Below, piece after piece: positions 1 through 64,000 of a stretch of DNA of 64,000 bases. The number at the start of each line of letters is the position of its first letter. Within the stretch, counting starts at the first letter, position 1. The notes under the pieces were generated by a model. The model ran no database searches, was not told the DNA's origin, and worked only from the letters and a program-made list of their open reading frames with translations. This DNA comes from Promethearchaeota archaeon (GTDB taxonomy: Archaea > Asgardarchaeota > Lokiarchaeia > Sigyniarchaeales > SOKP01). The translations under genes and the position numbers were made by a program. The stretch lies in assembly GCA_016840165.1 (NCBI GenBank), contig JAEOSU010000051.1, positions 64,001 through 128,000 of the forward strand, written 5' to 3'.

Positions 1-19
1 ATAAACTAATCTGCTAAGT

Positions 20-517
20 GTGATGTATATGGAAGATTCAAAACTCTCAGATATTGATAGTGTAGATTTAGAGATATTAAAAATCTTGAGCGAAGATGGT
101 CGAACTGTATTTAATAAAATCGCCGATGAACTTAACAAATCTCCAGTCACTATTAAAAAGCATGTTCTAGACCTTGAAGAAAAAGGTCTTATAGAAGGAT
201 ATGGGGCAAAAGTAAGTTTCGATAAGTTAGGGTATAATTTAATCGCATTCATTGAAATTACCATATCAAAAGGGAAAATGTTTGAAGTGGAGGAAAAAAT
301 CGCTCGCAATCCCAATGTATTCGGAGTGTATGACATTACTGGTACCTACGATGCTCTCATCATGGGTCGTTTCAAATCAAGGATGCAACTTAGCAATATG
401 ATTAAGGATATTCATAAATCTCCCTATGTAGAGAGAACTAATACCCATATTATTCTGAATGTGATTAAAGAAGGAACAAGCTTAAAAGAAATACTTGAAA
501 ATGAAAACCTTGATTAG
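20..517 (+). CDS. Lrp/AsnC family transcriptional regulator
   Basis: N-terminal HTH (DSVDLEILKILSEDGR...IADELNKSPVTIKKHVLDLEEKGLIEGY) and C-terminal RAM domain (VYDITGTYD...VERTNT). Confidence 0.92.
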   Translation: MMYMEDSKLSDIDSVDLEILKILSEDGRTVFNKIADELNKSPVTIKKHVLDLEEKGLIEGYGAKVSFDKLGYNLIAFIEITISKGKMFEVEEKIARNPNVFGVYDITGTYDALIMGRFKSRMQLSNMIKDIHKSPYVERTNTHIILNVIKEGTSLKEILENENLD

Positions 518-549
518 ATAATCTTGAATTAGAAATCTTGAATTCAAAA

Positions 550-843
550 CTATTTTAAGCTATCAAGCAATCCTAGAAAATTTGAATACGGAATAGCAGT
601 CCAACTCTCCGCAAACATGGCACCTGCAGCACGTGATAATAATGAAACTTTTGCCGCTTCTTCTTCGTTTTTAGCCTCAAAAATATCAAGAAAATCATAT
701 GGACCCAATATAGCATAGTGAGCAATCCATTTAATATTCGGTACTTTTTCTTTTACCGTATGTAGCCATTTTTCTCCTTGTTCCTTTCTTCTATCAACTA
801 AATCAGGATTTTGTAATTTAGTTGCTAATATATAAATTGGCAT
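550..843 (-). CDS. GYD domain-containing protein
   Basis: 97 aa with YAILGPYDFLDIFEA motif typical of the GYD family. Confidence 0.8.
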   Translation of the reverse strand: MPIYILATKLQNPDLVDRRKEQGEKWLHTVKEKVPNIKWIAHYAILGPYDFLDIFEAKNEEEAAKVSLLSRAAGAMFAESWTAIPYSNFLGLLDSLK

Positions 844-975
844 AAGAAATAATATTCTAAATAAAAATAAATAATTTTTTCCAACCCAATTTGAAATAAT
901 TGTTAAATATTCAAATTTCTTAAAAAATAATTATTCTAATTTATTTAGAAATCCAATTAATTTAGAAGTGATTGT

Positions 976-2565
976 ATGAAATCACATATATTTCAAGGAT
1001 TATGCTTATTTTTCGTGATTTTTAATTTGACAATGGTTATACAAGGTAATTACTTTTATTCAACGAATATACCAGAAGATCAAATGGCTCTAGAGACTTC
1101 TCAATCTAATCCTCAAATTGAATGGAGTCCAAATGGCACAGTAATATGCTCAGAAATTAATTCACAAGGACCTATAGGGTTATGTAGTGATAATTTAGGC
1201 AACACAATAATAGTGTGGGGTGATAGAAGGAACCCATATTTAGATATATATGCTCAAAAAGTTAATTCAAATGGAGTTTCATTATGGGATATTAATGGTA
1301 CTGTAATCTGTGATTACAATGATAGTCAAGGATATATAAAGATGTGTTGCGATGGTTTAGGCGGGGCGATAGTTGTATGGGTCGATGAGAGAGATGATAT
1401 GGGTGATATCTATGCTCAGCGGGTTGATAGTAATGGAGTGCTATTATGGGATATTAATGGAACAATAATAAGCAATGAAAATAATTACCAATCTGATCCA
1501 GAACTTTGTAGCGATGGTAGCGGTGGCGCTATTATATCTTGGAGTGATGATAGAAATGGAGATCAAGATATTTATGCTCAACATATTAACGCAACTGGAA
1601 ATACTCTATGGGATAATAATGGCACAGCGATATGTAATTTGGCTGAATATCAAGGAGAGTCTGTTATTTGCTCAGATGATGCTGGAGGAGCAATTATTGC
1701 ATGGGTAGATGGGAGAGATACTTTATACGATATTTTTGCTCAAAGAATAACAGGAAATGGCAATATCTTGTGGCCAGAAAATGGTACTGGAATCTGCACT
1801 TCCCAACCTAGAGGAAAAAGTTATTTAGTAATGTCTAGCGATGGTTTCGGTGGAGCCATTATTGCTTGGCAAGATAATAGAGATATTCTATTAACTGGTA
1901 CAGACATCTATGCCGAAAGAATTAACGAGAATGGAGTTTCTCAATGGCACTATGATGGTAAAGCTATTTGTACAATTTTACCCGATCAATATAGCCCTTA
2001 TCTTTGCGTCGATAATAGTGGAGGAGCAATAATTGCTTGGACAGATGGCAGAGGTGGTATGGTAACAGAGTATGAAATTTATGCCCAGAAATTAGATCCA
2101 AATGGTAATATTCAATGGGCTTCAAATGGCAAATGTGTTTGCAATGCATATTATGACCAATGGCTCTCAGGAATAATCAATGATGGAAAGGGCGGGGCAA
2201 TTCTAGCTTGGATTGATGACAGAAATGGAAATGAAGATCTTTATGCTCAAAGAATAAGTTCTGACGGCGATGCTCTCTGGCAGTCAAATGGTTCTGTTAT
2301 CTGTAATGTAGAAGATGATCAAGATGCTGCTTATTTAACAAATGATGGTAAAGGTGTAGCCATTATTACGTGGCGTGACGATAGAAATGATGTAGGTGAT
2401 GTATATGCTCAGCGTGTGCTATATTCTCCGACTTCGACTGGAGAGTCGAATGGCATCCCATTAGGAGATTGGTATCTAGCATTTATGTTCATAACCTGTT
2501 TAGCACTCATAATTATCAATCTACAAAGAAAAAAGAATGGTAACATTTTTAAAAATAAATCCTAA
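976..2565 (+). CDS. Secreted, C-terminally anchored 8-repeat beta-propeller-like surface protein
   Basis: Hydrophobic N-terminus; eight ~58 aa repeats (IIxWxDxR..DIYAQRI...LW..NGT.IC); C-terminal GIPLGDW + TM helix + basic tail. Confidence 0.8.
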   Translation: MKSHIFQGLCLFFVIFNLTMVIQGNYFYSTNIPEDQMALETSQSNPQIEWSPNGTVICSEINSQGPIGLCSDNLGNTIIVWGDRRNPYLDIYAQKVNSNGVSLWDINGTVICDYNDSQGYIKMCCDGLGGAIVVWVDERDDMGDIYAQRVDSNGVLLWDINGTIISNENNYQSDPELCSDGSGGAIISWSDDRNGDQDIYAQHINATGNTLWDNNGTAICNLAEYQGESVICSDDAGGAIIAWVDGRDTLYDIFAQRITGNGNILWPENGTGICTSQPRGKSYLVMSSDGFGGAIIAWQDNRDILLTGTDIYAERINENGVSQWHYDGKAICTILPDQYSPYLCVDNSGGAIIAWTDGRGGMVTEYEIYAQKLDPNGNIQWASNGKCVCNAYYDQWLSGIINDGKGGAILAWIDDRNGNEDLYAQRISSDGDALWQSNGSVICNVEDDQDAAYLTNDGKGVAIITWRDDRNDVGDVYAQRVLYSPTSTGESNGIPLGDWYLAFMFITCLALIIINLQRKKNGNIFKNKS

Positions 2566-2722
2566 TTTTTTTTTAATTTTTATTGATAAAAGCGTCAGTA
2601 ATTCAAGGATATTTAATTTATAAATTGCTCTTTATGCTCACTCTTTACCTTTATCACTAAATTTGTCGAGTGTTTCAATATAAATTCCCTCAATAAATTT
2701 AGTTTATTAAAAAAAGATAAGA

Positions 2723-2935
2723 GTGATTAAATTGAGTTTGAATTCAACCCTTGTTAAGAATCATGTTCTTTTCGAGTTTGAAGTCGACCTCTTCGAATTA
2801 TCCCAAGTATTCACTCCTTATTCTGAATTTTTCAAAGCTAGTGATGTAAAAGATATTTACTCGGGAGACGAGGCTATCTCTTTTGAGAGTAAGGATCCTG
2901 AGTTTAAACGGATTATGCTCCTTGAATTTCTTTAA
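2723..2935 (+). CDS. Hypothetical protein or gene fragment
   Basis: 70 aa ORF with GTG start; no recognisable motif. Confidence 0.3.
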   Translation: MIKLSLNSTLVKNHVLFEFEVDLFELSQVFTPYSEFFKASDVKDIYSGDEAISFESKDPEFKRIMLLEFL

Positions 2936-2998
2936 TTTCTCCTTCTTTTTTTAAATTAGATATATAACTACTAAATTTTTTACCCTATCTCTTTAGTA

Positions 2999-3397
2999 TT
3001 ATCGGTTTTTTCTGTAAACGAAGATATCTAATCCTATTAAGCAAATAAGAATAATGTTGGTTGCCCACACGACTGCAGTTGGATAGAGTACATAGGAAAA
3101 AGCTATAAAATTAATTAAAGAAAAACTTATAAAAACCATCGCAATTTGCCAAGCAATAATTAACTCAAGAAATAGCTTAATTTGAATTATATTATTTCTA
3201 TATGATACTACTAGGGAAAAAATAGCTAAAACAAGAAGAGTTCCCCCAAATGCTATTTAGTAGAGTCTGTTAAACCTAGGCATACTTAGAAGTTCTAATA
3301 ATATATCGAAAATACTGATATACAATATTGAAAGAATAAAAAATACTACTGCATCTAATATCATTACAATTTTCAAATTCTTAGGAATTTCTGTCAA
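2999..3397 (-). pseudogene. 4-TM membrane protein gene interrupted by one in-frame TAA
   Basis: Manual translation from TTG at 3397 (GGGGTGA SD-like upstream): MTEIPKNLKIVMILDAVVFF...RLY*IAFGGTLLVLAIFSL...WQIAMVF...WATNIILICLIGLDIFVYRKNR*; internal stop at 3257-3259, no frameshift. Confidence 0.7.
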
Positions 3398-3961
3398 TAT
3401 ATTTCACCCCTCATAATTGATTAAAGGTTGGATTAATACTGAAATTGAATTCAATTGTATTTTTAAATATTTCCATAAATGTAAAAACATATCTGAATAT
3501 AGGAAAGGAAAATATAAACCTAATCAAATGAGTTCTGGTTACTAGTCCTATAAAGCTTAAAATGCATTTTGTACAAATTTTAATTTTAACAACCATTTTA
3601 GGTTATTTCTTTAGCTAATTGCGTATTAATATAATGAATTTTATTTCATTGTATACAAAAATATTTATTCTTTTTCAGTTTTTTCAAATAATGTAATTAT
3701 TCTTATATTTTTGTCGAAATGGCTAACAAAAAATTGAAAAGATTTCAAAAAAATCATAAGTTTTAAATATAATTATTGACTAATTTGAACGAAAAATACA
3801 TTTTTATTTTCTAACTAAAAAGATTTCAATTTTCCCCATATTTCTGGAAAAATATAACACAAAGAACTCTATAACCTAAAAATTTTTAAGTGACCTAAAT
3901 CATATACTATCTAATATAAAATAAATGGGAACTCACTCCCACAAAAATGTAAAAAGGTGAA

Positions 3962-4225
3962 TTGATGATGGTTTTTCAAAAGTTAAAAAGTAGTATAGAA
4001 GCGATAATCTCTCTGTCCGAGGAGAAGGTGCCACGCACGTTTGAACAAATGTGCTTGGATAAATTGAAGGAGATTGGAGTATCTTCGGCCGCGGAATGGG
4101 GTGCGGCGATGGGCTACATGCACAGATCGTCCCTCGCAAAAGTAATTCGAAGGATACTCGCAAAGAACCCTGAAAAGCTTAAGGTATACTATAACAGGAA
4201 ACCACGTCAATATGAAGCCTTATAA
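3962..4225 (+). CDS. Small basic protein, possible winged-helix DNA-binding protein
   Basis: SSAAEWGAAMGYMHRSSLAKVIRRI resembles an HTH followed by a beta-wing (KVYYNRKPRQYEA); first gene of a 3-gene run. Confidence 0.55.
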   Translation: MMMVFQKLKSSIEAIISLSEEKVPRTFEQMCLDKLKEIGVSSAAEWGAAMGYMHRSSLAKVIRRILAKNPEKLKVYYNRKPRQYEAL

Positions 4226-4251
4226 TGAGGTATAATATTGGTGATTAGATC

Positions 4252-4593
4252 GTGTTAAGATGTCCTGTATGTGATGAAGTATACTCTTATGGCAGAATGA
4301 TAAGTCATCTATGTGGTGGCAAGACATTCTTTTTCGGGGCTATCATTAATGAAAGACCCCATAAGTATCAATGGAATTGCTACCCTCATCCAAAGACAAT
4401 TCTCAGTGATTCAATTCCGAGTACTCACAGCTTCCCAACACCTAGAGACGACAAAGAACCAAACAGACTTGGATTTCTTAGTGATGAAATAAGTTCTAAA
4501 GTATTATATCCTTGGAATTGTTGTATGAATCAAAATGATGCAACTTTCATGTTACATCTTACTATATCAGATAGACAATTAATATACGAATAA
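4252..4593 (+). CDS. Hypothetical protein with N-terminal zinc-ribbon-like motif
   Basis: CPVC...HLC at the N-terminus; two Y-x-W-N-C motifs. Confidence 0.5.
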   Translation: MLRCPVCDEVYSYGRMISHLCGGKTFFFGAIINERPHKYQWNCYPHPKTILSDSIPSTHSFPTPRDDKEPNRLGFLSDEISSKVLYPWNCCMNQNDATFMLHLTISDRQLIYE

Positions 4594-4596
4594 GAC

Positions 4597-6252
4597 TTGA
4601 TACATATGCCGAACCAATCGAGGTTAACTTATCAATCGAGTTTGATAGGATCCAAAACACGGGTTCACGATTCCTGCGAGTCGGGATTATGTCCAGTATG
4701 TATCGCAGATTGTCCTGTGTTTTGTGAAGTATCAAAAGCCGCTCTTAGAGGTCGTGAAACACTATATCCTCAGAGAGAATATTATGGAATATCTACTGCG
4801 GGCTCTCCGAAAGATTTTGGGCTTTCATATAGGGATTTTCAAATCCAATTTGAGGTCAGAGGTGCTCAAGGGATAAAACCGGATGAAGATCTGGTTATTT
4901 TTCCGAATGTTGATTTAAGTTGTTATTGGGGCAATATTTTACAAAATCTTCCAATAGTTATTGCTGGGTTAGGAAGTACTTATGTAGCCAAAAGGAACTG
5001 GGAAGGATTAGCAAAAGGAGCAGCTCTGGCAGGCGTGAGCATTACTGTAGGAGAAAACGTAGTTGGTATGGATCCAAAAGCGCAGTTTGCCAATCATGCT
5101 ATTTATCCGCGAGTAATCGATACTGTAGATATGAAATCACGAATCAAAACATATCGCGAATATTGGGATGGAATTCATGGAGATATTATTGTTCAGAAAA
5201 ACGTAGAAGACGGCCGTTTAGGTGTTTTTGATTATGTAACTTCGACCCTCGAAGTTAACTGCTTAGAGTTGAAATTTGGGCAAGGAGCGAAGGCTATAGG
5301 CGGTGAAGTTCGCCTTGAATCCTTAAAAAAGGCACAATTATTACATGAGAGAGGGTATTTAGTGATCCCTGATCCAACAGATCCATTGGTTATTGATCAA
5401 TGGAATGCGGGATTGATTCCCGATTTTGAACGGCATAGTAGAATAGGGTTATCTTCTACTGACGAAATATTGGATGAGATCGATGAAATTAAAGCAACTG
5501 GAGTAAGAAACATCTTTATTAAGACTGGTGCTTATAGACCAGCAGCAACGGCGTGGATATTACGCTTAGGAATAGAAGCAAAGGTGGATGGGATGACCTT
5601 TGACGGTGCAGGAGGTGGGACCGGAATGAGTCCCGTCAGCATGATGAATGAAGGGTCCATCCCAACACTATATTTGGAAGCTTTAGTTGTAGGGTGTTTA
5701 GATATGTTAAAGAAGAATCATCCGAATATAACCCCTCCAACCATTGCCATCGCAGGCGGTTTTGCAAACGAGACTCAAATGTTCAAAGCTCTTGCCATGG
5801 GTGCACCATATATCAAGTGTATCGCCATGGCAAGAGCCCCTTTAACGGCTGGAATGAAAGCGAAATATATTGGTGATATAATAAAAAACCATACTGCTAA
5901 TCGGTCCATATTGAAAAGCTTAGGCTTTCCGGAGAGTAAGGATCCTCTTACTTTAACTTTAAACGAAGCTTTTGTGGAATATGAGGAATTAAAGAGAATG
6001 ATAGGTGATAAGGTTCCTCCGAGTGCTGTTGGAGTTTATACCTATTTTATGAGTAAATTAGGTACTGGCTTGAGACAGTTATTAGCAGGTGTTCGTAAGT
6101 TCAATTTAGAGTTAATTACAAGGGATGATATAGCATATTTATCGCAAAGAGCTGGCGATGTATGTAATAAGTGGAATTTAGGAATTAAATCTCAAGAAGC
6201 GGTAGATTTTGAAGCTGTGAAAAAGGAGATTTATTCAGGAAATTATGATTAA
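4597..6252 (+). CDS. FMN-binding glutamate synthase family protein (stand-alone GltB FMN domain, archaeal type)
   Basis: SGLCPVCIADCPVFCEV Cys cluster, ELKFGQGAK.IGGEV, FERHSR, IKTGAYRP, DGAGGGTGMSP, KALAMGAPY. Confidence 0.9.
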   Translation: MIHMPNQSRLTYQSSLIGSKTRVHDSCESGLCPVCIADCPVFCEVSKAALRGRETLYPQREYYGISTAGSPKDFGLSYRDFQIQFEVRGAQGIKPDEDLVIFPNVDLSCYWGNILQNLPIVIAGLGSTYVAKRNWEGLAKGAALAGVSITVGENVVGMDPKAQFANHAIYPRVIDTVDMKSRIKTYREYWDGIHGDIIVQKNVEDGRLGVFDYVTSTLEVNCLELKFGQGAKAIGGEVRLESLKKAQLLHERGYLVIPDPTDPLVIDQWNAGLIPDFERHSRIGLSSTDEILDEIDEIKATGVRNIFIKTGAYRPAATAWILRLGIEAKVDGMTFDGAGGGTGMSPVSMMNEGSIPTLYLEALVVGCLDMLKKNHPNITPPTIAIAGGFANETQMFKALAMGAPYIKCIAMARAPLTAGMKAKYIGDIIKNHTANRSILKSLGFPESKDPLTLTLNEAFVEYEELKRMIGDKVPPSAVGVYTYFMSKLGTGLRQLLAGVRKFNLELITRDDIAYLSQRAGDVCNKWNLGIKSQEAVDFEAVKKEIYSGNYD

Positions 6253-6280
6253 TTTTAATTAAAAAAATGTTATAAAAGTT

Positions 6281-8092
6281 TTACATTAAATTCTCTAACT
6301 CATCCACGAAAGCTTTATATTGCTTTATTCCAAGTTTCCAAAAGTCTGCTTTTGATATATCTAGCCCAACAAGTGCAGCTAATTCTTGAGGGGTTCTACT
6401 GCCCCCTGAATTCAATAATTGTTTAAATTTAGGAATAAATTCTTTTCCTTCTTGCTTATAGGTTTGATATAAAGCATAAACAAAAAGTTGAGCAAATACA
6501 TAGGGATAATTATAAAACCTAAAATTTGGTATGAAGTAATGCCCTTTCATGGTCCATTCCCAATCCATTTCTTCAAACCAATCTACAGAATCACCGTAAA
6601 TTTTATCCCTTCCGGCAGTCCAATACTTTGCGATGGTTTCTCCATTTAGATTGTCCCCTTTTTGTATTACCTTATATAAATCATGCTCAAAAAAATATCG
6701 GGCACTCACTTGGAAAGCAGCTTGGCCAGCATCATCTAGTACATGGGCAAGAATTGCCATTTTTTCTTCATTTGATTCAGATTTTTCAAGTAAAAGGTCT
6801 GTCATCAATAATTCTCCGAATGTAGAAGCGCATTCTGCTATGCAATAGCCTGGATGGAAATTCAAATAGCTCTGGTTCCGCGTAGCATAGTAATCATGAA
6901 TTGCATGTCCCATTTCATGAATTAAGGTATATACTTCTTTTAAGTTTCCCTTAAATGTTTCTAAGATATATGCAGATTTTCCTTTATACCAACCATCGCA
7001 ATAAGCTCCATTTCGCTTCCCCTTTCTTGAAGCGGCATCAATATGTTTTCGATCAACCATATCCTTTGCATATTCTACAAATTGCTCATCAAATCTTCCT
7101 AATGCCTCAAACATCAGAGATAGAGCCTCTTGCCAGCTATATTTTTTATGAGGCGCGTTTATTAAGGGAGCTACTACATCAGCACAGCTTAATTTAGGTA
7201 GGTTCAATAATTTTGCTTTCAATCTAAGATACCTCCTGTAAACTTTAACTCCTTCTTCCATGATTGCTTTCATCAGATTATCAATAACATCTTGAGTGAG
7301 ATCATTAACAATAAGACTGTCATGCATCGGATTATCATACTTTCTTCTTTCAGACATTTTCGTCCAATCTCCACATATATTTCGTAATGCTGTGGAGAAA
7401 ATTTCTTGGTTCTCTCCTAACAAACCATAAATCGCCTTATTTGCCGAGATTCTAGTATCTCTATCGGGATGAGAGAGGAGACTATTTGCGTCACCATAAG
7501 TTAATACTTGTTCTTTTCCCTCAACCATGACTTTATAATCTCTTGTGGTGAGCCAAATACTCTGTAATTTACTCCATTCTTTAACTCCAAATTGATCCTT
7601 TTCTAATATCAGTTTCTCCTCAGTTTCAGACAACTTATGAGGATACTCTCTCTTAAGGGTTTTTAAATAATGAAAATAATCTTTAAGAATTTCATCTTCA
7701 AGTAATTCTGGATTTTCATATACAAATTTTGCTATTTCTAAATCAAGAAATGCCATTTTTTTTGATGTTGAAGTGCTAAAGTTTTCAAATTTGTTTAATA
7801 ATGCTTTAGTTTTCGGCAAAAGCATATTAGCGTTAAATGAATTCCTTGCCAATAAACCTATCTCCTCTTTATCCATATAAAATTGTTCTATTTCTTCAAA
7901 AAGTTGTAATAAATCTTTGGCAGTAAAGTTTGGTTTTTTAATTTTACCCCGATATCTTTTTTCAAAATCATCGGCTCTCTTTGTTAAATGTTCCATATCA
8001 GAGGAAATTTTGGGGTCATCAATTCCACTATATAGCTCTGAAAAATCCCATGTGATTTCGGTATTTGACATAATAATCAAGAATTTAAACAT
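6281..8092 (-). CDS. pepF: Oligoendopeptidase F (peptidase M3B)
   Basis: HEMGH zinc motif, AECASTFGE, GKRNGAYC, HYF...FYNYPYVFAQL; true start probably MSNTEITW. Confidence 0.93.
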   Translation of the reverse strand: MFKFLIIMSNTEITWDFSELYSGIDDPKISSDMEHLTKRADDFEKRYRGKIKKPNFTAKDLLQLFEEIEQFYMDKEEIGLLARNSFNANMLLPKTKALLNKFENFSTSTSKKMAFLDLEIAKFVYENPELLEDEILKDYFHYLKTLKREYPHKLSETEEKLILEKDQFGVKEWSKLQSIWLTTRDYKVMVEGKEQVLTYGDANSLLSHPDRDTRISANKAIYGLLGENQEIFSTALRNICGDWTKMSERRKYDNPMHDSLIVNDLTQDVIDNLMKAIMEEGVKVYRRYLRLKAKLLNLPKLSCADVVAPLINAPHKKYSWQEALSLMFEALGRFDEQFVEYAKDMVDRKHIDAASRKGKRNGAYCDGWYKGKSAYILETFKGNLKEVYTLIHEMGHAIHDYYATRNQSYLNFHPGYCIAECASTFGELLMTDLLLEKSESNEEKMAILAHVLDDAGQAAFQVSARYFFEHDLYKVIQKGDNLNGETIAKYWTAGRDKIYGDSVDWFEEMDWEWTMKGHYFIPNFRFYNYPYVFAQLFVYALYQTYKQEGKEFIPKFKQLLNSGGSRTPQELAALVGLDISKADFWKLGIKQYKAFVDELENLM

Positions 8093-8167
8093 TAGAATGA
8101 ATTAAAAATTTATGTATCCATTTTGATGGAGTATTGGAAGAATTCAAATTAGAAGAACACGAATAAT

Positions 8168-9724
8168 TTATTCATATTCAATAGTTGATGGTGGTTTGTT
8201 TGAAATGTCATAAACCACCCGGTTGAAACCTTTAACTTCATTAATAATTCGGGAGGCAATTTTTTCCAAGAGATCCCATTCAAGCTTTGCAAAGTTTGCG
8301 GTCATAGCATCAACTGACTCTACCGCTCGTATTGAGCAAATATATTCATAGGTACGATAATCTCCCATTACACCTACGGTACGAACGGGGATTAACACGC
8401 AAAATATCTGCCAAATATTTTGATATAAATTTGCTCTTTTAATTTCTTCCAGAAGTATAGCATCTGCTTCTCTTAAGGTATCAAGCCTTTTTTTATCAAT
8501 TGGACCTAATACTCGCACTGCAAGACCAGGACCGGGAAAAGGGTGACGTTCAATCAATTCGTTATCCAATCCTAATTTTAATCCGATTTTTCTTACTTCA
8601 TCTTTATATAAATCCTTTATTGGTTCAATAATCTTAAGTTTCATATCTGGAGGTAAAGTTAAATTATGATGAGACTTAATTTTTGCTGCTGATTCGCTAG
8701 TTTTAGCGGTCTCAATCCGATCAGGATAAATGGTGCCTTGAGCTAAGTATTTAATTCCAAGATTCTCTTGTTCTAATTCATACGTCTTATTCTCAAAGAC
8801 TTCAATAAATGTGTGTCCAATAATTCTTCGTTTTTCTTCGGGATCTTCGATATTGTTAAGTTTTTCCAAAAAGATATCTTCTGCGTTAATATAGTGTAGA
8901 TTTTTAAAACCCAGTTTTTCATTAAATTGTTTTTGTACTTCCTTCTCTTCATTTTTCCTTAATAACCCATTATTTACAAAGATACAATGTAAATTGTCTC
9001 CAATTGCTCGGTGAAGCAAAATTGCGGTCACAGATGAATCTACTCCCCCTGATAATCCTAGAATGACTCGTTTATCCCCAACTATATCTTTAATTTCTTG
9101 AATCTTCTTATCTATCCAATCATCTAATTTCCAATCTCGATGTGCTTTTGCTATGAGACTAATAAAGTTCTCTAAAATGACATTTCCATTAATTGTATGC
9201 TGGACTTCAGGATGGAATTGAACTCCATATAAATTCAACTTCTCGTTTTTAAATGCAGCAATAGGGCAAGTATCTGTTTTTGCTAACACTCTAAAACCTT
9301 CTGGCATGCTTTTTATCTGATCTCCATGAGACATCCAAACAATTTCCTTGTTATTTAGGGATTGGAATAATAAATTCTTTTCAATTATATTTAACTCTAT
9401 TTTACCATATTCTTTTTTGTCTGTTTGTATGATTTTACCTCCCATTTGATGAATGATTAAATGTAATCCGTAGCATATCCCTAATACGGGAATTTTTTGT
9501 TGAATGACATAATTAAAGAATTCTGTTGGCAAGTTTGGACTTTCCGCTTCATAAACACTACTTGGACCACCGGATAAGATGATTGCTCTTGGCTCTAATT
9601 TTTTTAGCTCTTTCAAAGGGATATTAAAGGGGACTATTTCAGAAAATACTCCAAATTCCCTAATTCTTCGAGCAATAAGGTGACTATATTGAGATCCCAT
9701 GTCAATAATACAGATTTTATCCAA
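8168..9724 (-). CDS. guaA: GMP synthase (glutamine-hydrolysing), fused GATase + ATPPase
   Basis: DMGSQYSHLIARRIRE, LGICYG, QFHPEV, SGGVDSS, HPFPGPGLAVR, KPPSTIEYE. Confidence 0.97.
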   Translation of the reverse strand: MDKICIIDMGSQYSHLIARRIREFGVFSEIVPFNIPLKELKKLEPRAIILSGGPSSVYEAESPNLPTEFFNYVIQQKIPVLGICYGLHLIIHQMGGKIIQTDKKEYGKIELNIIEKNLLFQSLNNKEIVWMSHGDQIKSMPEGFRVLAKTDTCPIAAFKNEKLNLYGVQFHPEVQHTINGNVILENFISLIAKAHRDWKLDDWIDKKIQEIKDIVGDKRVILGLSGGVDSSVTAILLHRAIGDNLHCIFVNNGLLRKNEEKEVQKQFNEKLGFKNLHYINAEDIFLEKLNNIEDPEEKRRIIGHTFIEVFENKTYELEQENLGIKYLAQGTIYPDRIETAKTSESAAKIKSHHNLTLPPDMKLKIIEPIKDLYKDEVRKIGLKLGLDNELIERHPFPGPGLAVRVLGPIDKKRLDTLREADAILLEEIKRANLYQNIWQIFCVLIPVRTVGVMGDYRTYEYICSIRAVESVDAMTANFAKLEWDLLEKIASRIINEVKGFNRVVYDISNKPPSTIEYE

Positions 9725-9954
9725 TTTATAGCACCACTATTGAGATATTATATATTCATATTCTTTTTCAACTTAATTTATATTTCGAATATAGAATATA
9801 TATTTGAAGTCATTATCTAGTGAAAAGGAAGCAAGGAAAATAATTTTTTCCAATAACCAAACCATTTTTTAATTATTATTTATTCCTAAAGAATATAGAC
9901 CGGTTAAAGGAATTTCCTCTTATTATGAAACAGTAAATTATTGGAGATTATACT

Positions 9955-10839
9955 ATGCCTTATAAAATTCTTAGAAAACAGCAATTAGGAACCAGTGGAA
10001 CATTACTCGAAATGGTTTTAGAAACTCCTCTAATTGCTAAAAAAGCATTCGCGGGCAATTTTGTCCTACTTAGAATTGATGAAACGGGGGAAAGATTTCC
10101 CCTCACCATCGCTGACTATAACCCAACAGAAGGTACAATTACTATCGTGGTCCAAATAGTTGGAAAAAGTACAAAACATCTCTCCAGCTTAAAGGAGGGA
10201 GATGAGATAGCGGATGTAGTTGGACCTCTTGGGAATAAAATTGAAATTAAGAGATATGAACATCCTATCATTATAATCGGTGGAGGGGTCGGGATAGCAC
10301 CCTGCTATCCTCAAGCAAAGGAATTAAAAAAAGCAGGAAATACTCTTTATACAATATTAGGAGCAAAGAATTCCGACTTAATTTTTTGGCGAGATAAATT
10401 CGCTACATTGAGCGATAAACTTATTATTACTACTGATGATGGAACCGAGGGGATTAAAGGTTTTGTAACCGATCCACTTAAAGAACTTATTAGTAAAGAA
10501 AAAATTAGTTTGGTGATTGCGATTGGCCCGCTTATAATGATGAAGAATGTAACACTAATCACTAATGGAAAGAATAATTTACCATTCGTAGAAACGGTTG
10601 TTTCATTAAATACAATAATGGTAGATGGAACAGGCATGTGTGGAGGGTGTAGATTCCCAACAATAAGTGGAGAATTTCATTTTGCTTGCGTAGATGGTCC
10701 AGATGTAAATGGGCATATCGTGGATTTTGATAATTTAATGAATCGCTCGATACGATACAGTACTCAAGAAAAGATTTCTCTAGATAGATATAATGGTCAT
10801 TGCCGTAGTGTTATCCATTTAGGCAAACCAAAAGAATAA
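9955..10839 (+). CDS. nfnA: NfnA/SudB: FAD/NAD-binding [2Fe-2S] subunit of electron-bifurcating transhydrogenase
   Basis: GERFPLTIAD, GPLG, GGGVGIAP, MVDGTGMCGGCR...CVDGP; adjacent to NfnB. Confidence 0.9.
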   Translation: MPYKILRKQQLGTSGTLLEMVLETPLIAKKAFAGNFVLLRIDETGERFPLTIADYNPTEGTITIVVQIVGKSTKHLSSLKEGDEIADVVGPLGNKIEIKRYEHPIIIIGGGVGIAPCYPQAKELKKAGNTLYTILGAKNSDLIFWRDKFATLSDKLIITTDDGTEGIKGFVTDPLKELISKEKISLVIAIGPLIMMKNVTLITNGKNNLPFVETVVSLNTIMVDGTGMCGGCRFPTISGEFHFACVDGPDVNGHIVDFDNLMNRSIRYSTQEKISLDRYNGHCRSVIHLGKPKE

Positions 10840-10851
10840 GGAACAGAAGGC

Positions 10852-12246
10852 ATGGTAAAGATGAAAAAGTTATTACTTAGGCCAAAGATGCCCGAACAAG
10901 ATCCTCAAAAACGGATTGCTAATTTCGATGAAGTTCCATTAGGATATACCGAAGAAATGGCTCAAATAGAAGCTAACAGATGCTTACAGTGTGCGGATCC
11001 TAAATGTATTGGTGGTTGTCCCGTCAATATAGATATTCCCGGGTTTATTAAACTCATAAAAGAAAAGGAATATCGCAAATCAATCGAATATATCAAAGAA
11101 TTTAATATTTTACCCGCAATTTGTGGAAGAGTTTGTCCTCAAGAGGTTCAATGTGAACAAGCATGCATTCTAGGAAAAAAAAAGGATCCTATCGCGATTG
11201 GAGCCTTGGAGCGATTTATTGCTGATTGGGAACTAATTAATTCTCTTAAAGCTTGTCCAGATTGTAAGCCTCCAAATAATATTAAAGTAGCAGTTATTGG
11301 TTCTGGTCCAGCAGGTTTAACCTGTGCCGCGGATCTTGCCCGAAAAGGATATAACGTGACGATTTTCGAGGCTTTTCATGAGGGAGGAGGCGTTTTAGTA
11401 TATGGAATCCCTGAATTTCGTTTACCTAAAGAAATCGTTAAGGATGAAATCGAAACTCTCAAGATGCTTGGTGTTAAAATAGAATATAATAAAATTATTG
11501 GCAAGATTTTAACAATAGGAGATTTAAGGGATATGGAGTTCAAAGCTTTTTTCATAGGAGTTGGAGCTGGATTGCCAATAATGCTAAAAATGCCCGGGTT
11601 AAATCTAAATGGTGTGGTAACCGCTAATGAGCTCCTAACACGAGCCAATTTAATGAAAGCGTATAAATTTCCTGAATACGATACTCCAATTAACATTGGT
11701 AAAGTTATTACGGTTGTTGGTGGAGGTAATGTTGCTTTAGATTCGGCTAGAGTTGCTTTACGCTTAGGTGTGGATAAAGTAATTGTCGTCTATCGACGAA
11801 GCGAAGCCGAAATGCCTGCCAGAAAAGCGGAATATCATCATGCTAAAGAAGAGGGAATTGAATTCAAATTTCTTACAAATCCCATAGAAATTATCGGTGA
11901 TGACTATTCAAATGTAAAGCAATTAAAAGTGCTTAAAATGAAATTAGGTGAACCAGATGATTCTGGACGTAGAAGACCAATCCCAATTGAAAATTCTGAC
12001 TTCCTTATACCAACTGACACTATTATCCTCGCTATTGGTACTCGAGCGAATCCAATTTTGACTAAGACTTTACCAAATTTAAAGTTAAATAAATATGGTT
12101 ATATTGAAACTGATGAGTTAGGAAGAACCAATATTAAAGACATTTTTGCAGGGGGAGATATCGTAACTGGTTCTGCGACAGTGATTTCTGCTATGGGCGC
12201 TGGAAGAAACGCAGCTAAAGCAATCGATGAATATTTGAAATCTTAA
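10852..12246 (+). CDS. nfnB: NfnB/SudA (GltD-like) large subunit
   Basis: EANRCLQC..P.C..GCPV, CGRVCPQE.QCE, GSGPAGL, YGIPEFRLPK, GGGNVALD, FAGGDIVTGSATVI. Confidence 0.9.
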   Translation: MVKMKKLLLRPKMPEQDPQKRIANFDEVPLGYTEEMAQIEANRCLQCADPKCIGGCPVNIDIPGFIKLIKEKEYRKSIEYIKEFNILPAICGRVCPQEVQCEQACILGKKKDPIAIGALERFIADWELINSLKACPDCKPPNNIKVAVIGSGPAGLTCAADLARKGYNVTIFEAFHEGGGVLVYGIPEFRLPKEIVKDEIETLKMLGVKIEYNKIIGKILTIGDLRDMEFKAFFIGVGAGLPIMLKMPGLNLNGVVTANELLTRANLMKAYKFPEYDTPINIGKVITVVGGGNVALDSARVALRLGVDKVIVVYRRSEAEMPARKAEYHHAKEEGIEFKFLTNPIEIIGDDYSNVKQLKVLKMKLGEPDDSGRRRPIPIENSDFLIPTDTIILAIGTRANPILTKTLPNLKLNKYGYIETDELGRTNIKDIFAGGDIVTGSATVISAMGAGRNAAKAIDEYLKS

Positions 12247-12391
12247 CTGAAGAAATTATTATTTCTTGTCATTTAATTTAATAAATCTTTACCTTTCCCA
12301 ACTTTTTCCCCCAGTAACTTAAAATTATTTCAACAAATTATAGTTACATATAATTAAAAAATATAATAACAATCGAAAATTTGATTGAACT

Positions 12392-13642
12392 ATGACTGAA
12401 TATTTAGATCCTTTTAAAATCTCTCAAACTCAACTTGCTGAAGCATGCAAAATTAAAGGATACGATAATGAAATCTACGAAGCGTTAAGTCAACCAGAAA
12501 GATTCATTGAAATAAAAATCACTCTTAAAATGGATAATGGACATTTAAAAACGTTCAAAGGTTTTCGAAGTCAATATAATTCTGCTCGGGGTCCAATGAA
12601 AGGAGGTATAAGGTGGCATCCTGAGGAGAGTGGCTCATTAGTGAAAGCGTTAAGTGCATGGATGACATGGAAAACCGCTTGCGTGGATATCCCTCTTGGT
12701 GGAGCCAAGGGGGGGATCATATGTAATCCAAAAGGAATGAGTGAACGAGAACTTGAAACTTTAGCGAGAAGCTATATTCGACAATTAGCAGACTTTATTG
12801 GGCCAAATATCGACGTTCCTGCCCCCGATGTTTATACCAATCCTCAGATAATGGCGTGGATGATGGACGAGTATGAGACTATTGTTCGTCGCCATGCTCC
12901 ATCGGTTATCACAGGAAAACCATTACCCATTGGAGGAAGCGCAGGGAGAGCGATTGCTACGGCAAAGGGAGGAGTCTTTTGCATACGAGAAGCAGCAAAA
13001 GATATAGGTTTAAACCTAAAAGGCGCCCCGGTAGCTATTCAAGGATATGGAAATGCGGGTTCTTGGGCAGCTAAACTTTTAAAGGATGATTTTGACTGTA
13101 AAATCATTGCTGTATCGGATTCAAAGGGAGGTATTTGCAACCTTGATGGAATTGATCCATATAAAGCAGCTGATCATAAGGAGAAAACTGGAACCGTCGT
13201 TGGTCTCGACGGCACGAAAAAAATAACCAATGAAGAGCTCTTAGAATTAGAATGTGATATATTAGTTCCTGCTGCTTTAGAAAATGTAATAACAAAGAAA
13301 AATGCCTCACAAATTAAAACAAAAATAATTGCTGAATTAGCAAATGGTCCCACTACTCCTCAAGCAGACAATATTTTGCACAATAATAATGTTCTTATGA
13401 TTCCCGACTTTCTTTGTAATGCTGGTGGTGTAACCGTATCCTACTTCGAAATGGTACAGGGATACTATCGCTACTTTTGGACAGAAGAGGAAGTATTCGT
13501 TGCTCTTGATAGAATTATGACGAATGCCTATAGATCTACCGTGGAGCACGCAGAACAAGTCAATACTCATAATCGAATGGGTGCATACATGGTTTCCATT
13601 GACCGTGTTATTGAAGCTATGCAATTAAGAGGTTGGATATAA
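12392..13642 (+). CDS. gdhA: Glutamate dehydrogenase, paralog 1
   Basis: [59 protein letters not shown]. Confidence 0.93.
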
Positions 13643-13787
13643 GATAATTATTACAGTTATCCTATTTTTAGTTTTATTTTCTTATTTCTCATTTTGATCA
13701 TTAAAAAAGTAAAATCTTTAATGAAGCGATCCTATTCTTACATGTATTTCAATAATTAATAAAAAATATTAGAATAGTAATATATGA

Positions 13788-15047
13788 GTGAAAAAGATGG
13801 AAATAAATCCATATGATGTTGCGAAGGCACAAATTGAAATTGTTGCTAAGGAAATGGGATTAGATAAAAATACGACTCAATATCTCAAAAGAATTGAACG
13901 GGCATTAATCGTATCGATACCAATTACGATGGATGACGGCTCCGTTCAGATTTTTGAAGGATATCGGGTTCATCATTCCACGGTACGAGGACCAGGAAAA
14001 GGGGGCATTCGATACTCTCCTGAAGTAAATCTAGATGAGGTGAAAGCACTTGCTACATGGATGACCTGGAAATCTTCTTTGCTAAACCTTCCTCTCGGTG
14101 GGGCAAAAGGTGGCGTTCGAGTCGATCCAAGGAAATTGTCTATGAAGGAATTGGAAAGATTGACCAGAAGGTATACAGCAGAGATCATAAATATTATAGG
14201 GCCAGATATTGATATACCCGCCCCTGATGTTAACACTAATTCCCAAATCATGGCCTGGATTATGGATGTATATTCAATGCAAAAAGGACGTTCAATACCA
14301 GGGGTTGTAACGGGCAAACCAATAGAAATTGGAGGCTCTGTTGGAAGAGAACCTGCAACAGGAATGGGATTATATTTTGTTCTAAAGGCATTATGTGGAA
14401 AATTGGATCTTAGTTTGAAAGAACAAAGTATCGTTATTCAAGGATTTGGTAATGTAGGCGGAACCATATCAGAACTATTGTACAATGAAGGATGTAAGAT
14501 CCTTGCCGTTTCAGATATCTCCACTGGAATTTTCTGCAAGGATGGCTTGGATATCGAAAAACTACTTAAATGGGTAAAAGAGGGAAAATACCTCAAGGAT
14601 TATAAAGATAGCAGTTATAATTTTCTTACTAATGAGGAATTATTAACTACCAAATGTGATGTATTGGTTCCTGCTGCGATAGAAAATCAAATAACAGAAA
14701 AAAATGCGGACAAAATTCAGTGTAAAATTGTTCTTGAAGGTGCCAATGGACCAACAACTCCTGAAGCAGACAAAATATTATATAGCAAAGGAATACATGT
14801 AGTACCAGATATATTAGCCAATAGTGGTGGAGTTTGTGTCTCTTATTTTGAATATATCCAAGATATTCATTCATATTTCTGGAAATTAGATAGAATTAAT
14901 CAAGAATTAGAGCGTATCATTCTTGAAGCATTTGAGGAGACCTATAAAATCTCTGTTGAGAGAAAAATCCCCCTTCGAACCGCAGCATATATTATAGCGG
15001 TCTCACGAGTTGCAAAAGCAATAGAATTGAGGGGTTTTTTTCCATAA
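13788..15047 (+). CDS. gdhA: Glutamate dehydrogenase, paralog 2
   Basis: [57 protein letters not shown]. Confidence 0.93.
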   Translation: MKKMEINPYDVAKAQIEIVAKEMGLDKNTTQYLKRIERALIVSIPITMDDGSVQIFEGYRVHHSTVRGPGKGGIRYSPEVNLDEVKALATWMTWKSSLLNLPLGGAKGGVRVDPRKLSMKELERLTRRYTAEIINIIGPDIDIPAPDVNTNSQIMAWIMDVYSMQKGRSIPGVVTGKPIEIGGSVGREPATGMGLYFVLKALCGKLDLSLKEQSIVIQGFGNVGGTISELLYNEGCKILAVSDISTGIFCKDGLDIEKLLKWVKEGKYLKDYKDSSYNFLTNEELLTTKCDVLVPAAIENQITEKNADKIQCKIVLEGANGPTTPEADKILYSKGIHVVPDILANSGGVCVSYFEYIQDIHSYFWKLDRINQELERIILEAFEETYKISVERKIPLRTAAYIIAVSRVAKAIELRGFFP

Positions 15048-15119
15048 TAAACTATTATTAATTTCTTTCTTATACTTTTTTAATTTTTACAAGCCTTAAC
15101 GCTCTTTTACGAGTTTGAG

Positions 15120-16418
15120 TTAACTAGTAAATGGAGTCAATATGATTAAGTATAATAAAGAACACCCAATATGAATTAAAGCAAAAATAGAACCTGATTT
15201 GAGTAATCGCTTATAACTCATATTTTCCACTCCACTATCTCGGGCAACTTTTAAAGTCATCATATCCGCTGCTGCTCCTTGCGGTATCAAGTTTCCTCCA
15301 AGGTTAATTGCTATTATAAAGGCAAAGAGTAATGGAACTGATGGAAAATTAAAACTGTCAATTAAAGTACCGATTATAGGAATAAATATAAGTGCTGTAG
15401 GCGTGTTAGCTACAAAACCAGAGATTAAACTTATTAAAATTAATAAGATTAAGGAGAGCAAAAAGGGGTTAAATAATTCAAATGGGATATTTATAAATAA
15501 GTCTCTAAATCCCGCTTGTAAAAGACATCCGATTATCACATAGAGAGAAATAAAGAAAAAAATAATTTCCCATTCAATATCCCGTAAAAGTTCTCCCATT
15601 GATTTTTTTGTATAGCCTTTATTAGCCAAAACTAAAATAAGAGCAGAAATAACCGCGGTTAAATAAAGTATTGGGAGGATCGCAAACAAAGCGATTGTAA
15701 TTATTATCGCTATGCTATTAAAATAAAACATTTTTTTATTCTTTATCATGACATCTGCGTCGACTAGTTCTAAAACAAAACGCTTTTGGTCTTCATCAAT
15801 ATTTGGTTCTTTTGAAAGCATGTATTTATCTATCAGAAAAATTGTGAAAAAAAGTAATAAAAATGAGAATATCCAATAATATTGAAAGAAGTAAGCCGTA
15901 TCCAATTCAAAAGCAGTCGAAATGATTATATTTTCTCCACTTGAAAAGGGAGTTATAATACTGCCGATATTGATACAAATAGTCATACCTAAAAGGTAAG
16001 TTCCCGACCTTATTTTAAGGAAATGACAGAGCCGGATCACAACAGGCGCTAAAATTAACACCACCACTACATCTGTAATTATTGCCGCTAGTAGGGTAGT
16101 TATAAAACATAATAAATATAAAAATACTCTTCGATTCCCTCTTGAAAGTTTAAATAATTTAACTGCTACATATTCTAATACATTAGAATCTTGAGCGATT
16201 TTTGTGATAATACTCATACTTAAGATAATAATAATTGCTTCCCATTCAATATATCCTACAAATTCTGGAAATGCAATCTCATTTTTCAAACCTGTCACCG
16301 TTGCGGCATAGAACATACATAATAAGGAAATGGCAACGAAGTCAAGATTCGCAATAGAGTAGCTGGCAATTACTAACGCAAATAGAATAAAGAGTAAAAT
16401 TAAAAGAGGGACGTCCAT
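15120..16418 (-). CDS. ArsB/NhaD (SLC13-like) permease
   Basis: ~12 TM helices; NIGSIITPFSSGENII, DIEWEIIFFFISLYVII, ISGFVANTP, NLGGNLIPQGAAA. Confidence 0.85.
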   Translation of the reverse strand: MDVPLLILLFILFALVIASYSIANLDFVAISLLCMFYAATVTGLKNEIAFPEFVGYIEWEAIIIILSMSIITKIAQDSNVLEYVAVKLFKLSRGNRRVFLYLLCFITTLLAAIITDVVVVLILAPVVIRLCHFLKIRSGTYLLGMTICINIGSIITPFSSGENIIISTAFELDTAYFFQYYWIFSFLLLFFTIFLIDKYMLSKEPNIDEDQKRFVLELVDADVMIKNKKMFYFNSIAIIITIALFAILPILYLTAVISALILVLANKGYTKKSMGELLRDIEWEIIFFFISLYVIIGCLLQAGFRDLFINIPFELFNPFLLSLILLILISLISGFVANTPTALIFIPIIGTLIDSFNFPSVPLLFAFIIAINLGGNLIPQGAAADMMTLKVARDSGVENMSYKRLLKSGSIFALIHIGCSLLYLIILTPFTS

Positions 16419-16544
16419 ATCTACTCTACGATAAGAATTATTTTATTATTAATTCTAATAAATAAAATTTAATAAATCTAATCATAATTTAAAAGGGGGC
16501 AGTTATGGGAAAATTTATCAATTCTTACATTCCAATATTATCGC

Positions 16545-17390
16545 TTATTTCAATAGAAATAATCTTAAAAGAAATTTAAACAAATTCAGTTCATTTAGAA
16601 GAGCCATATTTGAAATTATATAATCAAAAATATTCTCCTCTATGAAGTAAATCAGACTTTTTTGATGCCCCTCTTCTATTTTAATAAGTTCTACAATTCT
16701 TCTGATTAAATTAATGATTTGCTTCTCTACTACCAGCATATCGCAATTGGTAGGGTCAATATTAATTATATTAATGCCTGTGCTTGGATCAAATGAAAAT
16801 TTACTTAGTTCTGGATGATCTCTTACATAATTATGGCTTAGATAGTTTTCAAACATACTTTCGATACGTAGATACATTCTCTGTTTTTTATCTTGACTCA
16901 TATGAGCCTCTATTAGATTGATTAATAAATTTAAAATCTGTTGAAACACACCTAATATATCATAAAACTCTGCAATTGTAGTGATATTTTCAGCAGTTAA
17001 CCATTGAGAGTAATACTCTTCAATTATATTTTTAAATGGATTAAAATGATCGGTATTACCCTTCCATAGTGTTTTCCATGCTTCTTTATCACTCGCATAT
17101 TCTGCAATAAATGTTTGTTTGATAATATTTAACCTTGCTCTCAGAATATTTGAACTCACTGTTTTTTCGGAAGCAGCTACAAATAATAATTTTAACTCTT
17201 TATCTTCTAAATATACCCAACGCAACCCGCCCATGTCAATGCTTTCAATTCCCTCTTGAAACTCAAAGACAGTAAATTGATTTAACGCTGCTAATAAACC
17301 GCTTACTAAATCCTCATCTAAAAGTAAGGATAGATAAGACTTATATAATAATGTTATTCCACTCTCAGAGTCCAAGATCCAAATATTCAT
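16545..17390 (-). CDS. Longin-like domain protein with helical C-terminal extension
   Basis: N-terminal pattern IWILDSESGITLLYKSY...DEDLVSGLLAALNQF...IESIDMGGLRWVY...LLFVAAS...LNIIKQTFIAEY fits longin topology. Confidence 0.65.
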   Translation of the reverse strand: MNIWILDSESGITLLYKSYLSLLLDEDLVSGLLAALNQFTVFEFQEGIESIDMGGLRWVYLEDKELKLLFVAASEKTVSSNILRARLNIIKQTFIAEYASDKEAWKTLWKGNTDHFNPFKNIIEEYYSQWLTAENITTIAEFYDILGVFQQILNLLINLIEAHMSQDKKQRMYLRIESMFENYLSHNYVRDHPELSKFSFDPSTGINIINIDPTNCDMLVVEKQIINLIRRIVELIKIEEGHQKSLIYFIEENIFDYIISNMALLNELNLFKFLLRLFLLK

Positions 17391-17469
17391 TTTCTAACCG
17401 AAGTTATCAGATACTATATTTGATATAATAAAAAATGTTTATCAATAAAATTGTTTTGGAAAACATAAA

Positions 17470-17964
17470 CTACCCTTTTTCTAGAAAATGACTCAAATCA
17501 TTTGATTTACAATACTTTTGTAGATTTCTCAACATGTCTGTTATCTTCATTTGGAGTGTCAAATCAGCGGCACCTCCGATTAGGTTCAAAAAATCACTAC
17601 TTAACTTAAAGTTCTCAATGAAGACGCCTAATTTTGATTTGCTATCTGATAATGATTTAACTCTCAGTCTTCCCTCCAATTCTTTTACATCCTTATTATT
17701 CCTAACGTTAAATTCAATTACTCTTCCTTTTCCTTCCTCTTCGCCTTTATCAATGAGTACTAATTCACCTTCCATTTCAATTGGAACCTTTATGACATTA
17801 ATTTCATCTAGAACCTTTGTAAATAACACATTAGGTGCAATGAATTCCGCTTCCATTTCTTTTGTTGGTTTTATCATTATCCAGAAGTCTGAATTATATA
17901 TTGCCTTTATGAGTGTTTCTTTATTGCAGTTTTCTATTTCTAAAACCTTTGATATTTTGCTCAT
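17470..17964 (-). CDS. SRPBCC/START-like (CoxG-type) fold protein
   Basis: 164 aa; strand-helix start, alternating beta strands, long C-terminal helix (LQMKITDMLRNLQKYC). Confidence 0.5.
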   Translation of the reverse strand: MSKISKVLEIENCNKETLIKAIYNSDFWIMIKPTKEMEAEFIAPNVLFTKVLDEINVIKVPIEMEGELVLIDKGEEEGKGRVIEFNVRNNKDVKELEGRLRVKSLSDSKSKLGVFIENFKLSSDFLNLIGGAADLTLQMKITDMLRNLQKYCKSNDLSHFLEKG

Positions 17965-18182
17965 AATTTCCTTCTCTCAATTATTAATATATTATTTTAA
18001 TACAATGAAAAAAGTCTAATTTAGTTTTCTTTCTTGAGAATGTTTTCTAGATTTAGCCTCAGACTTCCTAGATTTTTTCATTTTCATAGACGGTGATTCA
18101 TAATTTATTTTTTCATCATAGGCTAATAAGTAATCTAATATTCTCTATTATAGAATCTTTTTTTTTATTAAATTCGAATCTA

Positions 18183-18389
18183 TTAACTCCTGATTAATTT
18201 AGACTTCTCTATTTCATGTTCAGTATGGCAGTTAGGACAAATCCATACTTTATCATTCTTTTTTACGGAATTAAGACAATTGGCGCATATTGTTATGTCA
18301 CAAATACAATATACACAATTTTCTATGTCCTTATTACAGTCTTTATTACAAATATAGCAAAATGGGGGATTTTTTGGCATTCTTCTCAA
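18183..18389 (-). CDS. Stand-alone C4C4-type RING finger protein
   Basis: C-x2-C-x13-C-x-C-x4-C-x2-C-x12-C-x2-C with terminal CPNC. Confidence 0.75.
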   Translation of the reverse strand: MRRMPKNPPFCYICNKDCNKDIENCVYCICDITICANCLNSVKKNDKVWICPNCHTEHEIEKSKLIRS

Positions 18390-18489
18390 TTATCAAATTC
18401 CACTCTTATAATATTCAATATTATACTTTTAATTTTAAAAATTATTTCATTTAACATAAGTTAATAATAATACGAATGAGTCAATTATT

Positions 18490-18684
18490 ATGTATAATTT
18501 TCAATCAAGAATGCGTTTGTTAAGCTTGATTAGCATTTTATTCATCTATTTTGCAATTTCAAGATTAATTTCATCAGATTTACAAGGTTTTTATATTTGG
18601 TTGATAGTGACGATTGTATACTTAACATCATTAGTAATCTTCTATGTTACATATAAAAAAACCCAAAAGAATACAGTGTCATAA
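18490..18684 (+). CDS. Small 2-TM membrane protein
   Basis: Two hydrophobic helices and a basic C-terminus. Confidence 0.55.
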   Translation: MYNFQSRMRLLSLISILFIYFAISRLISSDLQGFYIWLIVTIVYLTSLVIFYVTYKKTQKNTVS

Positions 18685-18695
18685 ATATAATGCTT

Positions 18696-18962
18696 TTATT
18701 TCTTTCTCTTTAAGAATTCAGGAATCACTCCTTCCAAGCCTAAGCTTTTAATAAGTGTGTCTCTGATATCCATTTGAATTTTCATATCTTGCATTATTTT
18801 TAGCGTGTTTTCTAAGGTAATAGAAAAGTTCTGACTCATTTCTTTAATCGTATCAGAAGTTAACTTTAATGATTCCCTGATTGCAATATTGGTCTCATGC
18901 AATTCCTGACTCATTTTTTCCATCGCTTTTCTCATTTCAGCAAGTTCGTCTTTAATCCCCAT
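18696..18962 (-). CDS. Small coiled-coil protein
   Basis: Heptad-like amphipathic helix over ~65 residues, Met-rich. Confidence 0.6.
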   Translation of the reverse strand: MGIKDELAEMRKAMEKMSQELHETNIAIRESLKLTSDTIKEMSQNFSITLENTLKIMQDMKIQMDIRDTLIKSLGLEGVIPEFLKRKK

Positions 18963-19120
18963 TTGAAATCATTTAGAAAATTAGTTGTATTTAACTACTA
19001 TATGCTTAATTGTACATTAAGAATTTAATTCTTATAGTTTTTTCTAATTAAGCGGAAATATATTTTAATTATTATTTATAAAAGTAATAGATTAAAGCTT
19101 TCAAATATATATGAGAAACA

Positions 19121-19258
19121 ATGTCAGAATGGAAAAAAAGGCTTTCAACCAGCGAAACTAAGGATAATTTTTCTTGTACAGGATGAGCTATGGTTGATGG
19201 ACTCATAAAATGCATCAGAGATCTAAAAAATAAACGCCAAGAAAAGAAGAACAAATAA
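19121..19258 (+). CDS. Candidate 45-aa selenoprotein with CxxU motif
   Basis: MSEWKKRLSTSETKDNFSCTG(TGA 19184-19186)AMVDGLIKCIRDLKNKRQEKKNK*; fills an otherwise empty intergenic gap; TTTATAAA at 19075-19082. Confidence 0.5.
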
Positions 19259-19273
19259 TTTAAAAATTTCTCA

Positions 19274-19307
19274 AGTGTTAAGTCGAAAAATAGTAGGACT
19301 TAATTCT
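19274..19307 (+). other. Hairpin directly downstream of the CxxU ORF (possible SECIS-like element)
   Basis: Perfect 7-bp core TTAAGTC/GACTTAA (19278-19303), extendable with G.U and one U-U mismatch; loop GAAAAATAGTAG. Confidence 0.3.
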
Positions 19308-19424
19308 AATGTTTTGCCCAAACAAGAGAAAAATGATGAGTTTTATCACTACTTTTTATTTTCTTTTTATATCAAGCAACAAGATAAATGTTTGATTACA
19401 ATATTAAATAAATTCTTTCATTAA

Positions 19425-20798
19425 CTATGGCCTTTTTGAGCCTTCTCCTACCTTTCTATATATAAATCCATGGCTCTCTACAACCTTTTTATCAAATATA
19501 TTTCGACCATCAATAATAATCGGCGTTCTCACCTTCTTCTTTAAATCATCTAAATTGATATCATAATATTGTTTGTGGTTGGTAGTAAACATCAAAACAT
19601 CTGCATCCTTGACCGCTTTTTCAAAATCATCTGTTAATTCCGTTGCATAATAATCTCGGACTTTTACATAAGGATCATGAGCAATATAGACAATATTATG
19701 AGAATGATATCTACTTCTAAGTGTTTTAATTACATTTTCGGTGGGTGTATTACGAGTATCATCTGTATCTGCCTTGTATGATACTCCAAGAAATACTATC
19801 TTAATATTATCTACTAATTTATGTTTTTCTCGAAATATATCTTCCATTAATTGTACCATATGCTTAGGCATGTAATCATTTAATTCTCGGGATTTTAATA
19901 GAATATCCGTCTTATATTTATTATCAGTATAATTTCGATGGCCATATACCAGTAAAAAGGGATCTTTGGTTAAACAATGGCCCCCAACACCTGAACCAGG
20001 AAAATGCATCATTCTATCATGTCTGTAATTAATGAGTTTGATAATTTCAAATATATCCCTATTAAAATCTTCACAGACTAATGCCATCTCATTTGCAAAC
20101 GCGATGTTTACATCTCGATAGGTGTTTTCTATACATTTTGTTAGTTCAGCAGTTAGAGTATCAGTTACATGCAAATCCTTCTTAACCACTCTTCCATAAA
20201 GATATTTCGCTTTCTCATTTGCCTCTTTGCAACCACCCCCGATTACACGAGGGAAATTGACAATATAGTCTAATAATTTACCTGGCATAACACGCTCGAA
20301 CGAAAACACTAAATAAAAGTCTTTACCTCTTACCAAGCCACTTTCTTTCTCAATAATAGGTTGAACAATGTTTTCTGTAGTACCCGGGGCGACAGTTGAT
20401 TCAATAATGATGGTGGCTCCCTTTTTAATATGTTTTGCGATTTTTCCAGATACTTCCTTTATAGATTCATAACGCGGAATTTTAGAGTCTAAATCTACAG
20501 GAGTTTGTACATCGATAAGAATATAGTCTGCTTTTGCTACATCATCATAGTCATCAGTAACATGGAATTTTCCATTTTTTACTACTTTTGCGATTAATTC
20601 ATCCAATCCGGGTTCTTCTCCTTCGAAAGGATTTTTTCCTGCGTTAAGCCAATCAATTTTCCATCCAGATCGTAATGATCTTCGTTGTATGCCCGTCACA
20701 TAGAAATTTTCTACATCTGCAAGTACAACAGCCATTGGTATACCTACATAGCCCATTCCTATGACACATATCTGAACTTTCTCACTCATAATCTCCAT
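19425..20798 (-). CDS. wecC: Nucleotide-sugar dehydrogenase (UDP-ManNAc/UDP-GlcNAc dehydrogenase family)
   Basis: GMGYVG, ESTVAPGTT, ERVMPG, KCIENTYRDVNIAFANE, PGSGVGGHCLTKDP, YKADTDDTRNTP. Confidence 0.88.
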   Translation of the reverse strand: MEIMSEKVQICVIGMGYVGIPMAVVLADVENFYVTGIQRRSLRSGWKIDWLNAGKNPFEGEEPGLDELIAKVVKNGKFHVTDDYDDVAKADYILIDVQTPVDLDSKIPRYESIKEVSGKIAKHIKKGATIIIESTVAPGTTENIVQPIIEKESGLVRGKDFYLVFSFERVMPGKLLDYIVNFPRVIGGGCKEANEKAKYLYGRVVKKDLHVTDTLTAELTKCIENTYRDVNIAFANEMALVCEDFNRDIFEIIKLINYRHDRMMHFPGSGVGGHCLTKDPFLLVYGHRNYTDNKYKTDILLKSRELNDYMPKHMVQLMEDIFREKHKLVDNIKIVFLGVSYKADTDDTRNTPTENVIKTLRSRYHSHNIVYIAHDPYVKVRDYYATELTDDFEKAVKDADVLMFTTNHKQYYDINLDDLKKKVRTPIIIDGRNIFDKKVVESHGFIYRKVGEGSKRP

Positions 20799-20886
20799 TC
20801 TCCGTCAGAACACAAATTAATATATACAAAAATCGGTCATGATTGAAAAAATTTTAGGATAATAAAAGAAAAAAAGTTAAAATTTT

Positions 20887-21582
20887 TTATGGCTTCTTCT
20901 TCTGGTAGCTTGTACCTTTCACGCCTTTGAAAATACCCGCAGCTATCGCGCCAAAAATGAAGCCTCCCACATGAGCGAAATGCGCAGTTGATCCTGCTCC
21001 AAATGGATCTAAAAGAGAAACCATAGCATAGGTTAATTCAGCTATAAAATAGGTTAAAATAAAATACCCTGCACTTACTTTTCTCATTGATGTACCTGTT
21101 GCAGATGGAAGATAAAACTTATTTTTAGGATAGAGAATTAAGTATACTCCCATCAATCCAAATATCGCTCCTGAAGCTCCTAAAGAAGGTATATCCGCAA
21201 AAGTTATTCCTGGTATAATTTCTATCGGTATAATTAATGTACTTACCGCATGGAGTAAACTACCGCAAATACCTGAGATTAAATAAACAATGAGATAATA
21301 AACATGACCCATTGCGTGTTCACAATTATCAGTGATGATAATGAAAAACCACATATTCATTATTATATGTACGATGTCACCATGCATAAACATTGAAGTC
21401 AGTAAAGTCCATAATTTCTGTCCGGCAAAAAATTCTGCTGGTACGAACGCATATTCTATATGCATTTGTCCTGCAGGGTCGCTCAGTTGCCAGATAAAAA
21501 CTATTATATTAGCCGCTAAAATTATTACAGAAAAATATTGTTTAAAAAACGGAATTTTATCACTTTCAGCTTCAAAAACCAT
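20887..21582 (-). CDS. Rhomboid family intramembrane serine protease
   Basis: TSMFMHGDIVHIIMNM, GASGAIFG (catalytic Ser), AHFAHVGGF (catalytic His). Confidence 0.93.
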   Translation of the reverse strand: MVFEAESDKIPFFKQYFSVIILAANIIVFIWQLSDPAGQMHIEYAFVPAEFFAGQKLWTLLTSMFMHGDIVHIIMNMWFFIIITDNCEHAMGHVYYLIVYLISGICGSLLHAVSTLIIPIEIIPGITFADIPSLGASGAIFGLMGVYLILYPKNKFYLPSATGTSMRKVSAGYFILTYFIAELTYAMVSLLDPFGAGSTAHFAHVGGFIFGAIAAGIFKGVKGTSYQKKKP

Positions 21583-21717
21583 TAGTAACCACTTTTTCTA
21601 ATACTTAATTTTATGGATAGAGAAAGTTGGTTTTTATTGTATTTAAGAGTTTTTAAAATAAATCATTAGCTCGATACTATTGACCTCTACAATATGTATA
21701 ATCTATTTAAAATAATT

Positions 21718-22302
21718 TTATATAGGTTTGGCAAATATCATTTTTACTCTTAATTTATCGAACATCCCTGTTGGCATTGGTTTTATTAGGCATACTGTAT
21801 CTGCTCCCCGTCCAGTCCCCGCAACACATATCACATCTCTCTCGATGTCGGGAATCAAACCAGCATCCACTGCCATAGCAGCTATCTCCATACATACTTT
21901 AATTCCTTGGCAAAAATTTTGTCGTAAGTACTTTGCCATCAATTCTACGGGTGGCCATTGATTTAAGGAAAGACGATAACTTCTTGAAACAGCTCCTAAA
22001 GCGTGGGTTGTGGAAAACACCTTGAAACCTTTCTCCTCTAAATCTTTCATTACTTTTTCCGGAAATTCTTGTCTTTTATTTAAACCTGTAAAATAGTAAG
22101 AATGAGTCATAATAACTATATTAAATTCATTTGGAGAGAAATATTCAACAGATTTCTGTGCGGTCATACCTGTTGTACTTGCAATAATAATATCTTTTAT
22201 AGAAAACTCATCAGCATACTTTCTAGCAACCTCTAAAGCTTTCTTAGTATTAACAGCCCCTTGTTCCTTAAAATAAGACACTTCTACTCGAATTTCACTC
22301 AT
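21718..22302 (-). CDS. Pyruvate kinase alpha/beta (C-terminal-like) domain protein, archaeal stand-alone family
   Basis: YFKEQGAVNT, IIIASTTGMTA, QGIKVCMEIAAMAVDAGLI, AGTGRGADT. Confidence 0.85.
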   Translation of the reverse strand: MSEIRVEVSYFKEQGAVNTKKALEVARKYADEFSIKDIIIASTTGMTAQKSVEYFSPNEFNIVIMTHSYYFTGLNKRQEFPEKVMKDLEEKGFKVFSTTHALGAVSRSYRLSLNQWPPVELMAKYLRQNFCQGIKVCMEIAAMAVDAGLIPDIERDVICVAGTGRGADTVCLIKPMPTGMFDKLRVKMIFAKPI

Positions 22303-22415
22303 AATCTTGTTTACTTTTTGTTATTTTATTTTCATAACTTTTCTTACCTTAAAAATGAATTTAATAAGAAAATAATTGCTTTTTTTAGAGATTCTTCTTT
22401 TTAGTTAGTAACATC

Positions 22416-23396
22416 ATGATTAATATTATCATAGGGATCATACTAGCATTAGTAACAACATTCTGTTTTAATATAGCTATTGTGTACCAAAAAAAGGGGC
22501 TTAGTCAAGGAAGATTAAGCGGAGCTGAGATAAATCTTGGAGCAGGATTTAAATCAACAATCAAAACTTTTATAAAATTAATCAAAAATAAGAACTGGGC
22601 ATTTGGAGCATTACTTGGAGTAGTTGGATGGGTTCCCTATATAATTTCGATTGGTTTAGTTGGTATTATCGTTACGGAACCTGTAATGGCAACGGGATTC
22701 ATCTTCTTTGTCATTGCTGCTAACCGTATTCTACATGAAAAAATTGGGGTCATTGAGTATATAGCAATTGGAATGCTAACTATCTCTCCCATTCTAATAG
22801 CATTAGCAGGAATATCAAATTTAGAAATAGATTTAATTGGTTTCGTCCCATCAATGATAATCTTTTTAATAATAACTGTTAGTGCTAGTATTATTTCTCT
22901 TTATTTTGCTAAAAGAAAAAGGGATACGAATCTTGAAGGTTTACTAACCATGTTTGGAGGAGCAATTTTGTTTGCCTTAGGAGGAATAGCTACTAATATA
23001 TTAGTCCAAGCCTTACTCCAAGCGGTAGATACAATTCATTGGTATGTGATTTTTCAATTACCCTTAGGGATATTTTGGTTTTTTTTAACCTCGTCATATC
23101 CATACTTATGGGTTTTTCTCGGATTTTGGATGATGGCAATCTTTAATTTATCAAGTCTGCCGTATTATCAAGGAGGTTATCAAAAAGGAAAAATTCTTAT
23201 TATGTATCCATTATTAGATTCCGTAGCTTTGCTATTGCCTATATTTGCTGGTTTAATTGTTTTCAAACAAACATTTGAGAACTTCTATTTATTTATTATA
23301 GCATTAATACTGATCGTTATTGCTTCCGTTATCCTTAGTAAATATCAAGTTGCTATTGAAAAGATGGAAGTAGAGAACCAGATTGATAATTCCTAA
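22416..23396 (+). CDS. DMT-superfamily (EamA/NIPA-like) transporter
   Basis: ~9-10 TM helices; CFNIAIVYQKKG and ILHEKIG motifs. Confidence 0.7.
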   Translation: MINIIIGIILALVTTFCFNIAIVYQKKGLSQGRLSGAEINLGAGFKSTIKTFIKLIKNKNWAFGALLGVVGWVPYIISIGLVGIIVTEPVMATGFIFFVIAANRILHEKIGVIEYIAIGMLTISPILIALAGISNLEIDLIGFVPSMIIFLIITVSASIISLYFAKRKRDTNLEGLLTMFGGAILFALGGIATNILVQALLQAVDTIHWYVIFQLPLGIFWFFLTSSYPYLWVFLGFWMMAIFNLSSLPYYQGGYQKGKILIMYPLLDSVALLLPIFAGLIVFKQTFENFYLFIIALILIVIASVILSKYQVAIEKMEVENQIDNS

Positions 23397-23409
23397 GCAA
23401 TAATATTAT

Positions 23410-23814
23410 TTATTGATCTCCGGTTTTTTCTAGAATCTTTTTAACATATTCAAGTAAGGCTTTTCCAGAGATTGCTTTTAAAAGATAACCATCGGCACCT
23501 AATTCTTTTCCTTTAATAATATCAAATTTAAAATTTTTTACAGTAAAAAGAATAACCAGAATCTTCTTATATTTCTCATTAGTCTTAATTTTCTCCAAAA
23601 CCGTATATCCATCAACGTTGGGCATCATGATATCTAATAATACCAGTGTGATCTCATTATGTTGCTGTTCAATGATCTCAAGAGCTTCTTTTCCGCTATT
23701 AGATGTAATGGTGTCATAATTTTCGAGTTTAAGAATTTTATCTGTTAAATTTAGGATATCCTCCTCGTCATCGATTATCATTATTTTTCCTATACTCCTT
23801 GCGATTTTAGACAC
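23410..23814 (-). CDS. Single-domain response regulator (REC)
   Basis: IIDDEED, LVLLDIMMPNVDG, FT, GADGYLLKA. Confidence 0.9.
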   Translation of the reverse strand: MSKIARSIGKIMIIDDEEDILNLTDKILKLENYDTITSNSGKEALEIIEQQHNEITLVLLDIMMPNVDGYTVLEKIKTNEKYKKILVILFTVKNFKFDIIKGKELGADGYLLKAISGKALLEYVKKILEKTGDQ

Positions 23815-24044
23815 CCTTCAATTTTTTAGATTATTCACTAATTTTACGAGAGAAATATAAGTTAATCCTCTCATATACCACAATCTATAATTTAAATCGT
23901 TTAATTGCTTTTTAAATTTTTATGATTTTATAAATTTGATCGATATTGTCATAGAATAATAATTGGGATCTCTTTATTTGCTTAAGATAATAATTATTTG
24001 CTAATGATAATAAAAAATTAGATTTAAACTATTGAAAGTGTAAT

Positions 24045-24434
24045 CTAATGGGTTTCAAATACACTATTGACATATTCTAATAATTGCTTACCAGAAAATG
24101 GTTTTGTAATATAACCGTCAGCCCCCATTTCTTTACCTTTTTGGATGTCTTCCTTAAAGCTTTTTACAGTAAATAAAATAACGAGGATATGTTTAAACAT
24201 ATCGTTTGACTTTATAGTTCTTAGTACTTCCATCCCACTCACTCCTGGCATCATTAAATCTAATAAAACAAGAGATATCTCGCTATACCTATCCTCGATA
24301 ATTTTAAGAGCCTCTTTCCCATTATTACAAGTCAGTGTATTATAACTAGCTAATTTGAGAATTTTATCCGTTAGATTGACTATATCAGGCTCATCATCCA
24401 CGACTAATATCGTTTTCGACGGATTTTTATCCAT
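24045..24434 (-). CDS. Single-domain response regulator (REC)
   Basis: VVDDEPD, LVLLDLMMPGVSG, FT, GADGYITKPF. Confidence 0.92.
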   Translation of the reverse strand: MDKNPSKTILVVDDEPDIVNLTDKILKLASYNTLTCNNGKEALKIIEDRYSEISLVLLDLMMPGVSGMEVLRTIKSNDMFKHILVILFTVKSFKEDIQKGKEMGADGYITKPFSGKQLLEYVNSVFETH

Positions 24435-24566
24435 TCTTAGCCCCGCTCGTTAAATGTTTTAATATTTAGTTATAAAAAATAAATAAATGAATTCAATTTA
24501 TTTTAACTATCATATATTGATTTTCTTATTTAATAGTTTATTCCAACTACGAAAATTTTACCATTC

Positions 24567-25229
24567 ATGTCACGAAAAACGAAGAAACCAAAATTCCCAG
24601 AATCTTATCAAGGAGATAAAGCAGAAGAATACAATCAGTCACGTTGGATGGAAAGAAATCAAAAGAGAACCGCTCTGTTATGTATCCAGTATTTGTATGA
24701 TGAACACTTAGATAATGTTTACCATCATGATATTCTGAGAGATTTACCTTATTTAATGCTAGATTTAGGATGTGGTACAGGCTTTTCATCTGAAATATTA
24801 GCAGAAAATGGCTTTCGAGTAATAGGTGTTGACATTTTAAAAGATATGATCTATAAAGCAAAACAAAAAAAAATAAGATATGAAAAGGATACACACATAG
24901 AATATGTACAATCTGATATCAACTATTTACCTTTTAAAGATGATAGCATAGATCACATAATCTCAATCTCTGCCTATAATTTTATAATAGATCCTACTAC
25001 TACCTCTAAAGAAAAAATTATTCGATTAACGCAAACGGCACAAGACTTGAATGCTATTATTAAAGATCATGGAAGATTGGTTTTAGAATTTTATCCTAAT
25101 GATGAACAAGAATTAAATCTGTTTAAATCTTCTTTTACTAACAATGGTTTTGATGGATTTATGATTAAGCAAAATCCAAACCAAAAATCGGGTCAAACTT
25201 TTTTGTTACTAAAAAAAATTAAGGAATAA
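24567..25229 (+). CDS. Class I SAM methyltransferase, Bud23/WBSCR22-like
   Basis: LDLGCGTG motif I; ISISA, EFYP and GFDG..NP motifs resembling Bud23. Confidence 0.75.
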   Translation: MSRKTKKPKFPESYQGDKAEEYNQSRWMERNQKRTALLCIQYLYDEHLDNVYHHDILRDLPYLMLDLGCGTGFSSEILAENGFRVIGVDILKDMIYKAKQKKIRYEKDTHIEYVQSDINYLPFKDDSIDHIISISAYNFIIDPTTTSKEKIIRLTQTAQDLNAIIKDHGRLVLEFYPNDEQELNLFKSSFTNNGFDGFMIKQNPNQKSGQTFLLLKKIKE

Positions 25230-25230
25230 T

Positions 25231-26367
25231 ATGGGAACGTGTAAATATTGTGGAAGAACATCACCAGTAATTTCAGATATACTTCAAATTTGTCGGAATT
25301 GCATTCTTAATGGAGATTGGACTGTTATAAAACCACATCTTATCAATATTCATACTCAGGTAAGAAAAATAGCAGATTTACCGGGGATGCCTCCTAAATC
25401 GTCAATTGAGAATAAAAAAATAAACTGCAACTTATGTGTAAATGAATGCTCTCTTGGTCAGCAAGATGTAAGTTATTGTGGTTTAAGAAATATATTGAAA
25501 GATAAAACTCGTGAATTGCCGCTACCGACCAAAAATAAAGGATATATTCATGGATATTTAGATGCTAATCCTACAAATTGCTGTAATGCATGGTTTTGTC
25601 CTGCTGGGTCTTCATATGGTTACCCTGAATATTCAAATCAAAAGGGTCCTGAATTAGGGACTTATTCTTATGCTGCGTTCCTCTATGGATGTTCCTTCGA
25701 TTGTTTATTTTGTCAAAATGCCTCTCATAAATCTTTTTCTAAACATAATTTACACAATGTTGAAAATATAGCAGATTATATCTATAAAAACGATAAAATC
25801 ACCTGTATTTGTTATTTTGGAGGTACACCTGAACCCCAATTACCATTCACTATTAATTTAGCAGAATTAATCTTGAATAAAATTAAGAATAATATCCATG
25901 AAAGAAAATTTCGTGTGTGTTGGGAATGGAATGGTAGCGGGAATAGGAATTTAATAGAACGATGTATGAAAATTGTCATTAAGACTGGAGGAAATATTAA
26001 ATTTGATTTAAAATCATACAATGAACGATTAAACTATGCTTTCTGCGGTGTAAGCAATAAAAGAACATATAATAACTTTGCATTTTTAGCTAAAAATTAT
26101 TTTGGAACCCGTAAAGGTTTATATGAAATGAGTGCTTGTACGTTATTAGTACCAGAATATGTTAATAAAGAAGAAGTCGAATTAATTGCCAAATTTATTA
26201 GTGAAATTGATGATAAGATACCCTATAGTTTATTAATTTTTCACCCCGATTATCAAATGCGCGATTTGCCAATAACTCCGAAACAACAAGCATTAGATTG
26301 TCTTAAAACTGCAAAAAAGTATTTAAAAAACGTTCATTTAGGGAATAAATTTCTTTTAAGGTTTTGA
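25231..26367 (+). CDS. Radical SAM protein (PFL-activase-like/AmmeMemoRadiSAM-related archaeal family)
   Basis: GCSFDCLFCQN; extra N-terminal Cys motifs (CKYC, CRNC, CNLCVNEC); YFGGTPEP; NVHLGN. Confidence 0.85.
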   Translation: MGTCKYCGRTSPVISDILQICRNCILNGDWTVIKPHLINIHTQVRKIADLPGMPPKSSIENKKINCNLCVNECSLGQQDVSYCGLRNILKDKTRELPLPTKNKGYIHGYLDANPTNCCNAWFCPAGSSYGYPEYSNQKGPELGTYSYAAFLYGCSFDCLFCQNASHKSFSKHNLHNVENIADYIYKNDKITCICYFGGTPEPQLPFTINLAELILNKIKNNIHERKFRVCWEWNGSGNRNLIERCMKIVIKTGGNIKFDLKSYNERLNYAFCGVSNKRTYNNFAFLAKNYFGTRKGLYEMSACTLLVPEYVNKEEVELIAKFISEIDDKIPYSLLIFHPDYQMRDLPITPKQQALDCLKTAKKYLKNVHLGNKFLLRF

Positions 26368-26489
26368 AGTTCTATTCTTTGTTAGATTTTTAGTATTTGA
26401 TAATAAAATATTTATTTTACTAATTATTATCCATCCTACAATTAATCAATATTGCGTATTGAGAAACATAAAAAGGAGAATTAATTAGT

Positions 26490-26795
26490 TTGCAAGCTGC
26501 TCGTATCCGTCTGTCAAGCGTCCAACTTGATGCACTTCAATCTGTATGCGATCAAATCGAAAGTGTATGTAAAAATCAAGGAATTAAAAAGTATGGACCA
26601 ATACCTCTTCCTACTAAACGATTAAGAGTTCCGACCTTAAAAGCACCTTCTGGTCAAGGGACATCTACCTGGGCTAAATTTGAGATGCGAATTCATAAAC
26701 GTCTTTTTGAAATAATCGCAAATGAAAGAAGTATGCATCTTATTATGAAAATACAGATTCCAGAATCAGTATTAGTTGAGATTGAATTAATGTAA
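26490..26795 (+). CDS. rpsJ: 30S ribosomal protein uS10 (archaeal type)
   Basis: ARIRLSS, GPIPLPTKRL, G.GT.TW..FEMRIHKRL, IQIPESVLVEI; TTG start with AGGAGA upstream. Confidence 0.93.
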   Translation: MQAARIRLSSVQLDALQSVCDQIESVCKNQGIKKYGPIPLPTKRLRVPTLKAPSGQGTSTWAKFEMRIHKRLFEIIANERSMHLIMKIQIPESVLVEIELM

Positions 26796-26963
26796 TTCAC
26801 TATACTAATATTTTATCTAAATTATAATCCTATTAGAATCCTGTTATAACCATTAAATAATAACTATTATATAATATTAAACAGATTTAAATCAGAAAAA
26901 GAGTTTTAAATTCTTAAGGAATTAAGTCTTTTTGTATTAAATTAACTAAAATAATTTGTAAAA

Positions 26964-27686
26964 ATGGCAGATTACCATACAAAAACATTTTTTGGACAGA
27001 AAAAAGCACTCATTCTTACTAGTCCAGCTAAAACTGTTCCCTATATCTTCTTAAGTTGTATTACTCGAAAGGAGGATGGTATTTGGGAGACCTTAGCAAA
27101 ACAAGAAGGCAAGACAGTTAAGATCTCAATGGAAGAGATTATATGTATATTAGAGGTCCTTAATAAAAAGAGTGCTAATTGGAGAGGGTCTCATGTGTTT
27201 AAGGAAAGAAAGACTGAAATTTATGTCGGGTGGGAATCTGAAGCACGTGAGACTATTCGGATTAAAATTGGTGAATATGTGAAAAAATTGCGATTTCCTG
27301 GCTTGAATCTTTTAGTTTTAATGCTAGAACATATATTGAAAGAAAAAGTTGAATTTGCAACTTCGGGGACATTTGATATTCAAGAAAAAGAACAAATGGA
27401 AGATGAAGGTGAGTATGGTGTGTTTTCAGAGCGAATAACTGCAAGAGATGGGCTACAGATCGTTGAAACTACTGAATATGGTGTGTCATCTGGTGCATTA
27501 GAAATATCAGCAAAAATCAAAGTTGAAAGCCCAAAAGCGCTCTTAATTACCCTAGATTCTGGTGAGGAGTTCTGGATTCCGAAAAGTACTATTCATAGTA
27601 AATATGATACGTCTCAGAAACAGAAATCTCTAAAATTATTAGTAGATAAATGGATTATAGAAAAGAATAAGATCGTTAATGATTAA
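26964..27686 (+). CDS. Two-domain hypothetical protein (possible Whirly/PC4-like N-domain + small beta C-domain)
   Basis: Repeated beta-rich/helix pattern in residues 1-135; C-terminal ESPKALLI...EEFWIPKS motif. Confidence 0.55.
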   Translation: MADYHTKTFFGQKKALILTSPAKTVPYIFLSCITRKEDGIWETLAKQEGKTVKISMEEIICILEVLNKKSANWRGSHVFKERKTEIYVGWESEARETIRIKIGEYVKKLRFPGLNLLVLMLEHILKEKVEFATSGTFDIQEKEQMEDEGEYGVFSERITARDGLQIVETTEYGVSSGALEISAKIKVESPKALLITLDSGEEFWIPKSTIHSKYDTSQKQKSLKLLVDKWIIEKNKIVND

Positions 27687-27688
27687 TC

Positions 27689-28927
27689 TTGGATATAAAT
27701 ACAAAGTTATATAAGAAGCCAGTTTTTCTAAACTTAATTCTTTTAGTAATCAATTTAGGTTTATTTATTTTTAAAATCTTTTTTTCAATACTCTCAAATA
27801 GTTTGGCTCTTCAAGCAGATGCCTATGATTCATTAACTGATATCTTCATGGCTCTTGTAGCGTTTATAGGTTTAATTTTTGCAAATAAGAAACCGAATGA
27901 AAAATTTCCTTATGGTTATTATAAAATTGAGAATATCATTAGTTTGGTTATCTCGTTTTTCATTTTTTATACCGCTTTTAATATTATTTACCAAGCTATA
28001 TCTGATTTTAATTTGTTCATAGGAGGAAGTTTAAAACAATTTTATTTAACTACTGAGGTGATTATCTTTTTACTTATATCGTTCGGCATTACCATTCTCT
28101 TAACTATTTACTTAAAATATGTCGGCAGATATTCAAAATCACCAATAATTCAATCACAAGCAAGTGAGAAGCTCTATGATAATTTTATTTCCTTATCAGT
28201 CATTATTAGCTTTATATTAGCTTACTTTGGGTTTTCTCTTATAGATACGATAATAGGTTTAATCATAGCAGCGTTTATCATTAAGGGAGGTTATGATATA
28301 TTTGTACATTCAACAAAAACTTTGCTAGATGCGGTAATTGATTTTGATAACAGAAAGGAACTCTATGATTTAATTACTGGTTTTCCTAAAGTGAAAGAAA
28401 TAGAAAAGCTAGAAGTTCGCTCTTATGGTAGATATATCTTTTTAGAAGTAAGTATTACTCTCAATAAAGAGCTTCAACTCCATCTTATAGAAGATCTAAA
28501 GAAAGCGATCACTCGAAAAATTCAATCAAGATTTCCTCAGATTTTTCGTATTATCATTATAACTCAAGCATCTGAAAAACAATTTATTCGTGTCGCTGTA
28601 CCAATCGCAGAAAATAATGATCTAAACTCACAAATTTCAGATCATTTCGGTGAGGCTCCCTATTTTGTGCTTCTTGATTTTGTATACGATAACAAAGGGA
28701 CATTATCGAACTATACAATTATCTCTAATAAATTCAAGGATGTTGAGAAGAGAAAAGGTATTCTAATTTCTGATTGGTTAGTCTCTGAGAAGGTAGATAA
28801 ATTATACCTCAGAAAAGCGTTAAATAAAGGACCAAGCTTAATCTTTGAGAATAGTTTTGTTCATATTATTATTGTAGAATCAGAAAACTTAAGAGAAATT
28901 ATAAAAAGAGAGATGGAAAATCCATAA
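27689..28927 (+). CDS. Cation diffusion facilitator fused to a NifB/NifX-like domain
   Basis: SLALQADAYDSLTD, FPYGYYKIEN, dimerisation domain, then VAVPI...ISDHFGEAPYF. Confidence 0.88.
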   Translation: MDINTKLYKKPVFLNLILLVINLGLFIFKIFFSILSNSLALQADAYDSLTDIFMALVAFIGLIFANKKPNEKFPYGYYKIENIISLVISFFIFYTAFNIIYQAISDFNLFIGGSLKQFYLTTEVIIFLLISFGITILLTIYLKYVGRYSKSPIIQSQASEKLYDNFISLSVIISFILAYFGFSLIDTIIGLIIAAFIIKGGYDIFVHSTKTLLDAVIDFDNRKELYDLITGFPKVKEIEKLEVRSYGRYIFLEVSITLNKELQLHLIEDLKKAITRKIQSRFPQIFRIIIITQASEKQFIRVAVPIAENNDLNSQISDHFGEAPYFVLLDFVYDNKGTLSNYTIISNKFKDVEKRKGILISDWLVSEKVDKLYLRKALNKGPSLIFENSFVHIIIVESENLREIIKREMENP

Positions 28928-29748
28928 TGAGTATAACTATTGATGATTTAAAAGAGATGGGACAGAGAGTATACAATAAAGTTCATCCTATACTAGGAAA
29001 ACCATCAGCAGCAAAAAAATCGACCAAAGGAGCGGGTGGGGACATGACGATGTATATAGATACACTCGCAGAAAATACAATAATCGAGTATCTAAAAGAA
29101 TCTGGTTTTAACCTTTTGTTAATTAGCGAGGAAGTTGGAGAGCAATTTATCGGAACTCGTGAGGAGGCCATTAAAAATAAGAGGGTTCTTATAGTGGATC
29201 CTATTGATGGTTCAAATAATTCAGTAAGAGGTATCCCATATTGCTCCGTTTCTATTGCTTATGCAGAAGGTACTCATATGAGAGATATTGTAAAATCTGT
29301 TATCGTAAACCTAAATACTAAGGATTTTTACTGGGCAGAAAAAGGGATGGGAGCATTTATGAATGATCAAAAAATTCACGTTTCAGAGTTAGGAACGTCA
29401 GATAAACCCTTTTTTGAAATTAATATCTCTCCACATAATATTGAAAAAAAATTGATTTTCTTGAATCCAATTATATCAAAATTTCATAGGATTCGAATAT
29501 TAGGAAGCACTGCATTGTCGTTATGTCTGGTTGCGAGCGGTAATATGGAAGCATTCATTAATTTGAGAAAAAGTAATCGTCTTGTGGACACTGCTGCTGG
29601 ATATTTAATATTAAAAGAAGCTGGTGGTAAATTTTTCTCATTTGAAGGTACTGAAGTTGATTTAGAGTTAGCAATCGATAAAAGATTTGCATTTATCGCA
29701 TGCAATGCCCAAATGGAACATTTTCTTAAGCAAAACCTGACGGACTAA
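28927..29748 (+). CDS. suhB: Inositol monophosphatase / FBPase (archaeal bifunctional type)
   Basis: GAGGD, ISEE, DPIDGSNN, RILGSTAL, DTAAGYLILKEAGG. Confidence 0.88.
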   Translation: MSITIDDLKEMGQRVYNKVHPILGKPSAAKKSTKGAGGDMTMYIDTLAENTIIEYLKESGFNLLLISEEVGEQFIGTREEAIKNKRVLIVDPIDGSNNSVRGIPYCSVSIAYAEGTHMRDIVKSVIVNLNTKDFYWAEKGMGAFMNDQKIHVSELGTSDKPFFEINISPHNIEKKLIFLNPIISKFHRIRILGSTALSLCLVASGNMEAFINLRKSNRLVDTAAGYLILKEAGGKFFSFEGTEVDLELAIDKRFAFIACNAQMEHFLKQNLTD

Positions 29749-29782
29749 AATGATGAATAAAAATTTACTGGTATTTAATTAA

Positions 29783-30379
29783 ATGGAACACTTAAAAAGA
29801 ATTCAAAGGGATTTCTTTTCACGCGACACTATAACTGTTGCCCGGGAATTACTAGGAAAATATCTTATAAGAATTGAAAATCATCATAATTTAATTGGAA
29901 AGATTATTGAAGTTGAGGCTTATTTAGGTTCAAATGATAAAGCATGCCACAGTTATAATTTTCGTAAGACACCAAGAACAGAAGCTATGTATAAGAAACC
30001 AGGTACATTATATGTATATTTAATCTATGGGATGTATCATTGTTTAAATGTTATTACTGAACCTGAAGGAATACCGTGTGCAGTACTCATTAGGAAACTA
30101 TATCCCATTAAGGGTATAGAACTAATGAAAGAAAGAAGAAATGTGAAGATTGGGAAAAATTTTAAAAATCTTATTGATGGTCCGGGAAAGCTCTGCATGG
30201 CAATGGATATCACTAGAAAAAAATTTAATAGTAGAGATTCATGTTCAGAAGATTCAGAACTTTTTTTCGCCCTAGAAGAGCCTATAAATAGTGAAAAGAT
30301 CTTAAGGGGGAAACGAATTGGTATTGAATATGCTGAAGAAGATAAGGATCAGTTATTACGATTTTGGGTTGAAGTTTAA
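29783..30379 (+). CDS. mpg: DNA-3-methyladenine glycosylase (MPG/AAG family)
   Basis: VARELLGK, IIEVEAYLG..DKACH, YVYLIYGMYHCLNV, AVLIR, GPGKLC, RIGI. Confidence 0.93.
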   Translation: MEHLKRIQRDFFSRDTITVARELLGKYLIRIENHHNLIGKIIEVEAYLGSNDKACHSYNFRKTPRTEAMYKKPGTLYVYLIYGMYHCLNVITEPEGIPCAVLIRKLYPIKGIELMKERRNVKIGKNFKNLIDGPGKLCMAMDITRKKFNSRDSCSEDSELFFALEEPINSEKILRGKRIGIEYAEEDKDQLLRFWVEV

Positions 30380-30536
30380 TTAAATAAAAATTTTGTTTAC
30401 TATTGTGTAGATCATACTTTTCTTTTTAACAGAAATGACCATAATTATATGCAATTTATTGTAATAATCAATACTACTAATTAGTAGAAAATAATTATTT
30501 GATTTTACAATTGAAATTCTCTAAATACTGGTAAAA

Positions 30537-30998
30537 ATGGATAAAGATGCTTTAAAATTTTTTCATGCTTATATCAATGAAATGATTGAGGTTGGGGGAG
30601 AGAATCTCCCGAGAGCCGTATCAACAAAACTGGGTTCTAAATTAGGTGAATTATACAAAAAGCGCGGTTGGAATACTACAATTGAAGCCGCATTAAAAAG
30701 AAGTTATAAAGTATTAGGAGCAACTCCCACTATTAGAAAATTAGATGAATCTACCTATGAAGTATCTATAAAACATTCCAAAAAATTTTGTCCAATAGGT
30801 GGGAAAAGTAATCCTTCTCAAGCAACTATCATTCAAGATAACATCTGCTATCCCTATACTAAAAGCTTTTTAATAACTATGTTCCCTAAATATGAATTTC
30901 ATGCGAACATTAATCGGTGTATATTAGCAGATAATGACAGATATTGTAAATATACACTTAAAGTCTCAGATAAAAATAATCAAGCTAAAAAACTCTAA
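30537..30998 (+). CDS. V4R/methanogen-output-domain-like small ligand-binding protein
   Basis: Helical N-half, then FCPIG...NICYPY...RCIL...YCKYTL four-Cys arrangement. Confidence 0.5.
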   Translation: MDKDALKFFHAYINEMIEVGGENLPRAVSTKLGSKLGELYKKRGWNTTIEAALKRSYKVLGATPTIRKLDESTYEVSIKHSKKFCPIGGKSNPSQATIIQDNICYPYTKSFLITMFPKYEFHANINRCILADNDRYCKYTLKVSDKNNQAKKL

Positions 30999-31060
30999 AT
31001 TTATTCTTATTTCTCTTTACTTTTTATCATTAATTTTAAATTAGATCCGTAATTATTCAA

Positions 31061-31362
31061 TCTCGGACAAGTTGGGCAACGTCTGAAGTCCCTTGCTGGA
31101 CGGACCGCAAAATGCTCATAGCGGAAATTGCCTGGTTTCAGGTTTCATGAGTTATTGCCATCCATTATTATATCCTGTCGAAGCGTCGGCTACATAGGCG
31201 GGTCGCAGAGTAGTACCTTTTGTAGGAAAGGTATAAGCTCATAATGCCAAACCCGGTCAGGCCAGGGATGGAGCAACCGTAAGACTAGTGGTTCGCGCTT
31301 TGTAGTGTCAGGCGTGGAGGGATATGATATCAATGAGCTTGGTGATAGTATTGAACCCGAGA
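31061..31362 (+). ncRNA. ffs: Archaeal signal recognition particle (7S) RNA
   Basis: ~300 nt GC-rich island; ends pair (TCTCGG/CCGAGA); helix 6 TACCTTTT-GTAG-GAAAGGTA with GNAR loop; helix 8 CGGTCAGG-CCA-GGGA-TGG-AGCAACCG with the SRP54-binding motif. Confidence 0.9.
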
Positions 31363-31412
31363 ATCAGGTTTTTTATCTAACTTCTTTTTATTTCTTATAT
31401 CCAAGATTTTAC

Positions 31413-31982
31413 TCAAAAAGATGATAAATAGCGGTAAATATTTATTGCTAAATATTTAAAAATATACTTTAGGTTTCCACTATGAGAAAGGATTATTTTA
31501 AAATAGGGGGCATTCATATAATTAGAAATTTCTAATATCTTATGCAGTTTTATTCTTTCTTTCTCATGAACATCATTTTTAATCCCAAGTAGTATATGTG
31601 GAATTTTTTGTAATCCGTAGTTTATAACATTTTTATTCCAGAATTTTAATTTTGAAAAGCTACTAGGAATGGATAAATTAAATGTAAAAATAACACCATT
31701 TGCACCATTGAAGTAAGGGCGATGAAGCATGGAAAATTGAGGTTGACCTGCTACATCCCAAAACATTAGATTTGCAACAGTGTTTTCATCCAGATTAATT
31801 GGTTCCTTAAGAATATTCACTCCTACAGTTGACAAATATCTTTCCTTAAATTGATTTTTAGCAAACTTAGTAAGAAGACTTGTTTTACCAACTGCGGGAT
31901 CCGCGATCACGATAACTTTATAGATTGCTTCGGTTCTCCCCTGAAATACAATATTACTATTTAGTAACTGCATCAATTTCAA
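31413..31982 (-). CDS. Rab-like small GTPase with degenerate G4/G5
   Basis: YKVIVIADPAVGKTSLL, YLSTVG, FWDVAGQ, YFNGA; G4 reads GIKND and no SAK motif. Confidence 0.8.
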   Translation of the reverse strand: MKLMQLLNSNIVFQGRTEAIYKVIVIADPAVGKTSLLTKFAKNQFKERYLSTVGVNILKEPINLDENTVANLMFWDVAGQPQFSMLHRPYFNGANGVIFTFNLSIPSSFSKLKFWNKNVINYGLQKIPHILLGIKNDVHEKERIKLHKILEISNYMNAPYFKIILSHSGNLKYIFKYLAINIYRYLSSF

Positions 31983-32150
31983 GAAGATAGATTTAGCTCT
32001 ACTTAATTAGAAAATATTCTAAATCTATATAAAAAGCTTATTACTTAATATAAAAATAAAGGTTGTTTTCCTAGTTTTTTCCTTCTTAGGATTCTATGGG
32101 CAATTTTTAATTTTTTACTTACAGCACTTCAGTTTTTCTGATATTGATAA

Positions 32151-32312
32151 TTATAATTTCCTTGCTGTTTTCTTGCTGAGATCTCTCTTTAGAATTGAAA
32201 TGAACTCTTTGGTGTCTGGAAAAATGTAGGTTATTTCCCCATCGTCATTATCAATAGTGATTTCTTTATAAAAACTTCCTTTAACTTTGGTATTTAAATC
32301 ATTATATCGCAT
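32151..32312 (-). CDS. Hypothetical 53-aa protein (below the ORF-track cutoff)
   Basis: MRYNDLNTKVKGSFYKEITIDNDDGEITYIFPDTKEFISILKRDLSKKTARKL*; protein-like composition in an otherwise empty gap. Confidence 0.35.
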   Translation of the reverse strand: MRYNDLNTKVKGSFYKEITIDNDDGEITYIFPDTKEFISILKRDLSKKTARKL

Positions 32313-32492
32313 ATTTCATTAGATCGAACTCAGTACTCAAAAAGCCTCATAATATGGATATAATATCTCATTTATTTTTCTCCGTATATAGTAAAATGAT
32401 TACTTATTTTTCATAATACAATAGTATTAAAGTAAAATCAACACTTATAGTAGCTCAGAACTACTTAAAATTTTTAATAAATTAGAGATTGA

Positions 32493-33602
32493 TTGTTAAT
32501 GAATGACGAAATTGTTTATTTAGATGCAAAAACTCTCCAAAACTTCATGAGAGATGTCTTTATAGGATTGAGTTTACCAAAAGAAGATGCTGAAATCATT
32601 TCAGAAGTTTTAATTGCTTCAGATCTTAGAGGTATCGATACTCATGGAATTCAGCGTTGCAAGATGTATTATGATCGTATAAAGCAAGGTATTTATGAAG
32701 TCAAGACAAAAATTGATATTATTAAGGATGATCAAGCTACTGCCTTATGGGATGGTAATTGTGGAATGGGTCACGTAATTGCTTATAAAGCAATGAAGAC
32801 TGCAATAGAGAAAGCTAAAAAGTATGGTCTTGGGGCGGTTGCCGTTCGCAATTCAACCCATTTCGGTATTGCAGGCTATTATTCTTTAATGGCAATTAAA
32901 GAGGGGATGATTGGATTAGCGGTAACAAACGCCCGGCCATCGATCCCCCCTACTTTCGGAGTTGAACCCATGCTTGGTACTAATCCATTAACTGTTGGAG
33001 CTCCCACCGATGAGAAATTCCCGTTTTTAATAGACTGTGCTACCAGTATCATTCAAAGGGGTAAAGTAGAATTATACAGTAGAGTTGATAAACCTATGCC
33101 AGAAAATACCGTAGTGGGGGATGATGGGAACTTTCTCCGAGATCCTAATGAAATACTCGATTTAATGCTCCAACGGAAAGCAGCACTTCTACCACTAGGA
33201 GGAAAAGGAGAGGAAACTGCGGGTTATAAGGGTTATGGATATGCCACGGTTGTTGAATTATTATCTGCTGCATTACAAGAGGGCATATTTTTACGAGATA
33301 CTCTTGGAATCGAAGAGAATGGGCAAAAACGGTTAAAAGTTGGACACTTTTTCTTAGCGATAAATACGGAATTTTTTGCGGGATTGGATGCTTTTAAATT
33401 AACAGCAGGGAATATTATGAGAAGTCTTAGAAGTGCGAAGAAAGATCCAAATGCTGAAAGAATCTATACCGCAGGTGAAAAAGAATACATGGCTGAACTT
33501 GAACGAGGAACCAAAGGGATTCCTCTAAATCAAAGCCTTCAAGAGGACATAAAAGTAATGAAAGAAGAGCTTGGGTTAGATAGTTACAAATTTCCCTTCT
33601 AA
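32493..33602 (+). CDS. Ldh_2 family (type 2 malate/L-lactate dehydrogenase-like) oxidoreductase, paralog 1
   Basis: SDLRGIDTHG, RNSTHFGIAGYY, LGTNPL, DCATS, GYKGYG. Confidence 0.92.
   Translation: MLMNDEIVYLDAKTLQNFMRDVFIGLSLPKEDAEIISEVLIASDLRGIDTHGIQRCKMYYDRIKQGIYEVKTKIDIIKDDQATALWDGNCGMGHVIAYKAMKTAIEKAKKYGLGAVAVRNSTHFGIAGYYSLMAIKEGMIGLAVTNARPSIPPTFGVEPMLGTNPLTVGAPTDEKFPFLIDCATSIIQRGKVELYSRVDKPMPENTVVGDDGNFLRDPNEILDLMLQRKAALLPLGGKGEETAGYKGYGYATVVELLSAALQEGIFLRDTLGIEENGQKRLKVGHFFLAINTEFFAGLDAFKLTAGNIMRSLRSAKKDPNAERIYTAGEKEYMAELERGTKGIPLNQSLQEDIKVMKEELGLDSYKFPF
33459..33602 (+). repeat. Direct repeat copy A (last 48 codons of the Ldh_2 gene)
   Basis: Ungapped alignment to 35063-35206; 41/47 encoded residues identical. 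Confidence 0.9.
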
Positions 33603-33728
33603 AACCATTTTTTTAAATTAATTGTTTTTAGTCTCTTTCTCTCTTCTATAGAAATTTAAAACTCAAAGATTTATATACGCTTTTTCTTATATACATAATA
33701 ATTCTCTAAAATTTATAAGGAGAGAATA

Positions 33729-34931
33729 ATGAGGCGAAAGAAAAGGATATTTAAATATATTCTAATTTGGACTTTAATATTTGAAATATTATTTACCAAT
33801 GGAGCTAATTTATTTATTTCAGATGGTTTTTCTAATAGTAATAATACCGTCAGGGTATATGAAGTGGGAGATTTTGTAAATTCTGTTGCTATATCATACA
33901 ATGGAGAATATATAGTAGTGGGAAGTAAAGATAATTATGTGTATCTTTTTAATAATACCAGCAACACACCTATATGGAACTATGATACATTAGGAGAAGT
34001 ACAGAAAGTGTCAATGTCATTTAATGGAGATTTTATTACAGTAGGAAGTATAAATGGAAGAGTATATCTCTTCGAAAAAAACCATTCAACACCTTTATGG
34101 TATTATTGTTGTGCGCAGGGACCAATTATTTCGGATGATGGACAATATATTATTACAGGAGGATACTTTGATGATCAACTCTATTTTTTGAATAAAACAA
34201 GCAATGAACCTCTTTGGAACTATACAACAGCAAGTACCTGGCCATTTGGGACTCTATCATCGAATGGACAGTATATCGTCATCGGAGATTATAAAAATGT
34301 CAGTCTATTCGATAAAACAAATCCTATACCTTTATGGTCTTATGAAACAGAAGATGAAGTCAATGATATTGCCATTTCCTCCGATGGTCTATATATTGTT
34401 TCAGCCAGTTGGCATGGTAATGTTTACTTTTTCAATAGATCAAGTCCTAATCCTTTATGGACATTTTCACCTGAAGGAAATTCAAGATGGGTATCTATCT
34501 CATCTGATGGAAGATATGTCGTTGCTGCTGATCTTTATAATATATATCTATTCAATAGCTCAAATTCTAATCCATTATGGTCTCGTTCTATTGAAGTATA
34601 TGTGAGAGATATATCAATCTCCTCCGATGGTCAGTATATCGCTGTTGGAACCAACGGGGGGAAAGTATATCTTTTTAATAATACAAGTAGTATTCCTATT
34701 TGGAGTTTTTCTGTAGGGGATTATGTTCGTTCATTAGAAATTTCATCAAATGGTCAATACATTACTGCTGGAACTGCGAATAAAGTCTATCTGATACCTA
34801 GATCTTATAAACCACCACCCGATTATTCCTTGGTATGGATAATAATAATTTCAAGTATTAGTATTGGTGCCCTCGCTGTTGTGATCTACTTATTATACAA
34901 TATAGTGCATAGACGTAGAGTAAATGATTAA
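33729..34931 (+). CDS. Membrane-anchored 8-bladed WD40/PQQ-like beta-propeller surface protein
   Basis: Signal peptide; eight V..V.IS.DG.YI..G....VYLF.....P.W repeats; multiple N-x-S/T sequons; PPP linker + TM + RRR. Confidence 0.85.
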   Translation: MRRKKRIFKYILIWTLIFEILFTNGANLFISDGFSNSNNTVRVYEVGDFVNSVAISYNGEYIVVGSKDNYVYLFNNTSNTPIWNYDTLGEVQKVSMSFNGDFITVGSINGRVYLFEKNHSTPLWYYCCAQGPIISDDGQYIITGGYFDDQLYFLNKTSNEPLWNYTTASTWPFGTLSSNGQYIVIGDYKNVSLFDKTNPIPLWSYETEDEVNDIAISSDGLYIVSASWHGNVYFFNRSSPNPLWTFSPEGNSRWVSISSDGRYVVAADLYNIYLFNSSNSNPLWSRSIEVYVRDISISSDGQYIAVGTNGGKVYLFNNTSSIPIWSFSVGDYVRSLEISSNGQYITAGTANKVYLIPRSYKPPPDYSLVWIIIISSISIGALAVVIYLLYNIVHRRRVND

Positions 34932-35062
34932 AATTTAAGTTAATTTTAACATTTTCATTTTTTTATTAAAAATAAGTATTCATTAAGGTTTTTTGTATAT
35001 AGTTTCTCCCCTTATTATTGTCTCTAAAACTCCAATCTTCTTTACTTGCCGTTAACAATGCA

Positions 35063-35206
35063 AGGATATACACAGCTGGAGAAAAAGAATTTTTGGCTGA
35101 ACTCGAACGAGGAACTAAAGGGATTCCTCTAAATAGAAGTCTTCAAGAGGATATTAAAGTAATGAAAAAAGAGCTTGGCTTAGGTAATTATAAATTTCCT
35201 TTTTAA
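35063..35206 (+). pseudogene. Orphan 3' fragment of an Ldh_2 gene (direct repeat copy B)
   Basis: RIYTAGEKEFLAELERGTKGIPLNRSLQEDIKVMKKELGLGNYKFPF*; sequence upstream is unrelated to Ldh_2. Confidence 0.85.
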
Positions 35207-35221
35207 ATCCATTTTTTTATA

Positions 35222-36328
35222 TTACTTGTTTTTTAACTTTTTCCTCTCTTCTATAATTTTTTGGTGCAATTCCTCTACAGTTAAAGGAGGCACATTTTGT
35301 TGCTGTTTTCTATGCAAGTTTATTGCTTCCGAAGGACAGCTTATAACACAATTTCCACATCCAATGCATCTTTTTAAATTAACTGAAGAAATATCATTTT
35401 CAAGTGAAATTGCTTCCATTTGACATCTATCTTCGCAAATACCACATCCAATACATAAATCTTCATTAATTACTGCATAATAATTACTTGTTGTAAAATC
35501 CGCCGGATTTGGGAGCCTTTTAAGATTAGCTATGGTTCCACAACAACAATAACAACAACTACATACAAAATCCATTTTCTGGGTGTTCCCAGGTCGAAAA
35601 ATTAATCCCTCCTCTTCGTTTTGACGTAAATAACCAACTGCTTCTTGCTTTGAGATTTCTCTACCCCATCCTTGTTCTATATACATTTTTGCTAAATCGC
35701 CAAACGCCATACATACTTCTCTGCGATCAGTCATTCTGCATGGATCACCAAGTAAATCTTGTGTTTGACGACAAACACAGTTGGTTATTAAAAATGGGCC
35801 CTCTGATTCTTGAAATAGTTTTTTAATATTATCATAACTCAATATTTCATTACTGTAATCTACTTCAATACCCACTGGTATCATGCGCATTTGGGGGATA
35901 TCAATATCCCTATTGGCGGGTCCCCAACCTTCTTGTAGATATTGCTCAAAATCCTCTAAAAATCCTTTGCTTAATTTATTTACTTGTAATTCATATATAC
36001 CAAGTATTAACAAGGCGTTAGCATATGATTTAATACCATTTACTATAGCACCCATTATCGCCCCTTTTTTTACCATATTATCCAAATACTTTTTTAGTTC
36101 CTTTAATGAATATCCTAAATCTTTCACATAGCTATGAATTTCATTCAAGGACATGAAATTAGTATATGACCCGAAATGTCCACATTTCAAAAATAGAGCG
36201 ATTTCAGCTTCTTGTGGACTGAATAGCCGCTTTAATAATCGAATTTCAACTCCTGATTCAGTGGGAGGAAATCCTAAAGGAAAGCTGTCAAAATGTTGCT
36301 GTAGTTTTCTATAGATTTCTTCAGACAT
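35222..36328 (-). CDS. 4Fe-4S dicluster protein with N-terminal wHTH-like region
   Basis: FPPTESGVEIRLLKRLFSPQEAE, CVCR, CSCCYCCCG, C-terminal CIGCGICEDRC and CIGCGNCVISC. Confidence 0.85.
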   Translation of the reverse strand: MSEEIYRKLQQHFDSFPLGFPPTESGVEIRLLKRLFSPQEAEIALFLKCGHFGSYTNFMSLNEIHSYVKDLGYSLKELKKYLDNMVKKGAIMGAIVNGIKSYANALLILGIYELQVNKLSKGFLEDFEQYLQEGWGPANRDIDIPQMRMIPVGIEVDYSNEILSYDNIKKLFQESEGPFLITNCVCRQTQDLLGDPCRMTDRREVCMAFGDLAKMYIEQGWGREISKQEAVGYLRQNEEEGLIFRPGNTQKMDFVCSCCYCCCGTIANLKRLPNPADFTTSNYYAVINEDLCIGCGICEDRCQMEAISLENDISSVNLKRCIGCGNCVISCPSEAINLHRKQQQNVPPLTVEELHQKIIEERKKLKNK

Positions 36329-36548
36329 TAGATTCTTTCTCCTTAACTTTATTTAATTTAAAGTTAATTTGGTTAAAAAAATATTTTAAAATTATTTATT
36401 CAATATAAAAAAAGGTCTTAAATTGAGGATTTAAATATTTATCACTAATTTTCACATTCTATTAATTAGGAATTAATTAAAATAGATAGCTTTCTAATTA
36501 AACCTAATTCAATGTTTTAACATTCTGTCTATGAAAAATAAATCATGA

Positions 36549-37697
36549 TTGAATATGACCGAAACCGAGCCTGATGAAGAGACTAGAAAACTCCATTCAA
36601 ATGAAATCATTCATGTAAAACCTGAACTCTTAAATAACTTTATGATTGACACCTTTAAAGGATTAGGAGTTCCGAAAAAGGATGCAAAAATCTTGGCTGA
36701 TGTACTCCTCACTTCAGATCTTAGAGGAATTGATACTCATGGAACACAACGCTTAAAGATGTACTATGATCGTATACGAAATGGTATTTATAACAAAAGA
36801 ACCAAAATTGAAATAATAAAAGAAACCCCTACCACAGCGGTGATAGATGGTAATTTTGGGTTAGGTCCCGTGATTGCTTATAAATCTATGAAATTAGCTA
36901 TAAAGAAGGCAAAAACATATGGAATTGGTTCAGTTGCCACCCGAAATTCCACACATTTTGGTATTGCGGGTTATTACTCTCTTATGGCAATTAAAGAGGG
37001 GATGATCGGAATAACAACCACTAACACCCGACCGATGGTACCTCCTACATTTGGAGTTGAACCTCTACTTGGAACCAATCCTTTGGCTATGGGAGCTCCT
37101 AGCGATGAAGTTTTTCCGTTTATTATCGACTGTGCAACAAGTATAATTCAAAGGGGAAAAGTAGAAGTATATAATAGACTAAATCAGCCTGTCCCAGAGG
37201 GATTAATTATAACAAAAAGTGGTAAATCTGAAAACAATCCTGGAAATGTTTTACATGATTTAAATGCTTCTTCCGCAGCTCTACTTCCCTTAGGGGGAAA
37301 AGGAGAAAATACATCGGGACATAAAGGGTACGGATATGCCACCTTTATAGAGATCCTTTCTTCTGCTCTACAAGAAGGAGTTTTCTTAAGAGATACTGCT
37401 GGTATTTATGTAAATGGAAATAAGAAGTTGCCAGTGGGACACTTTTTCTTAGCAATGAATTTAGAAAATTTTATAGGTTTAGATTCTTTTAAGCATACTA
37501 CTGGAAGGATTCTACGCACACTAAGAAATTCAAAAAAAGAACCTGGAGCGAAAAGGATATATACGGCTGGAGAAAAAGAATATTATTTTGAAATCGAAAG
37601 GAAAGAAAAGGGTATTCCTATTAATAGCAGTCTTCAAAAAGATATAAAAGCAATTCAAGAAGATTTAGGTTTGGATAAATATAATTTTCCATTTTAA
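36549..37697 (+). CDS. Ldh_2 family oxidoreductase, paralog 2
   Basis: SDLRGIDTHG, RNSTHFGIAGYY, LGTNPL, GHKGYG; close paralog of 32493-33602. Confidence 0.92.
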   Translation: MNMTETEPDEETRKLHSNEIIHVKPELLNNFMIDTFKGLGVPKKDAKILADVLLTSDLRGIDTHGTQRLKMYYDRIRNGIYNKRTKIEIIKETPTTAVIDGNFGLGPVIAYKSMKLAIKKAKTYGIGSVATRNSTHFGIAGYYSLMAIKEGMIGITTTNTRPMVPPTFGVEPLLGTNPLAMGAPSDEVFPFIIDCATSIIQRGKVEVYNRLNQPVPEGLIITKSGKSENNPGNVLHDLNASSAALLPLGGKGENTSGHKGYGYATFIEILSSALQEGVFLRDTAGIYVNGNKKLPVGHFFLAMNLENFIGLDSFKHTTGRILRTLRNSKKEPGAKRIYTAGEKEYYFEIERKEKGIPINSSLQKDIKAIQEDLGLDKYNFPF

Positions 37698-37712
37698 CTT
37701 TAACTGACTAAT

Positions 37713-39137
37713 TTAATACTCATTATTTACTGGTTCTGAATGAATAATAATTTCTTTTAGATTTTCTAAAAATAGATTCTTTTTTAGTTTTTGTTCAATA
37801 TCCGAAATTAAATCATGAACTTTACTAATATTAAGGTTTCCATCAAATAACACATGTAATTCCAAGATACATGATCCTAACGCATTCCAAACTTCTATTT
37901 TATGATAATCTTTGACTTCTGGGATGGTTTTTAAGATTTTTCCAATTTCTTCCTTTATATGAGTCAAAGCTTCGGGTTCAAGGCTAGTACAAATTAATTC
38001 ACTTCTTGGTATTTGATTAAGCGGTTTTGCTTCTATATGGGTAATAATTCTCGAAATCCTGGGTACTTGTTCCTTTAAAAGCGTCTCAAATTTATGACAC
38101 ACATTATGTGCTTCTGCTAATGTAAGATTTTCATCTACGACAATAGAGAGAGAAACGTAATAATCTTGTTCAATTCTAAAGATATTTAAATCTTTTACAT
38201 CACTGATCTCAGAAAATTCACTCTTAATGGTATATAGCAAGTTTATTATAGTATCGCTCAAGGAGGCTTCGCTAGAAAGAGGATTCATTTCAATTATTGC
38301 TTCTACGTTATAAATCGGAAAATAAGATCTCCCTAATTCTCTAACAAATTTGGATATCTCATTTGCATGAACAATAGAGATATGATCTTCGACTAATAAA
38401 CTCAACTCTAAGAAAAGATTCTTATTACTTGCCCTTACTTTTAGATCCTCAACAGAAATAACGTGTTCTAATTCATTTATCTCACTTTTCATGCTTTCTA
38501 AGATTTGCATATCTATAGGATTTACATCGATTAAATTTTTAACACCTTCTCTTGATAACTTAAATGCACTAAAAATGATCCAGATTGACAAGGCTATACT
38601 GAAGTATGTATCGAAAATCTTAAGATCAAAGAACAACACCAAAAAAAAATTTATTATAACAATAACTGCTCTCATTGCGTCTTGGAATAAATTTAATCCT
38701 TGGACTCTTAAGGCTAAACTCTCTTTTTTTTTTCCTTGAAATATTAAGTATCTTGAGAAAGCAAGATTAATACCAAAAGATATTAATATTAGAAAAAATC
38801 CAATATCCGCATTAACCACTTCGTAAGACTGCGAAATAATTGAATTTATCGCATTAACGATTAAAAGAACGTAGATATTAATGAGGATAATTCCTTGAAT
38901 CATGGCTCCTACTGAATCAATCTTGGAATGACCATACATATGCTCAAAATCAGGAGGCTTTTGACTCTGGTAAAGTGCAAATATCGTTAAAGAGACAAAA
39001 AAGATATCAGTAAGAGTATCAACAGTTTCAGATAGGAAGCTAAGACTGCCTGTTATTAGGACTCCTATTAACTTTATGGAAGACTGAATTAAAATTATAA
39101 TTAACGCAAGAAAACCAAATTTTACTATAGTATTCAT
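37713..39137 (-). CDS. Cation diffusion facilitator with three tandem cytoplasmic dimerisation domains
   Basis: TM domain with HMYGHSKID; three C-terminal repeats each containing H (AN/NV/DL) and ending IEMNP / THIEA / IHSEP. Confidence 0.87.
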   Translation of the reverse strand: MNTIVKFGFLALIIILIQSSIKLIGVLITGSLSFLSETVDTLTDIFFVSLTIFALYQSQKPPDFEHMYGHSKIDSVGAMIQGIILINIYVLLIVNAINSIISQSYEVVNADIGFFLILISFGINLAFSRYLIFQGKKKESLALRVQGLNLFQDAMRAVIVIINFFLVLFFDLKIFDTYFSIALSIWIIFSAFKLSREGVKNLIDVNPIDMQILESMKSEINELEHVISVEDLKVRASNKNLFLELSLLVEDHISIVHANEISKFVRELGRSYFPIYNVEAIIEMNPLSSEASLSDTIINLLYTIKSEFSEISDVKDLNIFRIEQDYYVSLSIVVDENLTLAEAHNVCHKFETLLKEQVPRISRIITHIEAKPLNQIPRSELICTSLEPEALTHIKEEIGKILKTIPEVKDYHKIEVWNALGSCILELHVLFDGNLNISKVHDLISDIEQKLKKNLFLENLKEIIIHSEPVNNEY

Positions 39138-39249
39138 ATCATAGGAACGAAGTATTTGAATTCGTTAAAGGAACTAAAGATATAAAATAAAATAAATTTT
39201 TGTTAAAGATTCTATGACTAGAAACTAAATAAAGTGAAAAAAAAATAAA

Positions 39250-40482
39250 TTATTGATCTTTAGGCACTTTAATTTCAATATCAGAAAGAGGGTAAGAACT
39301 ACAAGGATGAATATATCCATATTTTTTGTCCGCGGCTCGCCTCCAATCCGAAATCGGGTTGACGAAGACTTCACCGGAAATTAATTGCGATCGGCAAAAC
39401 CCACACTCACCTGAGCGACATTTTGAAGGAGGCGCAAACTTTGCTCTTTCCATTGCGACAATTAAAGATTCTGTAGCTAATGCGGGGATTTCTTCTGTCA
39501 ATTCCCCCATATGAACAATCATCTTAAAGGATTTTTCAGCAAGTTCTTGGGGATATCCAGGAAGTCCAACCACATCCTTAACTTCTCCAAAAGCTTCTCT
39601 TCTAATACGTCTTAATGCAAGATTAAATTGTTCTAATTCCTTCTCAACGAAATTGTACATAATCTGTGGACCACATAAGAAAATAGAACTATTATCGATA
39701 TTGCAATGCTTTCTAATAATATCAGCAGTGATAAACCCTTGTTCACAACCTTCTAATGAAACCACTTCACAGCTTAAAATGTATATTATCTTGAATTTCT
39801 CTGGATATTTTTTTTCTAACGCTTTAAGTTCGTCGTAGTAAATAATATCATCCTCATTACTACTGCCATATAATAAGGTTAATTTCGCGTCAATTGTATT
39901 CTCAATAATCGCTTTTGCGATTGAACGAAAGGGAGTAATCCCCGAGCCACCTGCTATACCTACAATTTGTTTGGAATCTCTTAAGCGATCAAAGTAGAAA
40001 AAGCCTTCAGGCCCAGAACTTTCAATCTGCGTACCAACTTCCCAATGATCCCAAATATAAGATGTTAAAAATCCAGCTTCTTCCTTTCTAATGGTCAATT
40101 CATAAAAACCCTTAAGCGCATCATTAGGAGAAGATGCAATTGAATAAGGTCTCGTTATTTCTGTTCCATTTACATTAACTTTCAAGCTTAAATATTGCCC
40201 TGGCCTGAAGTAAGCGAGCTCAGTTGTACCCAAATCTTTATTTGGTATCAATTTAAAAGTTTTTGTGCTCTTTGTCTCATTTTTTATGCTCTTAATAATT
40301 AAAAATTGTCGAATAGGATGAAGCTTAGTAGCTAATTCATTCATAGGATCTGTTGTGATAGGTTCACTAGATGCTTTTTCAAAACGTTTCTTTCTACTTG
40401 TAGATAATTTCATAAAGGCAAGTAAATCGCGTGAAGTGCTTTTAATAGTAACATCCAATCTTTTATTATCTTCTTGATTCAT
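39250..40482 (-). CDS. FNR-type FAD/NAD(P) reductase with C-terminal [2Fe-2S] ferredoxin, copy 1
   Basis: FRPGQY, RPYSIASSP, AGGSGITPF, LCGPQ, E.FG, CRSGECGFC...C; start overlaps the upstream stop codon. Confidence 0.9.
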   Translation of the reverse strand: MNQEDNKRLDVTIKSTSRDLLAFMKLSTSRKKRFEKASSEPITTDPMNELATKLHPIRQFLIIKSIKNETKSTKTFKLIPNKDLGTTELAYFRPGQYLSLKVNVNGTEITRPYSIASSPNDALKGFYELTIRKEEAGFLTSYIWDHWEVGTQIESSGPEGFFYFDRLRDSKQIVGIAGGSGITPFRSIAKAIIENTIDAKLTLLYGSSNEDDIIYYDELKALEKKYPEKFKIIYILSCEVVSLEGCEQGFITADIIRKHCNIDNSSIFLCGPQIMYNFVEKELEQFNLALRRIRREAFGEVKDVVGLPGYPQELAEKSFKMIVHMGELTEEIPALATESLIVAMERAKFAPPSKCRSGECGFCRSQLISGEVFVNPISDWRRAADKKYGYIHPCSSYPLSDIEIKVPKDQ

Positions 40483-42050
40483 TCAATAACCCCCTCTTTT
40501 ATTAGTGATTGTATAGTAAACAAGGCGGCTGTTTCCCCATCCTTTAATGAACTACTATAACCATGTCCTCGTAATCCAAAGCCTCCACAGAATTCTAATC
40601 CTTTAATATGCTTTTCATCATTCATATTTTGAAGCCGTGGTACGACTGAATCCCAGGAGTCTAATTCATAGCCATAAATTACCCCATTATATGTTCCAGT
40701 AAATCTTGAAAACGTTTCTGGTGTAGCAATTTCAATTTCTTCGATATGATCTCGTATTTGAGCACCAGTTGCGTTTTCGAAATTTTTAATTAATCCTTCA
40801 GCAAATTTCGTTTTAAGGTCAAAATATTCCTCGGGCTTAACATTATCCCAAGCTCCTGGACGAAACGCAGATGTGATCGAGATGATGCATGTTCCCGGTG
40901 GTGAACAATTAGGGATTGCTTTATTAAGGCATATTGATGCTTGAACTTTAGGTACTTCTAAATCAATAAGAGAATCATAAAGTTGATCTGTATCCATAGT
41001 ATCACATATAAAATAACTATAATCATTAAGTCCCAATTCATCTGCGGTGGTGTCTAATCCCATATATACCACTATAGTTGTAATACCATGTGTACGAGCA
41101 TTAATCTCCTTAAATGCAATTTCAGGAACTTCTGACTTTGGATGAATTAACTTATTATAAGTTAGTGTCTTGGATGCATTGCATATTAAATGATTTGTAT
41201 TAATCACTTCCCCATTTTGAGTTTCAATTCCCCATACTTGTCCATCTTTTACTAAAATCTTTTCTACTTTCGTATTATATTCAATTTTACCACCATATTC
41301 TCTAATTTTTGCTTCAATTGCAGAGGTATATTCATGAGATCGCATTTTTGGAATATAACCTCCTTTTAAAACATATCCATACACCATCGATGCAAAAACA
41401 GTAGTATTTGCTCTACTTGTGGGAACTCCTAAATACAACCAGTATGCATTTAATAACGCTCTTGCTTTTTTAGGAATATTAAGTGCATCTTGGACGTCAT
41501 CAATAGGATATGCAGCAGTCCTTAAAAAATTCGTATGTTCCCGTAATAGTACGTCCTGGTCAGGGTTGCCTCTCATTCTACCTACATAATTTGTAGCCTC
41601 ATCAATTTCTTTTCCTAATTGGAAAAAATTTTTTATTGATTGTTTGGATCCTGGGACTTGTCTCTCAATAGCCTCAATAAAATCCTCAATACCGAAAGGT
41701 AATACAGCATCAATTTTCTCTTCTGGATTAGTCACTATCAAGCGATAAGCCTCAGGTACGGGTACAAATTCTGTATCTATTTGTAATTTATCTTGAAGAA
41801 GTCTCCGAATCCCTCCATTCTGTTCTGGCGTCCCATAATCATATAATTCGTGCAAAGATGTCTCAAATTCGAATCTTCCTCTCACATAACTCGATGCGAA
41901 GCCACCAGGTAGATTATGTTGTTCAAGTAGAAGAACTTTTGCTCCCTTCATCGCAACACGAGCCGCTGCAACCAAACCCCCATTTCCTGCCCCGATTACG
42001 ATGACATCATAAGTTCTATTATCTTTTCCTTTATTATTTTGTTCATTCAT
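40479..42050 (-). CDS. CrtI/CrtISO/RetSat-like FAD-dependent oxidoreductase, copy 1
   Basis: VIGAGNGG, EQHNLPGG, RGRFEFE, EIEIATPETFSRFTG..NG.IYG, GLEFCGG. Confidence 0.87.
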   Translation of the reverse strand: MNEQNNKGKDNRTYDVIVIGAGNGGLVAAARVAMKGAKVLLLEQHNLPGGFASSYVRGRFEFETSLHELYDYGTPEQNGGIRRLLQDKLQIDTEFVPVPEAYRLIVTNPEEKIDAVLPFGIEDFIEAIERQVPGSKQSIKNFFQLGKEIDEATNYVGRMRGNPDQDVLLREHTNFLRTAAYPIDDVQDALNIPKKARALLNAYWLYLGVPTSRANTTVFASMVYGYVLKGGYIPKMRSHEYTSAIEAKIREYGGKIEYNTKVEKILVKDGQVWGIETQNGEVINTNHLICNASKTLTYNKLIHPKSEVPEIAFKEINARTHGITTIVVYMGLDTTADELGLNDYSYFICDTMDTDQLYDSLIDLEVPKVQASICLNKAIPNCSPPGTCIISITSAFRPGAWDNVKPEEYFDLKTKFAEGLIKNFENATGAQIRDHIEEIEIATPETFSRFTGTYNGVIYGYELDSWDSVVPRLQNMNDEKHIKGLEFCGGFGLRGHGYSSSLKDGETAALFTIQSLIKEGVIE

Positions 42051-42086
42051 TAAATCTAACCTTTTAGAAAGATAAATTAATAGAAA

Positions 42087-42117
42087 TTATTTCAATAAAT
42101 CTTTTTCTTAATTAATA
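42087..42117 (-). promoter_or_regulatory. Putative promoter (BRE/TATA-like plus upstream TATTAATTA) of operon copy 1
   Basis: 25/31 identical to 50917-50947 at an equivalent distance from the paralogous start codon. Confidence 0.55.
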
Positions 42118-42234
42118 CATTATTTTTCTAAGAAGTAGAAAATATTAATAAACTAAAAGATCATAAATCTATAATTAAATAGCAATAATTCAAATTAAAA
42201 AAAAGAATATAGTTAATTTTTAGGTGAAAATAAG

Positions 42235-45201
42235 TTGAAAACATTAACTGTTGATGAAAAGATTGAGGACTTTAAAAGTCAACTAAATTTGCTGGCTATG
42301 ATATTTGATACCCGCAGAAAAATGCGTAGAGAGATCCAAAATGAGAAAACGGGTTTTACTTTTAATGCAAAATATCAATTTAAAACGAAAGATGATAAAG
42401 TTAATCTTTATGTTATTTTTAAAGATGGTAAAATGACAGTTTATGATGGTAAAATTGATGATCCAAACATTACCATCTATTACAAAGATAAAGAAACCTT
42501 GGCAAACCTTTATGATAAGAGTGCTGATGAATCTCTTGATTATCTCTTAACAAATGAAATGGGTTATGATGGTAATATGTCCTATCTTACCAAGTTCTCT
42601 TATCTTACTTCACTTGTCATGGGTGCCAAAATTAAAGATTATAAAGGACCAGAAAATCGATTAATGTACCCCATTGAAGACATTGATAAAGGAGAGAAGA
42701 GTAGGAAGATTAAAAATGAAAGTCTGAATTATAAAGTCGATAATGTTAAGGCATTGGATGATCCTTATTTAGCAAAATACACTTTAGATGACTTTCCTCG
42801 CTTAAAATATTTAAAAAATAGACGATTTGCCTTAAAACCAGCAATTTGCGTCGAAAGGGCAAAGTTAGTAACTGAATATCATCAGGAGAATGGATTTGAA
42901 ACAGATAAATCTGGAAAACCTTTTGATCCAGAACTAAGACAGGCGGGAGCAGTAAATTATATTATGACTCATAAAGAACCAATTATTCATGATCATCATT
43001 TAATTGCAGGATCTACAACTTCAAAAGAAGTGGGTATCCCTATGTATCCCGAATTAATTGCAACTGCAATCTGGCCTGAACTAAAAACAATCTGTGATCG
43101 CGAACTTAATCCTAACGATATTTCTGATAAAGATGCAGATATTTTAAGCTTAGAAGTGTTCCCCTATTGGATGGAGCGAAATGTCAGAGAGCATTGTAGA
43201 AATAAATTCAACAATCCTAAATCACAAAAGTTGGAGGAAGGATGGGTTTTCTATTTTATGATGAAGACCAACGCAATAAGCCATACGGTTCCCGGTTTTC
43301 CAATGGTTCTCAACGAGGGATTATTGAGTGTTAAACAAAAAGCCGCTAATTTGGAGCAGAAAGCTACATCCTCTGAAGAGAAGAATTTTTATAATGCTAT
43401 ACAGATAACCATTGATGGAGTTATTACGTATTCAAATCATTTAAGTGACCATGCTTTAAAGCTTGCTGAAACATTAGACCCTAATGATCCAAAACAAGAG
43501 GTACGCATAGAAGAATTAAAACAAATCTCTAAGATCTGTAAAAAGGTACCAGCCCATCCTGCTGAGACGTTACATGAAGCTATTCAATCAATATGGACAA
43601 GCTTTGTTTGCTTACATTGTGAAAATGCGAATTCTGCACTGTCCATAGGGCGATTAGATCAAATGTTACAGCCATTTTTCCTTAAAGAGATACAAAAAGC
43701 TTCAAATGACAGGGAAAGAGAAGATGTAGTGAAAAAGGCAATCGAACTTGTAGGATCACTATTTGTTAGAATAAATGATCATGATCCATTAATGCCAAAC
43801 GTAGGATGGAAGCTATTTGGCGGTAGTTCTTCGGATGATACTGTAACCGTCGGTGGAGTCGATAAAAACGGTGATAATGCGGTAAATGATATGACTTACA
43901 TTATTTTAAAAACAAATGAGATGTTAGGATTCCAAGATCCCAATATGAATGCCCGATACCATTCAGGGATTAATTCAAAAGAATATCTGCGTCGCTTATG
44001 CGAAGTAAACGTTAATATGGGTGCCTCACCTAGCATCCATAACGATAAAACAATGATCGAAGCATTAATCCATGAGGGATTTTCACTTGAGGATGCTCGA
44101 GGTTGGGCTGCTACAGGTTGTGTAGAGCCTACGATTGTAGGCAAACATTACGGTCACACAAATTGTATGTTATTAAATTTAGTTGCCCCACTCGAAATGG
44201 CATTAAACAATGGTGCTATTCCCTTAACAGGGGATTTAATAGGTCCAGCGACAGGAGACACAAGATCTGCGTTTTCTACCTTTCAAGATTTCTACGATGC
44301 TTACAAAACTCAACTAAAATATTTAGCTGAACAATCCATAGAGATTAATAACTACCTTGGAGAATCACATAAATATGTACATCCTACTCCTTTATTATCA
44401 GCATTTTATGAGGGACCTTTAGAAAAGGGAAAAGATCTAATTCACGGCGGCGCCATTTATAACACTTCTGGGGTTGCTCTTGTAGCCTTAACAGATGTTG
44501 TTGATAGCTTGTTAGTGATCAAGGATCTAGTCTATGAAAAGAAAGAATTTGATTTTGCAACCTTAATGGATGCTATCGAACATAATTTTGAAAATGAATA
44601 TGAATCTATTTTGAAAAAAATAGAAAATGTACCAAAATTCGGCAGCGGTGAGGATGGTACCATTGAACTCGCTCAAGATTTGATTGATTACTGCTATGAA
44701 ATATATAATTCTGCTAAAAATTATAGAGGTGGGAAATATTTAGTGGGTTATTGGTCTATTAGCTATCATACTGGTTTTGGAATGCTTACTGGGGCATTGC
44801 CTTCTGGAAGGAAAAAAGGAAAAGCCTTAACTCCTGGCTTAACACCTGCCCCAGGAACTACTGATATCTTACTTCCGAGTATTCGAAGTGTTGGTAGTTT
44901 AAATCATTTAAAGATGGCCAACAATGCTTCTTATAATGTAAAATTAGTCCCCCATCCTGGTGATTCACATAAAGAAACTCTTGACCTATTTAATAGTTAT
45001 GTTCAAAGCTTTTTCGATCTAGGAGGCATGCAGTGGCAATTTAATGTAATTAAAACAGAAACTCTTAGAAATGCAATGGAGCATCCGATGGATTATCGTT
45101 GGTTACTAGTAAGAGTGTCGGGCTATAATGCTTACTTTACGAAACTCAATAAAAATATGCAATTAGAAATAATTGAACGACATGAGTATCAATCAAAATA
45201 A
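42235..45201 (+). CDS. Glycyl radical enzyme (PFL superfamily, eliminase-like) with N-terminal SCP2-like domain
   Basis: Gly loop LLVRVSGYNAYF; Cys loop ATGCVEP; SIGRLDQ; N-terminal ~130 aa (YQFKT..VIFKDGKMTVYDG..DDPNITI....GNMSYLTKF) resembles SCP2. Confidence 0.9.
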   Translation: MKTLTVDEKIEDFKSQLNLLAMIFDTRRKMRREIQNEKTGFTFNAKYQFKTKDDKVNLYVIFKDGKMTVYDGKIDDPNITIYYKDKETLANLYDKSADESLDYLLTNEMGYDGNMSYLTKFSYLTSLVMGAKIKDYKGPENRLMYPIEDIDKGEKSRKIKNESLNYKVDNVKALDDPYLAKYTLDDFPRLKYLKNRRFALKPAICVERAKLVTEYHQENGFETDKSGKPFDPELRQAGAVNYIMTHKEPIIHDHHLIAGSTTSKEVGIPMYPELIATAIWPELKTICDRELNPNDISDKDADILSLEVFPYWMERNVREHCRNKFNNPKSQKLEEGWVFYFMMKTNAISHTVPGFPMVLNEGLLSVKQKAANLEQKATSSEEKNFYNAIQITIDGVITYSNHLSDHALKLAETLDPNDPKQEVRIEELKQISKICKKVPAHPAETLHEAIQSIWTSFVCLHCENANSALSIGRLDQMLQPFFLKEIQKASNDREREDVVKKAIELVGSLFVRINDHDPLMPNVGWKLFGGSSSDDTVTVGGVDKNGDNAVNDMTYIILKTNEMLGFQDPNMNARYHSGINSKEYLRRLCEVNVNMGASPSIHNDKTMIEALIHEGFSLEDARGWAATGCVEPTIVGKHYGHTNCMLLNLVAPLEMALNNGAIPLTGDLIGPATGDTRSAFSTFQDFYDAYKTQLKYLAEQSIEINNYLGESHKYVHPTPLLSAFYEGPLEKGKDLIHGGAIYNTSGVALVALTDVVDSLLVIKDLVYEKKEFDFATLMDAIEHNFENEYESILKKIENVPKFGSGEDGTIELAQDLIDYCYEIYNSAKNYRGGKYLVGYWSISYHTGFGMLTGALPSGRKKGKALTPGLTPAPGTTDILLPSIRSVGSLNHLKMANNASYNVKLVPHPGDSHKETLDLFNSYVQSFFDLGGMQWQFNVIKTETLRNAMEHPMDYRWLLVRVSGYNAYFTKLNKNMQLEIIERHEYQSK

Positions 45202-45241
45202 ATAATTTTTATTTTTTAATTTTTAAAATTTTAGAATGTAA

Positions 45242-46138
45242 ATGAAAATTAAACCTTTAGTAGTAGATATTAAGAGAAATGCCTTAGATGATGGTCCGGG
45301 GATAAGAACATTAATCTTTTTCAAAGGCTGTCCATTATCTTGTGCTTGGTGTCAAAATCCAGAAGCTAAATCTCCAACAAAAGAGCTATATTTTGATCGC
45401 GATAAATGTATTGAATGCGAGATGTGCTTAACGAGATGTGAACAGAATGCTATAGATTTTGAATATGAATATCGTATTCATCGAAATCTGTGCAATTTAT
45501 GCGGTGCTTGTATTAATATCTGCCCAAACGATGCTTTAAAATTTGTAGGTAAAGAATACAGCATTGATGAATTAGTAAAGATTATATTAAAGGATAAAGT
45601 CTTTTTTGATAATTCTAATGGAGGGGTAACCCTTTCGGGAGGAGAACCGCTTTACCATATTGATTATGTCCATGATTTATTAATTAAATTAAAAAAAAAT
45701 AAGATTCATACCTGTATAGAGACATGTGGACTCTATAATCAGTCAGAATTTAATGAACTTATTTTACCATACATAGATTTAATCTATTTTGATTTGAAGA
45801 TTTTTAATCCAGAATTACATGCTCAATATTGTCAAGTCTCAAATCAAAAAATTCTTGAAAATTTCGAAGATTTAATTAAGAAACATAAAGAACTACTGCC
45901 ACGGATTCCGCTAATTCCTAATATAACCGATACCCCTCAAAATTTAACGGATTTAGCAAAATATTTAAAATCATTAAATATCAAAACTATTGGACTACTC
46001 CCTTATAATCCATTATGGATCTCAAAATCCGAGAAAATTGGAATAAGGCCAATGTATAATTATTCTCGGTGGTTAAACAAAGATGAGAAAGAAAAAATTA
46101 AACTCATTTTTTCTGAATTTGAATTTAAAGATTTTTAA
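45242..46138 (+). CDS. Glycyl-radical enzyme activating protein with ferredoxin insert
   Basis: DGPGIRT..F.KGCPLSCAWCQNPE; two extra CxxCxxCxxxC motifs; GGVTLSGGEP; RIPLIP. Confidence 0.95.
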   Translation: MKIKPLVVDIKRNALDDGPGIRTLIFFKGCPLSCAWCQNPEAKSPTKELYFDRDKCIECEMCLTRCEQNAIDFEYEYRIHRNLCNLCGACINICPNDALKFVGKEYSIDELVKIILKDKVFFDNSNGGVTLSGGEPLYHIDYVHDLLIKLKKNKIHTCIETCGLYNQSEFNELILPYIDLIYFDLKIFNPELHAQYCQVSNQKILENFEDLIKKHKELLPRIPLIPNITDTPQNLTDLAKYLKSLNIKTIGLLPYNPLWISKSEKIGIRPMYNYSRWLNKDEKEKIKLIFSEFEFKDF

Positions 46139-46262
46139 ATCTTTAGGAGATTTTTTTGAAGTTTATACCCTCTTAAAATAAGATATCCTCTCTTTTTTTT
46201 AATATTTATATAGTTTTAAAGTCTAAAAAATATTAATGACAAAATATTAGGAGATAAATTAT

Positions 46263-48050
46263 ATGGGAAAAATCTTAAGAATTGATTTAGGATCTAAGAA
46301 CTTTACCACAGAAGATGTAGATCCTGAATTAGAAGAAAAATATATTGGTGGAGCGGGAGTTGCAGCTGCAATCTTCATCAAGGAAGTTCCTCCAAATATA
46401 GATCCATATGATCCTCAAAACCTCCTTATCTTTTCTGTTGGTCCAATTTGTGGAACTGCAATCCCCTACTGTGGTAGACATTTTGTTATGGCAAAATCTC
46501 CCTTAACTAGAATTCTAGGTGAATCTTCTGCTGGTGGATTTTTTGGAAATGAATTAAGAAGAACGGGGTATGATCATATTATCATTAGCGGAGTGAGTGA
46601 GAGCCCTGTCTACTTATGGATTTATGACGATAATGTTGAAATTCGAGACGCTACAAAGCTATGGGGTAAAGGAACTAGAGAGACAGAGGATCTTCTATGC
46701 GCAGAAATTGATGATGATAAAGCAAAGATTGCATCAATTGGTCCTGCTGGAGAAAATCTTGTGAAATTTTCCTCAATTATGAATGAGAAAGGTCATGCTG
46801 CAGGACGTTGCGGGATGGGTGCTGTAATGGGCAGTAAAAATTTAAAAGCAATAGTTGTGCGTGGTACTAAAGATGTACCCATCGATAATAGAGATAAATT
46901 AATGGATTCAGCCCGAAAAATAAGAACAATTGGAAAAATTTTCCCCCTTGCTGTAGCAACGCAAGAATTAGGTACCCCTGGACATATGGATAATTATGTA
47001 AGTGCAGGAGATGTACCGATCAAGAATTTTACTCTAAGTAGATGGAAAGGAACAAAAAATATTGGATATTATGCACTAAAAGACAACTATGAAATAAAAC
47101 ATTATTCATGTTTTAATTGTGGGACTGCTTGTAGAGGAAATATAAATTTCAATAATGATTGGGTTGAGTGGCCAGAATATGAATTCTTAGCAATGTTGGG
47201 TTCTAACTTACTTGTGGATGATTTAGATGCCTTAGTAAGATGGAATATTATGGTTAATGATTATGGAATGGATTGCATTTCTCTTGGTGGTATTCTCGCT
47301 GTTTTTCTTGAAGCAATAGAGAGAAAGTTAATTGACATAAATTATGAGGAACTTGGTTTCGAAAAGGATCCTGAATCGGATGAATATATCATATGGAGTG
47401 CTATTTCAGCAATTGAGAATTTAATCACATTAACTGCATTTCGAAAGGAGATTGGCGATGATTTAGCTGATGGAGTACGACTCTTTTGTCAAAAATACAG
47501 TTTACCAGATGATCTTAATATTCAGGGAAAAGGTCTTGAGGTTCCTGCTCATGAACCTCGCTCAAATAATATGACTGCTTTAGATCTCGCTACATCTTCT
47601 CGTGGGGCATATCATGGTTTTGAACCTCTTCATTTATCATTTGCCGCCAATTTAAAAAAGGAAATAGGCCTTACAGAGCGAATTGATCCTTATAATACTA
47701 TTGAATCTGTAAGCGCAGTAAAGAAAATCCAAGATGCGTCTGAGGCTTATACTGCAACTGGTGGTTGCATTTTTGGGTTTTGGTATTCATCAGAGATTAC
47801 ACCATGGGTGGATGCTGTAAATGCAATTACTGGAAGATCCTACACAGTTGAAGATTGGGTCCAGATTGGAGAAAACTTATTTAATATGAAACGGAATTAT
47901 AATGAAAAATGCGGAATTACGAAAAAAGATGATTCACTTGGTTCAAGATTCTCTATACCTATTCCAAAAGGAGGAACTAAGAAAAACGTCCCTCCACTTA
48001 AAGAAATGCTTCAGAATTATTATTCTCTTAGAGGATGGAATATGGATTGA
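46263..48050 (+). CDS. aor: Aldehyde:ferredoxin oxidoreductase (tungstopterin AOR family)
   Basis: GKILRIDL, KSPLT, SIGPAGENLV, AAGRCGMGAVMGSKNLKAI, CFNCGTAC, PEYE, DCIS, YYSLRGW. Confidence 0.93.
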   Translation: MGKILRIDLGSKNFTTEDVDPELEEKYIGGAGVAAAIFIKEVPPNIDPYDPQNLLIFSVGPICGTAIPYCGRHFVMAKSPLTRILGESSAGGFFGNELRRTGYDHIIISGVSESPVYLWIYDDNVEIRDATKLWGKGTRETEDLLCAEIDDDKAKIASIGPAGENLVKFSSIMNEKGHAAGRCGMGAVMGSKNLKAIVVRGTKDVPIDNRDKLMDSARKIRTIGKIFPLAVATQELGTPGHMDNYVSAGDVPIKNFTLSRWKGTKNIGYYALKDNYEIKHYSCFNCGTACRGNINFNNDWVEWPEYEFLAMLGSNLLVDDLDALVRWNIMVNDYGMDCISLGGILAVFLEAIERKLIDINYEELGFEKDPESDEYIIWSAISAIENLITLTAFRKEIGDDLADGVRLFCQKYSLPDDLNIQGKGLEVPAHEPRSNNMTALDLATSSRGAYHGFEPLHLSFAANLKKEIGLTERIDPYNTIESVSAVKKIQDASEAYTATGGCIFGFWYSSEITPWVDAVNAITGRSYTVEDWVQIGENLFNMKRNYNEKCGITKKDDSLGSRFSIPIPKGGTKKNVPPLKEMLQNYYSLRGWNMD

Positions 48051-48083
48051 TAAAAGTAAAATAAATTACTTTTTTTTATTTAA

Positions 48084-49313
48084 TTAGCTTCTTGGTATTT
48101 CCATCTCAAGATTGCTTAATGGATATGAGGAACAAGGGTGAAAGTATTTCAATATTTTATCGGCTGTTCTCCTCCCATCATTTTTTGGATTTACAAATAT
48201 CTCACCAGAAATTAATTCCGAACGGCAAAAACCACATTGGCCGGATCGACATACCGAGGGAGGAGCCAATTTGGCTCGTTCCATTGCTACTAATACACTT
48301 TCATGTGCGTTAGCGGGGATATCTTTTGATAAATTTCCTATCCTTACTTTGATTTTAAATGATTTTTCTGCCATTTTCTTTGGATAATTAGGTAAAGAAA
48401 CTATATCCTTCACTTCTCCATACACTTCTTTTCGAATACGATTCGTTGGTAAGTTAAATTTACTCAATTCCTTATCAATAAAATCATACATTACTTGAGG
48501 GCCACAAATAAAGACGGAACTATTACTAAAGTCACAATATTTTTCAATTATACCTGCGGTAATAAATCCCTGTTCACAACCGTCTAAGCTAACCTCCTCA
48601 CAACTTAAAACATGGACAATTTTAATTTTCTCAGGATCTCTACTTTCATATTCCTTAAATTCATCATAAAATAGAATATCATCCTCTTCACTACTACCAT
48701 AAAGTAGAGTTAAACTGATATTTAATTTACCCTCCATAATCTCTTTTGCCATTGATCTAAATGGGGTTATCCCCGAACCGCCCGCTATTCCGATGACTTC
48801 TTTTAAGTCTCGAATGGGATCATAATAAAAATAACCATTAGGTCCAGAACTCTTTATTTTAGTATTTTTCTCCCAATTCTCCCATACATATTCTGTAAGG
48901 AATCCGTGGTCTTCTTTTCGAATCGTAATCTCATAAAAACCTCTTAACGCATCTGAAGGAGATGAAGATATAGAGTATGGACGTGTGATTGGAGTTCCAT
49001 CTACATCAACTTTTAAACTGAGGAACTGCCCCGCTCTGAAATAAGCAACTTTATCCGTACTTGAATCTGGATCGGGAATAAGCCTGTAGGTTTTAGCAGA
49101 TTTAGTTTCTTCTTTTATTTCACTAATCATTAAATTTTGAATTGAAGGATGTAGAAGTTGAGCTAGATTATTTACAGGATCAGATTTTATAAACTCCTCA
49201 GATGCTTTGTCAATATTTTTTCTACGTTGTGAAGTCAAATTTTTAAATGCTAATAAATCTCGAATATTTCCCTTTACTGATACCTTCAATTTCTGCTTTT
49301 GATCTTCTTTCAC
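48084..49313 (-). CDS. FNR-type reductase with C-terminal [2Fe-2S], copy 2
   Basis: FRAGQF, RPYSISSSP, AGGSGITPF, ICGPQ, CRSGQCGFC; paralog of 39250-40482. Confidence 0.9.
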   Translation of the reverse strand: MKEDQKQKLKVSVKGNIRDLLAFKNLTSQRRKNIDKASEEFIKSDPVNNLAQLLHPSIQNLMISEIKEETKSAKTYRLIPDPDSSTDKVAYFRAGQFLSLKVDVDGTPITRPYSISSSPSDALRGFYEITIRKEDHGFLTEYVWENWEKNTKIKSSGPNGYFYYDPIRDLKEVIGIAGGSGITPFRSMAKEIMEGKLNISLTLLYGSSEEDDILFYDEFKEYESRDPEKIKIVHVLSCEEVSLDGCEQGFITAGIIEKYCDFSNSSVFICGPQVMYDFIDKELSKFNLPTNRIRKEVYGEVKDIVSLPNYPKKMAEKSFKIKVRIGNLSKDIPANAHESVLVAMERAKLAPPSVCRSGQCGFCRSELISGEIFVNPKNDGRRTADKILKYFHPCSSYPLSNLEMEIPRS

Positions 49314-50881
49314 TCAGAATCACCTGTTTCATTTAATTCTTGTAAAGTTAAAAAGGCGGCTATTTGACCAGAGAGTAAAGCATTTGTATAACTCTGGCAA
49401 TTTGCAGAAAAGCCTCCACAAAATTCTAGACCTTTAATATATTTTTCATTGTTCATTTCCATTAATCTGGGCATAAAAGAATCCCAAGGGTCTGTTTCAT
49501 ATCCGTATGCCGAACCTCCGAATGTTCCCGTATATCTTGCTAATGTTTGGGGCGTAGCAATTTCAATCTCTTCAATGTGTTCTCTTATAGAGGTTTTCGT
49601 TGCAAATTCAAAGGTATTTATTAAATGTCGAGCGATTTTATTTTTCAAATTAAAATAATCTTCAGAGCTTACATCCTTCCATGCTTCGGGAAGAAAAAAA
49701 GCTGTAATTGTAAGAATACATGTACCTGGTGGAGAGCAATCAGGGTTTACTTTATTTAAGCATATTGTTGCCTGAGCTTTAGGAGGATTTAATGTTTTAA
49801 AGGATTCATAAATTTCTTCAGTATTAGTTGTATCATAAATATGGTAACTATAATTTTCAATTCCTAATTCTTCAGCACTCGCATTCAAACCCAAATATAC
49901 AACAAAACAACTGATTGCATGTCGTCGGGCATTCATGGTTTTTAAAGCTTGTTTCGGTACCTCATTTTTAGGAAATATTAAATTATTATAAACTAATGTA
50001 GGGGATGCATTTGAAATCACGTGGTTTGTCTTAATTTTATCTCCTTGATTAGTTTCTACGCCTATAACTTGCCTATCTTTAACAATTACTTTATTTACTT
50101 TCGTGTTATAAAGGATTTTACCCCCTTTTTCTCTAATCAAGGATTCTAGGGCCGCAGTATATCCGTGGGAGCGATATTTTGGGACATATGCTTTTCGGAT
50201 TAAAAAATAATAATGCATAGCAGCATAAAAAGTAAAGTTAGCCCTGCTCGTTGGAATGCCAATATAGCACCAATAGGCATCTAAAATGTTTTGAGCCTTT
50301 TTAGGAATCTTTAATGCGTCATTTACCTCATCTAAAGTATATGGTGCCGTTTTTAAAAAGTTCTTATAATTTGCAATAAGTATATCTTTTTCTGGATTTC
50401 CTTCCGATTCAGTAATATAGCTAATTGCATTGGTAATTTCTTCTGAAAGTAATATATAATTTCGAATAGATTCCTCACTTCCAGGAACTTCTCTTTCCAT
50501 CATAGTTATATATTCTTCTCTTCCAAATGGAACAAGAACGTCTAATTTTTCATTTGGGTCATTAATAATTAATCGAAATGCTTCAGGAATCTCTACGAAC
50601 TCGATATTTAATCCCAAATCTTCCTCAAAAAGCTTCCTTATGGCTCCTTTATTTGATTTAGGGCCATAATCGCACAACTCATGCAATGTGCCCTCAAACT
50701 CAAATCGTCCTCGAACAAAACTAGTTGCAAATCCTCCAAGTAAATTATGTTGTTCGCAGAGCACAACTTTAGCACCTTCGATTGCCAATTGGGCTGCAGC
50801 AATCAATCCTCCATTTCCTCCCCCTATTACAACCGCATCAAAATCCTCCTTTAAAATCTGATCACTGATTTCTTCCACCAT
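49310..50881 (-). CDS. CrtI/CrtISO/RetSat-like FAD-dependent oxidoreductase, copy 2
   Basis: VIGGGNGG, EQHNLLGG, RGRFEFE, EIEIATPQT; ATG at 50881 preferred over GTG at 50890 (GGGGTG SD-like upstream; promoter spacing matches copy 1). Confidence 0.85.
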   Translation of the reverse strand: MVEEISDQILKEDFDAVVIGGGNGGLIAAAQLAIEGAKVVLCEQHNLLGGFATSFVRGRFEFEGTLHELCDYGPKSNKGAIRKLFEEDLGLNIEFVEIPEAFRLIINDPNEKLDVLVPFGREEYITMMEREVPGSEESIRNYILLSEEITNAISYITESEGNPEKDILIANYKNFLKTAPYTLDEVNDALKIPKKAQNILDAYWCYIGIPTSRANFTFYAAMHYYFLIRKAYVPKYRSHGYTAALESLIREKGGKILYNTKVNKVIVKDRQVIGVETNQGDKIKTNHVISNASPTLVYNNLIFPKNEVPKQALKTMNARRHAISCFVVYLGLNASAEELGIENYSYHIYDTTNTEEIYESFKTLNPPKAQATICLNKVNPDCSPPGTCILTITAFFLPEAWKDVSSEDYFNLKNKIARHLINTFEFATKTSIREHIEEIEIATPQTLARYTGTFGGSAYGYETDPWDSFMPRLMEMNNEKYIKGLEFCGGFSANCQSYTNALLSGQIAAFLTLQELNETGDSE

Positions 50882-50916
50882 ATAAGACACCCCAAACTAT
50901 CCAATAATTTAAAATA

Positions 50917-50947
50917 TTATTACAATAAATTTTTGAGATAATTAATA
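50917..50947 (-). promoter_or_regulatory. Putative promoter of operon copy 2
   Basis: Matches 42087-42117 at 25/31 positions. Confidence 0.55.
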
Positions 50948-50976
50948 TCTTTTTTTCTTCTTTTTATGAAAAGATT

Positions 50977-51867
50977 TCACTTTTTCGCAGGTGATGCATA
51001 ACAATATGCACAATTATGTTTACAACGAAATATTCCTGTATATCCTCCAATATCCTTTGATTTATAACAACCACAATACTTTCTCTGACCGGTATCTCTA
51101 ACCTTTTCTATTGGTTCGCCAATTATGGTTTCAATCTTATTAGCATCAATACAATGAGCCTGTGAAATGCCTTTCATTGATAAAAGTTCTGGTTGACAAC
51201 ATGCTTTCATTTTTATTCCTCTCATACAACAAATTTCTATTAATTCGGTTAAGATTTTTTGTTTTTCTTCTGTGTTCAATTCGATTGGGATAAATCCCCT
51301 ATAATTCATTCTAGATTGTACCTTATTGTAAATCGTTGCGAAAGAGAAAATTAATTCATTTATCCCGTACTTAGAAAGGTGTTCTAAAATATACTCAAAT
51401 TTATCTAAATTATTTTTAAGCTCATCATTTCCTTTTTTTTTATAAAAAATAATTGGATCGAATCTAAAACTAAGTGCTGAGATACCAAAGGTATCAATTA
51501 GCCATTTGGATTGTTTGAAACGCTCTTCTAGAGATACTGAAATGCCTTTCTCTAATTCTGAAGGAGAATTAATGGTAAATTGGAATAAATGGCCCTTATA
51601 GGCATTAAATAGAGATTTGTTCGCTTGATAGACTTTAATCCACTCATGAAAGTTTTTACTCCACCATACCCATGCTTTTACATGTTTAGGTGATAATGTG
51701 ACTCGTGATATTTGTTTTCTATTAAATGGGTTAACAACGTCAACATAACCCGCCTTAATTTTACTGATTACCCAATCCATTAAAAAGGCAGGTATATCAG
51801 TTCTTCTAGAACATGAAATTATTTCTGATTTAATTAATTTAAGTTTATATTCTGAAATGTTTACCAT
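50977..51867 (-). CDS. DUF1848 family protein
   Basis: IISCSRRTDIPAF, V.NPFN, WSKN, RFDPI, GQR..CGC..S.DIG, CKHNCAYCYA. Confidence 0.88.
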   Translation of the reverse strand: MVNISEYKLKLIKSEIISCSRRTDIPAFLMDWVISKIKAGYVDVVNPFNRKQISRVTLSPKHVKAWVWWSKNFHEWIKVYQANKSLFNAYKGHLFQFTINSPSELEKGISVSLEERFKQSKWLIDTFGISALSFRFDPIIFYKKKGNDELKNNLDKFEYILEHLSKYGINELIFSFATIYNKVQSRMNYRGFIPIELNTEEKQKILTELIEICCMRGIKMKACCQPELLSMKGISQAHCIDANKIETIIGEPIEKVRDTGQRKYCGCYKSKDIGGYTGIFRCKHNCAYCYASPAKK

Positions 51868-51884
51868 ACCAACTCTATTAATTT

Positions 51885-53462
51885 TTAGTTTAAATATGCC
51901 AACATTGATAAAATGAATAATTCTTCGGTAATATCTTCCGAAGATTTACGCTTGAGCTCTTCCTTTAGGTGATTATAGATCATTAAATGTGGATTAAAAA
52001 ACGCAAAACCTTGATTGATATCTTCTTCTAATACTTCTCGAAAATGAGGATTTAGCCATATTTCAAATGGCCCTGAACTATGCTCGGCTTTATATTGAAT
52101 TTGAAACTCTTTTTTTAGTATGAAAATAACCTCATAGACTGTTTTACAAATCTGGAGTAATTTTTCAGAATTTTCCCTATAGAAATAATGAATTGGGACA
52201 GGTAGACGCATATGAAGAAGTAATCCCTTTCCCTTGCGAAAATTAATGTGACCATATCCGAAAATAACTTTATGAAAACCACTTTTCGTGAAAATAGAAT
52301 TGATAGTATTTATGATATCGGGTAAAAATTTAGGTTGGCTTAAGATGTCTTCAAATCCTGGAAATGCAATATGATTAGTATCATCTTCAGAAGTTTGAAC
52401 TAATATGGCAAATGAAGACCTTTCTTGCATATATTTTTGGTATTCTTCCTCGGTCAGTTTAGTCCAATAACATGCACATTCACCTATCATGGTTTTAATA
52501 AAATTACTAACAATATTCCTCCTTCCTTTAATTAAAACGGCCCAATTTACTTTAAAATCCTCGGATTGCTTCTTAGCTGGGGCTAATTTACCAAACTCTC
52601 CTGGTAATTTTATCGGTGAAGTTACAAATTCACTCACGAGGGGGAGTATCCTAGCATCTAATACTTTTTGTAATCCATTAAATGCTGAAGTTAAATCCTC
52701 ACCAAATAATATTGCCTCTTCTAAGTTTACATCTGGCTGATATAATCTGAAGTTTGCACTTAATACGATTCCATAAAAACCATTACCACCTACAATCTTT
52801 TCAAATAACGAATCATTTCTATCAATTGCGATAATCTCACCATTTGGGAGCATAACTCTCATATCAATAATCCATTCAATTGCTGCTCCTAATTTACCTG
52901 ATGTTATGCCACTAGCATTTGATGCAATTAATCCTCCAACGCGAACTGGTAATTTGAAAGAACTTGCTGGTTGAACTGGAAAAATATATCTTCCTTTTGA
53001 TTCGAAGTTCACCACCTTTATCAAATCGGATACTAAGGTGCTCTGTTCTGCATAAACCTTCTTTTGTGATAGATCAAGTATAATTTGCTCGGAATCGGAA
53101 TGCATAGCCTCAAGATCAACTAAAGCACCGAAATTTGCGAAACCTCCTGATAGACCCGTTTTTCCAGACGCAAAAGTTATCGGTATTTTAAAGCTTTGTG
53201 ATTGAATTACAAAATCTCGTAGTTGATCTTCATTTCTTGGACGAAAAATTATATAAGGTTTTAAACTCAAAAGTGATGGGTCTCTGATTGTACCTGAGCT
53301 AATATCATTATCGACTATAATTATTTTCCCAGAATTTAACAAATTTTTTTCGGTAGTAGTGAGGGATTTAGCAAATTGAAATCCTTTTTTTACCATAACA
53401 TCTATAAACGCCTGCCAAGGTAATTTTTTTTGTAACTCTTCGGAGATACTCAGCATCAACAT
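51885..53462 (-). CDS. FAD-binding oxidoreductase (VAO/GlcD/D-lactate dehydrogenase superfamily)
   Basis: SGKTGLSGG, PVQPAS, VGGLIASNASG, VMLPNGE, G.NG.YGIV, C-terminal AEH. Confidence 0.8.
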   Translation of the reverse strand: MLMLSISEELQKKLPWQAFIDVMVKKGFQFAKSLTTTEKNLLNSGKIIIVDNDISSGTIRDPSLLSLKPYIIFRPRNEDQLRDFVIQSQSFKIPITFASGKTGLSGGFANFGALVDLEAMHSDSEQIILDLSQKKVYAEQSTLVSDLIKVVNFESKGRYIFPVQPASSFKLPVRVGGLIASNASGITSGKLGAAIEWIIDMRVMLPNGEIIAIDRNDSLFEKIVGGNGFYGIVLSANFRLYQPDVNLEEAILFGEDLTSAFNGLQKVLDARILPLVSEFVTSPIKLPGEFGKLAPAKKQSEDFKVNWAVLIKGRRNIVSNFIKTMIGECACYWTKLTEEEYQKYMQERSSFAILVQTSEDDTNHIAFPGFEDILSQPKFLPDIINTINSIFTKSGFHKVIFGYGHINFRKGKGLLLHMRLPVPIHYFYRENSEKLLQICKTVYEVIFILKKEFQIQYKAEHSSGPFEIWLNPHFREVLEEDINQGFAFFNPHLMIYNHLKEELKRKSSEDITEELFILSMLAYLN

Positions 53463-53476
53463 CCCTATTTTCTTAA

Positions 53477-54346
53477 TTAAAGGTCTTTTAGGAGATTATA
53501 CATATTTTGAAGGCTTTTTTTAGATATATTCTCTTTATTTCTTAATACATGTGTTTCAAGGCAGAAATATCCTTTATAATCAAAATCAATTGCTTGTTTA
53601 AATAGTGATTCATAATCAATTTTTCCATCTCCCACCACAGTAAATATGCCCGTTATGCCTGGAATCATATATTTGGGATCTTTTACATGAATATGTTTAA
53701 CCAGATCTTTTTCATAGAAGTAACTGTAGGCTTCTGGTGTTGTTGGATCTCCTTCCATATAGTAATTACCTGGATCTAAAATCAATTTTAGTGCTTCTGA
53801 ATTAAATTCTTCAAAAAACAGTTTTGTGTTTTCTATATTAGCAACCATCAGTAAATAATCATTCTCCAGTAGCAAAGTTTTTCCTAACTCCTCAGCTCTT
53901 TTAACATGAGGCGTGAGTAACTCAATCATTTCTTGCCATTTCTCTTTTACCTTATTCTTTCTCTTTTGGAAGAAGGAAAAGATCCTAATATTGGGGGTTT
54001 CAAAAAAGTCTGAGATCTCTATGATTCGTTCAAATAATCCCAAGTTGAATTTGGGATTTCTTAATAGATTTTTCTTTTTGCTTGTAGAAAATCTTGAACT
54101 CGGAAGAACACACCTTCCAAAAGGACTAGTGATAACATTTACATGCATATTTCTTTCTTCTAAAGCTCTCTTCATCTTGAGTAATTCATTCTCATTTAAT
54201 AAGGCAATATTCTTATTCCATAAAGTTCTTACATCAATAGCTGTAATATTATATTCAGCAGCTACATCTAAGGCATGCTCAAAATCTTGGCTTATTTCAT
54301 CAGTGACAACTGAGATCTGATTTGTATGATTCATAATAAATTCCAA
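53477..54346 (-). CDS. Sugar phosphate isomerase/epimerase (xylose-isomerase-like TIM barrel)
   Basis: TDEISQD, IRIFSF, LLEN, DPGN, HIHVKD, VGDGKIDY, LETH. Confidence 0.87.
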   Translation of the reverse strand: MEFIMNHTNQISVVTDEISQDFEHALDVAAEYNITAIDVRTLWNKNIALLNENELLKMKRALEERNMHVNVITSPFGRCVLPSSRFSTSKKKNLLRNPKFNLGLFERIIEISDFFETPNIRIFSFFQKRKNKVKEKWQEMIELLTPHVKRAEELGKTLLLENDYLLMVANIENTKLFFEEFNSEALKLILDPGNYYMEGDPTTPEAYSYFYEKDLVKHIHVKDPKYMIPGITGIFTVVGDGKIDYESLFKQAIDFDYKGYFCLETHVLRNKENISKKSLQNMYNLLKDL

Positions 54347-54451
54347 CTTTTTTTAATAAATTAGGACATTAATATTTAATTATTTAATTTCATCAATCTG
54401 GGCTTATCCCAGACATTTATTATTTTATATTGATAAAAATCCTCCATTTCT

Positions 54452-56941
54452 TTAAACTTCAATTATGAAACCTGATTCGAATAAATCCCATTTATACTTT
54501 CCAATAGATCTTTCATTTATAATAATTTCAACAGGATCCTTTGGAGGGTCTCTCGCTTTAATTATCACTTTCTTCTTTCCTGGAATTAATTCTAATGAGA
54601 TTTTAACAATGTTCTCTTCAAATTGAAATTGCTTCATTAAGATTCCATCAATTCCAAATACAAATTCTCTTCTGAAATCAATAAATAAATCACCAAAATC
54701 TTTCTTGGTGTATGCAGTTGCCATAGCAGCGGTTCCAACACCCCAATCGAATGTAATTTGCCCTGGGACCCTATAATCACTTCCCGTATGACCATAATTT
54801 TCATACATAGCACCTCGATCGACACTATCTATTGTTCTTATATCTTTAATATTTCCTGGACTTATCTTTTCATATTCTTTAAGTAATTGTAGAGCCCAGC
54901 TAGCCCGTAGTGCTGCAATACCTCTTTCCATATACTCTTCATTATCGGTATGAAGATAATATTCCATATATGTTCTTACAAATAATGCTTGTCGGGCATC
55001 ACCTAATTCCACATCAGCATTTTGTACTCCAAAACCCCCAAAAGTATTGTAACTGATATAAGGCATATTCCATACTTGTTGAAATAAAGATAATACTGCT
55101 AATGCCTGCTCGCCATATTTTAAATATTCTCTTTCTTTTGTAATTTTAGCCAATTCCTTGAATCCTTCAGCACACCAATATATGCACAATGTATTCATAA
55201 CATGATTGTTTGTATAATTATCAAAAAAATCAAGAGGGAGCATAGTACAACTGAAAAAGGGTTCAAAGTCATGCCATTTATTGTTTGGAAGTATTTCATT
55301 TTGAATGAAATTACCAATTCTTTTAGCTAATGCTAATAACTCCTTATTCGGATAAACCTTATATAGTTCAGTCAGAAACATTAATACTGCTCCGGAACTA
55401 GCAGAATTTAATAAAGTATAATTTATTTCTATCTTTTCATCTTTCACCCCAATAAAGGTGGGAATAGCCCCATTTTCTTGTTCAAGTTTTTTAATAAGCT
55501 TTAATAGTTCTTTGCTCCTTTCTATAATTTTATCATTCTTTTTGAAATGCTCATACTGTTTTAAAGCCCAATATATCGTTAAGCAGGCATCAACTACGTT
55601 ATATTCATTACTATATAAACCTGCTTTTACACCATTTATGTATGAAATTATATCCGAATTTAACCCTGCAGGAAATATGATACTTGGAAAAATCCCAGAA
55701 TTTCTTGGTAAGTTTAAGGTTGTATTCAAAATACGTTCTGCCTTTTCCTTTAATCTAAATTCCTTCATTTCTTTCTCAAAATATTTTAACCCATATGCTG
55801 TTCTTATATTGAGAAACCAAGCATTATTCCAAACCTCAGCTGTCCTTGGTGAAAAAGCATGTCGTTGGGTATATTTATCAAACCATATCACTTTCTCTGG
55901 ATCGAAAATCATGTCATTTAACTGTTTATTAACTCCTACATTAGAACTGACTACCTCAGTTGAATTTCGTTCTCTATGAAGCGAAAGCTTTTCTGGGGTT
56001 ATGAAAGTTATCTCTTTTTTTTTGCTTCCTGCCCAGGATCTTTGCCAAATCCCGCCACATTCTTGATTATTTATAATAAAATTACCCCAAAATTTATGTC
56101 TATCGAAAATTGCCTTGAAACCTTCATAAACGTTAGAATTATATGGTAGGACTTGTGGCTCTAAACTCTCGTAGAGGTTTCTTCTTAAATATTTTTCCCA
56201 GAAAAACCGATTAATTGATTGGAGGATCTCAAGCCGACTATTATTTTTAAAAACAATGATATAAAATCGAAAAGTTAAATCAGTATCCTTAGGAATCTCC
56301 CAGAAATGAGTATCTTCATGTTTAAAAAAAGTATGTTCAGTAGGTACATAATTTCCGAATCCATAGAAGATTTGGGGATGATCATCTAAATCAGATTTCA
56401 TATCAAAATCCATAAAAGTTTGATATGGGCGATTATTTCTCAATGTCTTTAAATCAGGGATAAACGCTAATGCAAGATCTCCTTTCTTATAGATAATTAC
56501 TGGCGATCTGAAAACATGATCTCCAATGGCATACCCTTCTTTTGGTCGTAAGTGAGGTGCCCAAACAAAATCAGGGTTCTTATCCAAGAGAACTGCATAA
56601 TTGACACCTAATTTCGAGAATTCCAGTACTTGATTATTTGATAATTGATATCTGATATGGAGAACATTACTCTCTTCAAGACAGTAATCTAATTTTAAAA
56701 GAAAATCATTATCATTTAACTGATAATAAATTTTTTTCTTCTTGCTTTTTAGAAAGTTCAACGTTTTAGTTAAACGATTTTTACCTTTCCAATAGTTTAA
56801 CGTACTAAAACCTTTATTACTGCCAAGAATTGGGATCCACAAGTCATTATATCTAACCTCAATTACCTCAGAAGTAAAATTTTCCCATTCTTCAATTCTT
56901 ATTCGAATAAGTTCTTTTTCAAGAGTTTTTTGGCTCTTCAT
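54452..56941 (-). CDS. Large hypothetical protein, probable (alpha/alpha)6 glycosidase-like fold
   Basis: Beta-rich N-half; helical repeats in the C-half (YMERGIAALRA, ENYGH, FDWGVG). Confidence 0.55.
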   Translation of the reverse strand: MKSQKTLEKELIRIRIEEWENFTSEVIEVRYNDLWIPILGSNKGFSTLNYWKGKNRLTKTLNFLKSKKKKIYYQLNDNDFLLKLDYCLEESNVLHIRYQLSNNQVLEFSKLGVNYAVLLDKNPDFVWAPHLRPKEGYAIGDHVFRSPVIIYKKGDLALAFIPDLKTLRNNRPYQTFMDFDMKSDLDDHPQIFYGFGNYVPTEHTFFKHEDTHFWEIPKDTDLTFRFYIIVFKNNSRLEILQSINRFFWEKYLRRNLYESLEPQVLPYNSNVYEGFKAIFDRHKFWGNFIINNQECGGIWQRSWAGSKKKEITFITPEKLSLHRERNSTEVVSSNVGVNKQLNDMIFDPEKVIWFDKYTQRHAFSPRTAEVWNNAWFLNIRTAYGLKYFEKEMKEFRLKEKAERILNTTLNLPRNSGIFPSIIFPAGLNSDIISYINGVKAGLYSNEYNVVDACLTIYWALKQYEHFKKNDKIIERSKELLKLIKKLEQENGAIPTFIGVKDEKIEINYTLLNSASSGAVLMFLTELYKVYPNKELLALAKRIGNFIQNEILPNNKWHDFEPFFSCTMLPLDFFDNYTNNHVMNTLCIYWCAEGFKELAKITKEREYLKYGEQALAVLSLFQQVWNMPYISYNTFGGFGVQNADVELGDARQALFVRTYMEYYLHTDNEEYMERGIAALRASWALQLLKEYEKISPGNIKDIRTIDSVDRGAMYENYGHTGSDYRVPGQITFDWGVGTAAMATAYTKKDFGDLFIDFRREFVFGIDGILMKQFQFEENIVKISLELIPGKKKVIIKARDPPKDPVEIIINERSIGKYKWDLFESGFIIEV

Positions 56942-57036
56942 TGATCATGTTTTGTTTTCTTGCTGACTTAGATAAGATCTAAAAGAACTAAAAGATTTTT
57001 CTTTAAAATAAAAAAAGAGTAAATTAAAATAATGTA

Positions 57037-57444
57037 TTAAAATCGTTCCCACGCAGCGTGAACACCCTTTCCAGTCATTTCAATAACCGGTTTCATTTTA
57101 TCTAAAGGTGCCAACCCCGCTTCTAGAGCGATCTTCATTATTGATGCATGACTCACATATACTTTTCCATTTTCCTCATAAACCACAAAGCTACAAGGAA
57201 AGATTAACCCTACTTGTTTCGACACATCAAGAGCAGCTTTCGCATATTGTGGAGCACAAGCAAGTATTATTGTATATCTATCATAATCGATTCCTAACTT
57301 ATTTTTAAAAATTTGATCAATAGATTTCGTGAGCATATGACTGAAACCTTCTTCTACAATAATCTTTTCAACGTGCGCGACAGCATCATCAAAGCTCATA
57401 TCTAATTCTTTTTTGAGTATATTAACCATTCTATTCACCTTCAA
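57037..57444 (-). CDS. DUF302 domain protein
   Basis: MSFDDAV....GF, YTIILACAPQYA..AL, GLIFPCSFVVYE. Confidence 0.85.
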   Translation of the reverse strand: MKVNRMVNILKKELDMSFDDAVAHVEKIIVEEGFSHMLTKSIDQIFKNKLGIDYDRYTIILACAPQYAKAALDVSKQVGLIFPCSFVVYEENGKVYVSHASIMKIALEAGLAPLDKMKPVIEMTGKGVHAAWERF

Positions 57445-57455
57445 TTGGATTAAAT

Positions 57456-57800
57456 TTATTTTTCAAAATCATCTAATGCTTTCAATACATAATTTGTGAA
57501 CATTAGTGCAGGTCCACCACCTAATGTCCCAGCTACCATACTTGCTTCAATTATTTCTTCACGAGTTGCTCCAGCTTCTAATGCATATTTTACATGCCAT
57601 GCAACACAGAATTTGCATTGTTTAGCAATTGATAGTGCAATACCTATTAACTCTTTAACTTTCCGTGACAATGCTCCATCTTTCTTTATATTCCCCATAA
57701 ATTCTTGAAATCCTTTCATCGCATTAGGATATGATTTTCCTAGGGTTTGGAGTGCATGTGCTGCTTGATTAAAATATTTTTTTGCCTCATACTCATCCAT
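57456..57800 (-). CDS. Carboxymuconolactone decarboxylase/AhpD family protein
   Basis: GALSRKVKELIGIALS...CKFCVAWH...GATREEI. Confidence 0.9.
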   Translation of the reverse strand: MDEYEAKKYFNQAAHALQTLGKSYPNAMKGFQEFMGNIKKDGALSRKVKELIGIALSIAKQCKFCVAWHVKYALEAGATREEIIEASMVAGTLGGGPALMFTNYVLKALDDFEK

Positions 57801-57950
57801 AAATTATTCACCATAAATATTGAATTACTAATTTATCTATTATCTCTGAGATAATAAAAATTATCATTATGAACTAAAAATAGATATTGCTCTATGAATT
57901 TAAATTAAAAAGAAAAAAGAAAAAGGCTAATAAATTAAAAATTCATAGGC

Positions 57951-59324
57951 TCATTTTACAATGGGATAATTGGCTTTATACCATGCTTTCATGCTTCCTA
58001 AAACATTCATACTTTCAAATCCATGTTTTTTCAAAATGCTCGCCGCCATACTAGCACGAGCCCCATTTCCACAGACCGTCACTATAGGAACATTCTTAGG
58101 TATTTCCTCAATCTTATCTTGAATTTCCCCTACATAAATATTCTTAGCGTGTTCTATATAGCCTTCCTTTAGTTCTGGGGGACTTCGAACATCGATTAAG
58201 AAAATATCCTCTTTATTATCCAATTTACGCTTCAACGCATCTACTGTAATTGTTCCTATAGTTTCTGTAGGAAAATGGTTACTATACCAGGCAACAATCC
58301 CTCCAACCAAATACCCTTTAATATTATCATACCCTACCCGTAACAGATATTTGTAAACTTTCTTAAGATTTGTAAAATTTTCTACAACGAGTAATAAAGG
58401 CTTATCATAAGGCAATATCCAACCCGCATGAGAAGGTAATCCTTTTAACCAAATATTATATGACCCTTTTATATGAGCTGAACCAAAAGAAGTAGGATTT
58501 CTTGTATCTACCACGATAGCCCCTTCTTCTAATTGCTTCTTAAATTTTCCTGGGAGTAAGGGTTTAAAACGGGGTACATCCTTTAGTAAGGGAGGTCCAT
58601 TTAAATTATATTCCTCCATTTTCTTGAAATAAGGAGCATAATAATGATGTTCGCTTAATTTGAACTGTACAAAGTTGTTTTTATCCTTCAACTGTAAAGC
58701 ATGATTTTGCATTCTTTCTAATCCGATTGTACTTAACTCTCTCTCATTAATCTCAGCTCCACACACTGATCCAGCTCCATGGGCAGGAAGGATAATACAT
58801 TGGTCTCCTAACGGTATAAGTTTATTAAAAATGCTATTATAAAGATTAGTTGCATTTTTTTCTGAAAGTTGTGGTCCATACATATCAATTCTTCCTGTAT
58901 CTCCTACAAAAAGTGCATCACCCGTAAAAACCATGACTGCTTCTATCCCAGTTGACGTATCGTATACAGCATAACTAGTGCTTTCATCTGTATGACCTGG
59001 CGTATGAATAGCTTTAACTTTTAAAACTCCTAAATTAAATTCTTGACCATCTTTTAAAGTATTGCCATATTTCCAATCTAATCCTGGTCCATGATAAATC
59101 TCTACATTAGTCACATCCGCGATTTCTCTAGATCCAATCACATAATCTTCATTACGATGCGTTTCGAAAACATATTTCAAATCGGCTTCAGCGTCCCAAG
59201 CTAGTTTTAAAAAAGTTTTTGCATCCCTTCGTGGGTCAACAACACATGCTTCGTTACCTGAAGCTAAAAAGTATGAAAGAGAGGCAATTCCTTCACTTTT
59301 TATTTTCTTTAAAATCAATTTCAT
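57951..59324 (-). CDS. MBL-fold hydrolase fused to two rhodanese domains
   Basis: VVDPRRD, ETHRNEDY, HTPGHT, FTGDALFVGD.GR, PAHGAGSVCG; terminal rhodanese CGNGARA. Confidence 0.9.
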   Translation of the reverse strand: MKLILKKIKSEGIASLSYFLASGNEACVVDPRRDAKTFLKLAWDAEADLKYVFETHRNEDYVIGSREIADVTNVEIYHGPGLDWKYGNTLKDGQEFNLGVLKVKAIHTPGHTDESTSYAVYDTSTGIEAVMVFTGDALFVGDTGRIDMYGPQLSEKNATNLYNSIFNKLIPLGDQCIILPAHGAGSVCGAEINERELSTIGLERMQNHALQLKDKNNFVQFKLSEHHYYAPYFKKMEEYNLNGPPLLKDVPRFKPLLPGKFKKQLEEGAIVVDTRNPTSFGSAHIKGSYNIWLKGLPSHAGWILPYDKPLLLVVENFTNLKKVYKYLLRVGYDNIKGYLVGGIVAWYSNHFPTETIGTITVDALKRKLDNKEDIFLIDVRSPPELKEGYIEHAKNIYVGEIQDKIEEIPKNVPIVTVCGNGARASMAASILKKHGFESMNVLGSMKAWYKANYPIVK

Positions 59325-59453
59325 TCCCTAAATATTACTATTTAATCTCAAAATATATCTTAACGTCTTTTTATAATAACTTAATCCCTATAAACTAAAA
59401 ATATAAGCATTAATCGCAAATTTTAATAGTTTCGCATCCATTTAATCTATATT

Positions 59454-60473
59454 ATGCTCCCCTCAATTGAATGGAAAAATTCTAAAGTATATATGATAGA
59501 TCAAACTCTGCTTCCTTTTGAATTAAAACATTTAGAATTAGATAATTTTCGAGATGTCGCAACTTCAATTAAAGTAATGAATATTAGGGGCGCTCCTGCC
59601 ATCGGAGTTGCTGCGGCAATGGGTATGGCTTTAGCATCAATAGAATATAAAGAACTTCCTAAAGAAAAGTTTCTGGAGAAAATGGAAGAAGCTGCAAATA
59701 TCATTAAAAGCACTAGACCAACAGCTTCTAATTTATTCTGGGCTGTTAATCGGATCTGGAATATTGTAAGTACTTATCCTGACCATCCAACCATCATTTC
59801 TGATTTAGTAATCGAAGAGGCTAAATTGATGGCTCAAGAGGATATTAATGTTAATAAAAACATTGGAAAGCATGGTGCATCCTTATTAAGTAATGATGAT
59901 GTTGTATTGACTCATTGTAATGCGGGATCCTTAGCTACTGTGCAATATGGTACTGCATTAGCCCCTGTGAGGGCTGCAATCGAAGAGGGTAAGCAAATAA
60001 AGGTTATTGCCGATGAGACTCGGCCTCGGTTGCAAGGGGCAAGACTGACAGCTTATGAACTCCAGTATGATAAGATTCCTGTGAAGGTGATCTCGGATAC
60101 ATCTTCAGGTTTATTGATGTATTTAGGATTAATAAATAAAGTCATTGTTGGAACGGATAGAGTTACATCAGATGCAGTATTTAATAAAATTGGGACGTAC
60201 TTAGTAGCACTTGCAGCGAAAGAGAACAATATTCCGTTTTACGTTGCTGCTCCAACATCTACTTTATCTTTGAATGAAAATGTAAGAGATGTAACTATAG
60301 AGCAGAGAGATTCTAGGGAAGTTAGTCATGTTTTAGGGAAACTGCAGATTGTTCCAGATGGAGTGGATTGCTTAAATTATGCGTTTGATATTACTCCATT
60401 TAAACTAGTTACTGGAATCATTACTGAGGATGGAGTTTTCAATCCAAAAGAATTAATTAAAAGATATAAATAA
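59454..60473 (+). CDS. mtnA: S-methyl-5-thioribose-1-phosphate isomerase (eIF2B-alpha/MtnA family)
   Basis: DQTLLP, IRGAPAIG, RPTASNL, LTHCNAGSLAT, ETRPRLQGARLT, NKIGTY, FDITP. Confidence 0.92.
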   Translation: MLPSIEWKNSKVYMIDQTLLPFELKHLELDNFRDVATSIKVMNIRGAPAIGVAAAMGMALASIEYKELPKEKFLEKMEEAANIIKSTRPTASNLFWAVNRIWNIVSTYPDHPTIISDLVIEEAKLMAQEDINVNKNIGKHGASLLSNDDVVLTHCNAGSLATVQYGTALAPVRAAIEEGKQIKVIADETRPRLQGARLTAYELQYDKIPVKVISDTSSGLLMYLGLINKVIVGTDRVTSDAVFNKIGTYLVALAAKENNIPFYVAAPTSTLSLNENVRDVTIEQRDSREVSHVLGKLQIVPDGVDCLNYAFDITPFKLVTGIITEDGVFNPKELIKRYK

Positions 60474-60493
60474 ATTTTTGAGATGATAAGATT

Positions 60494-60778
60494 ATGTCAA
60501 TTGAATTTGCGAAGGAAAGTCACAAAAATAAAAAAAGACAGGCACTCTTTAGAGTTTTTATCTTTGCTGTTGTTGAATTCACCTGTGTGAATCTCTATTA
60601 TCTTATTTCTGGTCTGACTGGTGATTTTGATTGGACCATTGAGCGGTTAACAACTACCACTGAAGGAGTGATTATTCAAATATTAGCATTACTCGGAACT
60701 ATCTTCGGGATTCTTATATTTCTTTACATTATTATCTATATTGGTTTGTTAATAACAGGTCCCAGTAGTTCTAATTAG
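60494..60778 (+). CDS. Small 2-TM membrane protein
   Basis: Two hydrophobic segments; follows mtnA closely. Confidence 0.6.
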   Translation: MSIEFAKESHKNKKRQALFRVFIFAVVEFTCVNLYYLISGLTGDFDWTIERLTTTTEGVIIQILALLGTIFGILIFLYIIIYIGLLITGPSSSN

Positions 60779-61770
60779 TTTGAATAAATTTCTTTAAGAT
60801 TATTTTTTAACTCTTCTAATGATCTTGAATTTGATATTTTTAATCTAATTTTTTTTGAATCTTTGATATGCCTTGTGAACCAAATTGCATTTCTTTTTAG
60901 TTCACTGAACTTTATCTGATCAATTGTCTTATTATTAAAAGAAAAAGCACTATAATCGATCTCATCAATAATGTCTTCATAAAAAAGTAGGTGTTTTCGC
61001 ATTCTTTCAAGGTTGTTTTCAATTGGTAGATATGACATATCTTGAAGAACACTCGCGATATGAGTAAATATCTTTGGGTTTCCCATAGATGCTCTACCAA
61101 TCATTAAACCATCTACTTTTGTATAATCCATAACTTCTTTTGCTTTCTGAGGCGTAAAGATATCACCATTACCAATAACTGGAATTAATACATTTTCTTT
61201 CAACAATTTTAATGATTCGATATCAAATTTTGAATCATCATAGCGATCTTTTACCGTTCTGCTATGAATAGTTATTAAATCAACTCCAGATGATTCGATA
61301 ACCTTAATAATATCAATTAAGTTTTTTGATGAACTAAATCCCGTTCGAATTTTAACTGTTACGGGCTTTGAAGAAAATTTAATAGCAACATCAAGAATAT
61401 CTTGTAGTTTTTCTAAGTTTTTCAATAAATAACCTCCTTCTTGAGCTCGTATAGCCCTTTTAGAAGGACAGCCAGCGTTTATATCTAAAAAATCAAAATT
61501 ATAACTCGATAAAAAGTCAATTGATTTCCTTAAAGCATTAATATCTCCTCCTATTAATTGCACACTTATAGGACGTTCTTCCTCAATTTTATAGAGGTCA
61601 ATGAGAATTGATTTAGAATTTTTTTCTATTCTCTTAGTGTAAATCATTGGAACGCATACGAGGCCAATAGTATTGAATTTCCGACTGAATCTCCGATAAG
61701 GAGCTGTGGTTACATTTTGCATAGGAGCTAATATCAAATTATTCTCCAATTGAATTGTAGCGATTCTCAT
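60775..61770 (-). CDS. dus: tRNA-dihydrouridine synthase family protein
   Basis: LAPM, VQLIG, DINAGCP, VTVKIRTG, IHSRT, IGNGDI, GLMIGRA..GNP. Confidence 0.92.
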   Translation of the reverse strand: MRIATIQLENNLILAPMQNVTTAPYRRFSRKFNTIGLVCVPMIYTKRIEKNSKSILIDLYKIEEERPISVQLIGGDINALRKSIDFLSSYNFDFLDINAGCPSKRAIRAQEGGYLLKNLEKLQDILDVAIKFSSKPVTVKIRTGFSSSKNLIDIIKVIESSGVDLITIHSRTVKDRYDDSKFDIESLKLLKENVLIPVIGNGDIFTPQKAKEVMDYTKVDGLMIGRASMGNPKIFTHIASVLQDMSYLPIENNLERMRKHLLFYEDIIDEIDYSAFSFNNKTIDQIKFSELKRNAIWFTRHIKDSKKIRLKISNSRSLEELKNNLKEIYSN

Positions 61771-61880
61771 ATTGTTGATTTTATTGTTTTTTACAATCTA
61801 TAAACATGAAATTTTTATTATAACCACATTTTATTGTAATTAATAAAATTCACCTTATTGATGAATTTAATAATACTAAA

Positions 61881-62402
61881 GTGAAAAAATTTATTATGTC
61901 ACTATACCTCGATAAATTTAAATTTACAAATATGCCTATTGAGTTAAATTATGTTGATGGAGACCCCTTAAATCTCAATAATCAATTCAACTTTTTCCAT
62001 AATAAAAACAAATTCAGGAAGGATTTAAATCGACTCCAATATATCTTTAAAGAATTCACAGGAAATTCTCTGGTTGCTTCAGGGATAAGGGATACTTACA
62101 TTAACAAAGAATTTACTGAAAATCATTTACTTGTTTTATTTACCGACAACAAGGTGGTAAAAACCGCGAATAATATACTTCAAGCTAATTTAAAAAGAGA
62201 TATAACTTCTGGATGTTATTATTTGACAGCTACTTCGGAATATCTACTTTTATTGGCAAAAGATATGAAAGGTTTAATTTCAGGAATAGATTTAATGGAA
62301 GAATTATTCGTACAGGTTTTTGAACATTACATGAAGCAAAAAAAATTCGATGAATTTGTAAAAATTCGTCAATTTAATGCATTTGGATGCTCAAATTCCT
62401 AA
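61881..62402 (+). CDS. Stand-alone GH20 domain-2-like (zincin-like) protein
   Basis: GCYYLTATSEYLLLLAKDMKGLISGIDLMEELF resembles the EGYxL...G..YG..TL.QL signature; no catalytic barrel follows. Confidence 0.55.
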   Translation: MKKFIMSLYLDKFKFTNMPIELNYVDGDPLNLNNQFNFFHNKNKFRKDLNRLQYIFKEFTGNSLVASGIRDTYINKEFTENHLLVLFTDNKVVKTANNILQANLKRDITSGCYYLTATSEYLLLLAKDMKGLISGIDLMEELFVQVFEHYMKQKKFDEFVKIRQFNAFGCSNS

Positions 62403-62418
62403 TCTAATCCTTTATTTT

Positions 62419-64000
62419 TCACTTTATGAATTTCCAAGGTTTCTGTTTAACTAATTTATATGCTTTTTTTGAATATTCCTCAACCATACGATGAGTATTG
62501 AAAAACGCTGCTAATGAAATAGCATTTTTACATTTAAATAACCACTCATCATGGTTCATCCATATAGGGATAATCTTATCTTCTAAAATATCATATATTG
62601 CCTTGGAATCGATTTCCCAATCGTTTGAAACCCCAGGATCATTTGGATTGGTGTCATCAGGTCCTATTGACCATCCTGCGGTAGGATTTCTACGATATCC
62701 TTCTAACCACCATCCATCTTGAACGCTTAAATTTAATACGCCATTTAAAGCTGCTTTCATTCCGCTCGTTCCACTCGCTTCGCGATATCGTTCAGGAGTA
62801 TTAAGCCATACATCTACCCCAGACAAAAGCATGTGAGCCAGGTCAATATTATAATTTTCCATAAGAACCACTTTAACCCCATAGTTGTCATATAGATATT
62901 CGCCCGACTCATAGATTTTTTTAATATAATCTTTACCCATTAAATCTTTCGGATGGGCTTTACCGGCGAAAATAAATTGAACTTTACTTTGACAAATTTT
63001 GCCAAGTCGATCAATATCATGAAAAATCAAAACTGCTCGCTTATATGTGGCAAATCTTCGGGCAAATCCTATTGTTATAAGCTCCTCATCTAATAAATTC
63101 CAACTATGACCCTTTTGATAATTAATTAGATTAAACTTATTTTCGATATGCGCATCAAATAAGTCTAAATCATCGATTTCGATTGCATTCTGTAATACTG
63201 ATGGTTTGGATTTCCAATTAGGCCACTTTCTATCAAAAATCTGTTTTATAGGTTTTGATATCCAAAATGGTAAATGAATTCCATTGGTAATGTGATCCAC
63301 TTCATACTGAGGAAACATTTTTCTTGTGATTTCGCCATGTTTTTTAGCGACTGCATTTCTATATCGTGAAAGGCCCATACCAAGAAAAGTCATGTTAAAA
63401 TTGCCGTTATCCTCTGCAATTTTCTTAATAGGTTCGGGCATTCTCTTTTCAAAAACTTTATTAACCAATTCTTTATCAAATCTGTCATGACCAGCGGGTA
63501 CTGGAGTATGTGTAGTAAAAACAACTTTTTCTTTCACGTTATCTAGATTTTTTCCAAGTAAATTATATAATTCAACGGTTGCAAAAGAACCATGTCCCTC
63601 ATTGAGATGGTAGGTTTGTAAATTATTATATCCTAATGAATGTAAAAGTCTTACACCACCAATCCCTAAAATAATTTCTTGGACAATACGATTCCATCGA
63701 GATGTTGAATCATACAAGGATCCTGTCATTTTTTTCATCCATTCCTCATTACCATCAACATCTGTGGTTAATAAATAGATTGGTAAGATATGCCCTGATT
63801 GTCCTATAACTCGATATAGCCATGCGGATACTAACACTTCTTTATTCTCAATCATTAATTTGATTGGTTTATCCACTTTATCAAACTCATAGAAGAAGTT
63901 CCACTCTACTTCTTTTTCTTTTTGTTCCCCCATTTCATTGAAGAGTTGATAAAAATATCCTGAACTATAGCAAAGACAGATAGCCACCATAGGGATTTCT
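62419..64000 (-). CDS. glgP: Alpha-glucan (glycogen/maltodextrin) phosphorylase, 5' end outside the window
   Basis: HLNEGH, FTTHTPVPAGHD, ITNGIH, FARRFATYKR, GKAHP, EASGTSGMKA (PLP lysine); frame open to the window edge. Confidence 0.95.
   Translation of the reverse strand, partial: EIPMVAICLCYSSGYFYQLFNEMGEQKEKEVEWNFFYEFDKVDKPIKLMIENKEVLVSAWLYRVIGQSGHILPIYLLTTDVDGNEEWMKKMTGSLYDSTSRWNRIVQEIILGIGGVRLLHSLGYNNLQTYHLNEGHGSFATVELYNLLGKNLDNVKEKVVFTTHTPVPAGHDRFDKELVNKVFEKRMPEPIKKIAEDNGNFNMTFLGMGLSRYRNAVAKKHGEITRKMFPQYEVDHITNGIHLPFWISKPIKQIFDRKWPNWKSKPSVLQNAIEIDDLDLFDAHIENKFNLINYQKGHSWNLLDEELITIGFARRFATYKRAVLIFHDIDRLGKICQSKVQFIFAGKAHPKDLMGKDYIKKIYESGEYLYDNYGVKVVLMENYNIDLAHMLLSGVDVWLNTPERYREASGTSGMKAALNGVLNLSVQDGWWLEGYRRNPTAGWSIGPDDTNPNDPGVSNDWEIDSKAIYDILEDKIIPIWMNHDEWLFKCKNAISLAAFFNTHRMVEEYSKKAYKLVKQKPWKFIK

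What the first reader, a model, noticed from the sequence alone, without database searches (positions are those of the whole stretch)
39250..50947. SCP2-fused glycyl radical enzyme + activase + AOR bracketed by two CrtI-like/FNR-[2Fe-2S] operons: candidate uncharacterised anaerobic lipid-transformation system
Seen: a three-gene run (GRE, activase, AOR) with a paralogous two-gene operon on each side. Each flanking operon is a CrtI/RetSat-like flavoprotein translationally coupled, via a 4-nt stop/start overlap, to an FNR-[2Fe-2S] reductase. Copy 1 shares a divergent intergenic region with the GRE. Established: CrtI, CrtISO and RetSat act on C=C bonds of isoprenoid lipids; SCP2 domains bind lipids; GRE eliminases often yield aldehydes, which AORs oxidise. 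Inference: a pathway that reduces or isomerises double bonds in a hydrophobic substrate (isoprenoid chain, ether lipid, steroid or hydroxy fatty acid), performs radical C-O elimination, and oxidises the aldehyde with ferredoxin. I know of no characterised system with this composition.
Basis: partly seen in the sequence, partly recalled or inferred. Interest (0 to 1): 0.88.

Follow-up and report, generated by a model that had tools for sequence, protein, structure and literature searches.

The report
Radical enzyme cluster flanked by flavoenzyme pairs
Seven intact genes in an Asgard archaeon form three separately inherited modules (a lipid-carrier-fused radical enzyme with its activator and an aldehyde oxidiser, plus two copies of an unstudied two-protein flavoenzyme) that probably share a greasy-substrate theme but are not one fixed pathway.

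Summary
In detail: all seven genes, both 4-nt overlaps, the paralogy (56% and 62% identity) and the SCP2 fold on the glycyl radical enzyme (GRE) are real.

The "one system" reading is only partly supported. The stretch holds three modules:
- **SCP2-GRE + activase.** An AOR follows in this archaeal family.
- **Two old paralogous CrtI-like/FNR-[2Fe-2S] pairs.**

The modules separate in relatives:
- In the window's genus, GRE and CrtI/FNR lie side by side in about a dozen genomes. Two genomes keep the GRE without the pair; six keep the pair without the GRE.
- In five other Asgard genera whose genomes I searched for both genes, and in the bacterial GRE loci read, they were never found together.
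- One independent exception exists: a rumen-type Clostridia genome has CrtI-FNR and SCP2-GRE in one co-directional run.

The CrtI/FNR pair is a strict two-gene unit (79 of 80 loci, many from gut and rumen anaerobes). Its predicted complex is strong (ipSAE 0.93, best control 0.00). Its closest characterised analogue is limonene dehydrogenase CtmAB with CtmE/F.

A third pair in this genome lies in a beta-oxidation/SCP2 cluster, and acyl-CoA hydratases recur beside SCP2-GREs elsewhere. This supports a shared lipid theme.

This scan has noted SCP2-GREs many times before, on other DNA. No substrate is known.

The parts
39250..40482 (-). FNR-[2Fe-2S] reductase, copy 1 (410 aa): FAD_binding_6, NAD_binding_1 and a C-terminal Fer2 domain, plus a ~60-aa N-terminal arm
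   Evidence: Pfam and NCBIfam. C355, C360, C363 and C394 are invariant in 27 relatives. The N-terminal arm (residues 9-55) is the main predicted contact with CrtI1.
40479..42050 (-). CrtI-family flavoprotein, copy 1 (523 aa), overlapping the reductase gene by 4 nt
   Evidence: The profile matches PDB 4rep and 4dgk. F62-E-T-S-L-H67 is invariant where CrtI has F-D-A-G-P-T.
42051..42234 (.). Divergent intergenic spacer between CrtI1 and the GRE
   Evidence: It is only weakly conserved among genus relatives: one ~45-nt AT-rich block is shared with four of them.
42235..42654 (+). SCP2-fold domain of the GRE (residues 1-140)
   Evidence: AF2 model pLDDT 88.6. The top 44 Foldseek PDB matches all have the SCP2 fold. 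It is conserved at 46-98% in 55 family members and at 31-36% in four N-termini of the distant GRE paralogue clade.
42235..45201 (+). Glycyl radical enzyme, 988 aa (TTG start)
   Evidence: H350, C629, E631, H638, H641, N643 and G963 are invariant in 115 family members.
45242..46138 (+). GRE activase (radical SAM with a ferredoxin-like insert)
   Evidence: TIGR02494 297.7 bits, cut-off 174. It is adjacent to the GRE in most loci of the family.
46263..48050 (+). Tungsten-type aldehyde:ferredoxin oxidoreductase (595 aa)
   Evidence: AFOR_N and AFOR_C. PDB 1aor 380 bits, 9mqx 393 bits. 80-81% orthologues follow GRE-activase co-directionally in genus g12.
48084..49313 (-). FNR-[2Fe-2S] reductase, copy 2 (409 aa)
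   Evidence: 62% identical to copy 1.
49310..50890 (-). CrtI-family flavoprotein, copy 2 (526 aa, GTG start), with a 4-nt GTGA overlap
   Evidence: It belongs to a separate old paralogue lineage, shared with G007, G016 and G024.

Best explanation
The stretch is a genus-specific juxtaposition of three separately inherited modules, not one fixed pathway.

**Module A: SCP2-GRE, activase and AOR.**
- Inferred: the SCP2 domain presents a hydrophobic substrate.
- Shown by motif only: the activated Gly963/Cys629 pair works with Glu631 and His350.
- Inferred: this performs a radical 1,2-elimination next to a carbinol (loss of water, an alkoxide or another leaving group) and yields an aldehyde.
- Inferred: the AOR oxidises the aldehyde to an acid, with ferredoxin as acceptor. 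The acid enters acyl-CoA metabolism.

**Modules B and C: two old paralogues of a two-protein flavoenzyme.**
- A CrtI-family subunit is bound by an FAD/NAD/[2Fe-2S] reductase through the reductase's N-terminal arm (predicted complex).
- Inferred: the complex links NAD(P)H or NAD(P)+ to redox chemistry at a C=C bond or an allylic carbon of a hydrophobic chain. This could be saturation, or CtmAB-like allylic hydroxylation or desaturation.

The modules probably serve a common theme, anaerobic use of lipid- or isoprenoid-like compounds. They can cooperate, but each also works without the other.
For: **Module A is a unit**
- GRE plus activase are adjacent in Asgard and bacterial loci.
- GRE-ACT-AOR is co-directional in the window, G007 and G021, and in genus g12 at 80-81% AOR identity with no CrtI/FNR nearby.
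- The SCP2 fold is supported.
- C-V-E and the His164 equivalent are invariant.

**Modules B and C are units**
- CrtI and FNR are adjacent in 79 of 80 loci across archaea and many bacterial phyla.
- The 4-nt overlap is kept in relatives.
- Predicted complex: ipSAE 0.93 (three runs, 0.93-0.94), best of 3 controls 0.00. That mark was reached by 58 of 80 solved complexes and 2 of 110 mismatched pairs. Partner pLDDT is at least 88, and the runs agree in at least 96% of contacts.

**The modules are separable**
- GRE without the pair: G010 and G023. The pair without GRE: G003, G004, G019, G008, G002 and G015.
- Tandem pairs occur with no GRE between them: L048, L049, L059.
- In five other Asgard genera searched for both genes, no CrtI1-type gene shares a contig with the GRE.

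**A facultative link exists**
- About a dozen genus genomes keep the divergent CrtI1/GRE arrangement.
- Independently, the Clostridia MAG G228 has CrtI-FNR-x-ACT-SCP2-GRE in one co-directional run. An SCP2-GRE was found in only 1 of 151 genomes sampled from that order.

**A lipid/acyl theme recurs**
- The third CrtI/FNR pair in this genome lies in Thl-DUF35-SCP2-ACS-ECH-CrtI-FNR-SCP2-FeADH. Its ACS-ECH-CrtI-FNR core is kept in seven other genus genomes.
- ECH or MaoC genes lie beside SCP2-GREs in L003 (with an ACAD), L005, L052 and L140.

**Characterised analogue**
- CtmAB, CtmE and CtmF (PMC4109377), and the delta-24 desaturase (PMC11061730).
Against: - No substrate, transcript or biochemical data exist for any of these genes.
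- The active site departs from proven diol dehydratases: the Asp447 equivalent is Asn643, and His281/Ser282 are Ser/Ala. Elimination chemistry is therefore an inference from C-x-E, His350 and the AOR neighbour only.
- Genus relatives are not independent, so about a dozen conserved adjacencies could be inheritance alone.
- The single bacterial juxtaposition is one event.
- Three of 74 bacterial CrtI/FNR loci with any GRE within 6 kb is close to my rough estimate of the chance rate in GRE-rich Clostridia.
- The genome holds about 9 AOR-family genes (10 matches, two of them halves of one frame) and 6 GREs, so some adjacency is cheap.
- The direction of electron flow in the CrtI/FNR complex is unknown.
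Confidence: 0.55

Rival explanations
1. One dedicated pathway. The CrtI/FNR enzymes prepare a lipid by reducing or isomerising C=C bonds. The SCP2-GRE then eliminates a C-O group, and the AOR oxidises the aldehyde. All seven genes are needed together.
For: - The divergent CrtI1/GRE arrangement is kept in about a dozen genus genomes at only ~60-70% CrtI identity.
- Copy 2 always lies beside an AOR.
- An independent co-directional CrtI-FNR...ACT-SCP2-GRE run exists in the Clostridia MAG G228, where SCP2-GRE is otherwise rare.
- A stand-alone SCP2 gene lies directly after the third CrtI/FNR pair.
Against: - Each module occurs without the other at the very same chromosomal site.
- Two genomes rated 100% complete (G015, G019) keep the pair but gave no match to the GRE's first 260 residues.
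- In five other Asgard genera searched for both genes there is no co-location. Five of the six bacterial GRE loci read have no pair nearby.
- 76 of 80 CrtI/FNR loci have no GRE within 6 kb.
- The second pair is present in only 4 of about 25 genus genomes.
Confidence: 0.2
2. Chance neighbours in a variable genomic hotspot. The region between the CDF transporter and DUF1848 genes gains and loses cassettes. The GRE cassette and the CrtI/FNR pairs have unrelated substrates.
For: - The same backbone (Ldh_2-Ldh_2-CDF ... DUF1848-FAD_binding_4) carries different cassette combinations in different genomes.
- The order of the two CrtI lineages relative to CDF and DUF1848 differs between the window and the tandem arrays.
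- The intergenic spacer is poorly conserved.
- The genome has many GRE and AOR paralogues.
Against: - A second, independent juxtaposition exists in a bacterium with a different gene order.
- Both modules associate independently with SCP2 and acyl-CoA enzymes elsewhere.
Confidence: 0.2
3. The GRE is an alkyl- or benzylsuccinate synthase that activates hydrocarbons by fumarate addition. This was proposed for PflD-like GREs of Hermodarchaeota (PMC8163825).
For: - The published annotation rests on about 30% identity to AssA/BssA and a single active-site Cys.
- SCP2 could carry an alkane.
- Desulfatibacillum aliphaticivorans encodes a 62% homologue.
Against: - The GRE scores far higher against PFL2, HypD and the diol dehydratase (382, 360 and 353 bits) than against TutD (179) or MasD (221).
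- It keeps the C-x-E loop and the His164 equivalent.
- There is no room for small beta or gamma subunit genes in the 40-nt and 124-nt gaps.
- A single Cys is common to all non-PFL GREs.
- The activase is closest to the HypD-type (305 bits) rather than BssD (210 bits).
Confidence: 0.05

Closest known systems
B12-independent glycerol dehydratase (1R8W) and 1,2-propanediol dehydratase (5I2A); A. fulgidus PFL2/PflD (2F3O), function unproven
   Same: GRE fold; Gly loop RVSGY; Cys loop G-C-V-E with the general-base Glu; the His164 equivalent; a dedicated activase with extra Fe-S clusters; an aldehyde-oxidising enzyme as neighbour.
   Different: A 190-residue N-terminal extension with an SCP2 fold. 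The Asp447 equivalent is an invariant Asn, and the loop K-H-Y-G-H-T-N replaces K-T-E/D-G-W-H-D. His281/Ser282 are Ser/Ala. It falls below the TIGR01774 cut-off (551 vs 678 bits). The neighbour is a W-type AOR rather than a CoA-acylating aldehyde dehydrogenase or a microcompartment.
Limonene dehydrogenase CtmAB with CtmE (2Fe-2S ferredoxin) and CtmF (ferredoxin reductase) of Castellaniella defragrans; delta-24 desaturase of Sterolibacterium denitrificans
   Same: A phytoene-desaturase-family (COG1233) flavoenzyme teamed with a [2Fe-2S] carrier and an NAD(P)H-type reductase, acting without O2 on an allylic position of an isoprenoid (PMC4109377, PMC11061730). The window family has an invariant His in F-x-x-S-L-H, which by motif fits the flavinylated His of G-F-L/R-x-N/S-T/L-H-A.
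   Different: There is one CrtI-like subunit per module, not an alpha/beta pair. Ferredoxin and reductase are fused in one protein with an N-terminal docking arm. The motif fits only in part. I did not align it directly with CtmA/B sequences. No activity is known.
CrtI / CrtISO / RetSat (carotenoid desaturase, isomerase, retinol saturase)
   Same: An N-terminal GxGxxG FAD fold and full-length homology (4rep 110 bits, 4dgk 99 bits with the family profile; best NCBIfam hit carotenoid isomerase at 1e-32).
   Different: Far below the curated cut-offs (91 vs 238 bits for crtI_fam). The F-D-x-G-P motif is replaced. There is an obligate reductase partner. The hosts are strict anaerobes, and no carotenoid genes lie nearby.
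PaaE / Hcr / phthalate-dioxygenase-reductase-type FNR-[2Fe-2S] reductases
   Same: FAD_binding_6 - NAD_binding_1 - Fer2 domain order and a Cx4Cx2C...C cluster motif.
   Different: No oxygenase or hybrid-cluster partner. An extra ~60-aa N-terminal arm is predicted to clamp a CrtI-family flavoprotein.
Pyrococcus furiosus aldehyde:ferredoxin oxidoreductase (1AOR)
   Same: Full-length homology (380 bits) and both AFOR domains.
   Different: One of about nine AOR-family genes in this genome. Its placement directly after a GRE activase has, to my knowledge, not been characterised.

Membership tests
Glycyl radical enzyme superfamily | PFL-like barrel, a C-terminal glycine loop RVxG[FWY], a Cys loop and an adjacent radical-SAM activase | tested here: met
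   PF02901 534 bits and PF01228 82 bits. RVSGY and GCVE are invariant in 115 members. The activase lies 40 nt downstream.
GRE diol dehydratases (glycerol / propanediol) | Cys-x-Glu general base and the His164 equivalent | tested here: met
   C629-V-E631 and H350 align with the PDH and HypD motifs and are invariant.
GRE diol dehydratases (glycerol / propanediol) | Asp447 and His281/Ser282 equivalents that hold the leaving hydroxyl; the curated family score | tested here: not met
   Asn643 replaces the Asp, and Ser467/Ala468 replace His/Ser. TIGR01774 scores 551 bits, below its 678 cut-off, and all equivalog models are far below theirs. The GDH residue numbers are from memory.
X-succinate synthases (BssA/AssA/MasD) | Closest similarity to BssA/AssA, and small beta/gamma subunit genes in the cluster | tested here: not met
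   TutD 179 bits and MasD 221 bits, against PFL2 382 bits. The gaps of 40 and 124 nt hold no small ORF.
SCP2 sterol/lipid carrier fold | An alpha/beta SCP2 fold recognisable by profile and by structure | tested here: met
   Pfam 20.2 bits, just under the 21.3 cut-off, for this protein. 7 of 17 relatives hit SCP2. AF2 pLDDT 88.6, and the top 44 Foldseek hits have the SCP2 fold, TM 0.5-0.7. Lipid binding itself cannot be tested here.
CrtI phytoene desaturase family (TIGR02734) | The curated family score and the F-D-x-G-P motif after the dinucleotide fold | tested here: not met
   91 and 90 bits against a cut-off of 238. The family has F-E-T-S-L-H where 4dgk has F-D-A-G-P-T. Superfamily-level homology is clear.
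CtmAB / delta-24-desaturase type allylic flavoenzymes | The covalent-flavin motif G-F-L/R-x-N/S-T/L-H-A, a heteromeric alpha/beta core, and a 2Fe-2S ferredoxin plus reductase partner | tested here: inconclusive
   F62-x-x-S65-L66-H67 fits 4 of the 7 specified motif positions, and the His is invariant. A [2Fe-2S] domain and a reductase are present, but fused. There is only one CrtI-like subunit per pair.
FNR-[2Fe-2S] reductases (PaaE/Hcr class) | FAD_binding_6 + NAD_binding_1 + a plant-type Fer2 domain with four Cys | tested here: met
   Pfam. C355, C360, C363 and C394 are invariant. No equivalog cut-off is reached.
Tungsten aldehyde:ferredoxin oxidoreductase family | AFOR_N plus AFOR_C domains, with full-length similarity to 1AOR | tested here: met
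   274 and 268 bits. 1aor 380 bits over residues 2-595. Metal and substrate are not testable here.

The most novel reading that the evidence does not exclude
SCP2-GRE/activase/AOR and the CrtI-like/FNR-[2Fe-2S] complexes cooperate in an undescribed oxygen-free route for breaking down isoprenoid or glycerol-ether lipids. The GRE would remove an alkoxy or hydroxyl group next to a carbinol by radical elimination. The AOR would oxidise the resulting aldehyde. The flavoenzyme complexes would saturate or allylically oxidise the released unsaturated chains. The same toolkit would operate in sediment Asgard archaea and in some rumen Clostridia.
Probability: 0.15. Interest if true: 0.9.

Novelty: new variant of a known kind. 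Interest (0 to 1): 0.58.

Why it matters
- How anaerobes attack water-insoluble lipids, ether lipids and isoprenoids without oxygen is poorly known. Published Asgard work labels PflD-like GREs as alkane-activating enzymes on weak grounds (PMC8163825).
- This locus gives three testable enzyme candidates. One is an SCP2-fused GRE with its own active-site signature. Another is its AOR partner.
- The third may be the most useful: a strictly conserved two-protein flavoenzyme. It is common in gut and rumen Clostridia as well as in Asgard archaea, has a confidently predicted complex, and has a characterised analogue (CtmAB/EF) to guide assays.
- The work also warns against reading a striking gene arrangement in one genome as a pathway. 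The bracketing here reflects the history of a single genus.

Tried and rejected
- **Literature.** Full-text searches for "glycyl radical" with SCP2, "sterol carrier" or "ether lipid", and for phytoene with biohydrogenation, found nothing relevant.
- **First structure model.** The AF2 model of residues 1-200 from 17 sequences was poor (pLDDT 56) and its Foldseek hits weak. It was replaced by the 1-140, 60-sequence model.
- **Profile search.** The N-domain profile found no SCP2 entry in the PDB by sequence.
- **Intergenic alignment.** Aligning the CrtI1/GRE spacers found no clear shared operator. Only one AT-rich block is shared by part of the genus.
- **ESM Atlas.** It gave only generic names, "prolycopene isomerase / phytoene desaturase family".
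- **Simple insertion idea, rejected.** I considered that the window equals the tandem arrays plus an inserted GRE cassette. The two CrtI lineages lie in the opposite order relative to CDF and DUF1848, so further rearrangement is needed.
- **Tree.** The careful tree search did not finish. The quick tree (SH-aLRT only) was used.

Full report
**Observation**

The window is AT-rich (about 32% G+C). Between 39250 and 50890 it holds seven intact ORFs.

- Pfam and NCBIfam give two FNR-type reductases with a C-terminal plant-type [2Fe-2S] domain: 39250-40482 and 48084-49313, both on the minus strand.
- Each reductase is overlapped by 4 nt (ATGA, GTGA) by an upstream CrtI/amine-oxidase-family flavoprotein gene: 40479-42050 and 49310-50890.
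- Between the pairs, on the plus strand, lie a 988-aa glycyl radical enzyme (42235-45201), its activase (45242-46138) and an aldehyde:ferredoxin oxidoreductase (46263-48050).
- The two pairs are paralogues: 56% (CrtI) and 62% (FNR) identity.

The first 140 GRE residues form an SCP2 fold.
- Pfam is just sub-threshold for this protein, but it hits 7 of 17 relatives.
- A 60-sequence AF2 model (pLDDT 88.6) gives only SCP2-fold proteins among its 44 best PDB matches.

The only correction is that the last ORF ends at 50890, not 50947.

**The GRE**

- Full-length relatives of about 988 aa occur in many Asgard MAGs, labelled Lokiarchaeota, Hermodarchaeota, Thorarchaeota, Freyarchaeota and Promethearchaeota, at 65-96% identity. 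They also occur in bacteria such as Desulfatibacillum aliphaticivorans and Desulfomonilia at about 62-63%.
- It is below every curated NCBIfam cut-off: PFL2-3 subfamily 551 vs 678 bits, HypD 434 and CutC 422 vs more than 1000.
- Its best solved relatives are A. fulgidus PFL2, HypD and the diol dehydratases. BSS and MAS score far lower.
- The alignments and a 115-member family alignment show invariant Gly963, Cys629-Val-Glu631 and His350. These correspond to the Cys-x-Glu base and the His164 equivalent of the eliminases.
- The same alignments show an invariant K/R-H-Y-G-H-T-N643 loop where the dehydratases have ...W-H-D. Ser/Ala stand where they have His/Ser.
- It is thus eliminase-like, but it is not a member of any characterised eliminase family.
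- The published "Ass/Bss" label for Asgard PflD-like GREs (PMC8163825) rests on weak criteria and does not fit this protein.
- The genome holds six GREs. Only this one matches over the SCP2-bearing N-terminal extension.

**The CrtI-like/FNR pair**

- A scan of species-representative genomes found 80 loci. In 79 of them the FNR-[2Fe-2S] gene directly follows or precedes the CrtI-like gene.
- The hosts include Asgard archaea, many gut and rumen Clostridia, Erysipelotrichaceae, Limosilactobacillus avium, Bacteroides, Treponema, Syntrophaceae and Thermodesulfobacteriota.
- A complex prediction with family alignments gave ipSAE 0.93 (three runs, 0.93-0.94), against a best control of 0.00. That mark was reached by 58 of 80 solved complexes and 2 of 110 mismatched pairs. 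Partner pLDDT was at least 88, and the runs agreed in at least 96% of contacts. This supports binding but does not show it.
- The reductase's unusual ~60-residue N-terminal arm makes most of the contacts.
- The flavoprotein is homologous to CrtI and CrtD along its full length but far below the CrtI family cut-off.
- It has an invariant F-E-T-S-L-His67 where CrtI has F-D-A-G-P-T.
- The closest characterised system is limonene dehydrogenase. [quoted passage not shown]
- The related delta-24 desaturase carries covalent FMN on a His in G-F-L/R-x-N/S-T/L-H-A (PMC11061730). The window family fits this motif only in part.
- Whether the complex reduces C=C bonds with NAD(P)H, or oxidises allylic carbons, remains open.

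**Is it one system?**

I mapped the window's proteins onto loci from relatives.

In the window's genus the backbone is Ldh_2-Ldh_2-CDF-[FNR1-CrtI1]-[GRE-ACT]-[AOR]-[FNR2-CrtI2]-DUF1848-FAD_binding_4.
- The divergent CrtI1/GRE arrangement is present in about a dozen genomes.
- G010 (also seen as L006) and G023 have GRE next to CDF with no CrtI/FNR.
- G003, G004, G019, G008, G002 and G015 have the pair at the same site with no GRE. G015 and G019 are rated 100% complete and gave no match to the GRE's first 260 residues.
- Copy 2 occurs only in the window, G007, G016 and G024.
- L048, L049 and L059 carry two pairs in tandem with no GRE between them.
- A quick tree shows that the two copies belong to old paralogue lineages.

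Outside the genus:
- SCP2-GREs occur in genera g4, g5, g12, g15, g16 and g40.
- In the five of these searched for both genes (g5, g12, g15, g16, g40), no CrtI1-type gene lies on the GRE contig.
- None lies in the loci read around the GRE in g4, g12, g15, g16 or g40.
- Five of the six bacterial GRE loci read have no pair nearby.
- GRE-ACT-AOR, by contrast, is kept co-directionally in genus g12, with an 80-81% identical AOR and no CrtI/FNR.

So the stable units are GRE+ACT (plus AOR in this family) and CrtI+FNR. The bracketing is genus history.

**Evidence that still links the modules**

1. A Clostridia MAG from goat jejunum (L125/G228) has a co-directional run GRE(830 aa)-ACT-x-FAD oxidoreductase-CrtI-FNR-x-ACT-SCP2-GRE.
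   - The last gene is 42% identical to the window GRE over 947 residues. It includes the SCP2 region and the same Cys-loop signature.
   - An SCP2-GRE was found in only 1 of 151 genomes sampled from that order.
   - This is therefore an independent and unlikely coincidence.
2. The genome's third CrtI/FNR pair lies in a run Thl-DUF35-SCP2-ACS-ECH-CrtI-FNR-SCP2-FeADH. Its ACS-ECH-CrtI-FNR core is conserved in seven other genus genomes.
3. Enoyl-CoA hydratase or MaoC genes lie beside SCP2-GREs in four unrelated loci, one of them with a long acyl-CoA dehydrogenase.

Both modules thus keep company with SCP2 and acyl-CoA enzymes independently. This supports a shared hydrophobic-substrate theme and occasional cooperation.

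**Verdict**

- The gene set is real and the components are uncharacterised families of real interest.
- The claim of a single seven-gene lipid-transformation system is only partly supported.
- I put about 0.55 on "separable modules with a shared lipid/isoprenoid theme". I put 0.2 on one obligate pathway, 0.2 on unrelated neighbours in a hotspot, and 0.05 on a fumarate-adding GRE.
- This scan has already noted SCP2-GREs on other DNA: 81 notes in at least 60 genomes. It has also noted this same arrangement in sister genomes, in first-reader notes only. The GRE fusion alone is therefore not new to the scan.
  - the module analysis;
  - the strictly conserved CrtI/FNR complex with its predicted docking arm;
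  - the CtmAB/EF analogy;
  - the independent bacterial juxtaposition.
- No expression data could be obtained.

Noticed in passing
L125:302-13392 (Clostridia MAG, goat jejunum; G228:C22): A nine-gene co-directional run holds two different GRE/activase pairs, an extra FAD oxidoreductase, a CrtI-like/FNR pair and an ATC_hydrolase-like gene. The 1001-aa GRE belongs to the SCP2-GRE family. This may be the best bacterial model for testing a link between the modules.
   Followed up: partly
G000:C54 (L007:5670-15240): A third CrtI-like/FNR pair (34-36% identical to copy 1) is embedded in a beta-oxidation-like cluster with two stand-alone SCP2 genes, acyl-CoA ligases, enoyl-CoA hydratases, SCPx-type thiolases with DUF35 partners and an Fe-ADH. 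No acyl-CoA dehydrogenase lies in the 18 kb read.
   Followed up: partly
L046:6853-12377 (G012:C62): The beta-oxidation-type CrtI3/FNR3 pair is duplicated as an inverted repeat of two pairs (57-60% identical to the L007 CrtI3/FNR3 query). Duplication of this two-gene module thus recurs in a second context.
   Followed up: no
whole genome G000: This 3.6-Mb Asgard genome encodes six GREs and about nine AOR-family genes. That is an unusually large oxygen-sensitive radical and tungsten enzyme set for an archaeon.
   Followed up: no
L048:4036-4776: A V4R/XylR_N-domain gene, a putative small hydrophobic-ligand sensor, lies directly upstream of a tandem CrtI/FNR array in a related MAG. It is a possible regulator that could hint at the substrate class.
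   Followed up: no
L140:2619-18403 (Desulfomonilia): Near a bacterial SCP2-GRE/activase lie a linalool dehydratase-isomerase-family gene (PF18566), a MaoC dehydratase, TetR regulators, an SDR and a DUF362 gene. DUF362 also lies directly upstream of the CrtI/FNR pair in L010.
   Followed up: no
L141:10001-14080: An Ldh_2-family dehydrogenase gene follows a 64%-identical SCP2-GRE after 27 nt, in a locus of unstated origin. Two Ldh_2 genes also belong to the conserved backbone beside the window's cluster (36549-37697 and its neighbour). The closest NCBIfam model is L-sulfolactate dehydrogenase, below its cut-off.
   Followed up: no
L013:12673-14025 (G006): The 1.35-kb space between CrtI1 and CDF gave no match to the FNR query covering at least half its length. 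The reductase may be broken or lost there while the CrtI-like gene stays intact.
   Followed up: no
window 50977-56941: The conserved backbone downstream holds DUF1848, a 525-aa FAD_binding_4 protein (weak GlcD/DprE1 similarity), a xylose-isomerase-like TIM-barrel protein and an 829-aa protein with a faint LanC-like match. All are of unknown role and are kept across the genus.
   Followed up: partly

What the first reader, a model, noticed from the sequence alone, without database searches (positions are those of the whole stretch)
42235..45201. GRE architecture: lipid-carrier-like N-domain on an eliminase-type active site
Seen: 988 aa, longer than the usual ~800 aa GRE. The extra N-terminal ~130 aa have an SCP2-like pattern ending GNMSYLTKF. 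The Cys loop is GCVEP (single Cys, Glu at +2) and the Gly loop is RVSGY. Established: Cys-x-Glu is typical of GRE dehydratases/eliminases, whereas PFL has Cys-Cys and fumarate-adding enzymes have CMSP-type loops. Inference: a membrane- or lipid-directed radical eliminase, likely to be mis-annotated as PFL or alkylsuccinate synthase.
Basis: partly seen in the sequence, partly recalled or inferred. Interest (0 to 1): 0.75.

Follow-up and report, generated by a model that had tools for sequence, protein, structure and literature searches.

The report
Glycyl radical enzyme with SCP2-like domain
An Asgard archaeon encodes an oxygen-sensitive radical enzyme of the dehydratase/lyase type fused to a lipid-carrier-like domain; the family is uncharacterised and probably turns a greasy, hydroxyl-bearing compound into an aldehyde, not hydrocarbons into succinates as similar archaeal genes have been labelled.

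Summary
Window 42235-45201(+) is a 988-aa glycyl radical enzyme (GRE) with GCVEP (Cys629, Glu631), RVSGY (Gly963) and a 188-residue N-terminal extension. Residues ~17-125 of that extension are homologous to SCP2: Pfam 21.0 bits against a cut-off of 21.3, and profile-profile probability 92.3% against at most 0.4% in 21 controls.

The family is conserved in Asgard archaea, Desulfobacterota, Chloroflexota and Bacillota. Its sister clade keeps the SCP2-like module as a separate gene between the GRE and its activase (29 of 33 loci). The pairing therefore looks functional rather than accidental.

The Cys-x-Glu motif plus His350 place it with the GRE 1,2-eliminases/isomerases. It fails the tests for alkyl/benzylsuccinate synthase and for PFL, although sources name its relatives PFL-type. 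An activase and an aldehyde:ferredoxin oxidoreductase follow it.

Most likely it eliminates a group next to a hydroxyl on a hydrophobic or amphipathic substrate, giving an aldehyde. The substrate is unknown, and no membrane anchor was found.

I judge it a new variant of a known kind. This scan has noted the same fusion before on other DNA (102 notes hold the words, in at least 72 genomes).

The parts
42235..45201 (+). Gene for the 988-aa glycyl radical enzyme with an N-terminal SCP2-like domain (TTG start)
   Evidence: RBS-like GGTGA lies upstream.
42283..42609 (+). SCP2-like domain, residues ~17-125, ending ...GNMSYLTKFSYLT; it contains no cysteine
   Evidence: Pfam SCP2 E 4e-4. hhalign 92.3% against own-genome SCP2 proteins, with controls at most 0.4%. 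Four SCP2 structures are the best non-GRE PDB hits of the family profile, E 0.074-0.14.
42610..42798 (+). Conserved charged linker, residues 126-188 (37.5% K/R/D/E)
   Evidence: Conserved across 25 family members. Composition, coordinates.
42799..45201 (+). GRE catalytic core (10-stranded barrel plus glycyl radical domain), residues 189-988
   Evidence: PFL-like 190-849 and Gly_radical 866-969. PDB matches begin at residue 186-201.
43282..43284 (+). His350, aligned with His166 of propanediol dehydratase and His160 of HypD
   Evidence: Counted in the alignments. Present in 69 of 69 family members and 27 of 27 split-form relatives.
43819..43839 (+). GGSSSDD (529-535) after Phe528, in the cap-helix region that contacts substrate in other eliminases
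   Evidence: Alignment to 5i2a and 6vxc. HypD residues taken from PMC7077986. D534 and D535 are the same in all 50 group A+B sequences.
44116..44130 (+). Cys loop GCVEP (Cys629, Glu631)
45112..45180 (+). Gly loop and glycyl radical fingerprint RVSGYNAYFTKLNKNMQLEIIER (Gly963)
   Evidence: The fingerprint is as given in PMC13450708.
45242..46138 (+). GRE activating enzyme (radical SAM): CX3CX2C at residue 30, two ferredoxin-type CX2CX2CX3C motifs at 56 and 84
   Evidence: TIGR02494 297.7 bits, above the cut-off of 174.35. Motifs. It sits immediately downstream in 50 of 68 related loci that have at least 1.2 kb downstream.
46263..48050 (+). Aldehyde:ferredoxin oxidoreductase (AOR family), the proposed consumer of the GRE product
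   Evidence: AFOR_N E 1.1e-81 and AFOR_C E 2.1e-79. Found within 7 kb in 15 of 41 related loci with at least 5 kb on both sides.
39250..42050 (-). Divergent pair: CrtI/carotenoid-isomerase-like flavoprotein (40479-42050) and PaaE-like FAD/NAD/[2Fe-2S] reductase (39250-40482). Context only, specific to the Asgard clade
   Evidence: CrtI-like in 8 and PaaE-like in 7 of 18 group-A loci with full flanks; in 0 of 23 group B and C loci.
48084..50890 (-). Second CrtI-like (49310-50890) plus PaaE-like (48084-49313) pair. Context only

Best explanation
This is a glycyl radical enzyme of the Cys-x-Glu (1,2-eliminase) type that carries a built-in SCP2-type carrier module. Proposed mechanism: the adjacent radical-SAM activase puts a radical on Gly963, and the radical passes to Cys629. 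The thiyl radical abstracts a hydrogen from the carbinol carbon of a hydroxylated substrate. Glu631 takes the hydroxyl proton, and the neighbouring leaving group (OH, OR or an amine) departs with help from His350. The product radical then takes the hydrogen back, giving an aldehyde (or ketone). The SCP2-like domain, tethered by a conserved 63-residue linker, holds the hydrophobic part of the substrate or hands it to the barrel. The AOR encoded two genes downstream oxidises the aldehyde to an acid that can enter beta-oxidation. Shown here: the motifs, the SCP2 homology, the clade-wide pairing of GRE and SCP2 module, and the gene neighbourhoods. Inferred: the chemistry, the lipid-like nature of the substrate, and the aldehyde product.
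For: 1. GRE identity and cofactor machinery are established. 2. CXE and His350 are present in all 69 family members examined. The review says CXE marks eliminases and isomerases, and that GD His164 protonates the leaving OH. 3. The best PDB matches are PFL2 of A. fulgidus, HypD, HpyG, propanediol dehydratase and CutC at 345-382 bits. MasD scores 221 and BSS 179. 4. SCP2 homology is supported. 5. All 80 best genome loci, spanning Asgard archaea, Desulfobacterota, Chloroflexota and Bacillota, keep the N-domain. 6. The closest free-standing relatives of the N-domain are encoded directly after a GRE core gene in 29 of 33 loci, and before an activase in 42 of 51. Fused and split GRE cores together form one clade (SH-like 0.966), apart from 13 other GRE paralogues. 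7. An AOR lies within 7 kb of the gene (directly after the GRE or its activase in several) in Asgard, Desulfobacterales, 'Bacteriovoracaceae' and Acididesulfobacillus loci. 8. Enoyl-CoA hydratase, acyl-CoA dehydrogenase and an AMP-ligase are neighbours in bacterial loci.
Against: No structure could be predicted, so neither the SCP2 fold nor any tunnel has been seen. The Pfam score is borderline. AOR is near in only 15 of 41 loci with full flanks (1 of 12 in group C) and in none of the 80 split-form loci. In Desulfatibacillum alkenivorans the gene stands alone among unrelated genes, with no activase within 7 kb. The pocket-aligned residues are fairly polar (N346, S467, SSSDD, T642, N643). This fits a polar head group but not a purely hydrophobic substrate. 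CXE is shared with isomerases. Close relatives share synteny by descent, so locus counts overstate the number of independent observations. No expression data were obtained.
Confidence: 0.5

Rival explanations
1. Same eliminase chemistry on a small polar substrate (for example glycerol or a short diol). In this reading the SCP2-like module is a structural or regulatory accessory: a cluster-free analogue of GRE small subunits that gates the channel, aids activation or mediates assembly, rather than a lipid carrier.
For: In the split form the module is a ~150-aa gene between GRE and activase, which is where small subunits sit in other GRE operons. The review describes small subunits that gate substrate channels. 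The pocket-aligned residues are polar. The closest solved relative, PFL2, was first proposed to be a glycerol dehydratase.
Against: The domain has no Cys and so cannot hold an Fe-S cluster like the known small subunits. By recall, SCP2 domains fused to enzymes usually present hydrophobic substrates. Beta-oxidation-type and esterase/lipase-type neighbours occur in bacterial loci. The pocket differs from propanediol dehydratase at several aligned positions, and from glycerol dehydratase as far as I recall its residues.
Confidence: 0.2
2. A GRE isomerase rather than an eliminase. CXE-dependent ketyl radical chemistry would rearrange a hydroxylated hydrophobic substrate without net loss of a group.
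For: The review states that the GRE isomerases HplG, YbiW and PflD keep CXE with the Glu bonded to substrate. They are among the PDB matches at 256-326 bits.
Against: Eliminases score higher (345-382 bits). His350 matches the dehydratase histidine. An adjacent AOR suggests an aldehyde product.
Confidence: 0.1
3. An alkyl- or benzylsuccinate synthase (X-succinate synthase) that adds hydrocarbons to fumarate, as proposed for Asgard GREs in ISME J 2021 (PMC8163825).
For: The protein has a single Cys and is 28% identical to a genuine AssA, the same level the paper used (29-33%; passages read). The family occurs in the alkane degrader Desulfatibacillum. An SCP2 module would also suit a hydrocarbon substrate.
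Against: The Cys loop is GCVEP, whereas two genuine AssA proteins of D. alkenivorans have ACMSPC, and they lack the His350 equivalent. Those AssA score 1485 and 1478 bits to MasD, against 221 for this protein. There is no room for beta/gamma subunit genes: the gaps are 184, 40, 124 and 33 nt. D. alkenivorans carries its AssA genes separately. The paper did not consider small subunits (0 occurrences of the terms).
Confidence: 0.03
4. A pyruvate formate-lyase (formate C-acetyltransferase), as most database names say.
For: Names given by sources.
Against: PFL and TdcE have two adjacent Cys on the loop (review); this protein has Gly-Cys. TIGR01255 scores 107.5 bits against a cut-off of 994.2, and NF007437 394.1 against 1109.
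Confidence: 0.01

Closest known systems
PFL2 / PflD of Archaeoglobus fulgidus (PDB 2f3o), an archaeal GRE of debated function
   Same: It is the best solved match (381.8 bits, E 6.6e-113). It has a single Cys, CVE on the Cys loop, and His at the His350 position.
   Different: It is 776 aa and the match starts at query residue 201, so it has no SCP2-like domain. Aligned pocket positions differ: Q/A for S467/A468, N/Q for D534/D535, S/D for T642/N643. Its function is itself unknown; it has been proposed to be either a glycerol dehydratase or MASS.
GRE C-O 1,2-eliminases: glycerol dehydratase (1r8w), propanediol dehydratase (5i2a), HypD (6vxc)
   Same: Shared features are CXE, the catalytic His, Phe528 at the position of PD Phe338, and Ile842 at the position of a PD valine.
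   Different: They are ~790-845 aa with no N-terminal module. The HypD substrate residues Asp278, Ser334, Tyr450 and Thr645 are Ser467, Gly530 (or Phe528 in the PD register), Leu646 and Ile842 here. All act on small polar substrates.
Choline TMA-lyase CutC
   Same: It has CXE, and Thr at Cys+13 (T642). Some CutC proteins also have a long N-terminal extension (9f3w is 1150 aa).
   Different: The residue aligned with His350 is Asp in CutC. That this is the choline-binding Asp216 is recalled, not taken from a call.
X-succinate synthases (MasD/AssA, BSS alpha)
   Same: They share the GRE fold and a single Cys, act on hydrophobic substrates, and have accessory subunits that gate a hydrophobic channel.
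   Different: They have a CMSP-type loop, no Glu and no His equivalent. They use Fe-S beta/gamma subunits instead of an SCP2 module. Scores to this protein are far lower.
SCP2-domain fusion enzymes (SCPx thiolase, multifunctional enzyme 2, alkyl sulfatases, UbiT/UbiJ-type carriers); this list is recalled, not from a call
   Same: A small SCP2 module attached to, or partnered with, an enzyme that handles hydrophobic substrates.
   Different: None is a radical enzyme. I found no paper that joins SCP2 and GREs.
Split-form relatives: GRE core + ~150-aa SCP2-like gene + activase (metagenome loci L109-L188)
   Same: They are the sister clade of the fused family (SH-like 0.966). Cores are 38-44% identical. 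H350, N466, CVE, H845 and G963 are kept.
   Different: The module is a separate gene downstream of the GRE. Pocket-aligned residues are smaller or more hydrophobic (A342, G346, M467, AG at 531-532, V534, P535, S642, S643). No AOR lies within 6 kb.

Membership tests
Glycyl radical enzyme superfamily (PFL-like) | PFL-like barrel plus C-terminal glycyl radical domain with fingerprint RVxG[FWY]x6-8[FL]x4Qx2[IV]x2R | tested here: met
   PF02901 E 7e-160 and PF01228 E 4.7e-23. The regex matches at 960-982.
Glycyl radical enzyme superfamily (PFL-like) | Cognate radical-SAM activase with CX3CX2C | tested here: met
   The adjacent gene scores 297.7 bits to TIGR02494, above the cut-off of 174.35. CPLSCAWC is at residue 30.
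GRE 1,2-eliminases / CXE-type GREs | Cys-x-Glu on the Cys loop | tested here: met
   GCVEP at 628-632, in 69 of 69 relatives. The review notes that isomerases share the motif.
GRE 1,2-eliminases / CXE-type GREs | General-acid His on beta-strand 1 (GD His164, PD His166, HypD His160) | tested here: met
   His350 aligns with position 166 of 5i2a and with His160 of HypD (chain index 180, offset 20). Equivalence to GD His164 is by analogy and was not aligned here.
GRE 1,2-eliminases / CXE-type GREs | Catalysed elimination giving an aldehyde or ketone | not testable with these tools
   This needs an anaerobic enzyme assay.
NCBIfam TIGR01774 (PFL2/glycerol dehydratase subfamily) and the named equivalogs (HypD, CutC, HpsG, HpfG) | Score above the curated cut-off | tested here: not met
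   TIGR01774 551.1 against 678.2; HypD 433.6 against 1100; CutC 422 against 1050; HpsG 378.4 and HpfG 362.9 against 1000.
HypD | Substrate residues Asp278, Ser334, Tyr450, Thr645 | tested here: not met
   The aligned residues are Ser467, Gly530 (or Phe528 in the PD register), Leu646 and Ile842.
C-S lyases (IslA, IseG, HpsG) | Two Arg and one Gln that anchor the sulfonate | not tested
   The residues are named in the review, but no alignment to these chains was printed. Scores are low: 225-252 bits.
X-succinate synthases (AssA/MasD, BssA) | XSS-type Cys loop (CMSP) without Glu | tested here: not met
   The window has TGCVEP. Two genuine AssA of D. alkenivorans have QACMSPC.
X-succinate synthases (AssA/MasD, BssA) | Fe-S small subunits (beta, gamma) encoded alongside | tested here: not met
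   The intergenic gaps of 184, 40, 124 and 33 nt leave no room. The neighbours are an activase and an AOR.
X-succinate synthases (AssA/MasD, BssA) | Close similarity to characterised XSS | tested here: not met
   221 bits to MasD and 179 to TutD, against 1485 and 1478 for genuine AssA. Identity to AssA is 28%.
Pyruvate formate-lyase | Two adjacent Cys on the Cys loop; score above the equivalog cut-off | tested here: not met
   The loop has Gly-Cys. TIGR01255 scores 107.5 against 994.2.
SCP2 (PF02036) | Sequence homology to the family | tested here: met
   21.0 bits as a protein (cut-off 21.3); 21.1 alone and 21.5 with its neighbours in the six-frame search, marked over the cut-off. hhalign 92.3% with controls at most 0.4%. 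15 of 121 scanned (the window's domain plus 120 relatives) hit SCP2 at E<=0.001. The single-sequence score is borderline.
SCP2 (PF02036) | Alpha/beta SCP2 fold with a hydrophobic cavity; lipid binding | not testable with these tools
Binding needs an experiment.

The most novel reading that the evidence does not exclude
This would be the first glycyl radical enzyme that works on membrane-type lipids. It would cut the C-O (or C-N) bond next to the free hydroxyl in the polar head of an alkyl or isoprenoid lipid, for example a long-chain or isoprenoid 1,2-diol, an alkylglycerol or archaeol-type ether, or a sphingoid amino alcohol. The SCP2 module would then be a new, cluster-free class of GRE accessory subunit that feeds the lipid in. 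That would give Asgard archaea and sulfate reducers an oxygen-free entry into lipid catabolism in sediments. It would also replace the claim that these archaea activate hydrocarbons by fumarate addition.
Probability: 0.3. Interest if true: 0.85.

Novelty: new variant of a known kind. Interest (0 to 1): 0.62.

Why it matters
A 2026 review states that every PFL-like GRE of known function is bacterial and that archaeal GREs remain unassigned. It never mentions sterol, ether or Asgard, and mentions lipid only in reference titles. All characterised Cys-x-Glu GREs act on small polar molecules. A conserved clade that always travels with an SCP2-type module, fused or as a neighbouring gene, points to hydrophobic or amphipathic substrates, a chemistry not yet described for this branch. 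It also bears on Asgard archaeal ecology. The published inference that Asgard GREs are alkyl/benzylsuccinate synthases rests on criteria that this protein meets equally well (one Cys, ~30% identity), yet it fails the defining features of that class. The family occurs in two named cultured strains, Desulfatibacillum alkenivorans DSM 16219 and Acididesulfobacillus acetoxydans INE, so the question can be tested.

Tried and rejected
No fold, tunnel or domain docking could be examined, and fold search was never used.

ESM Atlas: the window's sequence could not be read. With the stored homologue P0110, residues 1-135, the best clusters scored 0.91, and one of them carries SCP2 in 16% of its members. 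This is a lead only.

Ether-lipid idea via the FAD_binding_4 gene (51885-53462): its PDB matches are weak and of LctD/glycolate-oxidase type (E 4e-8 at best). No alkyl-DHAP-synthase match was listed, so this gives no support.

Membrane anchoring: no segment in residues 1-188 exceeds a Kyte-Doolittle 19-residue mean of 0.73.

Free-standing copy of the N-domain in the own genome: none, although seven ordinary SCP2 genes exist. In D. alkenivorans there are two fused copies and one weak hit inside a 353-aa frame.

Expression: no RNA holder was listed, and read laying was not used.

Literature: 'glycyl radical'+'SCP2' gave 3 papers, 2 of them listed. 'glycyl radical'+'sterol carrier' gave 1. Judged from the listings, none is about such a fusion. 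PMC4957038 (propanediol dehydratase structure) is not held, so the PD and GD pocket residues beyond those named in the review are recalled. I therefore could not check whether its five 'Ass/Bss' proteins belong to this fused clade.

PFL and X-succinate synthase readings were rejected on motifs and scores.

Tree caveats: FastTree SH-like supports only. The outgroups are paralogues from two genomes, not characterised enzymes. After re-rooting, the support printed for the whole fused clade (0.058) is a misplaced label and is not used.


Full report
**The observation**

Window 42235-45201(+) is one open frame of 988 codons starting at TTG. A GGTGA lies just upstream, and homologues begin at the aligned position. 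Pfam finds PFL-like (190-849, E 7e-160) and Gly_radical (866-969, E 4.7e-23).

The full GRE fingerprint given in the 2026 review PMC13450708 also matches, at 960-982.

PDB and family matches start at residue 185-201. The extension is therefore 188 residues, not ~130. It has an SCP2-like part (~17-125) followed by a conserved, charged 63-residue linker. The five other GREs of this genome (31-35% identical) lack the extension.

**Is the N-domain SCP2-like?**

- Alone, residues 1-140 hit PF02036 at E 4e-4, 21.0 bits, against a gathering score of 21.3. A six-frame search of the genome gives 21.1 bits, or 21.5 with its neighbours in the frame, marked over the cut-off. The same search finds seven ordinary free-standing SCP2 genes.
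- A phmmer search of residues 1-188 against 1.84 billion representatives gave 170 hits at E<=0.001. I scanned the window's domain plus 120 of the listed hits. I left out 22 longer than 330 aa, 7 shorter than 100 aa, and P0057. Of those 121, 15 (the window's own domain included) hit SCP2 at E<=0.001, the best at 5e-6.
- Of 10 long hits scanned, 7 are GREs, 1 is a pentapeptide-repeat protein, and 2 have no family.
- The family profile's best non-GRE PDB hits are four SCP2 / lipid-transfer structures, but weakly (E 0.074-0.14).
- The cleanest test was hhalign. It compared a profile of 25 GRE N-domains with a profile of the seven Pfam-positive SCP2 proteins of this genome. The result was probability 92.3%, E 5.4e-7, over 89 columns. 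The reversed profile and 20 column shuffles reached at most 0.4%.

I take homology to SCP2 as established.

**The family**

The word-indexed search gave 295 relatives, with the best 120 listed. Nearly all are 982-1003 aa, with 62-96% identity over the full length. Sources place them in Loki-, Hermod-, Thor-, Frey- and Promethearchaeota, and also in Desulfatibacillum and Desulfomonilia. Sources name them 'formate acetyltransferase', 'pyruvate formate lyase family protein' and the like.

In one-genome-per-species contigs, 314 stretches encode relatives. The best 80 all match from query residue 1-31 wherever the contig holds the start of the gene (5 are cut at the contig end), so they carry the N-domain. 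They come from three groups:
- Group A: Asgard archaea, >=69% identity, 39 loci.
- Group B: Desulfobacterota and others, 56-68% identity, 18 loci.
- Group C: Chloroflexota, Bacillota and a second Asgard set, <56% identity, 23 loci.

In a tree of 70 near-full-length members plus 5 others, group A is monophyletic (SH-like 1.0). It is nested inside A+B (0.992). This suggests the Asgard copy came from Desulfobacterota-like bacteria.

**Fused and split forms**

Eight of the closest free-standing relatives of the N-domain (~150 aa) were used to fetch 80 metagenome loci.
- Of 33 loci with at least 2.6 kb upstream, 29 have a GRE core gene ending less than 600 nt upstream on the same strand. In 28 of the 29 the alignment to the window's protein starts at residue 189-198 (at 388 in the other).
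- Of 51 loci with at least 1.1 kb downstream, 42 have an activase right after the small gene.
- With the N-domain cut away, 17 fused cores and 27 split-form cores are each monophyletic (1.0). Together they form a clade (0.966) that excludes 13 other GRE paralogues from two genomes, genuine AssA included.

The GRE-SCP2 partnership is therefore a trait of a whole clade, kept through a fusion or fission event. That is good evidence that the module works with the enzyme.

There are caveats. The loci were drawn with one peptide pattern from one subfamily and are not independent. The outgroups are not characterised enzymes.

**Chemistry**

The review (sections 5.5, 5.6, 4.3 and 7 read; 5.7 seen in passages) states three relevant points:
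- All GRE 1,2-eliminases, and also the GRE isomerases, keep Cys-x-Glu, with the Glu bonded to a substrate hydroxyl.
- In glycerol dehydratase, His164 protonates the leaving hydroxyl.
- Only PFL and TdcE have two Cys on the loop.

In the printed alignments, His350 lies opposite position 166 (His) of propanediol dehydratase and opposite His160 of HypD. CutC has Asp there. Phe528 aligns with PD Phe338, and Ile842 with a PD valine.

The HypD substrate residues Asp278, Ser334, Tyr450 and Thr645 (from passages of PMC7077986) are not kept here.

The pocket-aligned set is M342, N346, H350, S467, A468, F528, GG (529-530), SDD (533-535), C629-V-E-P, T642, N643, S843, H845. It is identical in all 50 group A+B sequences. 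N466, S531, S532, L646 and I842 vary in 1-4 of them. The set is largely kept in group C.

The set matches no characterised enzyme, and it is fairly polar, with two invariant Asp. I read this as a polar reactive head on an otherwise hydrophobic substrate. These positions come from sequence alignment, not from a structure. The split-form clade has smaller or more hydrophobic residues at the same positions, so substrates probably differ between the two clades.

**Not a succinate synthase, not PFL**

D. alkenivorans DSM 16219 has ten GRE paralogues:
- an orthologue of this gene (62% identity);
- a second fused one (44% identity);
- two genuine AssA, scoring 1485 and 1478 bits to MasD.

Those AssA have QACMSPC on the Cys loop and no His at the 350 position. 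The window's protein is 28% identical to one of them. It scores 221 bits to MasD and 179 to BSS, against 345-382 to PFL2, HypD, HpyG, PD and CutC.

The gaps around the gene (184, 40, 124 and 33 nt) leave no room for Fe-S small subunits.

The ISME J paper on Hermodarchaeota (passages read) based its Ass/Bss call on one conserved Cys and 29-33% identity to AssA1. This protein meets both criteria, as would any single-Cys GRE of that identity level. I could not check whether the paper's proteins belong to this clade, because its supplements were not available. Members of the clade from Hermodarchaeota bins do exist.

All curated NCBIfam cut-offs for GRE equivalogs and for TIGR01774 are missed.

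**Neighbourhood**

Downstream lie an activase (TIGR02494, 297.7 bits; CX3CX2C plus two ferredoxin motifs) and an AOR-family gene.

Across the 41 related loci with at least 5 kb on both sides:
- an activase is within 7 kb in 31;
- an AOR is within 7 kb in 15 (A 11/18, B 3/11, C 1/12);
- an enoyl-CoA hydratase is within 7 kb in 7.

The GRE/AOR neighbourhood recurs in Asgard, Desulfobacterales, 'Bacteriovoracaceae' and Acididesulfobacillus loci.

Bacterial loci also show acyl-CoA dehydrogenase, AMP-ligase, TetR and SDR genes. In group C there are carboxylesterase and alpha/beta-hydrolase genes.

Results against the reading:
- AOR is absent from most loci, and from all 80 split-form loci.
- In D. 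alkenivorans the gene sits among unrelated genes without an activase.

The two CrtI-like/PaaE-like pairs that bracket the window's operon recur only in Asgard loci. CrtI-like is in 8 and PaaE-like in 7 of 18 group-A loci, and in 0 of 23 others. They may therefore be lineage synteny rather than part of a shared pathway. The CrtI-like protein is only distantly related to carotene desaturases (53.5 bits to 4rep).

**Verdict**

The most likely reading (about 0.5) is a Cys-x-Glu radical eliminase. Its SCP2-type module would present a hydrophobic or amphipathic hydroxylated substrate, and its aldehyde product would go to the AOR.

The rivals are:
- a structural or regulatory role for the module with a small polar substrate (0.2);
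- an isomerase (0.1);
- a succinate synthase (0.03);
- PFL (0.01).

I found no paper on an SCP2-GRE pairing. The 2026 review does not mention one in the sections and term searches I ran. It is a new variant of a known kind.

This scan has flagged the same fusion on other genomes before. That neither adds to nor subtracts from the evidence given here.

Noticed in passing
window 39250-42050 and 48084-50890: Two diverged copies of a CrtI/carotenoid-isomerase-like flavoprotein followed by a PaaE-like FAD/NAD/[2Fe-2S] reductase bracket the GRE operon on the minus strand. In each pair the two coordinate ranges overlap by 4 nt. In related loci the pairing is seen only in the Asgard group.
   Followed up: partly
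G000 (own genome), loci L082-L086: The genome holds five further GRE paralogues without the N-domain (31-35% identical). In two of them (L084, L085) the Gly loop reads VKVGGY instead of RVxGY.
   Followed up: partly
G000:C54:315740-317666 (loci L088, L090, L092): Three free-standing SCP2 genes (144-149 aa) lie within 2 kb of each other. The genome has seven such genes in all.
   Followed up: no
P0214 (985 aa, representative library): A distant fused relative has GGAMQP where the family has TGCVEP. It therefore lacks both the catalytic Cys and the Glu, while keeping ISGY on the Gly loop.
   Followed up: no
G001 (D. alkenivorans DSM 16219), loci L096-L105: This genome has ten GRE paralogues: two SCP2-fused, two genuine AssA, and a tandem pair (L101, L102) with GCVY on the Cys loop, that is Tyr in place of the Glu.
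   Followed up: partly
window 54452-56941 (-): An 829-aa ORF with no Pfam match at E<=1e-4 lies next to a xylose-isomerase-like TIM barrel, an FAD_binding_4 protein and a DUF1848 gene. DUF1848 recurs near the GRE in 11 of the 80 related loci by tblastn and in 7 by clustering.
   Followed up: no
window 32493-33602 and 36549-37697: There are two Ldh_2 (malate/L-lactate/sulfolactate dehydrogenase family) genes, both on the plus strand. A WD40 beta-propeller gene and a 4Fe-4S protein gene lie between them.
   Followed up: no
loci L027/L071, L053/L073, L029/L077, L047/L078: Several Asgard bins carry two fused SCP2-GRE genes, one of group A and one of group C. The group C copy has a partly different pocket: A or M at 467, G at 468, M at 842.
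   Followed up: partly
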